Below, one piece after another: positions 1 to 64,000 of a stretch of DNA of 64,000 nt (position 1 is the stretch's first letter; each line of letters begins with the position of its first letter). Below the pieces are notes generated by a model. It was not told where the DNA came from and searched no databases. It worked only from the letters and a program-made list of their open reading frames with translations. Origin of the DNA: Eutreptiella sp. 'Long Island Sound 2002' (Eukaryota; Protista; Euglenida); contig OZ038378.1 of NCBI GenBank assembly GCA_964036045.1, positions 32,674,001 through 32,738,000 of the forward strand, in the 5' to 3' direction. A program made the position numbers and the translations under genes.

Positions 1-2200
1 ACGGAAGATGCACAATGCTGCCACGGAGCGCCTACAATCCCGCATTGACGACCTGCAAGTCCAAGTCACCAAGATGAAGTAGACCCTGAATCGCAACCGC
101 ACTGCCACGGAAGGAGCGGGCAGCGTAGACACGCGCATCCAGCCAGCTGTGAAGACAGTGCTCTCTCTCGCTCACAAACTTCCTCCCCCGGGCACGCAAG
201 TTTGTGATGCCTTGCCGTCGGCTTTGGAGAAGCTCCGACCTGCCAATTGTCCGCGGATTCACAAGCATCATGCAGCATGGCATCCGTCCCTGCCGGTCCT
301 TTGGACAGCCTGGTTGGCGGGGGGATCTCTGGCCTTTCAAGATTGGAAGCTTTTCTTTGCAGAGTTTGATTCCACGCTCGAGATTGCCTCTGCCGGCTGC
401 AACCCCGGTATCGAAGTCTCCCTGGGAGTCCTCCATCATAGATCTGACGGGCACCGACGACCCAGTACCCTCAGCCTCGCCGATGCCAGCAAGAGAGTCG
501 CTGTCCCTGGACGCGACGGCCCCGGTAAATCGCGAAACCGGTCGCACTCCTGATGCCTTGCCTCTAGTGTTAAACGGGTTTCTCACCTTGCTCAACACGG
601 CAGACAAAAAAAAAGTTGGCGGCCTTGCCCGTGCCTTCCACTTAGCCATGCAGCTGGCGGGGTGTGGCGTGCCCAACTTCCCACATGATTCACTGCGGCG
701 ACAGTGGGAGCGCCTTCGGGCCTCCTTGCCGTTGAGGCCAACCGTCACGCAAGCGGTCGCGTATTTCGTCAAGGCCCATCCACAGGATGACCCCTCGGTC
801 CCGGCAGCCGGCCAACATCCGGCAGTGCAAGCGCACAAATCCAATCAGTCCACGGGTAGTCGGCGTTCTGGGGGTGGGCTCATTCTGATCTGGCAGATTT
901 CCAGTGGGCTGCAATGTCCAATGGACTGCTGTCTCAGACCCCCCTTCCCAACCACTGTGTGCGAGAGTGCTAGCTGGCTTTCTGCGTTCCCATTTTCACG
1001 ATAATCTTTGCACCGTGCTGGATGAGTATGTCCGGGCGGAAGTTTCCTTTTCTAACCTAGGGGTCGCGAAGAGGCTCGGGCGCCGGTAGAGCAAGGGAAT
1101 ACAGTCACAAGGGGAGGCTGGAGAGTAGAGTGGCAGAAGTCAGCCATGGACCCTCTTCACCAGAGGGAAGGTCGGCTCTGCATAACGATCCGCCCCGAGC
1201 ACGTCCGCCGTGCCCACACCCTGCAGGAGTGGGGCAGTGGCGGCGCCCCCCGCCCTCGCCCGTGGGCCCACGAGTGGCTCCGATGACGGAGACCGGCGCC
1301 GACACAAATGGTCCCGCTCAGAGACGGGAGAAGGTTCTCGCTCTCCTTCCAGGGAGCGCAAGCCTCGCCGGCACGGCGGGCCGCGCCGGTCTAGGTCCCG
1401 GTCCCCGCAATCGCGCTGGCCACAGCACGTGGATTCCTACTATGGGGATGAGTACCTGCGCAACACTTTAACTTCCTCCACAGGACCGCCCTTTCAGTAC
1501 GGGCCAGCCTACCGATACCTGCCGGCACACAGTGGCGCGACCACACCCACGCCCGCCCCCACATACTAGACACTCCCCCCCGCGTTGGGACATAGCCTGC
1601 TCCCTTCGCTGGGAAACGGGCCGACCACGTACCCAAGGTCGGCCGGCACCCCACAATCGTGACCTCGTTACACGGTTGACCAGTTTTTCCGTCCTCAGGA
1701 TCCGCCGGGTTCCCTACCACCTGCGGCGGAGTGTGTGCTGCAGTTACCCCATGAGGCGCGCAACCAACAGTGGGGGTATGTGGTCAATCAACACCAGCTG
1801 ATGGGACACGTGGCGCTCCCCATCCCTTTGGCCTCCCTGGTGCCTGCACCAGGGGCTCTGACTAATGTCACACTTATTCGCGCAAGGCTTTGATTACTTT
1901 GGTTGCGCACGCAATGGAGCTCGCATTGTGTGGTGTAACAGCCGTTTGGTGAGGCGTTATCGCGTCTACAAGACCGTTTTGCACGAGAGCGGACGTTTCC
2001 ATTGGAAGAAGGGAGGGTGCACTACCTCCCCTCTGAATTTTTTTCCAGGGCCAAACTCAGCCTGGCACCAGTTACCACAATGTCTCTCACCCTTCTGTGA
2101 CGGTGCCCAACCCCGTTACCCTTAGACGCCTCTTGCAGAAATTGGGGGGCCCAGTGCATGGGTCCTTGCGCGAGTTACAAGGGGCCTTGTCTTCGTTGCA
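1..2200 (+). pseudogene. ORF1/gag-like region of the LINE (coiled-coil, Pro/Ser-rich and RS-rich segments)
   Basis: Frame 2 reads ERLQSRIDDLQVQVTKMK (coiled-coil like); ORF 204-1004 is protein-like; ORF 1210-1569 has RRSRSRSPQSR. Lies directly upstream of APE. No diagnostic domain recognised. Confidence 0.45.
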
Positions 2201-2246
2201 GACGTTGGAGAATGATTCTCACCGGGAGGGTGCAGTCCCCGCGGCC

Positions 2247-3006
2247 ATGCCGGCTGGGTTTGACTTGCTAACGCTGAATGTGGAACACACCGTCAAGACC
2301 AAGGTGGTAGCTTTAATGCAGTTACTTCAGTGGGCTAAATACCCGGTAGTGGATCTTTTGCAAGAAACGGGGGCACTGCCCCCTCGCTTTTTTTTTCGCT
2401 ATCTGGCTTGGCACACTTTTACAAAAGTTGCCTCCTCTTCTGCTGGGGTGGCCATCGTGGTGCGTCGTGGTTCTCACCTCCACCTTGGTGATTTCATGCA
2501 CCATCCGGAGGGCAGAGCCATCGTATTAGAACTTGTCTACAACGGCATGCCGATACAAGTTGTCAATGTGTATATGTCTGCCAAGGGCACGGCCAAGGAG
2601 TATCGTCCGTTGCTGCACTGGCTGCGTGCTCATGTCGCTCCAGACTCAGGGTTCGTCCTCATGGGGGGGGGGGGATTTCCAATGCAACCCGGCGTAGTCG
2701 GCGGATTGTCTGTCCGTCAACACCGAAATCATTCGAGTTCTGTCTCAGTTTGTTGCTGATATGACTCTGCTTCCGTTCACCCATGGCATGTCTAGTCCCA
2801 CATGGATTAGTGCGCAGGGTTTCGTTGGTGCTTCGGACTTTTTCCTTAGCCGTCGTGTCTCTGTGGAAGTTGGCATTGTTTGTGTGGAGAATGAGTCTGT
2901 CTTTCCGTCGGACCTTTATCCGGTACGACTGAGGTTGCACACCCTTCCGGCGCTGGTGCCACCCGGGAATCCCGCCTCCAGGGCGCGGTTTCGCTTGGGC
3001 ACCTAA
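2247..3006 (+). pseudogene. Apurinic-like (APE/EEP) endonuclease of LINE ORF2
   Basis: Motifs LLTLNV, LLQET, AGVAIVV, EGRAI, VVNVY, then GG(D)F frameshifted in the G-run at ~2663-2675, then ASDFFL and PSDLYP (SDH-like). Confidence 0.9.
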
Positions 3007-3559
3007 GTCTGTAAATGGCAACAGGAGACTTTTGCGGACAGTTGTGCAGGCCTCCGTTCCCTCCCTCCGGCTGCCACGTGAGATTCATATCAGCATTTTG
3101 TCAGTGTCCTCACCACCGCTGCAGAGTCGGTCTTCGAACAACCTGGTACCCTGGACACCATCCCTGGCTTGGTGTCTGCGGCAGCGCGGGTCCTGCACGC
3201 GCTACTCAAAGCGCACCGCCGCTGGTGGCTCACCGCGCATCTAGTCCGAAAGGTGGTTGCCGCCCGAAAAGCAATCAGACAAGTGTGGGAAGTGGTGGGG
3301 CTAGAACGGTCCCTAGAAGTTGTCCCCTTGGCCCGACCTGGGGAGGTTAAAGGCCCCGCCAAGTCGGACTACCGTCCGCTCTTGCGGAAGCCCTACACGG
3401 CACGCATCGAGCCCACCTACGTTAGCTGCCGGCTGGTCCCCCCGAAGTACAAGCTGCGGTGGGTGTCGATCGGTTCCGCGCCCGTCATTCACGCCCCATT
3501 CTCCGCTGTACTCAAGAGGAGCTATGTGCCGTGGTACCCTGGAGAACGGCCGTCATGCC

Positions 3560-4493
3560 TCCTCTAGTGGTTACCATTGACTCTGTCAAATGGGTGTTGC
3601 GTAAGGCGCGGAAGTCCACACCTTTCGGCGATTTGATCCAATACTGCATGATTGAGTGGTTGCATGACACAGAGTCGCAGTGGGTGTTTGAGTTTTTGCA
3701 GGGTATGTCCCCTGGAGTCCCCTTACGGGCTCTAGTTGATGGTGACTTTTATGCTCTCCCGGCCAAAGCGCCACACGGGCCCATTGTCAATGCGCCCCGT
3801 CTTCGGAATTTTACCACCATGTGGAAGCTGTTCGGGGCGCACATAGCCCACCAGTACGTACCCCTCCTGGCATGGGCCGGAGTGCTGCCGTGCACTCAGT
3901 TCACATTGCATGCCTCTTCTAGTGTGGCAGATTTACTTCGCGTGCTGCATGACTATATCTGGTTCCGTTTCTTCCTGCGGCGTCGTGTGTGTTTGGTAGT
4001 GGACGATGTGCGGCACGCATATGGGTCCGTTGTGCACAACACTTTGCGGTGGCTCTTGAAACTCGCCGGTTTCGCGGATGCGGTTGTCAAGTTACTTCTT
4101 CTTGCCACCACTGAGGCCACCGTACAGATGGGTGGGTCCAGTGGCGTCACTGAAGCACTTCCTCGGTTAGTGGCGGGTGTTGCGCAGGGTTGCCCGGCGT
4201 CAGCCATGGTTTTTTGCGTAGTGGCGGAGGTGCGCGCCTTTCTTGCGCGCGCTGGTGGACAGTTCAACCGGTTCGGATACATGGATGACACCACATGGCG
4301 CCTCGATTTAGAGTCTGACCTTCCTCTATTTGCAGAAAAGGTGCAGCGTGCAGTACTCAAGACAAATCTTTTCTCTGCTGGCCCCAAGCAACTTTTGGTA
4401 GTTGCCTCTCGTGAAGGCTTTCAGGTCACTTTTCATCCGGTGTCTGTGTACATGGGTGGGTCGCGCATGCCAGACACGGACCTGGGTACGTGA
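3560..4493 (+). pseudogene. Reverse transcriptase domain of LINE ORF2
   Basis: ORF 3459-4493: LVVDDVRHAYGSVVH (DxxKAFDSV-like), GVAQGCPASAM (GVxQGCPLS), FGYMDDT (YxDD). Confidence 0.93.
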
Positions 4494-6093
4494 GTATTGT
4501 TGGCCGGCATTTGTTCCCTCACCTCTACCACCAAGTAGACAAAGTTAAGCTTTTTAGTGCCAGTCGTGGTGCCGCACGGGCCCTTGCCATGGTCCGGTTA
4601 CCTTCCAACTACCGGGCCAGATGTACAGTGCCGGCGCCGGCGGCCAGCAACGCTGGCAGGTGGGGGTCCACGCCCCGACGTACAACTCCATGCGGGTGGC
4701 GGACCAGGCTGCGGCGTCGGTGCTACGTGCGGGGTACGGGGTGGCATGCCCTCCCGTTAGCCCAATTTTTCCAGCCCCTGGCCTCCGGCTAGGTGGGGAT
4801 CGAACCGGCTGTAGTTACCGTCATTAGTCAGTTTTTGCAGACCTATCAGAAGCAGTTGCGCCACGCGAATGACATGGTTAGGCACAGCAACCAACACGGT
4901 CTGTACGAGGCAATGCAACGCTTCCACCCGGATATGCCTTTTGTTCGCCGCGGCCTTTCCATTTATTGCAGGGTCCACAACACGGACCACGACAGGTTTG
5001 TACAATACATGCAATTGCTCTGCTTTTGCATCAGCCTGCGCCCGGTCCGCCCTGCAATGGGGGCGAGTCATGTCATGTGTCGGGCGGAACAACCCTAGCA
5101 AGCCCCTGCCATCCACGAATGGATGGACGCAGGCTACTTCAGCCTACGCGATGCCCATTCAGCCGGTGGGCCACTAGCGCCGTGGCAACGGGGCCTGGAG
5201 GACCTCCCCCCACAGCACGGGGTGTCGGTGCCTTTGCAACCGGAACTGCCTGTTGTGCTATCTGTGGCTTCCAATTGTGCCTTTGTCACACATGGTTTGT
5301 GGTTCCCCTCCCAGTGCTGTGGAGAGGCCTTCGTGGTTGTTTGTTTGGACACCCTCACGTGGTGGTCTACCCAGTTTCTGTCCCCTATCACCTGGACCAC
5401 TCCTACGCAGTGAAAGTATATACTTCCTAGGTGCTCTGCCGCGTCCGACACACTCTGCTTACCTCGGGAGCAGCTGCTTGCGCCACGGCACGCAGCTTGC
5501 GAGAAGGCGAAGGCTTGACCGACTCCCGGTCCTACATACAAGCGCTCGGCAGCCGCCGCCCTGCCGAGCTGGGCGAAGGGCCGGTTCACCTCTTGCTATC
5601 CGACTGCATCCAGCTAGCCAGTCAGTTTCCTCCACCCCAACATCTTTACTCTTACCAGCAGGGCTATTTTCTAGACTCGGTTTTGAATGATGTAAATAAG
5701 GCGGCCAAAGCGCAGGCACTGCGCCAACCTCACCCTGTCCCAGACGGGTATATCACGAGCCTGCAAGATCCACAGCCCGCCTTTAGCGGAGATGGCGTGC
5801 AGTGGCACAATGCTAGCACGGTGCAGTATCGCCAGTTGCGCCAACTCTACACATGGCAACAAGATGTAGTGTACGCCCCTAAGGTGGTGTCCTTTGCATA
5901 CTATGCGACTTGTGTTGCGCCCGGCACGCTCTCGTGGGGAGACCACTTGCGCATGGTCACCTTGCGCCATGCCCTAGGTGCTGCCATAATCACCCGATGT
6001 GCGTTTTGTGACGCGGTGCTCACCGCGACTCACTTCCAGGAAGACTGCCGCTACAACCGAGTGTGGTATGCTGTACACACAGATGGCTTCTGA
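4490..6093 (+). pseudogene. Post-RT region of ORF2 ending in a CCHC zinc knuckle
   Basis: Fragmented ORFs 4490-5098, 5123-5413, 5431-6093; CAFCDAVLTATHFQEDC (Cx2Cx7Hx4C) at 5998-6048. Confidence 0.75.
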
Positions 6094-7102
6094 CATACGT
6101 CGCATAAGACCGGAACGATTCGTCTCTTTGCCCACCTGGAATATTCGTTCAGTGGGGAGGGATGTATCTAGGCATAACCACAGGTAGCGATGCCGTTTGC
6201 CCGGTACCACACATGTGTTGGATAACCCTGTCCGTCACCGGTCGCGTGCTTCCTGCGTCAGAAAAGGCGATGGTCCGGCATGGGGCCATGCCTCAACAAG
6301 TGAGAAGGTTTCTAGTGGCTTTTTGGAAGGCAGTGCTCCGGATGTCCAGCACTGCTCACCCCCCTCAGCTGCGAAGTGAGGGCGACTAGAATCGGGCGCC
6401 CGACAGGCGTTTGACTACTTACATCCCGGCCGGCACTGCCCGGCGGCGGGACATGGGCATCTACAGCCACCGGAATCCTCCCATGTCCCCCCAGCATTGC
6501 ATCTGCATCTTTGGCATCACATCTCCGGTGTGGCCATCTACGTCCCGGACGGACGCATGGCACACACTTGGGAGTGGAGAGGATCTATATTGGTATCACT
6601 CTAGACCACGGCTAGCGTAATACACTCAGTAGTCGCGTTTCGTCCAACAACGGGCTGTGGTTTGCTATGTGGTAGACCTTCTTGAAGCGGAGGCGGCTAG
6701 GGAACTCAGACATTGCCAATGCTGGTTTGTTCTGCAGTATGGCACAGGGCCACACCGCTTGCCGATGATACTCATAGAGACTGTGCGCCTATGCCGGCAC
6801 GTGTCCGGCAGTGGTGGAGCAGCTGGTGGACATGCGGTGCATTCGCACTACACGGACTTACGATTGCATTGCGAATGACTTCAGGTTGATGAAAGTCGGC
6901 AATGCGCCCTGTACTGGCTGCGTGTTTGTGCCTTGCCCTCACTTACCAGCTGGATACATCAAGACTCCTCAGGGGACGGCAGCACAAGGGACCCTCAAAC
7001 ACGGCTAGAGAATTCACCCAGCGGGCACACAAGGTACAAAGAGGGGCTACGGACACCCGTAAGGGGGCGAGACACTGCGGCACAGTGCAACGGCAGAGGA
7101 GT

Positions 7103-7495
7103 TTAGACCTCCCAAGCATGTACACTACCAGGAGGGACGTCGGTCACCCGACTCACCCGGCAGCCGAAAACCACAGGTTTTCCTCGGCGGAAAACTTGTG
7201 TCCCTTTTTTACCCCCACAACCAAACGGTGGTACCCGAGTGGGGAGGGCGGGTCCGAGCCAAGCTCCAACCCATATCATAGCAGGTGCGACTCCTGCAGA
7301 CCCACCACCACCACGGCCACCGTCTATGGGCGTGAGGACGATCTGGCCCGTGTCCGGGAGGTGCTTCACCAGATACTCGGCTCCTAGTTCCCCACAGACA
7401 ACGTCCTGCAATGTCCTCAAGCGGCCGGCCCGGTGCTGCCTGGATTTGATATGGGCAAAGGCCTTCTTCCCCTTGCCGCCACTCCGACGTCCCAT
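7103..7495 (-). CDS. Small basic hypothetical protein (MGRRSGGKGKKAF...)
   Basis: ATG at 7495 after a T-rich tract; protein-like composition; lies downstream of dioxygenase gene 1. No domain recognised. Confidence 0.35.
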   Translation of the reverse strand: MGRRSGGKGKKAFAHIKSRQHRAGRLRTLQDVVCGELGAEYLVKHLPDTGQIVLTPIDGGRGGGGSAGVAPAMIWVGAWLGPALPTRVPPFGCGGKKGTQVFRRGKPVVFGCRVSRVTDVPPGSVHAWEV

Positions 7496-7559
7496 GACAA
7501 AAAACACTGACAATAGGCAATAGACAATGCGTGTCAATTTGCAATGTCGAGAAAGTGAG

Positions 7560-7945
7560 ACAAAGTCGGCGACATTGGCAAACACCGCACAACAAAAAAA
7601 TTGAACAAGCACCCCATGCGTTGGGAACCAGCATTAAACACAAATATTGAATAAATTCGCGCGAAGTTCGCATAAATCTCAAGACAGCAGTCGGCTGAGT
7701 TGTTCGCGCGTTTGCACAAAATCGCGCGAAGTTTGCTTGTGGGCGTGCATGACCTCACGGGGATCGGGCAGCCAGCAGTGCCATTGCTCTTGAGAATGAA
7801 ATGAAAGGGAAAAGTGTAACTATTCATGCCAAATTCGCGCGAACTGCGCGCGAAATTCGCGCAAAATTTGTGAATCTGCATGCCTGACCGAATGTGAAGC
7901 ATTTGCGAATGCGCAGCACAATGTCGCGAACTTCGCGCGAATACG
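7560..7945. repeat. Cluster of palindromic TTCGCGCGAA-type motifs
   Basis: Multiple copies, e.g. aaattcgcgcgaagttcgc (~7653), aaattcgcgcgaactgcgcgcgaaattcgcgc (~7831), gcgaacttcgcgcgaa (~7927). Confidence 0.8.
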
Positions 7946-7949
7946 GGGT

Positions 7950-9879
7950 AGAAGACAATGCATACCTCACATTCAAACGCGCAGGTCACTGTCCACGTCC
8001 CTTTCTTGGACTCTGTTGCCCGCTTCCATGCCGGCTCAGCGTGGAGCAGCTGCCAGGCGGGGGCAGGGCGCGAGGGGGGCAGTATATCCCCAAGTGCCCA
8101 CGTCACCTCCACGTCCCTGTCCGTTGAATCCCCCTTCACGACCTCCATATCGTACGCCCCATTCCACATCAAGATGCCCCCCGCGTGCACGATGACCGGG
8201 GAGATGTCGTGGGCGGAGCGGGAGAGGAACAAGGGGTGGTGTGTGCACATGGGGGGGCCTGTCTCCACCTCGGGGGGGCTGAAGATGTCGTCCACCATGT
8301 CCTTGGTGGCCGGCACGACCCGAGCCTCCAATCCAACCCCCAACAGCAACAGCTGCCCAAAAGTGGGCACGTCCTCCCCGCCCTCGCCGTCCAGCAGGCG
8401 GAGGCAGTCCTTAAGCTCCGGGGGGGGGGGGGGGGTTGAGATGCGTCGTATTCGGCTTAACCCATGAATGACGCCGATCGGGGGTCCAATGCGTGAACAG
8501 TGCCCCCTGCATCTCTTGCGCGGGGCGGGAGGGGAGCCCGTGGTGCCGGGCAGTGCTGACGAGGACGAGGAGTCCCCCTTGTTGGAGGAGGACCTCATCC
8601 CACCTCTCCTCCGTGGCCTCCCCCAGCGCCGTTACCGCCTGGACGTTGATGCGGTAATGGGGGGAGAGGGCAACGAAGGTCGAGATGTGGCAGCTCGAGG
8701 GGTTGCAGTCAGGGGGGGGGGGGGGCAGCATGTATGGGGTAGTCGAAACATCCGTGTGGGGGAGCTGGTCCCCCGACTCAGCACCCGACACCATGATGGA
8801 ACAAGGCATGTCAAACAAGTCTTCAAACGGATCAGGGAAACCGTCGTTGACCCTATTAATAAATTCTATAATAAGGGCACTTGCCATTCCCCTGGTTTTG
8901 GTGGGCTTGGACTGGTACCGCCGAGGGAGAGTGAGGTCCTTCCTCTGCTCCTCCACCGGTTTCACATGGAACACCGGGTCAAAATGTTGAGGAACTTGGT
9001 TCCCCACCGCCCAAATTTCTTCCACCCTCCCCCAGGGGGTCTTGCAGTCCTCCGCGACAAGAATATCGCGGTGAACTATGTAGCCGAGGCCGTCCACGAA
9101 GTTACGAGCCATCGGGGGGGCTGGGCGGTCAGCCAAAACAGAGGGGTGGGCGGTGGCATACGAGGGGGGCCCCTGCAGGGGTGCCCTGCGCAAAGGGGGC
9201 TCGGGCCTAATGAAGGGGGGGGGTCCGTGATTCCCCGATACCAACTGAGCCCCTTCATCCTATGAAGAGTGGGCAGAGTGATATCGGGGATGTGGTGGAG
9301 AGGGGGCACTGACGGGTGGCTGGGCAAGATGCCGAGATCGTCCCACCACTGGGCCTGCACTGCCTGCCATTCAAAAGGAAGGTTAGAGTGGTCATCCTGC
9401 GGCTCACCGGCTGGAAAGTAGTTACTGATGGCAATCATGTCCATCCGCATGGGGCAGTGAAAGAGGCCAGCGGTGGGGTAGATGGCACAGAGGCCGGGCT
9501 TGGGTTTGCCCACGGGGTGCGTGGCCATGATTCCTAGGAGGCCGTCCACGGTTGAACCGGCGGGAATGAGCCGGACGGCCCGCAACCCCGGGAGGGACAC
9601 CTGCAACTCCCGAAAAAGGTGAGTGGCCCAACCTTTTTTCCCAAACCATCCCGCCCTTTCGGGTGTTCGCATGTCAACATGAATCAACTTGGGGGGAGTG
9701 GCCAACCCCTTCGCCCACCCCATCATCTCCTCCATTGCCAGGCCCCCTGTGTACGTGGCCTCCTCCAATGTGCCGGAGCGAAGGGGGATGCCCTGGTAGT
9801 GGCCCACAGTGCCATCGGACGGGTCGGGGAGTGAGAGTGACCCAATCTGGGAAAGGGGATGCGATTGTTGAGTGGACAT
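7950..9879 (-). pseudogene. 2OG-Fe(II) dioxygenase (PhyH/DSBH-like) with N- and C-terminal extensions; frameshifted
   Basis: Overlapping minus ORFs 9076-10017, 8411-9244 and 7534-8598. Core has FVDGLGYIVHRDIL, QLPHTD (HxD, ~8758-8750), STFVALS, LQQGGLLVLVSTARHHG (distal His ~8545). The downstream frame change falls in the G14 run at ~8420-8435. Confidence 0.8.
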
Positions 9880-9949
9880 TTTCACAAAGAAAGCGAAGGT
9901 GAGGTCTGAACAAATGACATGCGACAAGAACAGCATGCTCATGCAAAAA

Positions 9950-10135
9950 TCAAAGGATATTCGCGTGAAGTTCGCGCAAATGTGAATGCGGATACAGATG
10001 CGAATACGATTGCGCACGAGGTTGCGAATGCGAACGCGAAATCAGTTTTTTTTGTGAATTTAAGCTAGATTATGACCGATTCAAGCTACAATTCACCTCG
10101 TTTGAATTTTTATGAAATTTTGGCGAAGTAAGCAC
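9950..10135. repeat. Second TTCGCG/GCGAA motif cluster, upstream of dioxygenase gene 1
   Basis: attcgcgtgaagttcgcgcaaa, gttgcgaatgcgaacgcgaaa; same motif family as 7560-7945. Confidence 0.7.
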
Positions 10136-10959
10136 AGCAAAGCGGCACAAAGACAAGGCGGCCCGGGCAAAACGGGCAAGAAATCAACAAAGTGAGTGTA
10201 CTCATTTAAAAGTTCCGTTCGCAGTGGGTACACCTCCCCCCCTGTATGGAGCCTCTGCTCGGTCCATCCATGGATTGGCCCACAAGATAATATTGTTGTC
10301 TCTGTAATTGTTGCCTATTTAAATGGCCACTGCAAGCAACTTTTTTGGAATGCCTGTCACTTTTGTGTGCATGTTTCTGCCTGCTAGCTAGGAACCCGAC
10401 CTTCAGAGTAAATTTGCAAAACAGAAAGTGACAATTCCTTTGCCCGCCCGGTTACTGTGCAACGGCTGTTAACATATAAGAGGTGGGGGGAATACAGTCA
10501 CATTTAGAAAATGTCGAAACCCAAATGACGACTTAGCCCCAAAATCGGGAAGAACGGCTCGGGCTTTTGGTCTCGTGAGCCCGCATACGTGCGCTTTTTG
10601 ATCATGCTCACAAGGCCAAAATGTTAGCATAGGTCTCCGAAAAAAATGGGAGAAACAGAGTCCACCATATAGCCAAAATGTCTTCAAAAGAACAGAGCCT
10701 CGAAACTTTTGACATGCCCCAGACACAGGATATGGCTTGGCCAGCTTGGCCAAGCAACTGAATTCAGAAACAGTTACAAACTAGAACAACAATAAGTAGA
10801 TGAAACTTTTTAGTATCAGGGTCCTGCGGTGGGAGACTACTAGGCTTAAGCTTTAAGGAAAAAAGGCAAGAAGTGCCTACTTTATTTTGGCATATATCTC
10901 CATGAAGGAAGCTCCCTCTGCTCCATTGAGTGGTCGGGGTGAACTTCATGGAGGGCCAG

Positions 10960-11260
10960 AGTTATTACCCTAGTAACTTTGAAATATGTGCTTAATGCTT
11001 CAAAACGAAGGCAAAAGAGTTAAAACATGAGTTTAAGATAGTTCCCAAAGAATAAGAGGGGGCTTGGCCTGTAACAAGTACCCTATAAAAGACGTGGTTG
11101 GTGACTTTTTTTCCTAGGGCTGGATTTGAAAGATTTTTCATGCACTTTCATCCTATTCGATTTCCAGAATTTTTCATCGGTGCGTTCCAGAGAAAATCGA
11201 TGCGGACATGTCGACTGGACGAACTCATGGTACACATGCACGACGAGTTCTCTCCAAGAA
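10960..11260 (-). pseudogene. Possible C-lobe remnant of the same kinase
   Basis: One minus frame reads G*KCMKNLSNPALGKKVTNHVFYRVLVTGQAPSYSLGTILNSCFN, resembling my recollection of the PKDCC C-terminal segment. In-frame stops; splicing unresolved. Confidence 0.3.
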
Positions 11261-12425
11261 GGTAATGTTCCCCCTTTGCTTTTCATCCATGCCCCTTTCA
11301 TTTGCAACCTACTTGCCCCAGATTCCTAACCAACCCCATTACACACAAAACAGTGCACCACTTGTGCTGATCTCAAGCTACTTAGCCTATTGTTGTAAGT
11401 TTTCATATTAAAACCATCTGCTTTTGTTCATAAACCATTGAAGCATTTGTATATTCTTTGTTGCACTGCACTCCTCTTGTGTTACTCTAGATTCAACAAC
11501 TAATTCGTTCGATCTGATTTTGTGGTCTTCTTGCACGTTGTGTCCAACTTGCTAGCAAGAGGTTTTCCTAAAACCATCAAGCATTGGGGAATACAACAAA
11601 TTCTTTTTGGTAGCAGAGACAAATCCTTGGAGAATCTTTAGACCAACGAGCACCCTATCCAGAAACCTCAAGAGGCACAAGAAGAATCAGTATGTCAGTG
11701 AAACGGTCTGCAAATACAGTACCCTTGAGGTCTATGAATGTCCAGGGCGTCAAGCTTGCCCAAAGCGACAGTAGAATACAAGTGCTCTCTAGATTGGACC
11801 GATCCCCCCACACTCATCCCCTCTGGGAATGGGGGCTTCGCCCCACAGGATTCAGGCCAACCATTTGGTGGCAGGACTAACACACACCCTGGGAGGTGTG
11901 AGGAGTCAACCTATTGCGACTCCAGCTGTGATACCAAGGCGCCCTTTTGTACCGAGGACTGCTCAACCTCCGTACAGTTATGCCCAAAACTCCATTTCTG
12001 GTGCTGTGTTGATGAATAGCAGTGGATGGCAACTTCTTTGGGGGGGGGGGGGGGGGGCAGGGGGTTCATGCGCCATAGCTTCTGCGCGCAACACCTTGTA
12101 GCACAAGGTTTGCTGTACTTGTTGGGTTTGGTTTGCCCTGTGCTGATGCCCACCGGCTGGGTGGGTTTATGACAAAAAACCTCCGGGGATTCAGAACATT
12201 CCCCAAGCCGGTCCTTGAAGCCGACCAGCCTCTGAACAAGCCACGGAACATGACACAGGCAACAAACCGAATATCCCTAGATTGAGCCAAAGAGGTCCGT
12301 CGGGGGGGGGGGGGGGTACAAGCCTCAACAATGGCGTGGACTGTCAAGCGGGACGAGGGGCTGGGAAACGGGCCTCGAAGGGCCCTCCATCGCCCTCAAC
12401 GTGTGTACATTGGAAGGAAAGGGAC

Positions 12426-12774
12426 CTTGTTGATCTTTTTGGGCTCTTGGAAATCTTCAAGGCACGTGTGCAGCTTACTGATGGAGTGCGCAAGGCGCAA
12501 GGCTTGCGAACTGGTCAAGGTACTGAGGGCGGCCACTTCGCCAAAGTGACCCTGCTCTCCTAAGAAATACAGGGCCCAACTCGCAGAGCTGCGGGCGCAC
12601 AGGCCATAGGCTTCGGTGAAGCCAGTCCTGCCACCGAACTCTTGGAACTTGTAATATTCCCGCTCGATTTGGTTCTTGCGGTTCGTCGGGTTGTTGACCA
12701 CTGCGCTATGTGCCAGCTGCTTGCGCAGGCTGCTAGGGGCTCCCACCATGGCCTTGGGGGCTTTCATGACGTAC
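12426..12774 (-). CDS. Exon 2 of the PKDCC/POMK-like kinase (beta3 Lys, alphaC Glu, subdomains IV-VIa)
   Basis: Acceptor gaccag|G joins exon 1 in frame to give GTR-YVMK; then NQIEREYYKF (alphaC), TEAYGLC, ALRLAHSISKLHTCL. Putative donor AAG|GT at 12425. Confidence 0.7.
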
Positions 12775-14180
12775 CTGGTCAAAGTGTGCACACCCGTGTG
12801 TGGAATGCTGCACAACAAACAGAATGCTACTTGTGCTGAACAAACCCCACCCGAGGCTTGTGGCAAGCCTGAGGTTCGTGGTGAGCCAACCTTTCACCAC
12901 TGTGCCTCCATCAACCAGTAGCACCTCAAGTGCTGCTGGTGTTTCCTTCCATACTAACACATTCACACACACGTGCACGTGCATATGGATATGCCATATC
13001 TGCCTACTGAACGCAAACAAATGCATGCATGCCCGCGGGGCCGTGCATGAGCATGCACCCACACACAATTAGAATAGCAAATCCCAAACAAAGCAGCCAA
13101 GCCACTGAGCTAGCATTTCTCCGGGGATGTTTGGGTACACTTGAGGCACCTTTCAGGGTACCGGAAGTATTGCTATGACCATGTGGTCTGTGAGTGCATA
13201 GAAACCATCTGCACTGGGCAGGAGCTTCACATGCAGTTTTGACCCTGTGTCCTGTTGTCTGTGGGGCCTTGAAGCATTTGAGCACCACATCACCGAGCGT
13301 CCAATCGATAAGTGCTGGCTATCTTACATTGTACTGCTTGTGTCTTGAACTTCGCATAAAGGACAGACTGACTGCGACTGCGATCGACTGCTTTTGACAG
13401 CAAACAGACCACGGAGGTATCGTAGTCCAGACCCCCTCCTCATGGAATCATTCGAAGACGGTGGGGGAAAGGTGTGGAGGAGGTCTGGGACAACAAACTT
13501 TGTGACCTGAAAATGGCCCAGAACAAATATTCCTTTGGAAAATTTCATTTGCCCCACAATATTTTTGGGGCTGGGGGCCGGTTGGTCAAGGGGGTGGTGG
13601 GGATGGGTTATTCCATCAGCAGTTTGCCTTTCTAATAATTCGCTACCACAGTCCATCCTCAGGGAGGGGCCATTCATGTGCTGTGCTACTTAATGTATGG
13701 CAGCTATAGACGCATCTGCTTTTGGCAGGTGCACCAAGTGGGGCAGGGCAGCGCGTGGCATACCCTAGAGGTCCCCCCACATGCTCAGGGTACAACCTCC
13801 AGCAGAGTACCTCTGTATGGAAACACTCCAGGGGCATGGCATGAACTCCCCCGAAGCCCCCCCCCAAAAAAAGTGACAAGGGTACAGGGGGTTCAGACAT
13901 CTGATATCATGCATTGGGGTATGCTACCCGAATGACCCCAAAAGGGGGGGTCATTCGCGCGCTTGCGCTTGATCTAACAACCTCTCTTCGAGGTGACTTC
14001 CACACCCACAAGGGAATGTGTGGCTCTGCAGGCTGCAATTGTGGGGCATCCACGCATGGCTCATGTGCGCAGGTCGTGTTGCAGATTTTCCCCCACAAGG
14101 GTGTGTGTGCGTAGTATCCAACCCCAAATTCATCTATTGGCAGAAGAACTGGCCTGCAAAGGGGAAAAAGGTGCCCATAC

Positions 14181-14737
14181 CTCGTGCCAAGGAGCTCCAC
14201 CACACTCACCTGCTTGAAAGCTCCTGGCCTCAAGTGCTTGACAACGGTGACATTGGAGAGCAGACTGCAATCAAAGAACTGTTGCGCACGCGGCTTCGTG
14301 CAATTGCACAAGGAAACACCGGTGGCAGGGATCGATGGAGGACTTTGAGGCAGCATCCCAAGGCCAGCAGAAATTGCGGAGGGGTCTGTAAGTGGCACCG
14401 GACTTTGGGATTGCCTATGAGGAATTCTTCCAACCACGGAAGAAGAGTCACTCACGGAATGCAAACCCATGTTTTGAGTACCGTTTGTAAAATTGCCCGC
14501 ATCATTGTGCTCCTTACTCACCACATCTTCAGCACTGTGTCCGGGAGCTCCGTGTAGCTTTTCCACACCGCACTTGCCCTCCTCGAATCCCGCTGGATCA
14601 GAAAACTCACAACGCGGATAAGGCTTGATTGCAGCCTCATGGGACAACTCCCTTGATCCCCAATGTCCAAGGCACGCCACAACGACAAAGCCAATGGCAC
14701 ATGTCAAGGGACAAAGTTTTTGGGAGAGAGGCATCAT
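14181..14737 (-). CDS. Exon 1 of a PKDCC/POMK-like secretory-pathway protein kinase (N-terminal hydrophobic anchor, stem, start of N-lobe)
   Basis: MMPLSQKLCPLTCAIGFVVVACLGHW anchor; FDCSLLSNVTVVKHLRPGAFKQVSVVELLGTR; phase-2 donor AG|GTATGG at 14180. Confidence 0.7.
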
Positions 14738-16909
14738 CACCAATCATGTTAAGTTTGGAATTACAAGACAAAAATCTGATGGACAGATAAAAGCCTGAAA
14801 AGCTTTTACACAGTTTCTATGAGATCTCACTGCAGTTACCTGAATTTCACCCTGTAAACCCCGGACAATACAATGGCAGCTCAGTGGTCACTCCATACTT
14901 TTGTTTGGTGCTTTAAACAGGTAGGGACAGCTCAAATCGTGCAGCAGATGAAATGTGTCTGTCTGCCTGCCCCGTGAAGTGACAAGGTGGACTGCTTAAA
15001 TCACAATGCAAAAATACGACGCTGCAAGCTTGTTTGTTGAGTGGGCTGACCAGTACGGGTTCCCATGCTGCCGACTCACAAAAGAGCTTACAACTCCGTG
15101 GACACGGTGGTCAGCCGCTGCCAGGGATGGGAAATACAGTGGATCAAAACCATCTCATCCAATGCACAAACTGTGGGCATTGTCTGTCGCATCATTCATA
15201 AACAATTGTGAACCAACGACTCTGGTGGCATGAAACAATTCAAGGGCTCTGTTAGCCAACGGATGGAAAAAGCTGCGCGGTGCATGCACAGTGTGCGCAT
15301 GTCTTTGCTTTCTCAGGGCAGTCTTGCACTTGTATCAGGTTCCATGTCACCGTTCTGACAATGGCAGTGCATGCCGTTGCCCCCGAAAAAACCGCAAATA
15401 TGAAAATCCACCACTTTACTACCTCTGTTTCCAAGCAATCAAACAAACAAATTCTTTGCAGAAAGCTTCTCTGGGGATCCCTGATGGCAAGGAAGTATAC
15501 AATAAGGGGCCAGGGGTATCATATTGTGGAGGGCATCTGCCTATTAAGTATCAAATCGTGCAGGGCAGCTGCCTATGAAGGGCCAAGATGTCCTTGCGCA
15601 AGGGTCAGGGAGTCGCTCAGCCCTGCGCAATTCACCCCCTGTCCTAACTCCCTGGTGTGGCAGTACCAACTACACTACTGCAGCATAGGAACAATGTGAC
15701 AGCGTTCGGTGAGGGTCACTGGGCATGCCAAGTTCTTAGTTGGGCTTTACATTTTGGTCCCATGAACATTTCCTGGGTTCTTTTGGGTACACTCAATGAC
15801 AGGTTCAGTGCCCAAAACTAAAAAACATGTGTGAAGCAAGTTCTTCGCGTCCTACACATGTCATATATGGCTTATCACATGTACACAAGCTGGCATTTTG
15901 TTTGGGGACGTCAATGAGGAAGGTCGCATCTCGCACACACACCCTCCCCGCTAGGTCATGGCAAAAGTTGCCAACTGGCAGCTTACTGCTCGTTCCCCCA
16001 GATGCCGCCACCGCTCTCAGCCTCCATGACACTTCACTTGTCCTCATGCAATCCCCAGTGCCTGTTGGATGGACTTTCTACAAAGCCAGATATGCCCGGC
16101 CCCATGTCCAACCTGGGCACAATGCGCATGGTAAACAGAGTCAATGAGTTGGGAATCAAATCAACCTGAGAATGAGTGTCTAGGCGAGTAAGCAGGCTGA
16201 AAATCTGCACAAATCTTAACAGATTATGAGATTAGAGGAAAGGGAGCGTGGGATATCATCGAAACCGGCGGCCTATTTCCTGTCACACCCAAGGCAATGC
16301 AAAAAGGCCGTGGGAGGGAAGAAAGTAATTACGCATCCTTGGGGAGACTTGGCAGGATGAGCCTTAGCACCTCTTTCTCATCTCATGGGGGTCACCAGCG
16401 AAGTGTTTGAGTTCATGCACCAAGTGGTCAGTGTTCGGCTGTGGTGAGGGCTCCCCCTTTAGCCGTATTTTCTCCTCGTTCAGGATATTGCTGGAGCCCC
16501 CAATCGTTCCACGGCCGCTCTGTGCAATTTTGCAACTAAGCTCGAACAGCATCTTCACATGATCGGGTTGCCGTGGTTAGTTAATCCTTGTAATTGGGAT
16601 CCGGGGACGACCACTTTGGAGGCTGCTGCATGTGAAGTTTCTGATTTTCATTGATAGAGTGTATGATGGCTGCCACTTATTGCAGCAAGAGTTGGGCCCT
16701 AGCACAAGGACTGTGCTGGAGAGCAGTCCATGAGGATGCCCTGCGAGATTTTATGGAGCTAGTCGGTATCTTAATAACACATAGTGGTACCACTGCGTTG
16801 TTCCTTGGAATCCTTGAGCTAGTCATACTTTCGCCGGCGGCTGAGCCGTGCAGTGTTTGTGTGTGTTGCCATTTGTCCTAAATGCCAAAGGCGCCACCAC
16901 AGTGGGTGC

Positions 16910-16910
16910 A

Positions 16911-16941
<31 letters not shown>

Positions 16942-17010
16942 GTCTCCATGTGTGTGTCTGCGCATGCGAGCGCCAAGTATGTGTGCAGTGGGTTTGTGTG
17001 TGTGCGTGTA
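16910..17010. repeat. (CT)n followed by (GT)n-like microsatellite
   Basis: tctctctctctctctctctttctctctctctgtc then gtgtgtgtgcgtgtatgtgtg. Confidence 0.85.
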
Positions 17011-17794
17011 TGTGTGCGAGGCAGGGCGGCTCTAGGCGTTGTGCTGGTTAGATTTGTTGGGGTAATCCCTAGGATGGCTCAATGGGGCATGATGTCATTT
17101 TTCGCTGCACGTGGTACTCCTGTTGTATGTGGACTAGGGTGTGGTAGGGGTAAACGTTGCTTGGGTTGACCCGCAAGGCAGATGCAATTTGTGGAGCAAT
17201 GCTCTTGCTTGGTGCCCCAAGAATTTTCCAGCAACACAATAACCTAGGATCTCAACATTTGTAGGGGCCCTGCATCTAGCAACCGATCATTCTGACTTTG
17301 GGGGGGGTTTAGGTTACAGACCATTCTGAATTTCCATTGGGCTACAACAGCCAAGTAGCACAGGTGTGTGTCCAAGGAACTAACCATACATACCAACATC
17401 AAGCCAGTGTCTAGTGTGCACCCCACCAGTCCCAAATGTGTGACACATAGCTCACCGCCACATGCAATGGTCCAGAAAGTTAGCCACCTTCGAGGTGAGT
17501 TTAACGTGCCAACCGAGGTCCACACAAATGAACATGTGTAATCCTCCATCTCTCCTTGGGCCTATGATAGCCCGAAAGGTGACTGCCCACCTAATTGCAA
17601 AAAAAAAAAAGCCTGCAAAAAAAGTTCTTATACCCACCTAAACAATGTGTCCTTGAAGCATCCACATGCGTGAATCAGTTGCATTGTGGTAAGTACTGTG
17701 AAAAACGTAACTCATGTACAAAAAAATGTCAAGTCATGTAACCTTTTTTGCCGTAAAGTCATGTATTATTTTTTGCGGTAAGTGTAATGATGCA

Positions 17795-19735
17795 AAACCT
17801 TGCAGAGGGTCATTGTGTCGTCTTATGCCCCCTACCGAGTGTAATAGACCCCATGGGTTGACCTTTCGGAGTGTCTACACCTGCCTGAGGGTCAACAAGT
17901 GGCCTGATACCACTTTTAGACGAGACTAGATCCAACGTGTTGTTTGGAGGGCATTGAACCTCCAAAGGGTCATCGCCCAGCCTTACACCCCTTGTAGAGG
18001 GGGGTAGACCCCATGTGTTGCCCCTCTAGAGGGTCTAAACCCTCTAAGGGGGCATTGCAAGGCCTTGCGGCCCCTTTGAAAGGCATTAGACCACAAGTGT
18101 TGACCCTTTGGAGGGTTACGCCCTTCAAAGGGCCATTATGTGGCATGATACTCCTTGTAGAGGGGAGTAGATCCCACGCGGTGGCCCTTTGGAGACCCTC
18201 CAAAAGGGTAATTGTGCGGCTTGAACCCCTCATAGAGGGGAAAAGACCCGATGCATTGACCCTTTGGAGGGTCTAGACCCTTCGGAGCGTCATCACGCGG
18301 CCTTATACTCCTTGTAAAGGGGAGTAGACGCGATGCATTGACCCTTTGGAGGGTCTAGACCTTCCAAGGATTCATTGCCTTGTTGTTTCCCCCTCATAGA
18401 GGGGAGTAGTCCCCACGTGTTGACCCTTTGGAGGGTCAAGACCCTCCGCGTATCGTGTGGCCTTTTACCCCTTGTAGAGGGGGGTAGACCCCATGTGTAG
18501 ACCAGCCAAAAGGTCATTGCAACGCCTAGCCGCCCCTTTGAAGGGCAATAGACCCCACATGTTGACGCTTTGGAGAGTTAGACCGTTCAAAGGGCCATTA
18601 TGTGGTGCTATACCCCTTGTAGAGGGGAGTAGAGCCCACACGGTGGCCCTTTGGAAATTGTAGGACCCTCCAAAAGGGTAATTGTGCAACCTTGTACCCC
18701 GAGTAGAGGGCCTTTGGACGGTCTTGACCCTCCAAAGGGTCAACACGTGGGGACTATTCCCCTCTAGGAGGAGTATAAAGCGAGGGAATGAATATTTCGA
18801 AGGTCTAGACCCTCCAAAGGCTCAATGTATTGGGTCTACTCTCCTATAGAAGGTATAAAGCCACGTGATGACCCTTTGGAGAGTCTAGACCCTGCAAAGG
18901 GTCAATGCATGGGGTCCACTCCACCTTGTAGAGGGGGGTGTAGCCCACACATTGAACCACTTGGAGTTTCTCGACGCTAAGGGTAATTGTGTGACCCTCT
19001 ACCCCTTCCACAAAAGAGTAAAACCCATACTCTCACCCTTTGGAGGCCAATTGAATGGGATTAGACCTCACATGTTGACCCTTTGGAGGGTCTTGACACT
19101 TGAGAGGGGCATCACGTGGTGTAAGAGCCCTTGTAGAGGGGAGTAGACCCCACACACTTACTCTTTGGAAGGCCTAGACCCTCCAAAGGGGCATTGCGTG
19201 GCCTTGCGGGCCCCGTGAAGGGCAATAGACCCCGCACAGTGACCCTTTGAAACAATATACACCCTCCTCATGGTCAACGCTTGGGTTTATACCCCCTTGT
19301 ACAGGGGAGTGGACCCCACAAGTTGAACCTTTGGAGGGTGCAGACCCTCCCAAGGGTGATTGTGCGGCCTCGCGGCCCATTTGAAGGGTAGTAAGCCCCA
19401 TGCCTTGACCCTTTGGACGGTTTGGACACAGGAGAGGGTCATTTGGTGGCCGCATACCTGGTGTGAAGGAAGACCCAATGCGTTGACCCGTCGGAGATTG
19501 TAGACCCTCCAAACTTTGGAGGTTCTAGACCCTCCAAAGGGTCATTGCACAGCAACATACCCCTTGTAGAAGAAGTAGACCCCATACGTTGACTCCTTGG
19601 AGGCTCTTAGCCCTCCAAAGAGTAAACACGTGGCCTTATACCCCTTGTAGAGGGGAGAACTTCCCAGGCGTTGCTTCTTGAGAGGGTTTGGACCCTCCAA
19701 AGGGTCATCGCGTGGCCGTACCCCTTGTATAGGGG
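17795..19735. repeat. ~82-bp satellite whose unit contains a ~34-bp palindrome
   Basis: GACCCTTT recurs at 18258 and 18340 (period 82). Consensus arm GACCCTTTGGAGGGTCTAGACCCTCCAAAGGGTC is self-complementary; a second stem is TACCCCTTGTAGAGGGGAGTA. About 23 diverged units. Confidence 0.92.
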
Positions 19736-20224
19736 TGCGGAATTCCATGCCTTGCATTTTGATTTGGGGGGCCGACCTTAAGGCACACGGGCCACCTGGG
19801 GAGGAGCACGATGGCTTGCCTGACGAGTCTCCGTATTGGCCAGTCATGCCATGTGAGATGCACACCCCGGACCCTTGACGGACCCTTCAAGCGCCCTTGA
19901 CCGTGGGGGGGTGCCAAGGCAACTCTCTGCTTAGCACACGGAGCGCTCTTGGATCCACCCTGAAGCCCTACCCTAGCAACCGTTGCCGGGGCATTGTGCC
20001 ACCCGGGGGTAACCAGGCTTGCAATCACAGGGAGGGGGTCCATAGAGCCCCCTTGCTAGACCCCCCCCCAAAAGGCTCAATTGACCGGACCCCCCAAAAC
20101 CACCCTCGGGACCTTCGTGGTTCAAATGGCGGTGGTATTTGTGTTTAAGGACACTTGGTCCCCGGTCCAATCCGTCTACACATGTGTAGCACCCCACCAA
20201 GGCCTTCCACGAGAACCACATGAC

Positions 20225-21600
20225 CTAGTCAGCGTCATACTTACAGTCAGAGTCGGAGTCGGAGTTAGAGTCAGGGTCAAAGACAGAGTCAAAGTCACAT
20301 TCAGAGACAGAATCAAAGTCAGAGGAAGAGCCAAAGTCAAAGTTGGAGCTTGAGGTGGAGTTGGAGTTGAAGGTAGAACTAGAGGTAGTAGATGCCTCCG
20401 TTGAAGCCCTTGAAGGAGTATAGTCAGGGTTAGCTAAGCGGCTGCCTGGACTACTCCGTGTAGAGACACACTCTGGGCACAACGAGCAACAATCAAGAAC
20501 CTCGTGCAAGGGTGGAGTCAGGCACAACTGGTGCCATCCAAATGTGGTAGAATGTGTACCCCCCCCCCCTTGCAAACACCCTGGTTAGCGCGCGCGGTGG
20601 TCTCCCGGGTGGAGGGGGGGTCGCCAAGTGACGGTCTCCGGGGGGATTGCAAGGGTATTTCAAGGCAAAATGTGGTACCCTCCACTTATGCAAGCAAAGA
20701 GAACATGTGTGAAGCGACTTTTGGGTTGATGCAGTGCCAATGTGTTTCATCCAACACAATTATTGAGGATCCAAAGGGACGGTAAAGAACCTCTGGGTAC
20801 GAGAATAACACACTTTGAATTGTTGCACATGCTCAATTTGCATGAAGGGCACGGGGTGTGTTGCATTGGCTGATGAGGAGGAGGCAATGGCGCGCGGGGC
20901 TGGTTTGGTAGCCGCTTTAGCACCCGCTTGCACAGCCAGACCAGTCCGTTTGGCGGCTGGCTTTGCTCTTGGCTGGGGGGCAGCCTTTGCTCTTGCCTTG
21001 GGGGCAGCCACCAACTTCTTTGGAGGCACCGAATGTGGTAAAATTGTGGCCCATTTGGTGAAGGGCCCACAACAGTGGCCAACACATGTGCACCAAGTGT
21101 GCGTGAGTGGTACCGTGCATGGTCACCGGGAGAAAACATCTTGGGTCTGAAGTTGCAACACAACACACCCATACAACGCCTTTGGTGAGAGAATATCACA
21201 GAACACACACAAGTGCTTGATTTGAAGTAATGGGAAAGCAACGCAAGGCCATGCGTAAAGCAGATGGGCAACACAAACCAGCACAATACATGGTAACTAG
21301 AAAACATGGAAGTGACGGGCTCCCGGGGGGGGTGGGAGATTGCAAGGGGTGGGAGTTTGCAAAGGGGGGGGGGTGCCTTAACAAATGAGGATATCATTGC
21401 CCTCGGATGCATCACCACTAAGGCAATGAACACAAACAATATCTTCATCTTCACCTTCGTCCTCATCAGCCATGGGTTCCTCAGGCACGGATACACTGTC
21501 CGTAGGACGACCTATATACGTAAGAAGCGAATCGGCGTGGTTGTGCGCGCGTTGCGTGGTTGCGTGGGGTCCAAAAAAAGATACTCCCCATACATGGGGC
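20225..21600 (-). pseudogene. PHD-finger protein with acidic N-segment and Ser/Asp-rich tail, split by an insertion
   Basis: Removing 20559-21373 plus one TSD copy gives in-frame CVHCLSGDASEGNDILIC*GTHSTTFGWHQLCLTPPLHEVLDCCSLCPEC, then SSSDFDSVSECDFDS...DSDSDC to the stop at 20225. Confidence 0.8.
20559..21373. mobile_element. 815-bp TIR element (CCC termini, probable 2-bp TSD TA/TG) carrying captured coding fragments
   Basis: Left end C11-TTGCAAAC; right end GTTTGCAAA-G10. Flanks TA (20557-58) and TG (21374-75). Excision restores the PHD frame. Confidence 0.78.
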
Positions 21601-21699
21601 CTATTGATTTTTTTTATCTCCCACCTCCCACAAAGAAAATTGTCCACTGCCCAATGCCCACTGAAACCTACCACTGGCACTATTTTTCGATGTGCTACA

Positions 21700-22510
21700 C
21701 ACATTCTGTCACATTGCACCGCTGACTCACAGTCATGCTATACCCCTTGCATAGCGTGACGCTGCAAAGCGGAACACTGCCACCCTATGCAGTGGGCGGA
21801 TTGTTACACAGTGCAAGAAGCGCGTTGTCACGCTGCACCGATGGCTCGCTGCAACGCCGCGCTATAGGCACAGTGTGGCGTTGTGCGGCTACAACTCTAT
21901 CCTGCCTTGAAGCAAGTCAACTACCATGCAATGCTACTACCACTCTGTGATGCTATGTAGCACGCACTCCATCGCACATGACTCACTCTCACGGAGTGCT
22001 ACCGGCACGTTGTGACTCTATGCAGCACGTCAATTGCCACACCGTGCAGCAAGCACACTGTCATGCAACTAGCACTCCGTCACAGCACACCTCTACTGTC
22101 TGACGCTGAGCGGCACACACTCGGTGTCACTGCAACAGGCACTTTTCCGGGGTGTGCAGTTAGCAAACTGCCTAGCTGTGCTGCAGTCCAATTCTCACGC
22201 AGTGCTACAAGCAATGTGTCAACGTGTGCAACAAGCACACAGTCACGCTATGCTGCAGCAAGGTGCAACAATGTGCAGCACATTCACTGTCACGTTGTTG
22301 AGCTAGGAGTCGACATTGTGCAGCAGGCACGTTGTGACACTATGCAACTAGCACCCTTACACATTGTGCCGCTACCTCGTTGCCGAGTGCTCCGATTGCT
22401 GAATTGTGACGCTATCTAGCAGGCACACTACCACGGTGTGCCATAGGCAGAGCATCACACATTGCAACATATGCAGCACGCACTCCGTGACACTGTGCAA
22501 CTAGAACAAT
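21700..22510. repeat. Degenerate low-complexity repeat region (tgtgacactgtgcaactagcac-like motifs)
   Basis: tgcaactag[c/a]ac recurs at ~22064, ~22343 and ~22496; unit length not resolved. Confidence 0.45.
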
Positions 22511-23629
22511 GTCACGCTGATTGGCACCCTGGGCCCTCGATGGACCCCTTGCAGCAGCTTGGGTCCCGGGGCAGTGCCTACGGCATAGTCCACTTTGCAT
22601 ACAGAGCACTCTCACCACAACACCGAGGACCCAGCCCAGGCCCTGCTCTAGGGGAGCTGGGCCACCCGGACCTTGCCGCCTCTCTTAATGCGACCCCTTG
22701 CCCATCCGGCACCCTACCTGTGCCCCTGCCTGAACACCACCCACGACACAGGAGGGGGGGGGGGGCTGCACACACCACCCCTGCACATACACTAGCACAA
22801 GGGGGAGGGACAAGTTCCCGGGCCTTGTGCATTTCAGCAGGGGCGGGGAAACATACTCCCCACCCCTATGCACACCCGCTCTAGACAGAGGGGGCGAATC
22901 CCCCTCTCAATGCGCATTTGCACAAGGCAAAGGGAACTAGTGTCTTCCTCGCTGTCAGAGGGGAATAAGGTAAGAGCCTTCATCGCCCATGGAGGGGGAC
23001 ATTGCAAGAGCCTTCCTCGTCAACAAAGGGGAATAGCATTAGAGCCTTCCTCGCCGCGGGAGGGGACTAAGGTAAGAGCCTTCCTCGCCGATGGAGGGGA
23101 ATAAGGTGAGGTAGAGAGTCCCTGACGGCAGACGCCAAACGATGCGGGCATAAAGCAGAACTGGCCAGCACATCGGCGGTCGTTAGGGTATGGTTTCCGT
23201 CAGTGCAAATGCCCGAGTCGTTGTCACCGTGACCTCTCTACACCAGCTGCGCTAGTCACTGACACTCTGACCACCAAAGTAACCGTCTCTGTGACTTGTG
23301 ACTGCAACTGTTACTGCCCAGGAGAGTGTGACTGGCACTGACACTGCGACTATCACTGTAGTCTTTGCCTTAGGAGGGAAGGCCCTGATAGCCAGCGATG
23401 CGGGCGTACTGCAACGCCGGCCAGCACATCAGCGGTCATCACGTAATGGACACTATGACAACGGGTGGCCCAGCCGTTGTCGCCGTGAGCCCCCAAACCT
23501 GCAGCGACACGCACTGCCACCGTGACCGTCTCTATGCACTGTCACTGTGACCGCCTCTGTGACCATCTCTGTGACTTGAACTGTTACCGTCTGTTACCTT
23601 CTCTGCGACTGTGACCAGCATAAGCTGCC

Positions 23630-25050
23630 CTCCTCTATCCACACCAAACAGAGTGGAGGGGCAGGTTCCCCGCCATTGTGCGCTGCAAGAGAGGGTGGAG
23701 GGATAGGCTCCTTGCCCCTGCGCACAGCAGGACAAGGCGGAGGGACAGGTCCCCCCCCCCCTTTTTTTGGAGAATATGGCACTGCTAAGTCCAGTTCCAG
23801 TTCTATTAACACAATGCTATTTAAAAAAAGGCTGCTTAGGCATCTTGCTAACAGGGACAGGTTCCCCTCCCCTGTGCAAAGCACACAGGGCGGAGGTGCA
23901 AATTCCCCCCCCCGTGCACACTAGTGCAGAGCACGGATGCACTCCGGCACTCCGGGGAGCTGGGGGTGGAGGTGGTGGAGGGGGATGATGACGATAATGC
24001 CCGCTCGCTCGGTTGTCTCCTGTGCGAGCGGTGCGTCCAAGGGCTCCAGGACGAAGGGCCCAGGCCGGCCCCGCAAGGCGCAGAAGACCGGCACCCCCGC
24101 CCCCAACTCTCCCCGGTCTCCCCGCCACCCAAGCGGAGGGAGAAAATCTCCGCATCTCTACAAGGTCCTCGCCCCTGTGTGCATCAACATATGGCGGATG
24201 GACAAGGTGCCCACTCCTATGCACATCAGCACAGGGCAGAGGGACAGATTCCCCGCCCCCATGTACATCAGCACAAGGCATAGGGAAAGGTTCTACGCCC
24301 TTGTGCACTCCAACACTGGTCGGATGGAAAGAGAATCCGCCCCTAGGCACATCAGTACAGGACAGGGTGGAGGGACATGGTGGCCGCCCCTGTGCACTCC
24401 AGCACAGGGCGGTAGGACAGGTTCCCCGCCCATGCACACACCAGCACAGGGTGGAGGGACAGGGTCACCGCCCCTGTGCACACCTGGTCAGGGCGGAGGG
24501 ACTCGTTCCCGCCCCCATGCACGCACAGGGGGGGGGGGTCGCTTGTGGTGTGGCCAGGGTGAGCCTTCAGCCGCGGGCAGCCATCCTGTACAGGGTCCCA
24601 GCGACTCTCGGGGGAGGGGGGGGCTTGCTTCACGACCCACAGCCGGACCCATCCCCAGCCACTGTGGGAGGGGAAGGGGGGGGGGGGGGGTGGATACCGG
24701 AGGATTAGGCTCCCCATCCCTGTGCTCACCAACACAGGGCGGAGGGACAAGTTTCCCGCCCTCGTGCACACCAGCACAGGGCGGAGAAACAAGTTCCCTG
24801 CCCCTGCGCACTGCAGCACAGGGCGGAGGGACAGGTCCCCCACCCCTGTGCATACCACCACAGGGCGGAAGGACAGGTTCCCTACCCCTGTGCACACCAG
24901 CGCAGGGCGGAGGGACAAGGTGCCGCCCCCACTCACTCCTGCACAAGGCGGAAGAACAGGCTCCCTGCCCCTGCGCACTCCAGCATAGGGCGGGGGAACA
25001 GGGCTCCCGCCCCTGTATGCACCAACACAAGACGGAGGGAAAGGGTTCCC
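23630..25050. repeat. 42-bp minisatellite with internal hairpin CCCTGTGC-n6-GCACAGGG (outlier copies at ~22780-22920)
   Basis: cacaggg recurs at 24733, 24775 and 24817 (period 42). Interrupted by unique segments at ~23940-24190 and ~24520-24700. Confidence 0.9.
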
Positions 25051-26161
25051 TCCTCTTTGCTTATCCATGTTGGTGCATGGATGCTCACTGTCGAAAGTGC
25101 AGGTCTGGTGTAGAGAATCCTCAAACGACAACGAAGACTAAGCCAACAAAGAAAGGATTCAACACTGCGGCAATCAACCATGGTACGCTATTTGGGGTGA
25201 ATGCCTTTCTGGAGAGCAGATCTCTTTCAGCGCTGCATGGAAGGGTAGCTTGGGTGTATCCGCTCTGCTTGATTCAAAAGCGGCGCCAGTGCGCCAACTT
25301 CAGCCCAAAGTACTTGGTGTGAGCGGGGTACGGAGTGTCTCCATTCTCTGGAAATTCTACAAGACTGTTTTTGATTTTGGACATGACTTCAATCTTTACT
25401 GTGGGCTCGTGTGGGGTAAGAGAATTACATCTAAGGTTTACAGCAGCCATACTGGCAGATACGAATGCATTTTACATCCACATCTGTCTGTCCATCTGTG
25501 CAGCGGAGGCCAGTAAAATTACGCAGTTGTCACATCCTGAAGAGGCACTCAGATACCACATTATAGACGCAGCTTGCTCATCTCCATGAATCTGTGTCAT
25601 ACTGCTCTGCTCCGGATCCGGTGCTGACGCAAATTGCATCGCATTTTTTACAAAGCAACTCACACACTACACTGGCCCACGATACTGATCCAAGCGGGAC
25701 GGAAGCAGGAATCCAAATGAGGGTGACTGTGTCAGCGCCTTGCGGGAGCAATTGCACAGAGCACAATGAACCACATGCTCAACAAACTTTCTCTGTGAAA
25801 CAATTGTTCCCCATTCACAGGCTGTGCACAGAGATACACACGCACAAACTCTCTCTCACTGGCCTTTATACAGACAGACCCATCTTCTACCACACCCTGA
25901 TGCATCCCCCCACTGCCAATGCAGGACGCAAAGAAGCCCAAATCAGACGTGAGTCATTGGTCTGCACTTCCGCCCCCGGTCTGACACCTCTTCGCCCTGA
26001 ATCCTTTGAGGGCTTGTGAGACTGGCAAAAATACAACAACTTTCGGCCAAATGACAATTGATCCCGGACCCATTCCATCTTTTGCCTATGCCCCCGCCCC
26101 TGTCCATAGCCTCCTCCTGCCCCCCAACCCCCACCCTCCACCCTCCAGCAAACCACATGCA

Positions 26162-26404
26162 TCAATCCTCTCGCCACACAGTGCCAGGAACGAGCAACAT
26201 CGTCTCCTCGGGGTCTTGAGGGAGGCTGTAAAACCGGTCCTCATTGAACTCCATCCACTCATTGTGCTTCATTAGCCTCAAGAGAGGCCACAATATACAG
26301 CTGCCGAGCACTACCGCCAGTAGTGTCACCTTTTGCCTCCACCCAGCCAACACAATGATAACGATTGTCATCAAGACAGTTGGCAGTAGCAGCAGGCAGC
26401 AGCC
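26162..26404 (-). CDS. Terminal exon of the APC polyamine/amino-acid permease (last two TM helices and tail)
   Basis: Acceptor ctccag|GGC in phase 0 with the previous exon: GCCLLLLPTVLMTIVIIVLAGWRQKVTLLAVVLGSCILWPLLRLMKHNEWMEF...RED*. Confidence 0.85.
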   Translation of the reverse strand, partial: GCCLLLLPTVLMTIVIIVLAGWRQKVTLLAVVLGSCILWPLLRLMKHNEWMEFNEDRFYSLPQDPEETMLLVPGTVWRED

Positions 26405-29118
26405 CTGGAGAATACGTAAGTGGAGTCTGTGCTGAGGACAGATCCATCTACAGTCTGCTTTTGCTGTTAAGCACACACTCGTACAACGACACTGTTCATC
26501 AAGAGCAAGCATTTTGCAACCTAAGTCAAGGACCAGAAATTCCTGACTTGGCTGGCAATTGCTTGCTGACAACACTCCCAAGGATAAATGGAGAAAAAGG
26601 AAAAGTGGTTGGGTTGGGGGGAGGGGGGGGGGGAGGGGAATGTGGGGAAATATGAAAAAATGGGGTCAACTGGGTGGAATTTGGGGAAAGGCGGAAGTGT
26701 ATCCAGGAAACAAGGTGTTGCAAATGGGCCTGGGCGCCTGCACTTCACCTAACAACCTCTCTCCGAGGTGATTTTCATCGTGAAGAATGCTTGCTTGGCC
26801 AGTTCATCCACAATGCCCAATATAGCGAGTGGCAGAAAGCATCCCACAACCGCCTACCACTTTGGTTAAAAAAAAACGCAGAATTTTTTGTTGCAGCCCA
26901 CGGATAACTAATTTTGAATAGGAAAGGAGATTTAATGGTTCCTATTTGGCGAAAATGGGGGGAGTACTTGCAGCATATGCACACTCACACTGCACACTAC
27001 TTTTGTGGCAAGATCCTGATTTGTATCCCCTTCCAAAAAGGCCCCTAAGGAGAGCAAATCCTTTGGCCACAAAAACTGTATAAACCCCTCCTTCCCACAA
27101 ACATGGCACAATTAAGAGCACAATACCAGTGGCACCCACTTCATAATTTTTGGAATGGTCCGTGGCGGTTGTGGCCCTTCATGGTCCCAAAACAGTACAC
27201 CCGCAGAGGTGGCCGGTGTGAGAAGAAAAATCCAACTGACAACACAACAGCTTTCCCATAGATATCACCAAATGGCCGCATTGCGCGCGCAATGCGTCAG
27301 GTGCTCCCCCATGGAGAGGCGAGTCACATGGTTGTGTTGTGACACCTATGATGGTGCCACTAAACCCCATGTGATAAATAATGCATGAAAATCATGACAT
27401 TTATCACGTATACAATGGCTTTGTCACCGCTCTTGGTTTCGAGAGACACAAAGAACATGAAAATTGCAAAGATCAAAATAGCAAATACGGTGCGATTGCA
27501 CTCGTGTGTCTACCCGCAATGGTTTCTTTTGATACACAACCACAAATGCCTTATAAACATGTAGAATGCTCATCATCATAGAGTAATGACTGCTTGGATG
27601 TAGCTGGGCTGCATGTGCAGAGGTAACCTCTGGGTCACTCCACAATGACAGCCAAAATAAGGGTTGTGGGTGTAAAGAACTTTGGGGTCACATAAGTTGG
27701 TGTGTGCACCATCATGTGTCGTGCCAGGATCAAACTGCGAGGCACCTAAATGTGGAGTGAATCATTGCTTACTAACGACATTTATGTGTGATGACTAGCT
27801 TAGAGTTGGTGTCATAAAGTTGTTGTGTGTTTGGGAACCCAGGTGTGCACAATTTGCACTGTTTCCTGAAGAAATCAGGGCCCAAACTGCTATGGAGCGC
27901 GTCAATCTTGGGGCAATATTTTGACACTGTTCGTAGGGCATGCTTCCAACTCTCAAGCTGTTTGTTTCACCTGCTTTGCTCTTTGAAGGCCTTGTGCAGG
28001 TGAGTCCTTGGCAGGACTTGACCATTTTCAGCGTCAGTGGTTTAAAACCATAAATCCTGCAAAATACATTTGTCATACTGTGACCACCCAATGTGATCAT
28101 TAATCGCTTGTGAAGCCTTTCATTTGGACCCTCTTTCTGTGTTGACCCTTGGGGTGGCCTTGGTTCCCTTCGGTAACAATGGTCCACAAACAACTGAGCT
28201 ATTTACAGTCTTGGGGGCTACCACAGACTTCTTTTGACAAGTCCTTTGGAAAAGACTATTTGGCTCTACTTTGTTATTCTAACCTTGTTTGATCTTTTTC
28301 GGTTGCTGGTGGAGTCATTGCAGAGGAGACGCTTCATTAGAGCTGGAAGCTGAAAAACCGAACACTCAAAAACAGATTTTTCTCATTCACATTGTAACCA
28401 CTGAGACGCATTGCAGATTCAAAAAGACAGTGGCATGTGCAGTATCCCCAAAATGTCCCCAGGCCCTGCTGATGGCTGGGTCAATGTCACAACATCTGGG
28501 GATGTGAGACGCTCAGCGATGGTCTTGATACACCGCATGAGCAGAGCTGCAGCGAAGAAAACTGGCTGCATGCCGGAGCTTCGAAGAGTCAGATAACGTC
28601 CAATTCGGATATTACAATAGCCAACTGCAGCACTTACAATCCATATCACCCTCGATGGAGGCACATGCAGCACCAATCACTTTTTCACTGTGCTCACAGG
28701 CGTGACTGTCCCGTGAGCCTTTTTTGTTCAAAGGGATAACGCATGTCAGGATCAACACAGAGATTCCGTCCCTCCCACCCGCAACCACGTGCTTTGCAAA
28801 CATCCCACGCCAGCCCATGCCCGTACCTTGTGCAAGGTGCCTAAATTGCAAACGAAGCGAGCAATGGATCGTCACAACATTATTTCATGGGCACTTCTGC
28901 AAAGCCCTCCCCAACTGTCAGCCATATTCTTTCAATTCACCTTACCACTGCCCTGGCACCTCCTTACCCCTGCTACTGCCTCAGATTGCGCCCCCCAACA
29001 AATGGGGCCGCATCCACCCATGACCGCAGTGTCCCTCTCTTCCCCCCTTTCCTTCAGAAGCCCTCTGAAAGCCCCGTTTCCACCCGCTAAAAGTGCCAGT
29101 CAAGAAACTGCCACACAC

Positions 29119-29253
29119 CCAAAGTGGCAGTGGAACGCGGTAGGGCCGTGGCCAGCACGGGTGCCTCCAGCGCAGGTACAAGAAGGCCGCAAACTCGAGC
29201 AGTGCTGCCATGCAATACAAAAGGTTGAGGAGCTCCACAATAGAGTCAAATTT
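29119..29253 (-). CDS. Internal exon of an APC-superfamily polyamine/amino-acid permease (PUT/LAT-like)
   Basis: Acceptor ctttccag, 135 nt, phase 0/0: KFDSIVELLNLLYCMAALLEFAAFLYLRWRHPCWPRPYRVPLPLW; the LEFxAF..LR..HP...RPY motif is typical of PUT/RMV1-like permeases; donor GT at 29118. Confidence 0.87.
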
Positions 29254-30489
29254 CTGGAAAGCTCCAAAACAAATACCTGGCAAGGAACGGGGGGGCTTGA
29301 AGGATAAGGGCCTAGGCTGAAGCAAACAGGAGAGCGTTGTGGAGGGCCTTGATTGGTGCTGCCTGGTTTTGTTGAGCACAATTTGCACGATCTGGGACTG
29401 ATCAGAATTCCATTCGACGCTGGACTTGTAGTGACCTTAAGAAATCTTAGTCCCTCGGGGTAAGGGCTTGATGGATGAGGGGTTTGGAGGGTTCGCCTCG
29501 CAGCAAAGTCCACTCCAATTTCAGAACTTCACAAGGGGAGCTGTGTGGGGTGCTGCATGGTAGCGCAAGCATCCAGCAAAGTCCAGCAGAGAGGGGGAGG
29601 CCCATGGGTAGGTTGCCGTCCCCCCACCCTTGCTCCTTGGAGCAGTCACTCGGGTGGTGTGCCCTTTGGCCCCCCCCGCTTACGCGGACAGTTGCACTGC
29701 CACCCAGCCACGTGGCCCGGGAAGGCCCCAGGGCAGGGCAGCGCTTGGGCTCCCTGGGCCCCTCCACCTGCCAAGTCCTAGCGCCGTGGGGAAGCAGTCC
29801 AGCCACAGGCAGCGCCACCTGTGCCAATGCAGTTAAGGAGCGCGAACCACCCCAGTCGAGTGCGGGGCAGGCCTCCCCCATGCCAGCGGCAGTTGAAGGG
29901 GCCCAGACAGCATGTCAATAGACGAGGAGGCAGCGTGTTCAGACCAGCTACTCCCTCGGGGGCTTAGCGTAAGACTCCCCTAGCCTCTCAACTCCCGCCT
30001 CCCAGCACCATGCCCCCTCACCCTTCAGCCATGGAACCCGACACAAGACCAACGTCCAATTCCCTAGCGTTCTCTCCCTCCTCGCTATCCGACATGTGGA
30101 GCAATTTGGTGCCCACAGCTCCGCGGAGCCACTCTGGAAACACATGTTGACCTAGCTTATGTACCCCTTGCGAGCAGCCAGTAAGAAAACTTTTGAATGG
30201 GGAGTGAATATGGCCAATATGGGTGCACAAACCTACCGTTTTGGCCGCAACAGGCTTCTTTCATAGGGTTAGGTTGATAGCCATAGTCTTAAAAATTCTA
30301 AAAAAACATGAAATCCGGGTGCTTGCGAAAAGAAATGGCCCTTTTCTTACGTGCTAAGGTGCCACGGTGCCCCCCAAATTCCGCTATTCACACCGTACAA
30401 CTCGCCTCTGTCTGCGGCGACGGTGCGAATGCGCATATTCGCAAAAATCGGCTGAGTTCGACGCTAACATTTATCATGTGCGCGCACAT

Positions 30490-33400
30490 GTTCACCATGC
30501 CGTGTGCCACATCAAGTCACAAGTGCAATCAAAACCCATGGTTGTATCCACATGTCCTACGTCCGCTGCTTGCAGATTCTGGGACGTTGTTTGAAGATAT
30601 GTACACGGTTGATGTCACTAAATGCCCTCTTGCCGGCCCGGCTAGCCAATCGCCACACATTCATGGGCCCCTGTCCAGGCATGGACCTCTTGGTGACATC
30701 CCACCCCTCTCGGCGAAGGCTGTCATCTATGGTGTGGTTGTCAACCACAACTTGCACCTCTAGGCGGCTGCACAGGAGGCTTGTGTCCCCACTATTGCGC
30801 AGCATGCGCTTTAGCCTACAATAGCCGCCTTCCATGGCAAAGCATGAAAATTTGGAGAGGATTCTTAGGCCACACAAACTACCCCTCCCTCCCCCCCCCT
30901 AGGCTACCAGGGGCCATGCTGGCCCAAGGGGGGCTACACCCAAAAATGGGGTATGAAGTTTTCACATAGGGGACCCCTTGCACCTGGTGAGGGGAAATGG
31001 AGTGTTTTATGTTTCAAAAGTGGTATTCTCATGCAACCAGATCCAAGGGTGTGCCACACAATAACCATACATGCATATTGAGAGGGACTGCACTCGAACT
31101 CAATTTTTGTAATACCTCAACCATTTCAAGTGTACCACACATACGGATTATGCACCACTGCACTGCATGAGAAGCAACACGATGGCACACCCCTGACATT
31201 CAGTCACGCAGTGTGTGAGTGCACAACAACTGTCAACCGACAGACAACCAAATCCACCATCAATGAGGTCTCTGTTTGCCAATGTAGAGACCCCTAGACG
31301 AAAGTTGTGCTAGACCTTACAAAACCTTTATAATGCATTATGTATTCTTCAAAAACAACAAACCTGGACGAAATTTTTGCCAGCTCAACTGAAACAAAAA
31401 AAAACAGCTTAGGCCATTGTAAGAACAAGTGGGCTTTGCACATTAGCATGCTGCATTCACGTAACCTTCGTACATTCCCCCCGGAGAGCCATCTTCTTTG
31501 CCATGCATATACACACATGTGGGCAAAACTTTCCCACCACTCCCTACAAACATGCCCCCATAGTCTTCCTCCCACCCGCTTGCAGTTCATACTCCCCTCC
31601 CACCTCCATCCGCGCATGAATTGCAAAGCCGCGGCGCACTCCAACGTAACCTTTCCCTTCCCATTTGCCTTGTCATTATTCAACCTACCCTTTGTTACCG
31701 TCTTTGCTTCCATGCGGACAACGTCTAGAATGCATTGAAAAAATTTTCAGACAACAACAGCCGCAGACTTGCCAGTGGCAGCCAACACCGGGTCTTGCAT
31801 GCCTGATATACCACAAATAGTTGCGGAAGGATGGGGGGGGGGGGGTAGAGGTGTTGAATGCATTGGTGGTTGCTATGGAGGATGCTGGTATCAGTCTAGC
31901 ACACACACAAAGCACAACTAGCCCTACTATGTTGAACCCCAGGGGGGAACCTAGCTCACAAGGCCACCCTAGAGGCGACTTGAGTGACTCCATAGCCCCT
32001 GTCATAGCGCATAGCGCATGGACATGGAGCTTCAAAATTTGCACCGCCACCTCCCTCCTGTGGGGCCCCAACAGGACCATCCCTTGCCCCCCCCCGCCCC
32101 CTGGTGGATACGAGTACATACACATCACGCATGCGCAGCGACCAGCGGTGCTGGCAGAGGACTCATGCGCACGCGGTCAAGGGGGGGAAGGGTTCAAGCT
32201 CCAAGCTGCCCTTGGCAACAAGAGACTAAAAAAAACAAGCGGCAAAAGTGCAGTGTGGGGCACGTTCCACTCTCGCCCACGCAGGTGCTCCACGGCAGCT
32301 TGCTCCCCTACACCTTTTTGGTTAGCCCACCTACCAGGCTATTGCGTTAGGAGAACCCCCCCCCCCCCAAACCCGGGGGGTGTGGGTGGGTGGGTCAGAG
32401 GCCAAAAAAAAGTTTGTGTACCTAAAATCACCCTCAAAATTCCGGCCCCTTTGATAGATTTCATTTTTTGCTGGATGAAAATTCTTCTGATGTGGGGGGG
32501 GGGGGGCAGTGGGCCGGGGCTGGCCAGGGCCCCAAACGCCCCCCCCCCCCAGGTCCTTGTATTCGCAGCTACAGGTGCAGACGCAGATGAGGCCGCGGCC
32601 TTTATGGCAGGTTCTAGGGCCTTGTCTGCACGTATGGTGGTGGTGCATGAACGTCCAGTCCGTGCCACCATTGTGGGTGCGTTGACATGGCTGCGTCTGA
32701 ATTCGGTGGGCTCCGTGCTGGTCTTTACGACCCCGGCAGTAGTACACTCGCTCCCTCTGGGCCCAAACAATTTGGACTTGCAGCTTTCGTGGTGATGTCA
32801 CATCTCCCGGTGCTTGTTCCCTACTGAAGTGGTGCATGTGGGCGGGTTCATGTCTCCGAATGCTGTGCCCCTTGCCTGCTGTTCAGCTCGACATCCCAAG
32901 ACGCAAGTGAGACTGCCCCTAGGAAACGTGTGTGGAAACTTCACTGTGCCAGTCTCGGGCTGGGTTTGTGGTGGTTTGTGTGGCTCCGCGTCCAGCGCAG
33001 GGCAGCCTGCGACACGACCAGCCGACGCAAATTGTTGGCCTGGCTATGTGCCTAGCAGGTGTTGGACACACTCCCATCCCATCCCATCCCCCCTGGTGGT
33101 TGCGACCTCTGTAGAAGGCCACCGTAGGGGTGACCTACGTGACTTCACAGCCTTTGTCATAGCGCATGGGCATGGAGCTCCGCAGCCTGCACCGCCACCA
33201 CCCTCCTGTGGGACCCCACCAGGATCATCCCTTGCTCCAACCCCCCCCCCTTGGCGGACCGCACCAGTCCAAATGAGTTGGATGCAGCACATGTGCACTG
33301 CGACCGTGCCTTGGTAGAGTGGGCGGACCTTAAAGAACATATGGTGAAATGCTTTCCCAATGTGCAAATGTCCAAGTTGTGGAAGGCCTTGGGCCCCCGA

Positions 33401-34456
33401 AAGGGCGCATGCACAATGGGTTCATGTGTGGTGTGTCCTTGCGCTATTGCGAACATATTGTCGTGTTGAAGCCACTTTAGAGCGGGCCATATCATTGCGT
33501 GGGAGGTTCACCGATAGTGTGCAGGACCTTGTGGAGGCACATGTCCTTAGCATGTGCATGGCATTGCATTCCAACCTTCCCCCTTTACAGCGATGGCCAA
33601 AGGGACAAGGAGTGCCAGTGGCCCGGCACTTAGTTGCTCGTGCATGGTTGGATGTGCGACTACAGCAAAGGGTTTCATGGCAATTGAATGCACGAGAACC
33701 CATGGAAGCTACGATGCTTCAATGCCTGCAAGATAATGAGGCAATGGCTGATGATAGTGACATTCCGCCTTTTTTTGGCGGGCCGGGGACACCACTGGCC
33801 ACAAGGCACCATTTAGAAAGGGTGTTGAACGACACAAGGTAGAGGTGGTCACAGTTCTTGCACCATATGGCACCCATGACACACATGTTGGGAATCATGC
33901 CCTATTCATCTTGCACAAAGGTATGGAGTGTGCCACATGCAAATAGTCAGATGGCACCTAGTGCCACACATGTTTGGTTTGTGATGCATGCTTTTCTAGA
34001 ACTGCACACCCTTGCACATAGGTATCGGTGATTGTTGCACATGATGTGCGTGAGAATGTTGATTACAATAGCGCCGATGAATTGGCTACACCACGTAAGC
34101 CAGAGAGGCGGGGTGTTGCCATGATGCAGGCAAAGTTGGTAACGGCAGCACAAAGTGTCAAGCTACATGATTGGACAAGGGCCACATTGTCCCATTGCCT
34201 GAATGTGCTTCGCGTGAGAATACCAACTGGTCGCAACCGTAGACAAGCAAGGGACATTGCTATGCAGCATGCCTTTCCCTTGTCGGCACAGTGGGATGCC
34301 TTTGTGCCCAATACAAACTGTGTGACCTGTTCTATAGCACCGCCTCGCAGCTCACAATCTTGCTGCTCCCAAGCTATGCATGACATGGATGGACTTATTG
34401 ATGAACGGGATGCCGGCGTTCTCATGTGTGTGTGTACATGCTTGCTTGTGTTTTGA
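30490..34456 (+). pseudogene. Degenerate SF2-helicase-like / Cys-rich hypothetical gene, copy 1
   Basis: Exon from 32326 (after MITE removal) reads PTYQVLVFAATGADADEAAAFM...MVVVHERP...ALTWLR...SVLVFTT, resembling a HELICc domain. Blocks shared with copy 2: SRHxxPL, EGHxxGxL, KxWxALxPR, EATM, DxP...GGPG. Confidence 0.5.
32339..32553. mobile_element. 215-bp MITE-like insertion with CCAGG direct duplication
   Basis: CCAGG at 32334-38 and 32549-53; weak terminal inversion (gcgttaggag / gcgtttgggg). Removal yields ttttggttag|CCC ACC TAC CAG GTC CTT in frame. Confidence 0.6.
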
Positions 34457-36539
34457 CATTGCGCATGATTTCTAGATTTGTGTAATTACCATCTTTTGTG
34501 TTTTCCAAGGTGTTTCCCCGTTGATCCCCATTGATTTATGGCGGCTTCTCAATTTTCCCATGTTCCAAGCTCTCCCATTTTAGCCATTTTCATCTTTTGC
34601 GGCATAGCTCATTTTTACATACCTGTTTTTTTTATGTACCATTTTTTCTATTCCAGTTGCTCAGATTTTTTTCCTCCTTGAATTTCTCATCGCCCAGATC
34701 CATGGCACCTTCATTGTATTATTTTTATCAGGGGGGGGGGGCATCAAAATTGGGCCCACGCCCCCTCTTCCTACAAGCATCAGGCCCATACCTCACATCA
34801 AAGATCTTCTTGGATACACAACAAACAAAACACGCAACATGAGACATCAGACATCAAACCTTGTGCACAAACTTGCTTGCATGTACTTGTTGCTTTCTTA
34901 TACTTTTGGGTGGGGGAAGCGCTTGGAATGCGATGTGAACGGCATCGCACTGCAAAATATGCACTTCTGCTCTTGCTTTATGCCATTGTTGTTCTATCGT
35001 CATGCCCCGTGGTACCGGAAAAAAGGGGAGAAACACCTTCACCCATATCAAATCCAAAAAACAAAAGGCGTGCCGACTCAAACAAGAGATCACATGACTG
35101 GAGCTAGGCGCTCCTTACACGGTGGGACACAACTGCATGGAGGTGTCATGGGTGGTTGTCCGGTACCTCTGGGCTAACCGGGGTGCAACGCATCAACCAG
35201 TTAGTGCAATGCTACAAGGGCACCCACATAAAATTGGCAAAATGCCGCCCCAACGTGTAGGGAGCCACAAGGGTCTCCTCACTCAAAGGCTCATTGTGTT
35301 GCTCTTGCAAACCTTGGCATGCAATGATGAAACGACATGCAACACAATGGGCGGGTTGCATCAAAGGTTGGTTCAACCGCTCTTGCCTTGTCAGTTGCAA
35401 GTGGTCATGTGGCGCAGGTCGGGTTGCCCCTTTTGGCAGAGTTGCCTCAAGCAACAACTAGTTGCGCCGCAACGTAGTTGCACCTGTACTTGAGGCTACA
35501 CTGCTAGATTCGCCTCAATGGGTACCTTGGCAGGGGGCAACCATTCGCTGACAAGTGGTTTGGGCCCAATTGTTGCTTGAGGCAACACATATGGCCACAA
35601 GGCCACCACAATTTTGTTTTGATGCGCAAAGTGTAGAAGTGCTCCACTTAAGCAGTGGGACATTGAGTACCACCTTTACAAAAAGGCCACTTACCCATTG
35701 TTGGCAATGCACACACCAATGAGCAGGTGATCTGCCGCATCTCAGTGGCCTTCACAGTAGTTGGCCGCCCCCCTAGTGCCGCTATGCGGCCACCATCAAC
35801 ACCTACTTGGCGCACCTTCATCCGATGCCACAATGCACAAGTGGTCTCATGATAGTTTACACCAGGGCCCCCATCCTCACGTGTGGGTAGAGGGACATCA
35901 CACGTAGTGTACATCAGTCGTCACAATGCTGGGACACCATCCTCATGAACCACATCCAAATCGTAGGTTGCCATGAGTTCTGCCAACTTGTGCCACATTG
36001 TTGCCTCCACTTGAGGGATGGCTGTCCATCCCAACTATCCAATAGCCAGGAAAATCACGCCATATTTCAGTATGGCTTTCTCCAATACATTTTCCGGGTG
36101 CCAATCAGGAACCGGGTCCATTGCGAGGGTGTTGGACAACGTTCACGGTTTCAAAGCTTGCCAAGGTTTGCACGGTCCAGGAGTGTGTGCACTACGACGC
36201 TCCGAGAGCTCAGGGTAAGAGTCCATTGCTGGACCCCAGTGCTCGAAGTTGAACATGGGCTTGTCTTGAGGCTCAGCAGCCGGCTCATGGGGTGCGCCGC
36301 CGGAAGCACTCTGCTGGAACCCCCCCCCTTCCAGCACAATTGTGTAACACATCCTACTTTCCCATGCAAAAGTCGCTGCCTTCACCCAATGGACCCCCAA
36401 ATGGCTTGCACTATGACCCTCTTGCTGGTACAAATCTTGGGTGTTCGTGGTCACTGCGTCCTTGCGGAGCACTTGGGAACGCAAAAGGTGCTAGAAGTAG
36501 TGCTAGATCCCCCTTCTTGCGGGCTTCTTGCAACTTTTT

Positions 36540-36650
36540 AGGCCCCCTTCCAACGCTAGAACCCCCGCTGGAACCCCGTTCCAACGAACTCTTCCAGCGC
36601 TAGAAGGGGGTTCGAACGGGGGTTCCGGCGCCGGAACCCCCCCTTCCGGC
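36540..36650. repeat. GCTAGAACCCC / GGAACCCC / TTCCAGCG motif cluster
   Basis: ccttccaacgctagaacccccgctggaaccccgttccaacg...ggggttccggcgccggaacccccc; same family as 41510-41650 and 43120-43290. Confidence 0.7.
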
Positions 36651-37383
36651 ACACATGCCAACTTAACCAAATGGCGCACCACTGGCAAAAACACATTCCA
36701 TCTCAACTCATTTGTGCACCACAATGTCCTTGTACTTCAACGCCGTTGTCTTTTAAATAGTGCACGGCCCTTGCGCGCAATGTAGTGCCGCAAGCCAATT
36801 TGCATTGTCTCCATTTTAAGCACATGGCGCAAGCCACGTTTTGACACGCGTGGCTTTTGGAGCGACAATCCACGCGTGGAGTCTTTCACCTGCATCTTAA
36901 ATCGGCGGTGCCGGTGTTCGGCGGGTACACTGGAGAATAGATGTAAAGTGCGATGTTTGGGAGGGAAGCATTGGGAGTGGGCGACAATCCAATGGACCCA
37001 TGGGGTGGCCTTCCATCCCTATTTCACCCAACATGTGCCAATGCTTGCACACAAAGCTTTGGTAGAGGCCACCTCGACGTAGGTAAGAGGTTTTTTTTTA
37101 CAGCATAGTCTTTGAAGTGCACCAAAATCGGGCAAAAAAAACAGCAACGAGAACATACATACATACACCATTGCAAATAGTAGTTGGAAAGTGCGTCATG
37201 AGGGCTGACGTGAGCCGTTGTTGTAATGGGGGTCGGTCCCCAAAAGAGTGGGCCGTGCTGATATCAAATGTTCCCTCCTTTGCCTTTCGAGGGAGAAGGT
37301 CCTTTGACTCTGCCACTAGAACAAAGAGAGCCTGATGCAAAAGATCAGCCCAAATTTCATGAAATTCACGGGCAATGGCACGT

Positions 37384-40300
37384 CCCTAGGTACACGCTAG
37401 AACACCCAATCTCGTTCTAGGCTAGAACACTCTAGCCCAGATGTTCTAGCCTATGTTAGATACATCAAAACTAGAACGATATAATAGCCTGGGTAGAACA
37501 CAAAAAACAAATTATCACAAACACACACACACACACATAGGCACGCACACATTTTGACGCAGGCACGGGCACTGTGGGGCTGCCCTCCCTTCAAGCCCTT
37601 AGTTGGGGGGGTGGGCGCTTTGCTTTTGTCAAACATTTTGCAGGGGGGTCTGGAGAACTACCTTGGGGGGGGGGGGGTTGGACTCAGGGGTCTGGGAGGG
37701 TGTTCTTTTCTTTGTTTCACAGGTGCATTTTCATTCGATTTTCTGCTATTGGACTGACGAAATGCACTTTTGTAGTTGCACGTATGCCATGCAATGCTGT
37801 GCAGTGTTGTGGTGTGTTGTGGTCTCGTAAGGTGTAAAGTGGTGTGGTGTGCTATGTTGTAGTCTGTTGTGGTGTGTGATCTGCTATGGTGTGTTGTGCT
37901 GTGTAGCGACGTGGTGTGTTGTGTTGTGGTCTGATGAGGTGCGCTATGGTGAATTGCGATGTCATGTGGTGTGCTCTGGTGTCATGTGATGTGGCCTCGT
38001 GTCATGTGGTGTGGTGTGGTGTGGTGTGGTGTGCTGCGCAGCGGTGTGCTGTAGTGTGTGATTGGCTGTGGTGTGTTGTACTGTGTGGGGGGGTAGTGTG
38101 TTGTGGTCACATGACGTGCCTTGTGGTGTGCTGTGTTTTCATGTGGTGTGGTTGGTGGGGTTGGTTGAAAGGTGTGTTGGTTGCTCGGCAGGTTGGGTTG
38201 TTTGGCAGCTTCGGTTATTTCTGTGGAGTTTAGCCTCTGGCGGCATGCTGTGTGGTGTCTGCACCCTGTGGTGTGTGGTGTTGTATGCTGTTGTGTGCTC
38301 TGTAATGTCATGTCTCTGAGTACACATGTATTTGCTGCCATTCCAAGGGGAGGGGGGGGGGCTGGTAAGCGTTTAATATTTTTGTTCTAGCGGTGATCTA
38401 GCGATGCTCTAGCGGCCCGCTAGACCGCCGCTAGATCACGGCTAGAATGGTTCCCGCGAACGGCGCTAGAACAAAAACATTAACTGCTTGCCAGCCCCCC
38501 CCCCCTTCCCTTGGAATGGCAGCAAATACATGTGTACCCACAGACATGACATCACAGAGCACACAACCGCATACAACACCACACACCACAGGGCGGAGAC
38601 ACCACACAGCATGCCACAACCGGCTAAAAACCCAACAAATAACCGAAGCTGCCAAACAACCCAACCTACCAAGCAACCAACACACCATTCAACCAACCCC
38701 AGCAACCACACCACATGAAAACACAGCACACCACAGGGCACATCATGTGACCACAACACACTACCCCCCCGCATAGTACAACACACCATAGCACATCACA
38801 CACCACAAGAGACTACAACACACCACACCACACCGCTTTACACCTTACAAGACCACAGTATTGTCATATGGTGTGGTCGGGTGTCATGTGGTGTGGTCGA
38901 GTGTCATGTGGTGTGGTGTGGTGTGGTGTGGTATCGTGCAATAGGGTTGCCTCTGTGGTTGGTTGAAGGGTGTGTTGGTTGCTTGGCACGTTGGGTTGTT
39001 TGGCAGCTTGGGTTGTTTGTTGGGTGTTTGGCTGGTTGGGGCACGTTGTGTGGTGTGTGCACCCTGTGGTGTTAGGTGCCGTATGCTGTTGTGTGCTTTG
39101 TGATGTCGTGTCTATCGGTACAATGTAACTATTGCCATCCTAAGGGAGGGGGGGGGGGGCTGATAAGGAGTTACTATTGTTGTTCTAGCGGCGTTCGGCG
39201 GGACTGTTCTAGAGGTGATCTAGCGGGGTTCTGGCGGCCGCTAGAACGCCGCTAGATCACCGCTAGAACGCCTCGGTAGAACGCCGCTAGAACAAAAATA
39301 GTAACAGCTTATCAGCCCCCCCAGCCTCCCTTGGAATGGCAGTAGTAACATGGTACCAACAAACAAGACATCACAGAGCACACAACAGCATACGGCACCT
39401 AACACCACAGGGTGCAGACACCACACATCGTGCCCCAAACAGCCAAACAACCAACAAACAACCCAAGCTGCCAAACAACCCAACCTGCCCGGCAACCAAC
39501 ACACCCCTCAACCAACCACACAGGCAACCGTATCGCACGATATCCCACCAAACGACACAACACCACATGACACCAGACCACACCACATGACAGCCGACCA
39601 CACCACATGACAACACAGCACACCACAGGGCACGTCATGTGACCACAACACACTACCCCCCCCCCCCCGCACAGTACAGCACACCACAGCAGATCACACA
39701 CTACAGCAGACCGCAGCACACCACAGCACACCACACTACATGACACCACGTTACACGACCACAATACACCACAACACTGCACAGCATTGCATGGCATACC
39801 TGCAACTTCAAAAAGGCATTACGTCAGTCCAATAGCAGAAAAATCGAATAAAAATGCACCTGTGAAATAAAGAAAAGAACACCCTCCCTGACCCCTAAGT
39901 TCAACCCCCCCCCCAAGGTAGTTCTCAAGCCCCCCCCCCCAAAAAATATTTGACAAAAGCAAAGCGCCCACCCCCCCAATCAAGGGCTTGAAGGGAGGGC
40001 AGCCCCACAGTGCTTGTGCCTATGTCATAATGTGTGCGTGCATGTGTGTGTGTGTGTGTGTGTGTGTGCGCACATATGACTAGACATGTACCAAATGTCA
40101 TGGTCTCTATGTGTCTATGTGTCATGGAACCCCCCCCTTCCCACATTGGTGAATTTTTAATGCCAAATGTGTGTGTATGTTTTTGTTCTAGCGGCGTTCC
40201 AGCGAACCGTTCTAGCGACGTTCTAGCGCCGTTTTAGCGGGACGGCGCTAGAGCGCCGCTAGAAGGTTCCTAGAGCGGTTTTTTGTATTTGTTGAATTTC

Positions 40301-40492
40301 ATGTCAAAAATATGTTTTCCTGAAAATCAACGTATGGACCCCCAAGTATGGTAATGGGGGTCCGATTTGCACCCTTCATACGCCCGCCCCCCTATGCCCA
40401 TGGGTCGGTGTACCCCCCTCTTTTTTCCGCTCTACCCGCTCTAGCGCGTTCTAGGCTAGAACGAGATCGGGTGTTCTGGCGTGTACCAAGGG
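37384..40492. mobile_element. 3.1-kb non-autonomous CMC/EnSpm-like DNA transposon (element A) with internal foldback structure
   Basis: ~45-bp TIRs (CCCTAGGTACACGCTAGAACACCCAATCTCGTTCTAG; right-end reverse complement CCCTTGGTACACGCCAGAACACCCGATCTCGTTCTAG). TSD GT at 37382-83 and 40493-94. Subterminal GTTCTAGCG repeats; no transposase ORF. Confidence 0.9.
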
Positions 40493-41509
40493 GTTGGCCA
40501 ACTACCCCAACCAACCGCCGGGCAATATCATAAGACAATCGCTTCTTGAACGTGTTTGTCACACGGCAAGCACCATGGACCACGTCCCCTGCCCGACGGT
40601 CCGCCTTGATACTCCGCAAGAAGGAGCCCCGTCGAACATGTTCAAGGACATGGTTCAATGCACCTAAAAGAGAAACATCGTCACAACACCAACATTTCCA
40701 CATCCGTTCGTTACGGCCATCAACTTGCCATCCGCACAGAGCAACACCACGAAACACCAAGACTCGCCATCACTGAAAACCGTGGTGTCCCTCTGCAACA
40801 CAACCACTTGTTCATTGAGTTGGCCTATGTCGTCCACAACTAGGAGACACCCAGCATCATCTAGCCGGTCCATGCACCACCACATTGCCCAACCGGCAAT
40901 GTGTTCAACAGCTTTCACGCCCTCCCGCCAAACATGGACAAACACATCCGCTTTTGACACACTAGTTTTCCACAACGGAGTTGCATAGGGCACCACAACC
41001 ACCCACATGCATTTTTCAGTCCCATTATGTTTATCATTCCCCTCGGCCATTGCGAGTTGAACTTGGTTTACCAGAACGTCTTCAACTGCGTCACAGGTGC
41101 ACTCCTCTGGTGCATGAACCCCCCACTAACGGTCAGTGTTCCCGCCGTGTACGGTGTCAAGCGGGTCCGCGTGTCGAGAAGGTCGCGTTGCGTGAAATTG
41201 TGCGGCAACCTCAACGTTTGCCGGATTGAGAGGTTGGCCTCCACAACGTACTTCCATGAAAGAAATGCAGCCCGAGGGGCCGAGCTATCCTCCCCCTCAA
41301 CTCCCATGCTGCTACAGATGAAAAGCCCATCCGGAGTTCCTTCAACTAGGGGCGTGCCCTCCATGAGAAGAGCCACTAGGACTGTGGCGATGTGCACCCC
41401 CCTCTCATGTCGTGCACGGTCCTTAAGTTGCAATAGGCCGCTTGGGGGGGCAGTGCTTTCCTAAATGCTGCCACAGCCTTGTCCATATGACACACTTAGA
41501 GACCAAGAA

Positions 41510-41650
41510 TAGCCGCTAGAACCATCGCCGGAACCCCTGTTGGAACCCCCTTCCAGCGCTGGAACAACCCCTTCTAGCGATGGAACCCCCCCTCCTTCTA
41601 GCGCTAGAATCCCCCCCCCCCTCCAACGGTGGAACCCCCTTCCAACCACC
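41510..41650. repeat. GCTAGAA/GGAACCCC motif cluster between dioxygenase 2 and SF2-like copy 2
   Basis: ccgctagaaccatcgccggaacccctgttggaacccccttccagcgctggaac...ttctagcgctagaat. Confidence 0.75.
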
Positions 41651-41836
41651 TTTCCAACGGTGACAAGTACTACCACCTCATGCATCATTTACAAGCAATT
41701 ACAATGGTCCGTGTCCCCTTGCACGCTTTGCACGAAGAAGTTTTTTGGGTGTCTTTTTTGGCATCAATCAGTCCGCATCTGAAATGCCCCACATGTGGCA
41801 CAATGCATAACGTACGATACATATCGACACGCTCAC

Positions 41837-42830
41837 TCAGAGGAGGCAAACATTCTTCACTTGGGCTTCTCCAAAATAGAGAGGTACTTGTTGGACCGGT
41901 CCTTCTCTTCCTCCCATTTCTCTCGCGTGTGCTTCAATTCGCCCTGTACCTCTAGCTTCTGCCTTTTGGTGCCCTCCAGTGTCTCCTAGATTTGGCACAT
42001 GGATTTGGCACAGTGGGACCTTCTGGCGCATGAAGCATATGGGCAGGGGCTGTGCGACCTTCTTGCGGCATCCCTTGCGCCCACATTTCTCCGTCGATGT
42101 TGGTATTTGCGCTTCGGCATACGCGCACGCTGGGGGGGGAATCGGCACGGTGTTGTTGTAGTGCAAATTGTAATTGGCGAGAGAGATGAAGGCAACGACT
42201 CGAGGAGTGCCTGCAGCTAGTCCAACCGGAACGGCTGCGCCACAGTGGATCAACTCCGATGTGAAGACGACCAAATCTCCAACATACATGTCAAGCGGGT
42301 ACTCGTACCAAGGCATTGGCAACCCCTCACGGGACAAGGGCAAATATGAACCACGAGAGCCATCAGCGGGAATATCCACGTGCCAGGGCACAAATACGCA
42401 GAGGGCTTTGCCTTGAGTCTTGTGTGTCAAAGGGCGATCCCGGTGCCAATGTTGCCTCCTATCTTTGGTTGCACGGATATAGCCGGCCCGGACAACCACA
42501 ACATCCTAAAAGTCCTTCACTTTTGGCAGCTCCCACTGAACCTCGTTCGCAAGGGCGTCCCAGGCCGGCAGCTCCATCCCCTCTTGATCAGGTAGTGGCA
42601 ATCCGAAGCAGCTATAGCAAGCACTTCGGCCACGGCTGTCTCCTTGATGACCTAGAGCCGGCACATCGTCGAAGAAGGACCCCCACTTGTGACCCAGACT
42701 GGTGATGCACTTGTCCTTGGTGGCGTTGTGGACCGGGGAGTCGGCAAAGATACCACGGTAGCGGCAAAGCCCAAAGTTTACAATGGTATTAAAAAATGGG
42801 TATGTGGGGGTTTTGGTCCATAACGTCCAT
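41837..42830 (-). pseudogene. 2OG-Fe(II) dioxygenase (PhyH-like) fused to a C-terminal Cys/His zinc finger; one in-frame TAG
   Basis: NFGLCRYRGIF N-motif; QHWHRD (HxD ~42445); LCVFVPW; YVGDLVVFTSELIHCG (distal His ~42247); TPRVVAF (2OG-binding Arg); then CGRKGC...ICFMR...LCQIH. Same frame continues upstream across a TAG at ~42506. Confidence 0.85.
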
Positions 42831-43119
42831 GATTAATCGCTCACCACACGGGGGGCACGATCACGCATGATGCACCTCCTCACTTGGACACGACCATAAG
42901 TGTTGGTGCGCTTGAAAAAAAACTGCAGCACCGGTGGTTTGAGCTGTGAGGGCTTCAAGTTCACAACCCAGAGGGGCTCAATATCCACGACTCCCCACAA
43001 GGGCATTGGCCTTGTCAAGCCATGATGCAAGAACGGGAAAATTCGAGGGGTTCATGATCAAGGTGACAAGGTGGCACAATACTGCGTGCAAGGTGTGCAG
43101 AGGGCAGCGAACGTGGAGG

Positions 43120-43290
43120 TAGAACAAGCCCTCGAACCCGGGCTGGAACCCTGCTAGAACCCGCTTCCAGCGCTGAAAACCCTGCTAGAACCCTCGCTAG
43201 ATCCCCCTTCAAGTGCTTGAACCCCCCCCTTCTAGCGCCGAAACCCCCTTCCAGCGAAGTGCTGAAAGGAATTCCAGCAGGGGTTCCAAG
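43120..43290. repeat. GCTAGAACCC/TTCCAGCG motif cluster upstream of dioxygenase 2
   Basis: ggctggaaccctgctagaacccgcttccagcgctgaaaaccctgctagaaccctcgctagat...ttctagcgccgaaacccccttccagcg. Confidence 0.75.
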
Positions 43291-44519
43291 ACTTTTGTAC
43301 CCATCTTAAATCAAGTAAGCGGGCAATGGTACACCTTGTTTCTTGCACCAACAAACACTAGGAACAACATACTTTTTCACTGTGGGGGCGTGACGTGGTA
43401 GCCATCACGAACCGAGTTTCCAAGAAAGGGGGGGGGGGGGGTTGCAGCGGAGCGCTTCCAGGGGCACACCCCGCACTAGAGCCGTTGTCGGAAAGTTTGG
43501 GTCCGAACCGCTATGGCTCATACCACAAAAGGATTGTTGCGGCTCAAGGGCACACACATATCTGAAGTGGGGTTTGTGTCACAGGTGCTAGCACCATGAC
43601 AACCAACAAACTGATCTGTCTCCAGAGTCAGTTTTGGAGATTTCGAGCCGCGATGCAAAAAATGCACAGTTAAAGCTTAACAATAAACGAAAAAATTGAA
43701 AAAGGTCGCCAAAAAATTTACCTTTTCCCCGCACCATGCCGTAAACCTATTTTGTTGCAAATTTTGTTGGTGAAAGACGTCGTGGTGTGCGAGGAGGATG
43801 TCCGTCCCATGCGTGTCGCGAGGAGCAACAAGGATGGGGAGAAGAGGGTGGGATCATGGGGCCTATGCAAGCTCATCGCTTGAGACTACCTGCTTGGGTT
43901 GGTCGTCCTTTGCGCCCTGAGGGAGTGGGAGCAGGGCCGCATGTGCTCCGAGTTGTGGGGCCCATCAAGGCAATGTATTCGCACCCAATGGGGACACATT
44001 GCGGAGGTGGGGTGGTTTGGGTGTGAGGATGGAAGGATTAGGAGGGAGATGGGAGCTGGGGAGGCAAAAGTGGTGAAGAACAAAAGAGAGGCGGGATGCA
44101 CCACCACCACCCCCAACCCCCCCCCCTCCGAGCCCAAGAACCCCCCCCCCCCCCCAAAAAAAAAGGCCACCTGGAAGAGGAGGAGGTGGGAGTTGGGGTC
44201 GGACAACAACTGCGACCACCCCGCTTCCTCCTTCTCGTCCTCCTCCGGCAAGGACTCCCCCCCACACAAAAAGGCAGAGTGCGGTCTGGATCACAAGCGC
44301 ACGTGTGGCTCAAGGGCACACAAAAATGACAAATGCCGTTAGGGACACAAGCGCGGAGACACCGACCACAAACCAAGTGTTGTACGTCAAGGTGAAAAAA
44401 GAGGAGGGGGCCTTCCGAGTTGGTTGCACTAGGGAGCCAATAGCAAAGCAACTCTTGTGCCTCACAGGCACAACAATCGTGAGGCACATTTGTCCCGCGA
44501 CATTGGAGAGGTAAGCACT

Positions 44520-47500
44520 GCAGTGATGTCCCACATGTTATACACCATGGTACATATCACCGAGCGTGTGTACAATTGAATTCAAGGGCTGCGGTGATAC
44601 CCCACACCTCGTACACCATGATACATATCACGGCCTGTCATGTAGACATAGTTCCAGGGGCTGCAGTGATATCCCGGATGTTGTAAAGTATGATACATAT
44701 CACCGCTAGTCATGTAGACATGGTTTCAGGGGTTGCGGTGATCTTATAGACCTCTGCATTGTGTTACATATAACAGCTGGCTGTTGGGACATGGTTTGAG
44801 AGGCTGTGATGATCTCCAAAACCTACTGAACATCGTATCATATCACTGCTAGTCAGGTAAACATGGTTTCACGGCCTAGAGTCTCTCCCACAAATTGCAA
44901 AGCATGTTACACATTGGAGATCGCCCTGGAGACATGGTTTGAGAGGCCGGGGTGATATCCCACACCTCCCGCACAATGTTGCATATTATTGGTGGCAATG
45001 TACACTTGATTTCGGGGTGTATGGGATATCCCGCACCTCCTAAATTGTGTCACCATCAGTGCTAGTCTTCGAGACATGGTTTGAGTGGCCCCGGTGATAC
45101 CCCACACCTTGTACACCATGTTACATATCACCGCTAGCCACGTAGACATGGTTTTGGGGCCTACGGTGATCTCCCCCACCTTTTGTACCATGTTACATAT
45201 TAGCGCTAGTCATGGAGACATTGTTGGAGACGTTGCGGTGACCTCCCACATCTTGCACACCATGTTACATATCACCCCTAGTCATGAAAACATGGCTTGC
45301 GGGGTTGTGGTGATCTCCTACACCTCCTACACCATGTTACATTTTCGCGCTAGTCTTCGAGACGTCATTTCAGAGGCTATGATGATATCCCACCCCTTGT
45401 ACAGCATGTTACATATCAACGCTGGCCGGGTAGACATTAGTTTACGGGCTGCCAGTGTCTCCCACACCTTGTACACCATCTGACATATGACCGCTAGCCC
45501 TGGAGACATAGTTTGAGAGGCTGCGGTGATATCCCCCACCTCTTGGACCATGTTGCATATCACCAAAGGTGATTTCAACACGGTTTTAGGAGCCACCGTG
45601 ATCCCATATACCTTGTATGCCATCTTACATATCATTGCCGGCCTTGGAGATTGGGTTTGAGACAGTGCGGTGATATCCCACATGTTGTACACCATGTTAC
45701 ATGTCACCGTTGAAGATGAAGACTTGGTTTGAGAGGCTCCGGTGATATGCCACACGTTGTACACCACGCTACAAATAACCGCTAGCCATGTACACGTGGT
45801 GTCAAGGGTTGCGGTGACCTGGCACACCTTGTACACGATGTTGCATATCACCACTAGCCATGTAGATATGGCATGCGATGATCTCCTACACCTTGTACGC
45901 CATGTTGCATACAACTGTTCCCCATGTAAAGTTGATTTGAGGTCCTGCCATAAGCTTCCAAACCTCCTACACCAAGTCAATATCACCGTTTGCCATGTAG
46001 ACATGATTTTAGGGGTTTGTGGATCTCCAAGACTCTGCACACCGTGTTACATGTCGCCGATGGCAATGTAGACATGGCTTCCTGTGGTGCAGTGGTACTC
46101 CACACCTCGTAAAGGCCGTTACATACCACCGCCAGTCATATAGACTGAATTTTAGGGGCCGCGGTGGTATCCCACACCTCCTGCACCATGTTGCATATCC
46201 CTGTTGCTCATGTACATTGGAAGTCACGGGACGTAGTGATATCCCACACATCCTACACCATTTTGTGTGTCCCCGCTGGTCATGTAGAGTTGATTTCAGG
46301 GGCTACGCCGATCTGCCAAACGTACTACACCATATTACATATTGCTGCGGTCCATGTGCACGTGGTATTATGGCCTACGGTGATGTCCCACAGCTTGTAC
46401 ACCATGTTGCAAATTACCTTTGGCCATGTAAACATGGTTTCACGCAATGCAATGGTATTCCACACCTCCTACACCTTGGTACATATCACCATCGGTCATG
46501 TAGACTGGATTTCACGGGCCGCGGTGACCTCCCATACCATATACCCCATGTCGCATATTACCGCTTGCCATGAAGGAACAAGTTCAGTGGCTGCGGTGAC
46601 ATACCACACCTCCCGCACCAAGTTGCATATTGCTATTAGTCGTGTGCATCTGAATTTACGGGATGTGGTGATACCACACCTCTGGCACCATGTTACGTAT
46701 CCTCTGTGGTCATGTACACTTGGGTTCCGGGGCCGCATTGACCTCCCATACCTTGTGCCCCATGGTGCATACTACGGTGGGCCATGTAGGCATGGTTTCA
46801 GTGGCTGCGGTGATATCCCACACCTCCTTCACCATGTTGCATATTGCTGTTGGTCATGTACACTTGATTTCACTACATGCAGCGATCGTCCACACCTCCT
46901 ACAGCATGCTAGATATCGCCGTTATCCATTTACACATGCTATCAGGGGCTGCGGTGATGTCCCACACCTTGTACCCCATGTTGCATATCCCCGCTGGCCA
47001 TGCAGACATGCTTTCGGGGGCCGCGGCGATCTCCTACAGCTTGCATACAATGTTACATGTCACTGCCGGTCATGTACAGATGGATGGAGCGGCTGCGGTG
47101 ATGCAGCAAACCTCTTGCAGTGTGTCACATCTCACCGCTAGGTGTGGGGACATTGTTGAAGAGGGTACGTGGATATCCCACCCCTGGTATACAACGTTAC
47201 ATATCACCGGTGGTCATATAGACTGGATTTCACGGACTCCGATGATATCGCAAACGTCTTGCAGCATGTTGCATACCACCATGCACTCCTCATGTAGACT
47301 TGGTCGCAGCAGCTGTGGTGATCTCCCATACCTCTGACACCATGCTACATATCCTCCCTGGTCATGTAGACTTGATTTTTGGGGCTGCGGTGACCTCCCA
47401 CACCTTGTACGCCATGTTGCATATCATTCGTAGCCATGTAGGCATGGTTTCGGGGGCTGCGGTGATACCCGACACCTCGGGCACCATGTTGCATATCATT

Positions 47501-48550
47501 GTTGGTCATTTACTTTTGATGCGGTGATATCCTACTTCTCCTACAAAGTGTCACATATGCCCCCTGGTCAAGCAGACTTTTTTTGAGGGGGCACGTTATT
47601 TTCCCATAGCCCTTACACTATATTACATATCAACGCTTTCCATGCACACATGGTATGAGGGGTTGCAGTGATATCGCACACCTTGTACAGGATGTTGTTC
47701 ACCATCATTGGTAATGTAAGCATGGTTTCCGGGGCTGCAATAATATCCCACGGGGTGTATACAATGTTACATTTCACGGCTGCTCATGTACACATGGTTT
47801 GAGCGGCCGCGGTGATGTCCTACACACCCTACACTATGTCACATATCACCGCTAGGCCTGGAGACATGGCTGAAGATGCTGCGGTGATATACCACACGAC
47901 GTGCACCATGTTACATATCACCGCTGGTGCTTGCCGATAGTTAGACAGGTGGCGGTGATATGCTACACCTCCTACACCATATCACACATCACTGCTAATC
48001 ATGTAGACATGCTTTGAGGGACTAGGATGATATCCCACACCTCCTGCGGCATCTTGCATGTCACCACCGTTTGTCATGTGCACTTTGTTGTAGGGGCTGC
48101 AGTGATTCCCCACACCTTGTACACCATGTTTCATAACACCGCTGCAATCAAAGACACGGTTTGAGAGGCGGCAGTGATATCCCACACCTTGTGCACCATG
48201 GTACATACCACCGCTAGCAATGTGCACTTCCTTGCGGGGTGCAAAGTCATCTCACATGTCCTACACGGTGTGATGCATATCACTGCTGGGCCTGGGGACA
48301 CGGTTTAAGAGGATGAGGTGCTGCACCACACGTGATACGATATGTTACATATCACCGCCGTCCACGGAAAGATGGCTTCCCGGTCTGCGGTGATGTCCCG
48401 CACCTTTTACACCATTTTACATAGCAACCATACTATCGTTGACATGGTATCAAGGGCTGTGGTGATGTCCCAAACATTCTACACCATGTTACATATCCCC
48501 ACTGGTCATGTAGACATTGCCTCCGGGGCTGCAGTGATATCCCACATCTG
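44520..48550 (+). repeat. 72-bp satellite, left array (~56 units)
   Basis: GC[G/A]GTGAT at 44591, 44663 and 44735. Unit GGGCTGCGGTGATATCCCACACCTTGTACACCATGTTACATATCACCGCTAGTCATGTAGACATGGTTTCAG contains inverted GCGGTGATAT/ATATCACCGC. Confidence 0.95.
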
Positions 48551-49966
48551 TTGGTGATTGCACCTACCCATGAACAAGTGGATGACTTGTTGCAACTGGT
48601 GCTTGAAGAGTGTATGATCAACCAGGTGTTGCATGAGGAGGTGCTTGTACAACATTTGGCACGCCAATTGCGCCTACGTGACCAACGGGCTATTGCCCCA
48701 CTAACACCGAGGTCATTCGACCATGACAAGGTGCATGAGACCTTGGGGAACAGTCGTGATTGTAAGCGTACCGTGGCTTGGGCTCTCAATAGCTCCCGTA
48801 TGTTGTCTGCGAAAGCTGATGACTGCTAGCCATTAGTGCTTCTTAGGGCCTCCACGCAAAAGGCACAAACGGAATTTTCATTCGGCTTTTTAGATGAGGC
48901 GTCGAGGTGCAGCATTGCTGTGGGATGGGACTTGGCTGCCACGGGGAGCCAATGCCTCTTGTGTGGTGATCGCGGTCAAATGCAACTACGTAGCCACATA
49001 CATCTTTTGCCTGTTGGGAAGGTTACCGAGGATCTACTGCCAAAGGATCGTGCATGGTCATTAGCTGCATACTTCAACTGAATATTTCAAAACTCCCGCC
49101 AAATCGCATTTATTGATTCCCAACACCTCTACACAACTAACACACTGCATTGATTCCTCTACAACACCCGATGCTGTGCTACTGTCGTGGCACAGCAATA
49201 CCGCATGAAATTGCCGCGAGCTACAATTGTGCATGCCTTGTTCATAGGAAGGGGGAGGGGGCATTACATCATTACCACTCAACCACCCACCCCCTCGCTA
49301 AGCCGGTGCTGGATAATCTCATCCGCATCGCAGATCCAGACATGCCCCAATGGCAACTGCAACTTGTGGAGGCTTTGGGGAAAGCATCCCTTGTTGACCT
49401 TCGCCAACTGCTAATAGAGGCATGGGACAGCCTCCAGGTTGATGAGGTACTATCCTCAAGTCACAACACGACTCACTAGGATGTGTTGCCTGTGCGCCAT
49501 TATCTAGAGGTGGCAACCTCAAAAGGGACATATGCAAAGAGGTCTGCAGTTGTGGTGACCACACATTATGGCCAGAAGGTCTCGCTCCGGCATTGTTTGT
49601 GCTTGTAGGCAACTAGGTGCAATGTATTGGTTATCCTATCTTGCACGTAGTTGCTACCCTTGAGCTGGTCCAAGGGCTACAACCCCAAATCATCTGGGTG
49701 TCATTGGTGTTTCAGGTTCCGAGGATGATGACTCATTTCTACGGGGAGAACACACCTAGTAGCAAGCAGCATTTGAGCTCCACTTGTTGGGCCGCTTCAA
49801 CCAATGGCGTGCCCACCCCACCTCTAAGGAATGGGTCAACACACTCACTGCTATCCAGTGGGAAGCTGGCCAACCCACAATCATGCAAACACTCGAGTTG
49901 GCTTGGGTCTTGCGGCAAGCTAGAATCATCCCTTATGTGGTAGAAGGGACAATCTACCGGTTCTAG
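48551..49966 (+). pseudogene. UPF1/DNA2-like SF1B helicase, 5'-truncated and fragmented
   Basis: Ordered motifs: VIAPTHEQVDDLL (Ia), FGFLDEASRC (II), LLCGDRGQM (III), QQYRM (IV, ~49196), AVVVTTHYGQ, VATLELVQG..IIWVSLV (V), FL...LHLLGRF (VI region). Walker A not found. Confidence 0.85.
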
Positions 49967-50384
49967 GGGGCGGTTGTGGGATCCTAGTTGTGCAAGCCTC
50001 AGAAGAATTCCGAGAAAGCACGTGGCCATGCTCGTGCCGTGAGTGACAAGGTATTGCACTGGGAATGGATCATGGCAGACAGTGGGTCCAAGAGGTTGTA
50101 AATGCTCATGACAGATCTTAGGAGCCAACCTTTTGGCCCCTGAGCACTTGGGGGTTACCTTGTAAGATTTCACACAATGGGCATTGCCCTATGTGATCTT
50201 GGAGGATCATAGAAATGACATGAATCTTGGGAACTAGGGTGGGTCGGTTAGCGTGGGCCACAAAAGTGACGTTCCTCATTTGCAAAGCACACTCCTGAAC
50301 CACCTTGTGCACTAAAGAAGAAGGAGTATATGCATCAAGGCATGTGCAGAACCATGGATCTCACTCTTTGGAGGGAGGCATACA

Positions 50385-51375
50385 CGCGATGATATGTACC
50401 ATGTTGTACGCGGTGTTGGACATCATCACCTTCCCTTATAACCTTACGTACATGGCTAGTGGTGATTTGTAACATGGTGTGAGAGGTATGGGGTATCATG
50501 GCAACCTCTTAAATGAAGTAGACATGGGCAACAATCATATATAACATTGTGTAGGAAGTGTGGAATATCTCCGCGGCCGGTCAAATCAAGTGCACATGAC
50601 CAACGGTGATGTTTAACATGGCGCAAGAGATGCGGAATGTAATCGCAGCCGATGAAACGAACTCTACATGACCACTGGTGATTTGTGACATGGTGTAAGA
50701 AGTGTGTGATATGACCAGAGCCCTTGAAATCAACTCTACGTGAGCGGCGGTGGCATTGAAAATGGTGTAGGAGGTGTCGAATATCACCGCAGCTCCTCAA
50801 ACCATTGTGTATATGGCGAGCACTGATGTGCAACATGCTGCGAGGTGTGGCATATCAATTGGCATATCAACCCTGACCATATCATTTTGAGGCCCTGAAA
50901 TCAATTCTACAAATGCGATGATGATATGTAACATGTTGTACAAAGTGTGGGATACCACCGCTGCCCCGGAAGTCTAATCTACATGCGCAATGGTGATATA
51001 TTACATGGTGTAAGAGGTATGGGAGATCACCGTAGTTCCTCAAATCCACTCTCCACGGACAGCGATGATATGTAACATGGCTTACGACGTGTATTATCAC
51101 TGACCCATCTAAAACCATGTCTCCGGGACCAGCAGTAATATGTAATATGGCGAAGGACGTGTGGGATACCACCCCAGCTCCTAATACCATGTGCACATGG
51201 CTAGTGGTGATATTTCACATGGTTTACAAGGTATGGGATATCACTGCTACCAATGAATTCAAAACTATATTACCAAGGCCGATATGTAACATGGTGTAGG
51301 ACATGTGCAGCATCAACGCATCCCCTAAACCCATGTCCAGATGGCCAACGGTAATAAGTAGCATTGTGTAGGAGG
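50385..51375 (-). repeat. 72-bp satellite, right array in inverted orientation (~13-14 units)
   Basis: Reverse-complement units, e.g. ggtgatatgtaacatggtgtaggag...gggatatcaccgcagc. Confidence 0.9.
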
Positions 51376-51399
51376 CAGGAACAGGGTTCACAATCACAA

Positions 51400-52020
51400 C
51401 TTGGGCCTCCTAGTGTCTTGCCCACATTGACAGTGCGAACATTCACAAGAAACGGGTACTAGGGGGGCATGTAGCCTTGTTGCCACAACACACCTTTGAT
51501 ACATGCCACCAATGTCTCTCAATTCCCTGTCCTAGCACCTCCCGTAAGCGGTGTGATACACGATTCGTCCAGCACTTCGGACATCCAAAAGCTTGAAAGG
51601 TTTTAGGCTGCAGCGTTGTACTAGCTGCTGAAGGAACTCCTGGTCGCAATTTGACAATGAAGGCTGGTCAATAGGTGGCGGCCGAATGTTTGCCAGCAAT
51701 GTGGACCATGCTTTGCCTTTTTGGATTTGGTTCCGCAAATTGCGATAAGGATGGCACTCAAGGACAACCATGTACTAGTACATGCCCTCCACAGGGCCTG
51801 TGGTATTGCATGCAGCAAAGATCGAAACATGGGCATCAGAGATGCCACCACCATGCGAGTTTGCGTTGAAGTCTAGTTTCCCCCACTCTGGTAAAATGTC
51901 GTGCAATCCATGAACCTTGTTACCATCACCCCCCTCATAGTTACCACACACTCCCAATTGTGAGGCCCGCTGCCGGAGGTGCCTCACGGCTGCTATCAAG
52001 CTTGTCAACTTCCTTCTACC
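51400..52020 (-). pseudogene. Tyrosine-recombinase-like remnant (DIRS/Crypton-type catalytic domain)
   Basis: KLTSLIAAVRHLRQRASQL (box I R-x-S-x-L), ECHPYRNLRNQI (CPV-like), FLQQLVQRCSLKPFKLLDVRSAG (HxxR-like, His replaced), ELRDIGG (GxW-like). Two in-frame stops; catalytic Lys and Tyr not evident. Confidence 0.5.
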
Positions 52021-52379
52021 ATTCTTGGACTCGCAAGTGTGCGGAGGAAAAGGTTTGCGGGGAGCGGGGGGCGTTCGAGCCCCTTTTCTAGACTCCGCCG
52101 CCCGGGTTGGCTCCCGTGACAAGCCGCTAACAACAAACCATGCCCCCCCGCCCCACCCCCAGTAAGAGGGGTTCCATGATGGGGACCTCCAAATAACCCC
52201 CCCCCCCCCCCGGAGGGGGGGCTCACGTGACAAAATGCTGAAAATCACCCCCTTATCCCTCCCCCCTTACTGGCAACATTGGTGGTATTGTTCATTTTAT
52301 GTCCTGACAATTCCGGCTGCATCTCATCCCACAAAATTTTTATCGGGCGGCTCACCACCTTGGCCTCTTGTTGGCGCTT

Positions 52380-54578
52380 CCCTACGTACACGCCAGAAAA
52401 CGCATTTTCGTTCTATGCTAGAACGCTAGACTAGAGCGTTTTAGCCTAGAAGATCTAAGCTAGAACACAAATCGATCTAGCTTCGTCAGCTAGAATAGCT
52501 AGATCACGAAAAAAAAAGTATCACAATGGGTTGGGAGGTGCATGCCCTCTTACCTCCCTCCCCAGCCTCAACATCGTATGTCGTGTGTTTTGGTGTGCAT
52601 ATGCGCATGCAAAACTGTGTGTTGGGGGGGGGGGGGGGGCACATATGCGTGTGCATGCATCAAGGCTGTTGGTTCCTATGAGTGTCGGGCTATCACCCCC
52701 CCCCTTCACATTATGCGGTGTGGGTGCTAGGGCTATCATACTAGTTGGGCCTAAGGTGAGGGAGGTTATCTGTTTCCTTTTTGCAGCCGTGGCGTTTTTT
52801 TGACAGTACATTTTGAAAGTGGCTGCGCCGTGGACACGCAATGATAGGTAGGTGTGTCACTCCCTGCCCCCTCCCTACGATGTGTGCGTGTGGTGTTCTA
52901 CACGTGAGCCGTCTCCCACCATCCCTCCTCCCTTGCTCTCCGCCCCCCCCCCCCCCCGGGCTGTGTGTGCGTTGCAACTTGGCTTGTTGGCTTTTTGCCG
53001 GTTCATTCTTGGGTTGGTGCGTTGGTTGTTGGTAGGCTTGTTCGTGGGCTACTAAATTTGGCTAGCAGCTGGTTGGTTGTCTAATTGATGTGTGGGTAGG
53101 GCTTGTTGGGTAGTTGGGTGTGTGCACATGTCATATAGCATCCTATGCGTGGCCGGGCACTGCGCCGCATGCTGTATGGTATTGCAGCAACGTGTGTGTG
53201 TGTGTCTTTGAGCATGTATGTGCAGCCACTGCCAAGGTCCTTGGGGGTGCTGCAAACATTTCATTTTGCCGTTCTAGCGGCGGTCCATTGAGGCGTTCGA
53301 GCAGCGTTCTAGCGAGCGAATGGGCGCCGCTAGAATGCCTCTAGAACTCCTCAATAGAACGGCGCTACAACCGCAAAATGAAATGTTTGAAGCACCTCCT
53401 AGGACCCTTGCAATGGCTGCGCATACATACTGCCGTACCCACACACGATGCAGCAACACCACACACCATTTCGCACAATGCCCATCCGACACAGAGCATG
53501 CTACAACACATGTGCACACACCCAACTATCAAGAAAATGCTACCCGAACGTCAACGAGCCAACAAACCAACAACCCAACAAACCACCCAATCATCCAGCC
53601 AGCCAGCCGAACTCAGCAGCCCAAGAACCAAAACAACCCACAAAACAACCAAGCAACCTAACAAACCAGCAGTCAACCAACCAGCAGGCCAAGTCCCGTT
53701 GCACACTGCGTTGCGGACACACATCGAAAGGTAGGTGTGTTACTCCTTCCCTCCTTCCTCGTCTGTGTGCCTGTGGTGTTTGTTCTACAACAGCCCGGTC
53801 CGGAGTTGTGCTGCATGGAGTTGTGGGGTGTTAGGCTGTGGTGTGCTTTGTCCCCCCCTCCTTCCAGGTTATGGAAGCACCCTTTTCAAAATGCACAGTA
53901 AAAAAAGAAGCCAAAATGAGAAAAGAAAAGAAAAAGAATAGCAAACAAATACCCTCCCGCACCTCAGACCCAACAAGCAAGTTAGCCCGAGCAGCCACAC
54001 CCCAAAATGCAAGGGGGGGGGGGGGATAGCCCGACACTATTGGGGTGTTTGTGCGGTGTTTGTGTTCCGCCTCCGACCCCCCTTGCCCCCCTTGACATAT
54101 TATGTTACGTTTTGTGTTCTGCATGCGTCTATGCCAAACTGTGTGTCTGTGTGTGTGTGTGCTTGGGACCACATATGCTTATGCATGCATCAAATGTGTT
54201 GATTTTCATGCGTGTATATGTATCACCCCCCCCCCCGGCCCCACTTTGGTGTCCCTTAGATGTGAAACCTGTATCAAGGTTTTTGTTCCAGTTTTGTTCT
54301 AGGCTAGACCGTTCGGGCGACGTTCTAGCGAACACGCTAGATTGCCGCTAGGACGTCGCTAGAACCCAGTTTTTTTGTCTTCCGGTCGGGGTCAGAAATG
54401 TGTTTTTCTGAAACATAAGATTTGGACCCCCTAGAATGGTCCCGGGGGACCAAAGTCCATCATTCATATCACCAAACACCCACACCCACAGGTTGGGGTA
54501 ATCCGCGCTTTTTTCGCCCTAGCTTTCGAGCGCCATGTTGGCTAGAACGAAATTGGGTCTTCTAGCATGTACCTAGGG
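52380..54578. mobile_element. 2.2-kb non-autonomous CMC/EnSpm-like element (element B), same family as element A
   Basis: TIRs CCCTACGTACACGCCAGAAAACGCATTTTCGTTCTA and TAGAACGAAATTGGGTCTTCTAGCATGTACCTAGGG; TSD TT at 52378-79 and 54579-80; CTAG-rich subterminal repeats; internal palindrome centred ~53310. Confidence 0.88.
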
Positions 54579-54656
54579 TTACAATTTATCGTCTAAGGAA
54601 TCAGACGCGTCACAGCTAGCAGTAAAATGACAAGTACAGTTATTATCAGACTCTGT

Positions 54657-57600
54657 CCTATGGGGCCACTGGAGACCTATGGGGGCCAACGGGAACCTGT
54701 GCGGGTCTATGGGCACCCATGGGAGCCTATCAGGGGGGACGGAGACGTATATCAACCTATGGGGACCTATGTGACCCTATGAAAACCTATGGGGACCTGT
54801 TGGCACGCACCGGGACCTTTGGGTACCGGTTGGAACCTACGGGGACCTATGGGACCTATGGGGGCCTTTGGGGACCTTTGGAGACCTATTGGGGACTATG
54901 GAGACCTATGGGCACCTATGGGGACCCATGGGGGCCCGTGGGGAGCTTTGGGGACCTATGAGGGCCTTTGGGGACCTATGGGGACCTATGAGGTCCTTTG
55001 GGGACCTATGAGGACCTAAAGGGACGTATGGGGGCCTATGGAATACTTTGGTGACCTATAACGTCTATGGAGACGTATGTGGACTTATGGGGGACTATGG
55101 TGACCTATGGGAGCTATAGGGACCTACGGGGACGCATTGGCACCTATGAGGACCTAAAGGGACGTATGGGGGCCTATGGGATACTTTGGTGACCTATAAC
55201 GTCTATGGGGACCTATAGGGACCTATGAGGGCCTATGGGGACCTATGGGGACATATGGAAACCTATCCGGAGCTTTGGGGACCTATAGGGTCCTATGGGG
55301 ACCTATTGGCACCTTTGGTGGCCTATGAGGATTTATGGAGCCCTATGGGAACCAATGGGGAACCTTGGGCGCCTATGAAGACCTATAGGGACCTGTGGCG
55401 ACCTATGGGGACCTACGGGGACCTATGGCAGCCTATGGGGTCCTTTGGGGGCCTTTGTGGACCTCTGGGGACCTATGGGGACCTACGGGGAACTTTGGGG
55501 ACCTATGGGGACCATTGGAGACATATGGAGGCCTACAGGGACCTTTGGAGGCCTATGGGGACCTATGGGGGCCTATCGGGGCCTATGGGGTCCTATGGGA
55601 TCCTATGGGGACCCCTTGGCACCTATGGGGACCTTTGGAAACCCATTGCCACTTATGGGGAGCTATGGGTACCTGTGGGGGTCTATGGGGACCTTTGGAG
55701 ACCTATGGGGGCCTATGGGGACCCATGGGGATCTATGGGGATCTAGTGGCATCTGTGGGGACTTTTGGACACCTATGGGGATTTATGGGGGCCTATGAGG
55801 GCCTATGGGGACCTATGGAGACCTATGGGGACCTTTGCAGATATTTTGGTACCAATGGGGGCCTATCAGGACCAAAGGAGACCTATGGGGACCGATGGGG
55901 AGATTGGAGTGGCCGGGTTTTCGTTTCCGTGGGGGGGGGGGGGTCGATAGAGCCCTCCGGCCAGACCCCCCCCTCCCCCCAAAAGGGCTCAATTGAAAGG
56001 ACCCCCGAAATCCTACTGATACTAAGCCCTGGGCGACGGAGGTAACCCAAACCAAAAAGCGAGAAGAAAAAAAAGAAAGTGGCATTCTTGGAATCATCGC
56101 GTCCAGGGGGGAGAGAAAACTCATCATTTAGCATATATTTGGTGAAAAAAAATCGAGCAATTTCAAAGCTCCAAAAAATTTGCAGCGCCTTGGGGGCCAG
56201 ACATCATAATGATGGATTAATGGTCCGTGTCAATGGAGGCCTTTTCCCAACCCGCCCCCCCCCCGGTTTTGGGGGGTCTATTGACCTCCCCCCCCCGGAA
56301 GTGAAAACCCGACATGCCCTGGAGACCTATGGGGGCCTATGGGGACTTCTGGGGGTCCGTGGGGACCTCTGGAGGGCCTATGAGGGCCTATGGGGACCTA
56401 TGGGAACCTATGGGGACCTATGGGAACCCATTGGCACATACCGGGACCTATTGGCATATATGGGCACCTATGGGGACCTATGGGGGCCCATGGGCAGCTT
56501 TGGGGACCTATGGGGGCCTTTAGGGCCCTATGGGGACCTAGGGAGGCCTATGGGATACGTTGGTAACCTATCAAGTCCATGGGGACCAATGGCAACTGAT
56601 TGGGGCCTATGTGGACCTATGGCAACCTATGGGGACCTACGGAAACCTATTGGCACCTATGGAGAGCTACGAGGGCCTAACGGGACCTATTGGAAACTAG
56701 GGAAACCTATGGGGAGCCTTTGGCACCTACGGGGACCTGCGGGGACCTATGGGGACCTATGGGAAGTTCTGAGGACCTATGGAAACCTATGCGCACCTTT
56801 GGTGGCCTATGCACACCTAGGGGGACATGTGGGGTCCTTTGGCGGCATGTGGGGACCTTAAGGGAAATTTGGGACCTATGGAGGCCTATGGGTACCTTTG
56901 GGAGCCTCTGGGGACCTATGGGGGCCTCTCGGGGCCTATGGTGACCTATGGGAACCTATGGGGACCCAGTGGCACCTATGGAGACCTTTAGAAACCCGTT
57001 GGCACGTACGGGGACCAATGGGGACCTATGGGGGCCTATGGGGACCAATGGGGTATGTGGGACGCCATTGGGGACCAATGGGGACCTATGGGGGGCTATG
57101 GGGCCACTACAGACCTATGGGGGCCTGTGGGGACCTATGGGGGCCGACGGGAACCTATGGGGACCCATTGGCACCTATGGGGACATTTGGGCATCGCTTG
57201 GCACCTACATGGACATGTGCGGACCTATGGGTGGCCTATTGAGACCTTTGGAGACATATGGGGGCCTATGGGGACCTATGGGGAGCTACCTGGGGAAATG
57301 GTGGCCCATATGGGGACTTTTGGGCACCTTTAGCCACCTACGGGGGGCTATGAAGGCCTATGGGGAGCTATGGGGGCCTATGGGGACCTATGGGGACCTA
57401 TGGGGTCACTGGAGACCTATTGGGGCCTATTGGAACCTATGAGGGCCTTTGGGGACCTATGTGAGCCTACCAGGGCCTATGGGGTTCTATGGGAACCTAT
57501 GGGAACGTATCGGGACCTATGGGAACCTATGGGGACCCATTGGCACCTATGGGGACCTTTGGGGATCTGTTGGCACCTACAGGGATCTACGGGGACCTAT

Positions 57601-60110
57601 GGGGACCTATGAGCGCAAATGGGGAGCTTTGGGGACCTATGGGGGCCTCTGGGGACCCATGGGGACCTATGGGGGTCGTTCGGGACCTATGGGGACCTAA
57701 AAAAACCTATGGGGGCCTATGAGATACTTTGGTGACCTAAAAGGTCTATGGGACCTATGGGGACTTATGCAGGCCTATGGGGACCTATGGGGATCTATGG
57801 GGACCTATAGGGACCTATTGGCACCTGTAGACACATGTGGGGATGTATGAGGGCCTACGGGACCTATGGGGATCTATCAAACCTATGGGCAGCCCCTAGC
57901 ACCTATGGGGACCTTTGGGGACCTATCGGGACCAATGGGGACCTATTGGCACCTGTGGTAGCCTATGGGGACCTCTTGGGCCCTATGGGAACCTATGGGG
58001 ACCTTTGGGCACCTATGGAGGCCTATGGGGACTTGTGGCGACGTATGGGGTCCATTGGGGGCTTGTAGGCACCTTTGGGGACCCATGTAGACCTATGGCA
58101 AACTTTGGGGACCTATGGAGGCCACTGGAAGCTTGTGGGGGCCTATGGGGACCTATGAGGGCCTATTAGGGCCCAAGGGGACCAATGGGAACCCATGGGT
58201 GGCTATGGGGTCCTATGGGAACCTATGGGGACCCATTGGCACATATGGGGACCTTGGGAAACCCATTGGCACCTATGGAAACCTATGGGGGCATGTGGGG
58301 GGCCAATGGGGACCTTTGGAGACCTATGGCGCCCTACGGGGACCTATGGGGATCTATGGGGAATTAGTGGCACCTATGGGGACCTATGAGAGTCTATGAG
58401 CGCCTATGGGGGCCTATGGGGCCCTATGGAGACTCTTGCAGACCTTTTGACACCAATGGGCGCCCATGGGGGCCTACGGGGTCCTATGGGGACCTATGGG
58501 GCCACTAGAGACCTTTGGGTGCCTACGGGGACCAATGGGGGATTGTGGCCAACCTATGAGGGCCTATCAGGGCCCATGGGGACCTATGGGAATCTATGGG
58601 GACCTATGGGAACCTATGGGGACGCATTGGCAACTATGGGGACTGATAGGGACCTATGGCGGCCTATGGGGACCTTTGGAGACCTAATGGGGCCTATGGG
58701 GACCTATGGGGACCTATGGGGGCCTATGGGGAGCTTTTGGGACCTACGGGTGCCATTGAAGACCTATGGGGACCTAAAGTGACCTATGGGGGCCTATGAG
58801 GGCCCATGGGGACCTATGGGAATCTATGGGGACCTATGGGGACGCATTGGCAACTATGGGGACCGATAGGGACCTATGGGGGCCTATGGGGACCTTTGGA
58901 GACCTATTGGGGCCTATGGGGACCTATGGGGGCCTATGGGGAGCTTTTGGGACCTATGGGGGCCTTTGAAGACCTATGGGAACCTAAAGTGACCTATGGG
59001 GGCCGATGGGGGCCGTTGGGGACCTATGGGGACCTACGGGGGCCTTTGGGGAACCGAGGACCTAAATTGCCCTATGAGGGCCTATGGGATACTTCGGTGA
59101 CCTATACGTCTACAGGGACCAATGGGTACGTATGGGGGCCCATAGGGAGCTAAGGGGACCTATGGGGACCTATGAAGACCTAGGGGAGCCTATTGTTACC
59201 AATGGGGACCTATAAAAACCGGGGGCTATGGGGAGCTATCGGACCCTATGGTGACCTATGGGGACCTATGGGTGCCTATGGTGACCTATGGGGCCCTAAA
59301 GGGACCTAGGGGGGCTGTGGGATCCTTTGGTGAGCTATAACGTCTATGGGGACCTATGGGGGCCTATGGGGACCTATGGGGGCGTATGGGGGCCTATAGG
59401 GGCCTGTGGGGAGCTATGGGGACCTTTCATGACCTCCTTTGGTGACCTATGAAGTCTATGGGGACCTATGGGAACGTATGGGGACCTATGGGGGCCACTA
59501 GAGACCTATGGGGGACTATGGGTAACTATGGGGGCATGTGGGGACCTATGGGAACCTATGCAAGCCTACGGGGACCTATGGGGACCCGTTGCCACCTGCG
59601 GAAACCTTTGGTAACCCGTTGGCACCTATGGGCACCTATGGGGACTGATGGGCGCCTATGGGGCCCTATGGGGGTCTATGAAGGCCTATGGGGACCTTTG
59701 GGGGCCCGTGGGGACCTTTAGGCACCTATGGGGACCTATAGCGGCCTATGAGGACCCAAAGGCACCTATGGGGGCATGTGCTACAGTCTGGTGACATATC
59801 AAGTCTACGGGGATCTATGGGTCACCAGTGGCCCCCAAAGGTTCCCACGGAGCCCCATAGGTCCCATAGGGCCCTAGAGGGCTCCATTGGTGCCAGTAGG
59901 GCCCCAAAAGTCCCCCAAGGTCCCCACAAGCCCCCATAGGTGTTCATAGGCGCCCATAGGTCCCCACGGGCCCCCATAGGTCTTCATAGGCCCCCATAGG
60001 TCTCCTCAGTTCCCCATACGTCCCCGCAGGTCCCCATAGGTCTTCATAGGCCCCAACAGGTCCCCGCAGGTCCCCATAGGTCCCCAAAGGTCCCCATAGG
60101 TACCCATAGG
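54657..60110. repeat. 10-bp G-rich satellite (GGGGACCTAT)n; + orientation to ~59821, inverted ~59823-60110
   Basis: Hundreds of diverged copies; strand switch at ...ggatctatgggtca|ccagtggcccccaaagg. Confidence 0.97.
55914..56311. mobile_element. ~400-bp MITE inserted in the 10-bp satellite
   Basis: Inverted ends CGGGTTTTCGTTTCCGTG..GGTCGATAGA and TCTATTGACC..CCGGAAGTGAAAACCCG. TSD not resolved. Left-internal segment resembles ~20035-20105. Confidence 0.7.
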
Positions 60111-60714
60111 CTGGGTTTGACTTCTTGTCGGGCATGGGGATGTAGCCTCCTGTTGTCACCCGGTTTGGCGGCCACTCGTCGGTGGGGTGTTCCTTGTCCG
60201 CCATAGGCTGCTCCGGGTGTAAGGCCCCCCTCACGGGTGACCATCGCCTTCACAGGCGACCACCTGGGTGGCGCCAGCCCAATCGATGAGAAAGTTTGAA
60301 CAAGCTTTCACTGTTGATGCTCTTGATGATATTGTTTTGTTTTGTGCTCCTGCTTGCTCCTGTTGCTTCTTGATGTAGCTCAAGTTTTCCAAATGTCAAT
60401 GTTTTGGTAAAATGAAATGATGGACCACAGCTCCCAAGTACTCACAGTGCAATAAGAGGAAATTCAGGATCAAATCCACAACATGAAGGGCTGCAGTCAA
60501 TGGGGAAAAGCTAGACAATGTATCTACACAAAGGAACTCACAATAACTACAGATTTAGAAAAGATAGTTAGAAAACTGCCCACATGGGCACTCTCTCTTT
60601 TATAGTGTCATCTTGAGATGTGCACTCTTTGTTTTGGGTCCCATAGGTGCTGAGGTGGCATGGCTTGTGGCGCTGAAGTCACTGCCATGTCACATGGGAA
60701 CTTCCTATTTAGCT

Positions 60715-60775
60715 AGGCTGACTGGGTATTGAACCCATGACCTCTCAAAAAGAGGTGCCCCGGCCCCCTAGGGTG
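60715..60775 (-). other. tRNA-like fragment (anticodon arm + T arm), possible SINE head
   Basis: ACCTC-TTTTTGA-GAGGT stem-loop (TTT at the anticodon position), then TGGG-TTCAATA-CCCA (B-box-like). No acceptor stem or D arm found. Confidence 0.3.
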
Positions 60776-61968
60776 CAAACAACTAGGATAGCTAAGGGTT
60801 CATGAGAAAATATAGAAAAATGTATAGGCTCTGAACCAATGTCAGCGCCTCAGTCACTCCAGGAAATGGTGTTTATGTCCAAACAGTTGGGGGTCACAGG
60901 TCCACACAACATCCTAAGTTTCGTCCTTGGTTTTATAGGTCAAAATGCTTTATCACCCCTCTTTGGTTAAGCCAATACTAAGATAAAAATGTTGTATGCC
61001 TCTAGGCATCTCTAAAACAACTAAAGCTTACCCGTAGGCATGGAAAGACACTTTTTCTTACTCCCCCCTTGTGCTGTGGTGGCCACCACTGTCGCATTTT
61101 AAGGAAAAGGAGTATTTTTCTTGGCCTCCCCATGGTTTCAGCATTCTTTGAAAATTACCTATAACCTCCCTCACACTGTAATTGGGCGCTGCATCGGGGC
61201 AATCGCCAGTTGTTGCCTGATCAAAACAATCTCCTACAGTCCCCACTACGCTTAGTAGCCTGACTGGGGCGACTGTGGCTTGGTACGGAGTTAGAATGGG
61301 CATGCAAATTCATGTGCTCATGCATCCCTCCCTCCAAGTGGCAAAACGCGAAACCCAACGCAGGATACAATCAGGGCTCGTGTTGTGGGTTGGTCTCGTA
61401 CCTGCAGGCTGCACCTGAGGTGTCCATAAAGCGAGGGGGCGGTGTAAAAAATCCATTGCCTCTTATTGGGGCGTTTGGATTCTGGGCAGTCTTCCTTGGT
61501 GATGCGGTTCGGCCAGAACGGGGCTTACTTCGCTTCGCCTCTCAGGGACATCTGAACAGAAGACATGCAAAGGATGAGGGCCTGATTGCTGATCAACGAT
61601 GGAAGGTACACCAAAATCCGTCAAATAACGGCCTAGAATTTTTCGGAGGGTACACACCTGTCCAAAATCCTCCTGTGCATTAAATGCACCTTTTTGCGTT
61701 TTTTTTGTTCATCTCAGGAATCTTTAAATTCCTGGATTCATACGCAGAGAAAAGCGGCGCGCAATGGCGCGTCTTAATTCACGGCCGGAAAAGCCAGAAA
61801 AAATAAGATTATAACAGTATGTCACGTACTTATCAAGAAATGACGAAACACACACAAAATAATAAAGGTAGAAATTCCACCTATGCTTATAGCAATATTC
61901 AAGACGCAAAAAATCAAGAATTCAAAAAGTCAATAAGAGTTCAAAGAGAAAGGTATAAACATACAGGT

Positions 61969-62200
61969 TGTTATTGCTTCGCATGCTGCATACACATTGT
62001 TTGCCTCGTGCTTCCGTCGTCAAGCCGTGTAGCAGCGTAAACATAGTGTAGAGTGATTGATTAGAAGATTGCAAAGTGATTAGAGGTGAGATTAGGGCAA
62101 AACAGATGGCCTTTGGCCAGGGAGTGGTTGGCACAGGGGGCTACCGGTCCTGCCCTGCGGTGCAATGCGGGGCAACTGTGACCACTGCTCTTTCAACACA
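61969..62200 (-). repeat. Putative 3' LTR (232 bp) of the chromovirus
   Basis: Minus strand starts TGTGTTG and ends CAATAACA (TG...CA, imperfect inverted ends), preceded by purine tract GAAAAAGGCAGG at ~62202-62213 (PPT-like). Partner LTR lies outside the window. Confidence 0.5.
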
Positions 62201-62622
62201 ACCTGCCTTTTTCAGTTGCTATGATTAGAACATACACACAAGTGCATACTTGCTTCGTTTCGCTTGTGTTTCGTTTTCTTCTCTCACCTACTCTCGCTCT
62301 CCAGCGGTAGGTAAGGTGAGTAAGCCCAAGAGGGGCCACCCCCTGGTTGAGTCAGTGATTGTGAACACAGATTGGTATGGATTGATTGTGAGAAGATTGA
62401 TAAAAAATAGGCTAGTTACGAACTCGTGCATACTCGTGCATGCATATGACGCATTAAAGGGTAGGCCACACGAAGTGCTCTCGATATGACCCTTGTTTAG
62501 GTTACCCTGGGGCTCCGGCCTACGTTCTATAAGTGAACGGGCGGAGTTCCTTAAGCTTGCTTGCTTGATAGGGCTGCTTTTAGACAGTGTATGATTTTCT
62601 TGTCGGAGACCTGTATAATACG

Positions 62623-63388
62623 TCAAGGCAGGTTAGGTTCCTCCACTAAAAGCTGTCTTGCATTTACCTCTGTTCTCACGTGGGCAAGGTACAGGGTGAT
62701 TGGTGCAGCAGCAATTTTTTTCGCCGAGCTACACAGGGCACAAATCACACAAACACCAACTGGCCTCAGCCAGGAATGGCGAGGAGAGACATGGGCCTCA
62801 GCCCGGAATGGCGAAAGTCCTCTTAAGGAACGACATGTACTCGCGCTGTGCAGGCAAACAGAGCACTCCTTCCCTCCAAGCCCTAGCAGAGAAACGTGTC
62901 GTGACGTCCCTGTTAGGCCATGGCACCTTAGTAGCGCTGTGTTCTCTTGCCTTTTGACAGCTGGGCCACTAGGGCCTGTGTCCTCTTCATGAACGCCACC
63001 AAGTAGAGCGTGTGTGTAGGTGTGGTAGGCCTGGGTGAGGGCTTGAGCACGGCTGTGTTCGCTCATCCTTCGAAGGCTTGTGCCACAGTAGGGTGTGTAG
63101 GACTTGTAGTGAGTGTGTCACTGTCCCGCCGATTTCCTGAAATTTTGTCAGGCTTTTTGGTGGGCAGTGGCCGTGGTTGTCCAGGTTTTGGCCTTTCAGC
63201 AAACAAGCGTTTTCATGCCTCATAGCTTTTGGCCACCCCTCCCCTGTAGTAGGCAGGTAGATAGACAAAACCAATACCTTGGCGTTAGCGCTGGGTATTG
63301 CCCAAAGGATGTTTGGTGCCTTCACAGAAACTGGGCACGTAGTGGCGGAGAGACGTGGGGCGTACCCCATCGCAACGTGTAAAGACAT
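62623..63388 (-). pseudogene. Extra Cys-containing ORF(s) between pol and putative 3' LTR
   Basis: ORFs 62987-63388 and 62623-63066; the latter has CSVC...CVICALC. Confidence 0.3.
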
Positions 63389-63482
63389 ACGCTGGGTTCA
63401 GCAAGGGTGCAGACTTGGGTATAATTAGGACACCACTTCTGCAGCTTGCTCATACGTCCTCAGGCTCAGCACACTCACATAC

Positions 63483-64000
63483 TCAGGCAGGTATAGGAAG
63501 GGTTCGGTCGTCAGGCTTCTTCTGCGAGGCTAGGGTTTCGGCGAGCCTGAGCAACTCTCCTAGGTTTTTCTGGGACAAGTAGTCCACCAGAAGAGAATTC
63601 AGGTGTCCCTCAGGAAGCACGAAGGCAGCAAAGGGCTCCCGGGTAGCTTCCTCCACTCCAAACCCTTCCCAGAGGGCGAGGAAACGCCAGCCTTGGCGGT
63701 AGCGGTGTCGGATAACCGACTTACCCAGGTAGAAGCCTTCCTTAGCCATCTCTTCGGCATTCATGTCACGGAGTTCTCCTTCAACTTCCATAGGGCTGGC
63801 AGCGCCCTGTAGGTCCACAGCGGCGATCTCCTCGTCCTTAAGTTCCCATTCTTCCCCAGAGGCGTCCTTTGGGTCGTAGTAGCGCTTCAGCTGTTGAGCT
63901 GTGCACACCAGGCCCCCCCCTAGTCGGGGAGAACACCGCACAGTGATGCGGTGACCATCCACAGACAGGATCTTGTAGGGCCCAAAGTAGGGGTCATCGC
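63483..64000 (-). CDS. C-terminus of Ty3/gypsy pol: integrase GPY motif plus chromodomain (chromovirus); continues beyond window
   Basis: DDPYFGPYKILSVDGHRITV...QLKRY (GPY/F module), then FYLGKSVIRHRYRQGWRFLALWEGFGVEEATREPFAAF (chromodomain); frame open to stop at 63483. Confidence 0.92.
   Translation of the reverse strand, partial: DDPYFGPYKILSVDGHRITVRCSPRLGGGLVCTAQQLKRYYDPKDASGEEWELKDEEIAAVDLQGAASPMEVEGELRDMNAEEMAKEGFYLGKSVIRHRYRQGWRFLALWEGFGVEEATREPFAAFVLPEGHLNSLLVDYLSQKNLGELLRLAETLASQKKPDDRTLPIPA

Follow-up and report, generated by a model that had tools for sequence, protein, structure and literature searches.

A dead DNA transposon with a dioxygenase-zinc finger gene and a predicted RAG1-like transposase, very probably unrelated to the helicase-satellite repeat that adjoins it in Eutreptiella

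RAG1 evolved from a Transib-like transposase, and for this reason fold diversity outside animals bears on the origin of the V(D)J recombinase. Transib is one of the members of the CMCT clade, which comprises EnSpm/CACTA, Mirage, Chapaev, Transib, Plavaka and ESTA, together with Lanisha (PMC12730594). Transposons of this clade display C(2)C and H(3–4)H motifs, target duplications of 2–5 bp and, in most cases, termini of the form 5'-CA...TG-3' (PMC12730594). A second relevant group is the fungal transposons that carry TET/JBP genes. These include Kyakuja/Dileera/Zisupton, EnSpm, ESTA, Plavaka and others; the role proposed for the TET/JBP proteins is escape from methylation-based silencing, and the genes hop between unrelated superfamilies (PMC12730594). 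No described eukaryotic transposon carrying a PhyH gene was found in the literature, nor was anything relevant on Transib in dinoflagellates.

The window is the whole 64,000-nt stretch of Eutreptiella DNA that was analyzed. The genome has a CpG ratio of 0.56, which is compatible with a methylating host, a G+C content of about 53% and abundant satellites. Broken genes in the window were searched piece by piece, and exons or frames were never joined. The 20 largest window ORF pieces gave no match in Pfam, searches of PDB sequences with window pieces returned only chance zinc-finger-like matches, and no Rfam family was found in the whole window.

The region at 35–52 kb very probably consists of two unrelated repeats side by side, a dead cut-and-paste DNA transposon and a broken SF1 helicase/satellite repeat. 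A sequence-only reading had described it as a single large unit with four genes, encoding a YR-like recombinase, a UPF1-like helicase, a dioxygenase-zinc finger and an SF2-like protein. The dioxygenase-zinc finger and the SF1 helicase are real, while the "SF2-like" and "YR-like" genes were misread. There is a mobile DNA element with its own 2OG-Fe(II) dioxygenase-zinc finger, as proposed, but the large four-gene unit does not hold.

The transposon is at positions 36288–43473 on the minus strand. It is an old, decayed copy of an approximately 6.8-kb CMCT-type cut-and-paste element, as determined by blastn to young copies and by the presence of both inverted repeats. Identity to the young copies (L003:8587-15376, L006:5247-12143, L007 and L005) is 72–79% by blastn. 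Within this assembly, intact relatives measure 6.8 kb and share 93–97% identity among themselves. The window copy is 7.2 kb, not the 17 kb of the claimed giant cargo element, and carries a single foreign sequence of about 3.1 kb nested within it, together with internal deletions. No part of the transposon is found below position 36288 in the window. The 5' terminal inverted repeat (element orientation) is at 43440–43473 on the minus strand and the 3' repeat, read inward, is at 36288–36321 on the plus strand. These match a 34-nt probe from L003 with four and three errors, respectively. Inverted repeats of intact copies are about 45 bp and start TGGGGTGCGCCGCT; the termini are 5'-TGGGG...CCCCA-3' in all copies, with the inverted-repeat start TGGGGTGCG. 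The flanking sequence shows a 2-bp target-site duplication, CA, at 36286–36287 (left) and 43474–43475 (right). Thus both inverted repeats and a CA/CA duplication are present at a locus where no termini had been recognized. The 2-bp flanks match in all five complete copies, i.e., GG in L003, TG in L005, TA in L006, CA in the window and TG in L014.

A motif family had been noticed that punctuates the two left-hand genes. It proves to be the 13-nt core of the inverted repeat, which is repeated inside the element. The window has 22 matches to the core compared with 4.7 expected, a number reached by no shuffle, and 16 of the 22 are inside 36288–43473. Young copies carry 25–27 cores each, compared with 0–1 in about 14 kb of flanks. 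In young copies the cores occupy the ends and the sequence beside them, and they also form two internal clusters where genes adjoin. The same clusters are present in the window copy: an internal one at 41539–41640 (plus strand), which separates the remnants of ORF2 and of the transposase, and further clusters at 43142–43227 and 36555–36642.

The intact transposon has three genes on one strand, which encode a PhyH-type dioxygenase-zinc finger protein (ORF1), a low-complexity coiled-coil protein (ORF2) and a 546-aa transposase. The window ORF1 remnant, consisting of an N-terminal region, a PhyH-type 2OG-Fe(II) dioxygenase and a Cys/His finger, is merged with the tail of ORF2 by an internal deletion, and the two together are at 41840–43065 (minus strand). 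The remnant is broken by one in-frame stop, one frame change and internal deletions. The reported dioxygenase-zinc finger at about 41840–42832 (minus strand) is supported by 11 paralogues with 64–78% identity and by relatives that score above the PhyH cut-off. Scores with Pfam PhyH (PF05721) are modest (25–30 bits, curated cut-off 22 bits), i.e., 29.7 bits for L003, 27.9 for L009 across the whole profile and 25.4 for L005, and the window copy itself falls short of E 0.01 in Pfam. PhyH is the only family Pfam reports for these relatives, with no TET/JBP match. A profile of the decayed copies matched no solved dioxygenase in PDB and gave one 18-residue match (E 0.6). The H-x-D motif is kept in all eight copies that cover the position; of 11 copies, seven retain the distal H and nine the R. 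The window copy keeps HxD...H...R. The dioxygenase domain is followed by an eight-ligand Cys/His cluster, C-x4-C-x10-C-x2-C-x5-C-x2-H-x4-C-x2-C. The intact form of ORF1 is uncertain, because a single frame is present in only four of the eight copies examined and one of these four has an in-frame stop. A second dioxygenase and a second SF2-like copy had been reported nearby; searches with 11 diverse family members as queries revealed neither a second dioxygenase nor a second copy of the family elsewhere in the window.

The third gene is represented in the window by a remnant at 36740–41486 (minus strand), located by tblastn with protein P0057, whose predicted fold is that of a RAG1/Transib DDE transposase. 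The remnant has 399 of 546 residues recoverable with 71% identity, and it is broken by at least two in-frame stops, at least three frame changes and one nested insertion. This stretch had been read as an SF2-like helicase gene at 41300–35000. Neither the window pieces nor the intact relatives show a helicase family in Pfam, and structure prediction points instead to a transposase with a RAG1-like fold. The model of P0057, built from a 23-sequence alignment, has a pLDDT of 84.9 and a pTM of 0.81. All 49 Foldseek hits with this model at E ≤ 1e-3 are RAG1, BbRAGL or HzTransib. The best have an E value of 1e-10 and TM scores of 0.55–0.59 across about 580–660 columns; the next fold is P element transposase at E 0.02. 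A poorer earlier model of the transposase ranked the folds identically.

A comparison of the 23 transposase sequences shows that D181, D253 and E487 are invariant and D168 nearly so. The elements D253, C266-x2-C269, H462-x4-H467 and E487 are found in that order and are invariant or at least 90% conserved. The CxxC is 13 residues past D253. The Hx4H is 20 residues ahead of E487, a spacing that presumably equals that of H942 to E962 in RAG1; the label E962Q is present in PDB titles of the Foldseek hits. This spacing suggests that the D/D/E residues may correspond to the catalytic residues of RAG1. The evidence for a transposase consists of the predicted structure and the motif spacing. At the sequence level, Pfam (RAG1 and the CACTA families, including Transposase_21/24) gave no relevant hit for the 23 members. 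Transposase profiles searched against PDB sequences did not retrieve RAG1/Transib at E ≤ 1 or, in a second search, at E ≤ 10; profile A1 gave a single chance match, a chemoreceptor at E 0.04, and profile A2 gave none. Mobilization by a tyrosine recombinase had been proposed, whereas the element appears from its model to encode a DDE transposase of the RAG1/Transib fold.

From position 44518 to approximately 51770 the sequence belongs to another, very abundant repeat, here in a broken copy, in which an SF1 helicase gene is followed by a satellite array. The helicase pseudogene (UPF1/DNA2-like, AAA_11 and AAA_12) is at 48548–51767 and has at least 12 in-frame stops, at least one frame change and one inversion. 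The UPF1-like helicase of the earlier reading is confirmed as a heavily broken SF1 remnant at 48548–50170. It is 41–46% identical to relatives that score above the Pfam cut-offs for AAA_11 (46.7 bits) and AAA_12 (34.4 bits), domains recognized in L011 and L007; the window pieces have no Pfam hit and are recognizable only via relatives. A degenerate 72-bp satellite array at 44518–48540 (plus strand) lies beyond the transposon and is interpreted as the internal satellite belonging to the helicase repeat. A second 72-bp satellite block, at 50386–51360 within the range of the pseudogene, is inverted, with 52 inverted alignments and no direct ones. The two helicase pieces in the window lie on opposite strands and cover complementary parts of a single ORF. 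A single inversion reversed part of the helicase gene together with part of the array.

The YR-like gene placed at 52020–51400 shows no recombinase signal, and positions 51360–51767 show homology to the helicase ORF in its N-terminal part. The apparent separate "recombinase" on the opposite strand was produced by the inversion, which flipped this N-terminal part. The sole ORF piece reaching 90 aa in the claimed stretch (51778–52266) has no Pfam hit, hence none to a tyrosine recombinase or integrase, nor did better-preserved helicase repeats reveal such a domain. The helicase-satellite architecture resembles that of L010 and L011, whose helicase is followed by a 52-bp array; the helicase belongs to its own repeat, which is at least 9–12 kb long and includes this array. 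The upstream ORFs in L010 and L011 have no Pfam hit. The family represents at least 100 sequence clusters, all from ENA assemblies, whose contigs range in length from 13 kb to 7.8 Mb, and the three copies whose contigs were examined are all from the assembly of the window. A Helitron was also considered and rejected, as there is no Rep (HUH) signal and the helicase is of the AAA_11/AAA_12 type and not Pif1.

The transposon and the helicase repeat might be associated without being one element, e.g., by insertion preference or joint segmental duplication. The helicase repeat adjoins the transposon in two of eight loci, and L007 contains, in three copies whose junctions are identical, a block that joins the 3' part of the transposon to the beginning of the helicase repeat. 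However, the L007 pattern is accounted for by local segmental duplication, chance adjacency is plausible with a helicase family of this abundance, and both orientation and side differ between the two adjoining cases. Such an association is improbable. Less probable still is the original proposal that the region is the remains of one giant cargo-carrying or endogenous virus-like unit mobilized by a YR. All four stretches are repeat-derived and are inside 17 kb, and in L007 the helicase repeat is again close, about 230 bp past the 3' end of the transposon. Yet no helicase is present within 10 kb of the transposon at six of its eight loci, the transposon is missing from two helicase loci, and in the window and L007 the helicase is on opposite sides of the transposon. 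The dioxygenase and transposase are enclosed by their own inverted repeats and target duplications, there is no recombinase domain, the "YR" stretch being the helicase N-terminus, and a scan of viral contigs found no relative. The genes recur elsewhere independently with their own ends, in place of the conserved four-gene neighbourhood that had been suggested. No giant 17-kb element, tyrosine recombinase or virus-like unit is present in the 35–52 kb region.

Two unrelated adjoining repeats thus remain the preferred reading, and the linkage that does persist is within the transposon. The dioxygenase-zinc finger and the transposase are linked in three diverged lineages: the main family, L014 and L009. 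L014 is from the same genome; its transposase is 47–48% identical and its ORF1 30% identical (E 5e-31) to the main family. It has the gene order of the main family, shares the first 14 nt of the inverted repeat and shows a TG/TG duplication. L009 is from another sample, with a transposase 35% identical to the main family and a PhyH-ZnF ORF that is 29% identical across 381 residues (E 1e-30). Its gene order is reversed, transposase then dioxygenase, and differs from that of the other two lineages. The family comprises 796 representative proteins and has no Pfam model. A metagenome scan with alignment A1 found no relative, and one with P0039 found two short contigs only. It is highly improbable that the 546-aa and PhyH-ZnF proteins represent a host multigene family of domesticated RAG1-like genes, even with several copies keeping an intact transposase ORF and relatives on short contigs from many other samples, since copies at unrelated sites have inverted repeats at their borders and 2-bp duplications, one cluster holds 34 members > 90% identical, and many copies are decayed or internally deleted.

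The conserved linkage suggests that the dioxygenase-finger protein may be an obligate partner of the transposase and not casual cargo. The transposase would bind the repeated core motif and then pair both ends. By analogy with its structural relatives it may cut by nick-and-hairpin chemistry, and insertion would have a 2-bp stagger. Two functions can be proposed for the partner. It may be a DNA-binding accessory factor for the end-adjacent repeats, like TnpA of CACTA. Alternatively, the predicted dioxygenase may oxidize DNA or chromatin at the element and thereby evade silencing.

Taken together, these properties may represent an unnamed lineage of the RAG1/Transib fold with 2-bp duplications, TG...CA ends, an array of end-derived motifs and an obligate PhyH-ZnF partner that is conserved over deep divergence, widespread in uncharacterized eukaryotes (the 796 representative proteins) and absent from Pfam. 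This broad interpretation is tentative and stands somewhat below an even chance. If it is correct, a RAG1-like enzyme works with a partner that modifies DNA or chromatin where RAG1 has RAG2. The family itself displays the predicted RAG1-core fold with a different cutting stagger (2 bp), different ends and a different partner protein. It also extends the transposon-borne 2OG-dioxygenases from fungal TET/JBP to a second family, PhyH, in another, CpG-depleted eukaryote, and provides a locus at which data on base modification and expression could reveal whether transposon dioxygenases counter silencing. For annotation, about 800 representative proteins without a Pfam model are easily misread, here as a helicase.

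A comparison with known systems begins with the helicase. Like UPF1/DNA2-like SF1B helicases, relatives of the window remnant pass AAA_11 and AAA_12, but here the gene is part of a high-copy, mostly decayed repeat with a satellite array and is not a single host gene. Within the CACTA/Mirage/Chapaev/Transib clade, the transposon apparently represents an unnamed lineage whose PhyH-type partner gene is conserved. It shares with CMCT elements the CxxC/Hx4H layout, the similarity to RAG1, a duplication within the 2–5 bp range (2 bp in all five complete copies), several genes per element and, as in CACTA, end-adjacent repeated motifs. It differs in that the ends are TG...CA and not CA...TG, the accessory gene is a PhyH-type dioxygenase, and there is no sequence-level match to Pfam CACTA or RAG1. 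Compared with EnSpm/CACTA, only the end-adjacent repeats are alike; there are no CACTA termini, 3-bp duplication or Transposase_21/24. The comparison with Mirage, whose target duplication is 2 bp, covers the length of the duplication, likewise 2 bp here. ESTA has TA duplications, whereas those found here are GG, TG, TA, CA and TG. The predicted fold matches Transib, RAG1 and ProtoRAG (6pqx, 6b40, 4wwx, 6cg0) over the whole length, with TM scores of 0.50–0.59 and E values of 1e-7 to 1e-10. However, the duplication is 2 bp and not 5 bp, the termini are without a CAC-heptamer (RSS-like), and a dioxygenase-zinc-finger protein is present instead of a RAG2-like partner. As in the TET/JBP transposons, which include CMCT lineages, a 2OG-Fe(II) dioxygenase is carried within the inverted repeats of a DNA transposon. 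Here the dioxygenase is PhyH and is fused to a Cys/His finger, and in contrast to the hopping of the fungal genes, its linkage persists across transposases that are only 35–48% identical.

Window positions 41840–42505 on the minus strand contain a 222-aa ORF, read previously as a dioxygenase. A word search shows 11 paralogues with 64–78% identity, one of which has a weak PhyH match. Comparison by blastn of the 10-kb flanks of four paralogues with the window reveals a shared unit that covers roughly 36.29–43.47 kb; these flanks have no similarity to the window at 48–52 kb. The repeated unit is thus far smaller than the 17 kb that had been proposed. Younger copies of this unit, a transposon, were found via its downstream 546-aa ORF. 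They are 93–97% identical to each other and their similarity ends sharply (L003:8587–15376, L006:5247–12143 and, in L007, at position 12101); another young copy, L005:7484–12101, is internally deleted. The transposon ends are inverted repeats of approximately 45 bp that start with TGGGGTGCGCCGCT. Identical dinucleotides are present on both sides of the complete copies in L003, L005 and L006, i.e., GG, TG and TA, respectively. The sequence-only reading had found no termini, but the window copy (36288–43473, minus strand) has both inverted repeats, with 3 and 4 errors per 34 nt, and is flanked by CA on the left and right. A fifth complete copy, L014:1921–11875, is from a diverged family; its first 14 nt are the same and its flanks are TG/TG. 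The 2-bp flanks match in all five complete copies, with a chance probability of ~1e-6.

The window copy is 72–79% identical to the young copies. In the transposase remnant (36740–41486), 399 of the 546 residues are recoverable, and there are at least two in-frame stops, at least three frame changes and one nested insertion, a palindromic minisatellite of ~3.1 kb. The remnant of ORF1, the dioxygenase-finger gene, contains one stop and one frame change; it is further shortened by internal deletions, to which most of ORF2 has been lost as well. Two long palindromes are adjacent to each other, one with arms at 38000–38361 and 38496–38857 (87% complementary), the other with arms at 38858–39158 and 39316–39616 (89% complementary). 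Both are composed of a GTGGT/ACCAC-rich minisatellite. This foldback-like block, 38000–39616, is foreign DNA nested within the transposon copy.

By tblastx, window segments 48540–50204 (plus) and 51360–51879 (minus) align with neighbouring stretches of a single L007 ORF that complement each other. Relatives of this ORF pass the AAA_11 (46.7 bits) and AAA_12 (34.4 bits) profiles, which agrees with the proposed UPF1-like helicase, here an SF1 remnant. The minus-strand segment had been considered a YR-like recombinase gene; it represents part of the helicase ORF instead, and no recombinase domain is found in the window pieces or in the better helicase copies. The helicase family comprises at least 100 clusters, every one of which comes from ENA assemblies; their contigs range from 13 kb to 7.8 Mb. 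Contigs were fetched for three copies, all from the assembly of the window. The repeat in L010, L011 and L007 is at least 9–12 kb and has the helicase gene with a 52-bp tandem array directly downstream (L011:12979–15979, L010:13404 onward and L007:18464–21488). Since the 52-bp array is present in every better-preserved copy and the window copy has a 72-bp array instead, the internal satellite of this repeat class seems to vary. The helicase remnant in the window displays at least 12 stops, at least one frame change and one strand switch, and the satellite block that separates its two pieces runs exclusively in the opposite orientation to the main 72-bp array. The simplest reading is that the window from 44518 to about 51770 represents one copy of the helicase-plus-satellite repeat, broken by a single inversion.

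Linkage between transposon and helicase was assessed at eight transposon loci (the window and L001–L007), with the helicase sought within 10 kb. It is present at two of the eight, the window and L007, on opposite sides of the transposon, and the helicase repeat is found without the transposon in L010 and L011. A single giant element carrying a recombinase, the helicase, the dioxygenase-zinc finger gene and an SF2-like gene is therefore refuted by the criterion that had been set for it; in the loci examined the transposon genes and the helicase occur independently and share no conserved neighbourhood. In L007 there is a local segmental triplication (528–5434 and 10384–15033), whose block joins the 3' part of the transposon to the beginning of the helicase repeat across ~230 bp, with identical junctions and flanks. 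L006 has a called gene of 57 aa (1218–1391) with weak PHD-finger matches, ~4 kb upstream of the young transposon copy and outside its inverted repeats. It recalls the PHD gene described earlier near the supposed giant element; no link to the transposon is seen at this locus.

The window is eukaryote-like in character, with a G+C content of ~53%, a CpG observed/expected ratio of 0.56 and fragmented ORFs, and pieces of these ORFs give no matches in Pfam or among solved structures. It is full of degenerate satellites, among them the 72-bp array, which reaches from 44518 to 48223 and further, and a 10-bp array spanning 54.7–60.1 kb. The latter is very long (54657–60113, unit ACCTATGGGG, more than 450 units), has an inverted block at 59830–60111, and is also present in L002:2114–2797 and L005:16091–17163. 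The ORFs at 2037–6090 (plus) read as those of a non-LTR (LINE-type) retrotransposon, with an N-terminal endonuclease-like ORF and a YMDD-bearing ORF at 3426–4490; Pfam shows nothing at E <= 0.01. They are probably what had been termed element A. The ORF at 8414–9259 (minus) has an H-x-D ... H pattern and is possibly the second dioxygenase of the sequence-only reading; it gives no Pfam match and does not resemble the PhyH-ZnF family. A second SF2-like copy had also been placed nearby, but neither the transposase nor the dioxygenase family has a further copy elsewhere in the window. The window's own proteins and most contigs of the fetched relatives belong to the ENA long-read assembly ERZ25074135 (contigs of 0.1 to several Mb, coverage 34–45x), which is not regarded as human.

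Each young copy contains 25–27 occurrences of a 13-nt core of the inverted repeats, which lie at its ends, adjoining these and in two internal clusters; ~14 kb of flanking sequence has 0–1. A related 13-mer has 22 matches in the window, versus 4.7 expected, and 16 of the 22 are within the transposon. This is the motif family that had been seen to punctuate the two left-hand genes. CACTA transposons have repeats that adjoin their ends, and by this analogy the core motifs are putative binding sites for the transposase or an accessory protein. ORF2 is partly coded by an internal motif cluster (L003:10662–11402 and the matching parts of L006 and L007); it yields a repetitive peptide rich in Gly, Arg, Phe and Gln, with a coiled-coil tail behind it. 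ORF2 is either a real ORF or arises incidentally from the motif array.

The proposed dioxygenase-zinc finger gene is confirmed in the better copies of ORF1, which score 29.7, 27.9 and 25.4 bits against Pfam PhyH (curated cut-off, 22 bits). All eight copies that cover the H-x-D site retain it. The distal His is conserved in 7 of 11 copies and the Arg in 9 of 11, and the window copy is among those with these residues. A Cys/His cluster, C-x4-C-x10-C-x2-C-x5-C-x2-H-x4-C-x2-C, follows the dioxygenase domain and is not recognized by Pfam. The transposase of L014, from the same genome, is 47–48% identical to that of the main family. Upstream of it, within the inverted repeats of L014 itself, are an ORF1 homologue (30% identity, E 5e-31) and an ORF2 homologue in the same gene order. 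L009 is a contig of 4.8 kb that comes from a different sample (ERZ27267618). It encodes a transposase with 35% identity, and after it a 529-aa ORF. This ORF covers the PhyH profile from end to end, and its alignment with ORF1 extends over 381 residues, including the finger (29% identity, E 1e-30). Maintenance of this linkage across the divergence between the main family, L014 and L009 suggests that the dioxygenase gene is an integral partner and not a recently acquired cargo. In fungal TET/JBP transposons a dioxygenase is proposed to counter methylation-based silencing (PMC12730594), and the dioxygenase-finger protein may act similarly; binding to the repeated end motifs is an equally open putative role. 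The young copies L003:9027–10582 and L006:5685–7009, ~94% identical, have a frame change in ORF1 in common, with a first piece of 325 aa in each, whereas in older copies ORF1 continues in a single frame. This could be a defect inherited from the source copy or an unrecognized short intron.

The 546-aa protein (P0057, equivalent to L003:13276–14916) has no matches to Pfam or PDB sequences. At E <= 1e-3, an exhaustive profile search with its family gives 796 representative relatives, all of them unnamed. An AlphaFold model based on an alignment of 23 diverse relatives has a pLDDT of 84.9 and a pTM of 0.81. Foldseek comparison with the PDB at E <= 1e-3 shows solely the RAG1 core, amphioxus RAG-like and Helicoverpa Transib transposases. 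For the best match, which spans almost the whole length, E is 1e-10 and TM 0.55–0.59; the next fold is the P element transposase (E 0.02). A poorer first model produced the same outcome. By its modeled fold, the supposed SF2-like helicase gene is a RAG1-fold transposase.

The 23-relative alignment has invariant or near-invariant columns at D168/D181, D253, C266-x2-C269, H462-x4-H467 and E487, with the Glu 20 residues after the second His. RAG1 has the same spacing between H942 and E962; the label E962Q is found in PDB titles among the Foldseek matches. The CACTA/Mirage/Chapaev/Transib (CMCT) clade is defined by a DDE + C(2)C + H(3-4)H signature (PMC12730594, a 2025 paper), and this signature is present in the 546-aa transposase. 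The transposon differs from Transib proper, which has a 5-bp duplication and a CAC heptamer, from CACTA, with CACTA ends and a 3-bp duplication, and from ESTA, with a TA duplication. The TG...CA ends that it carries are unusual within the CMCT clade. It is therefore placed as a CMCT-type transposon of an apparently unnamed lineage, set apart from Transib, CACTA and ESTA by the features of each.
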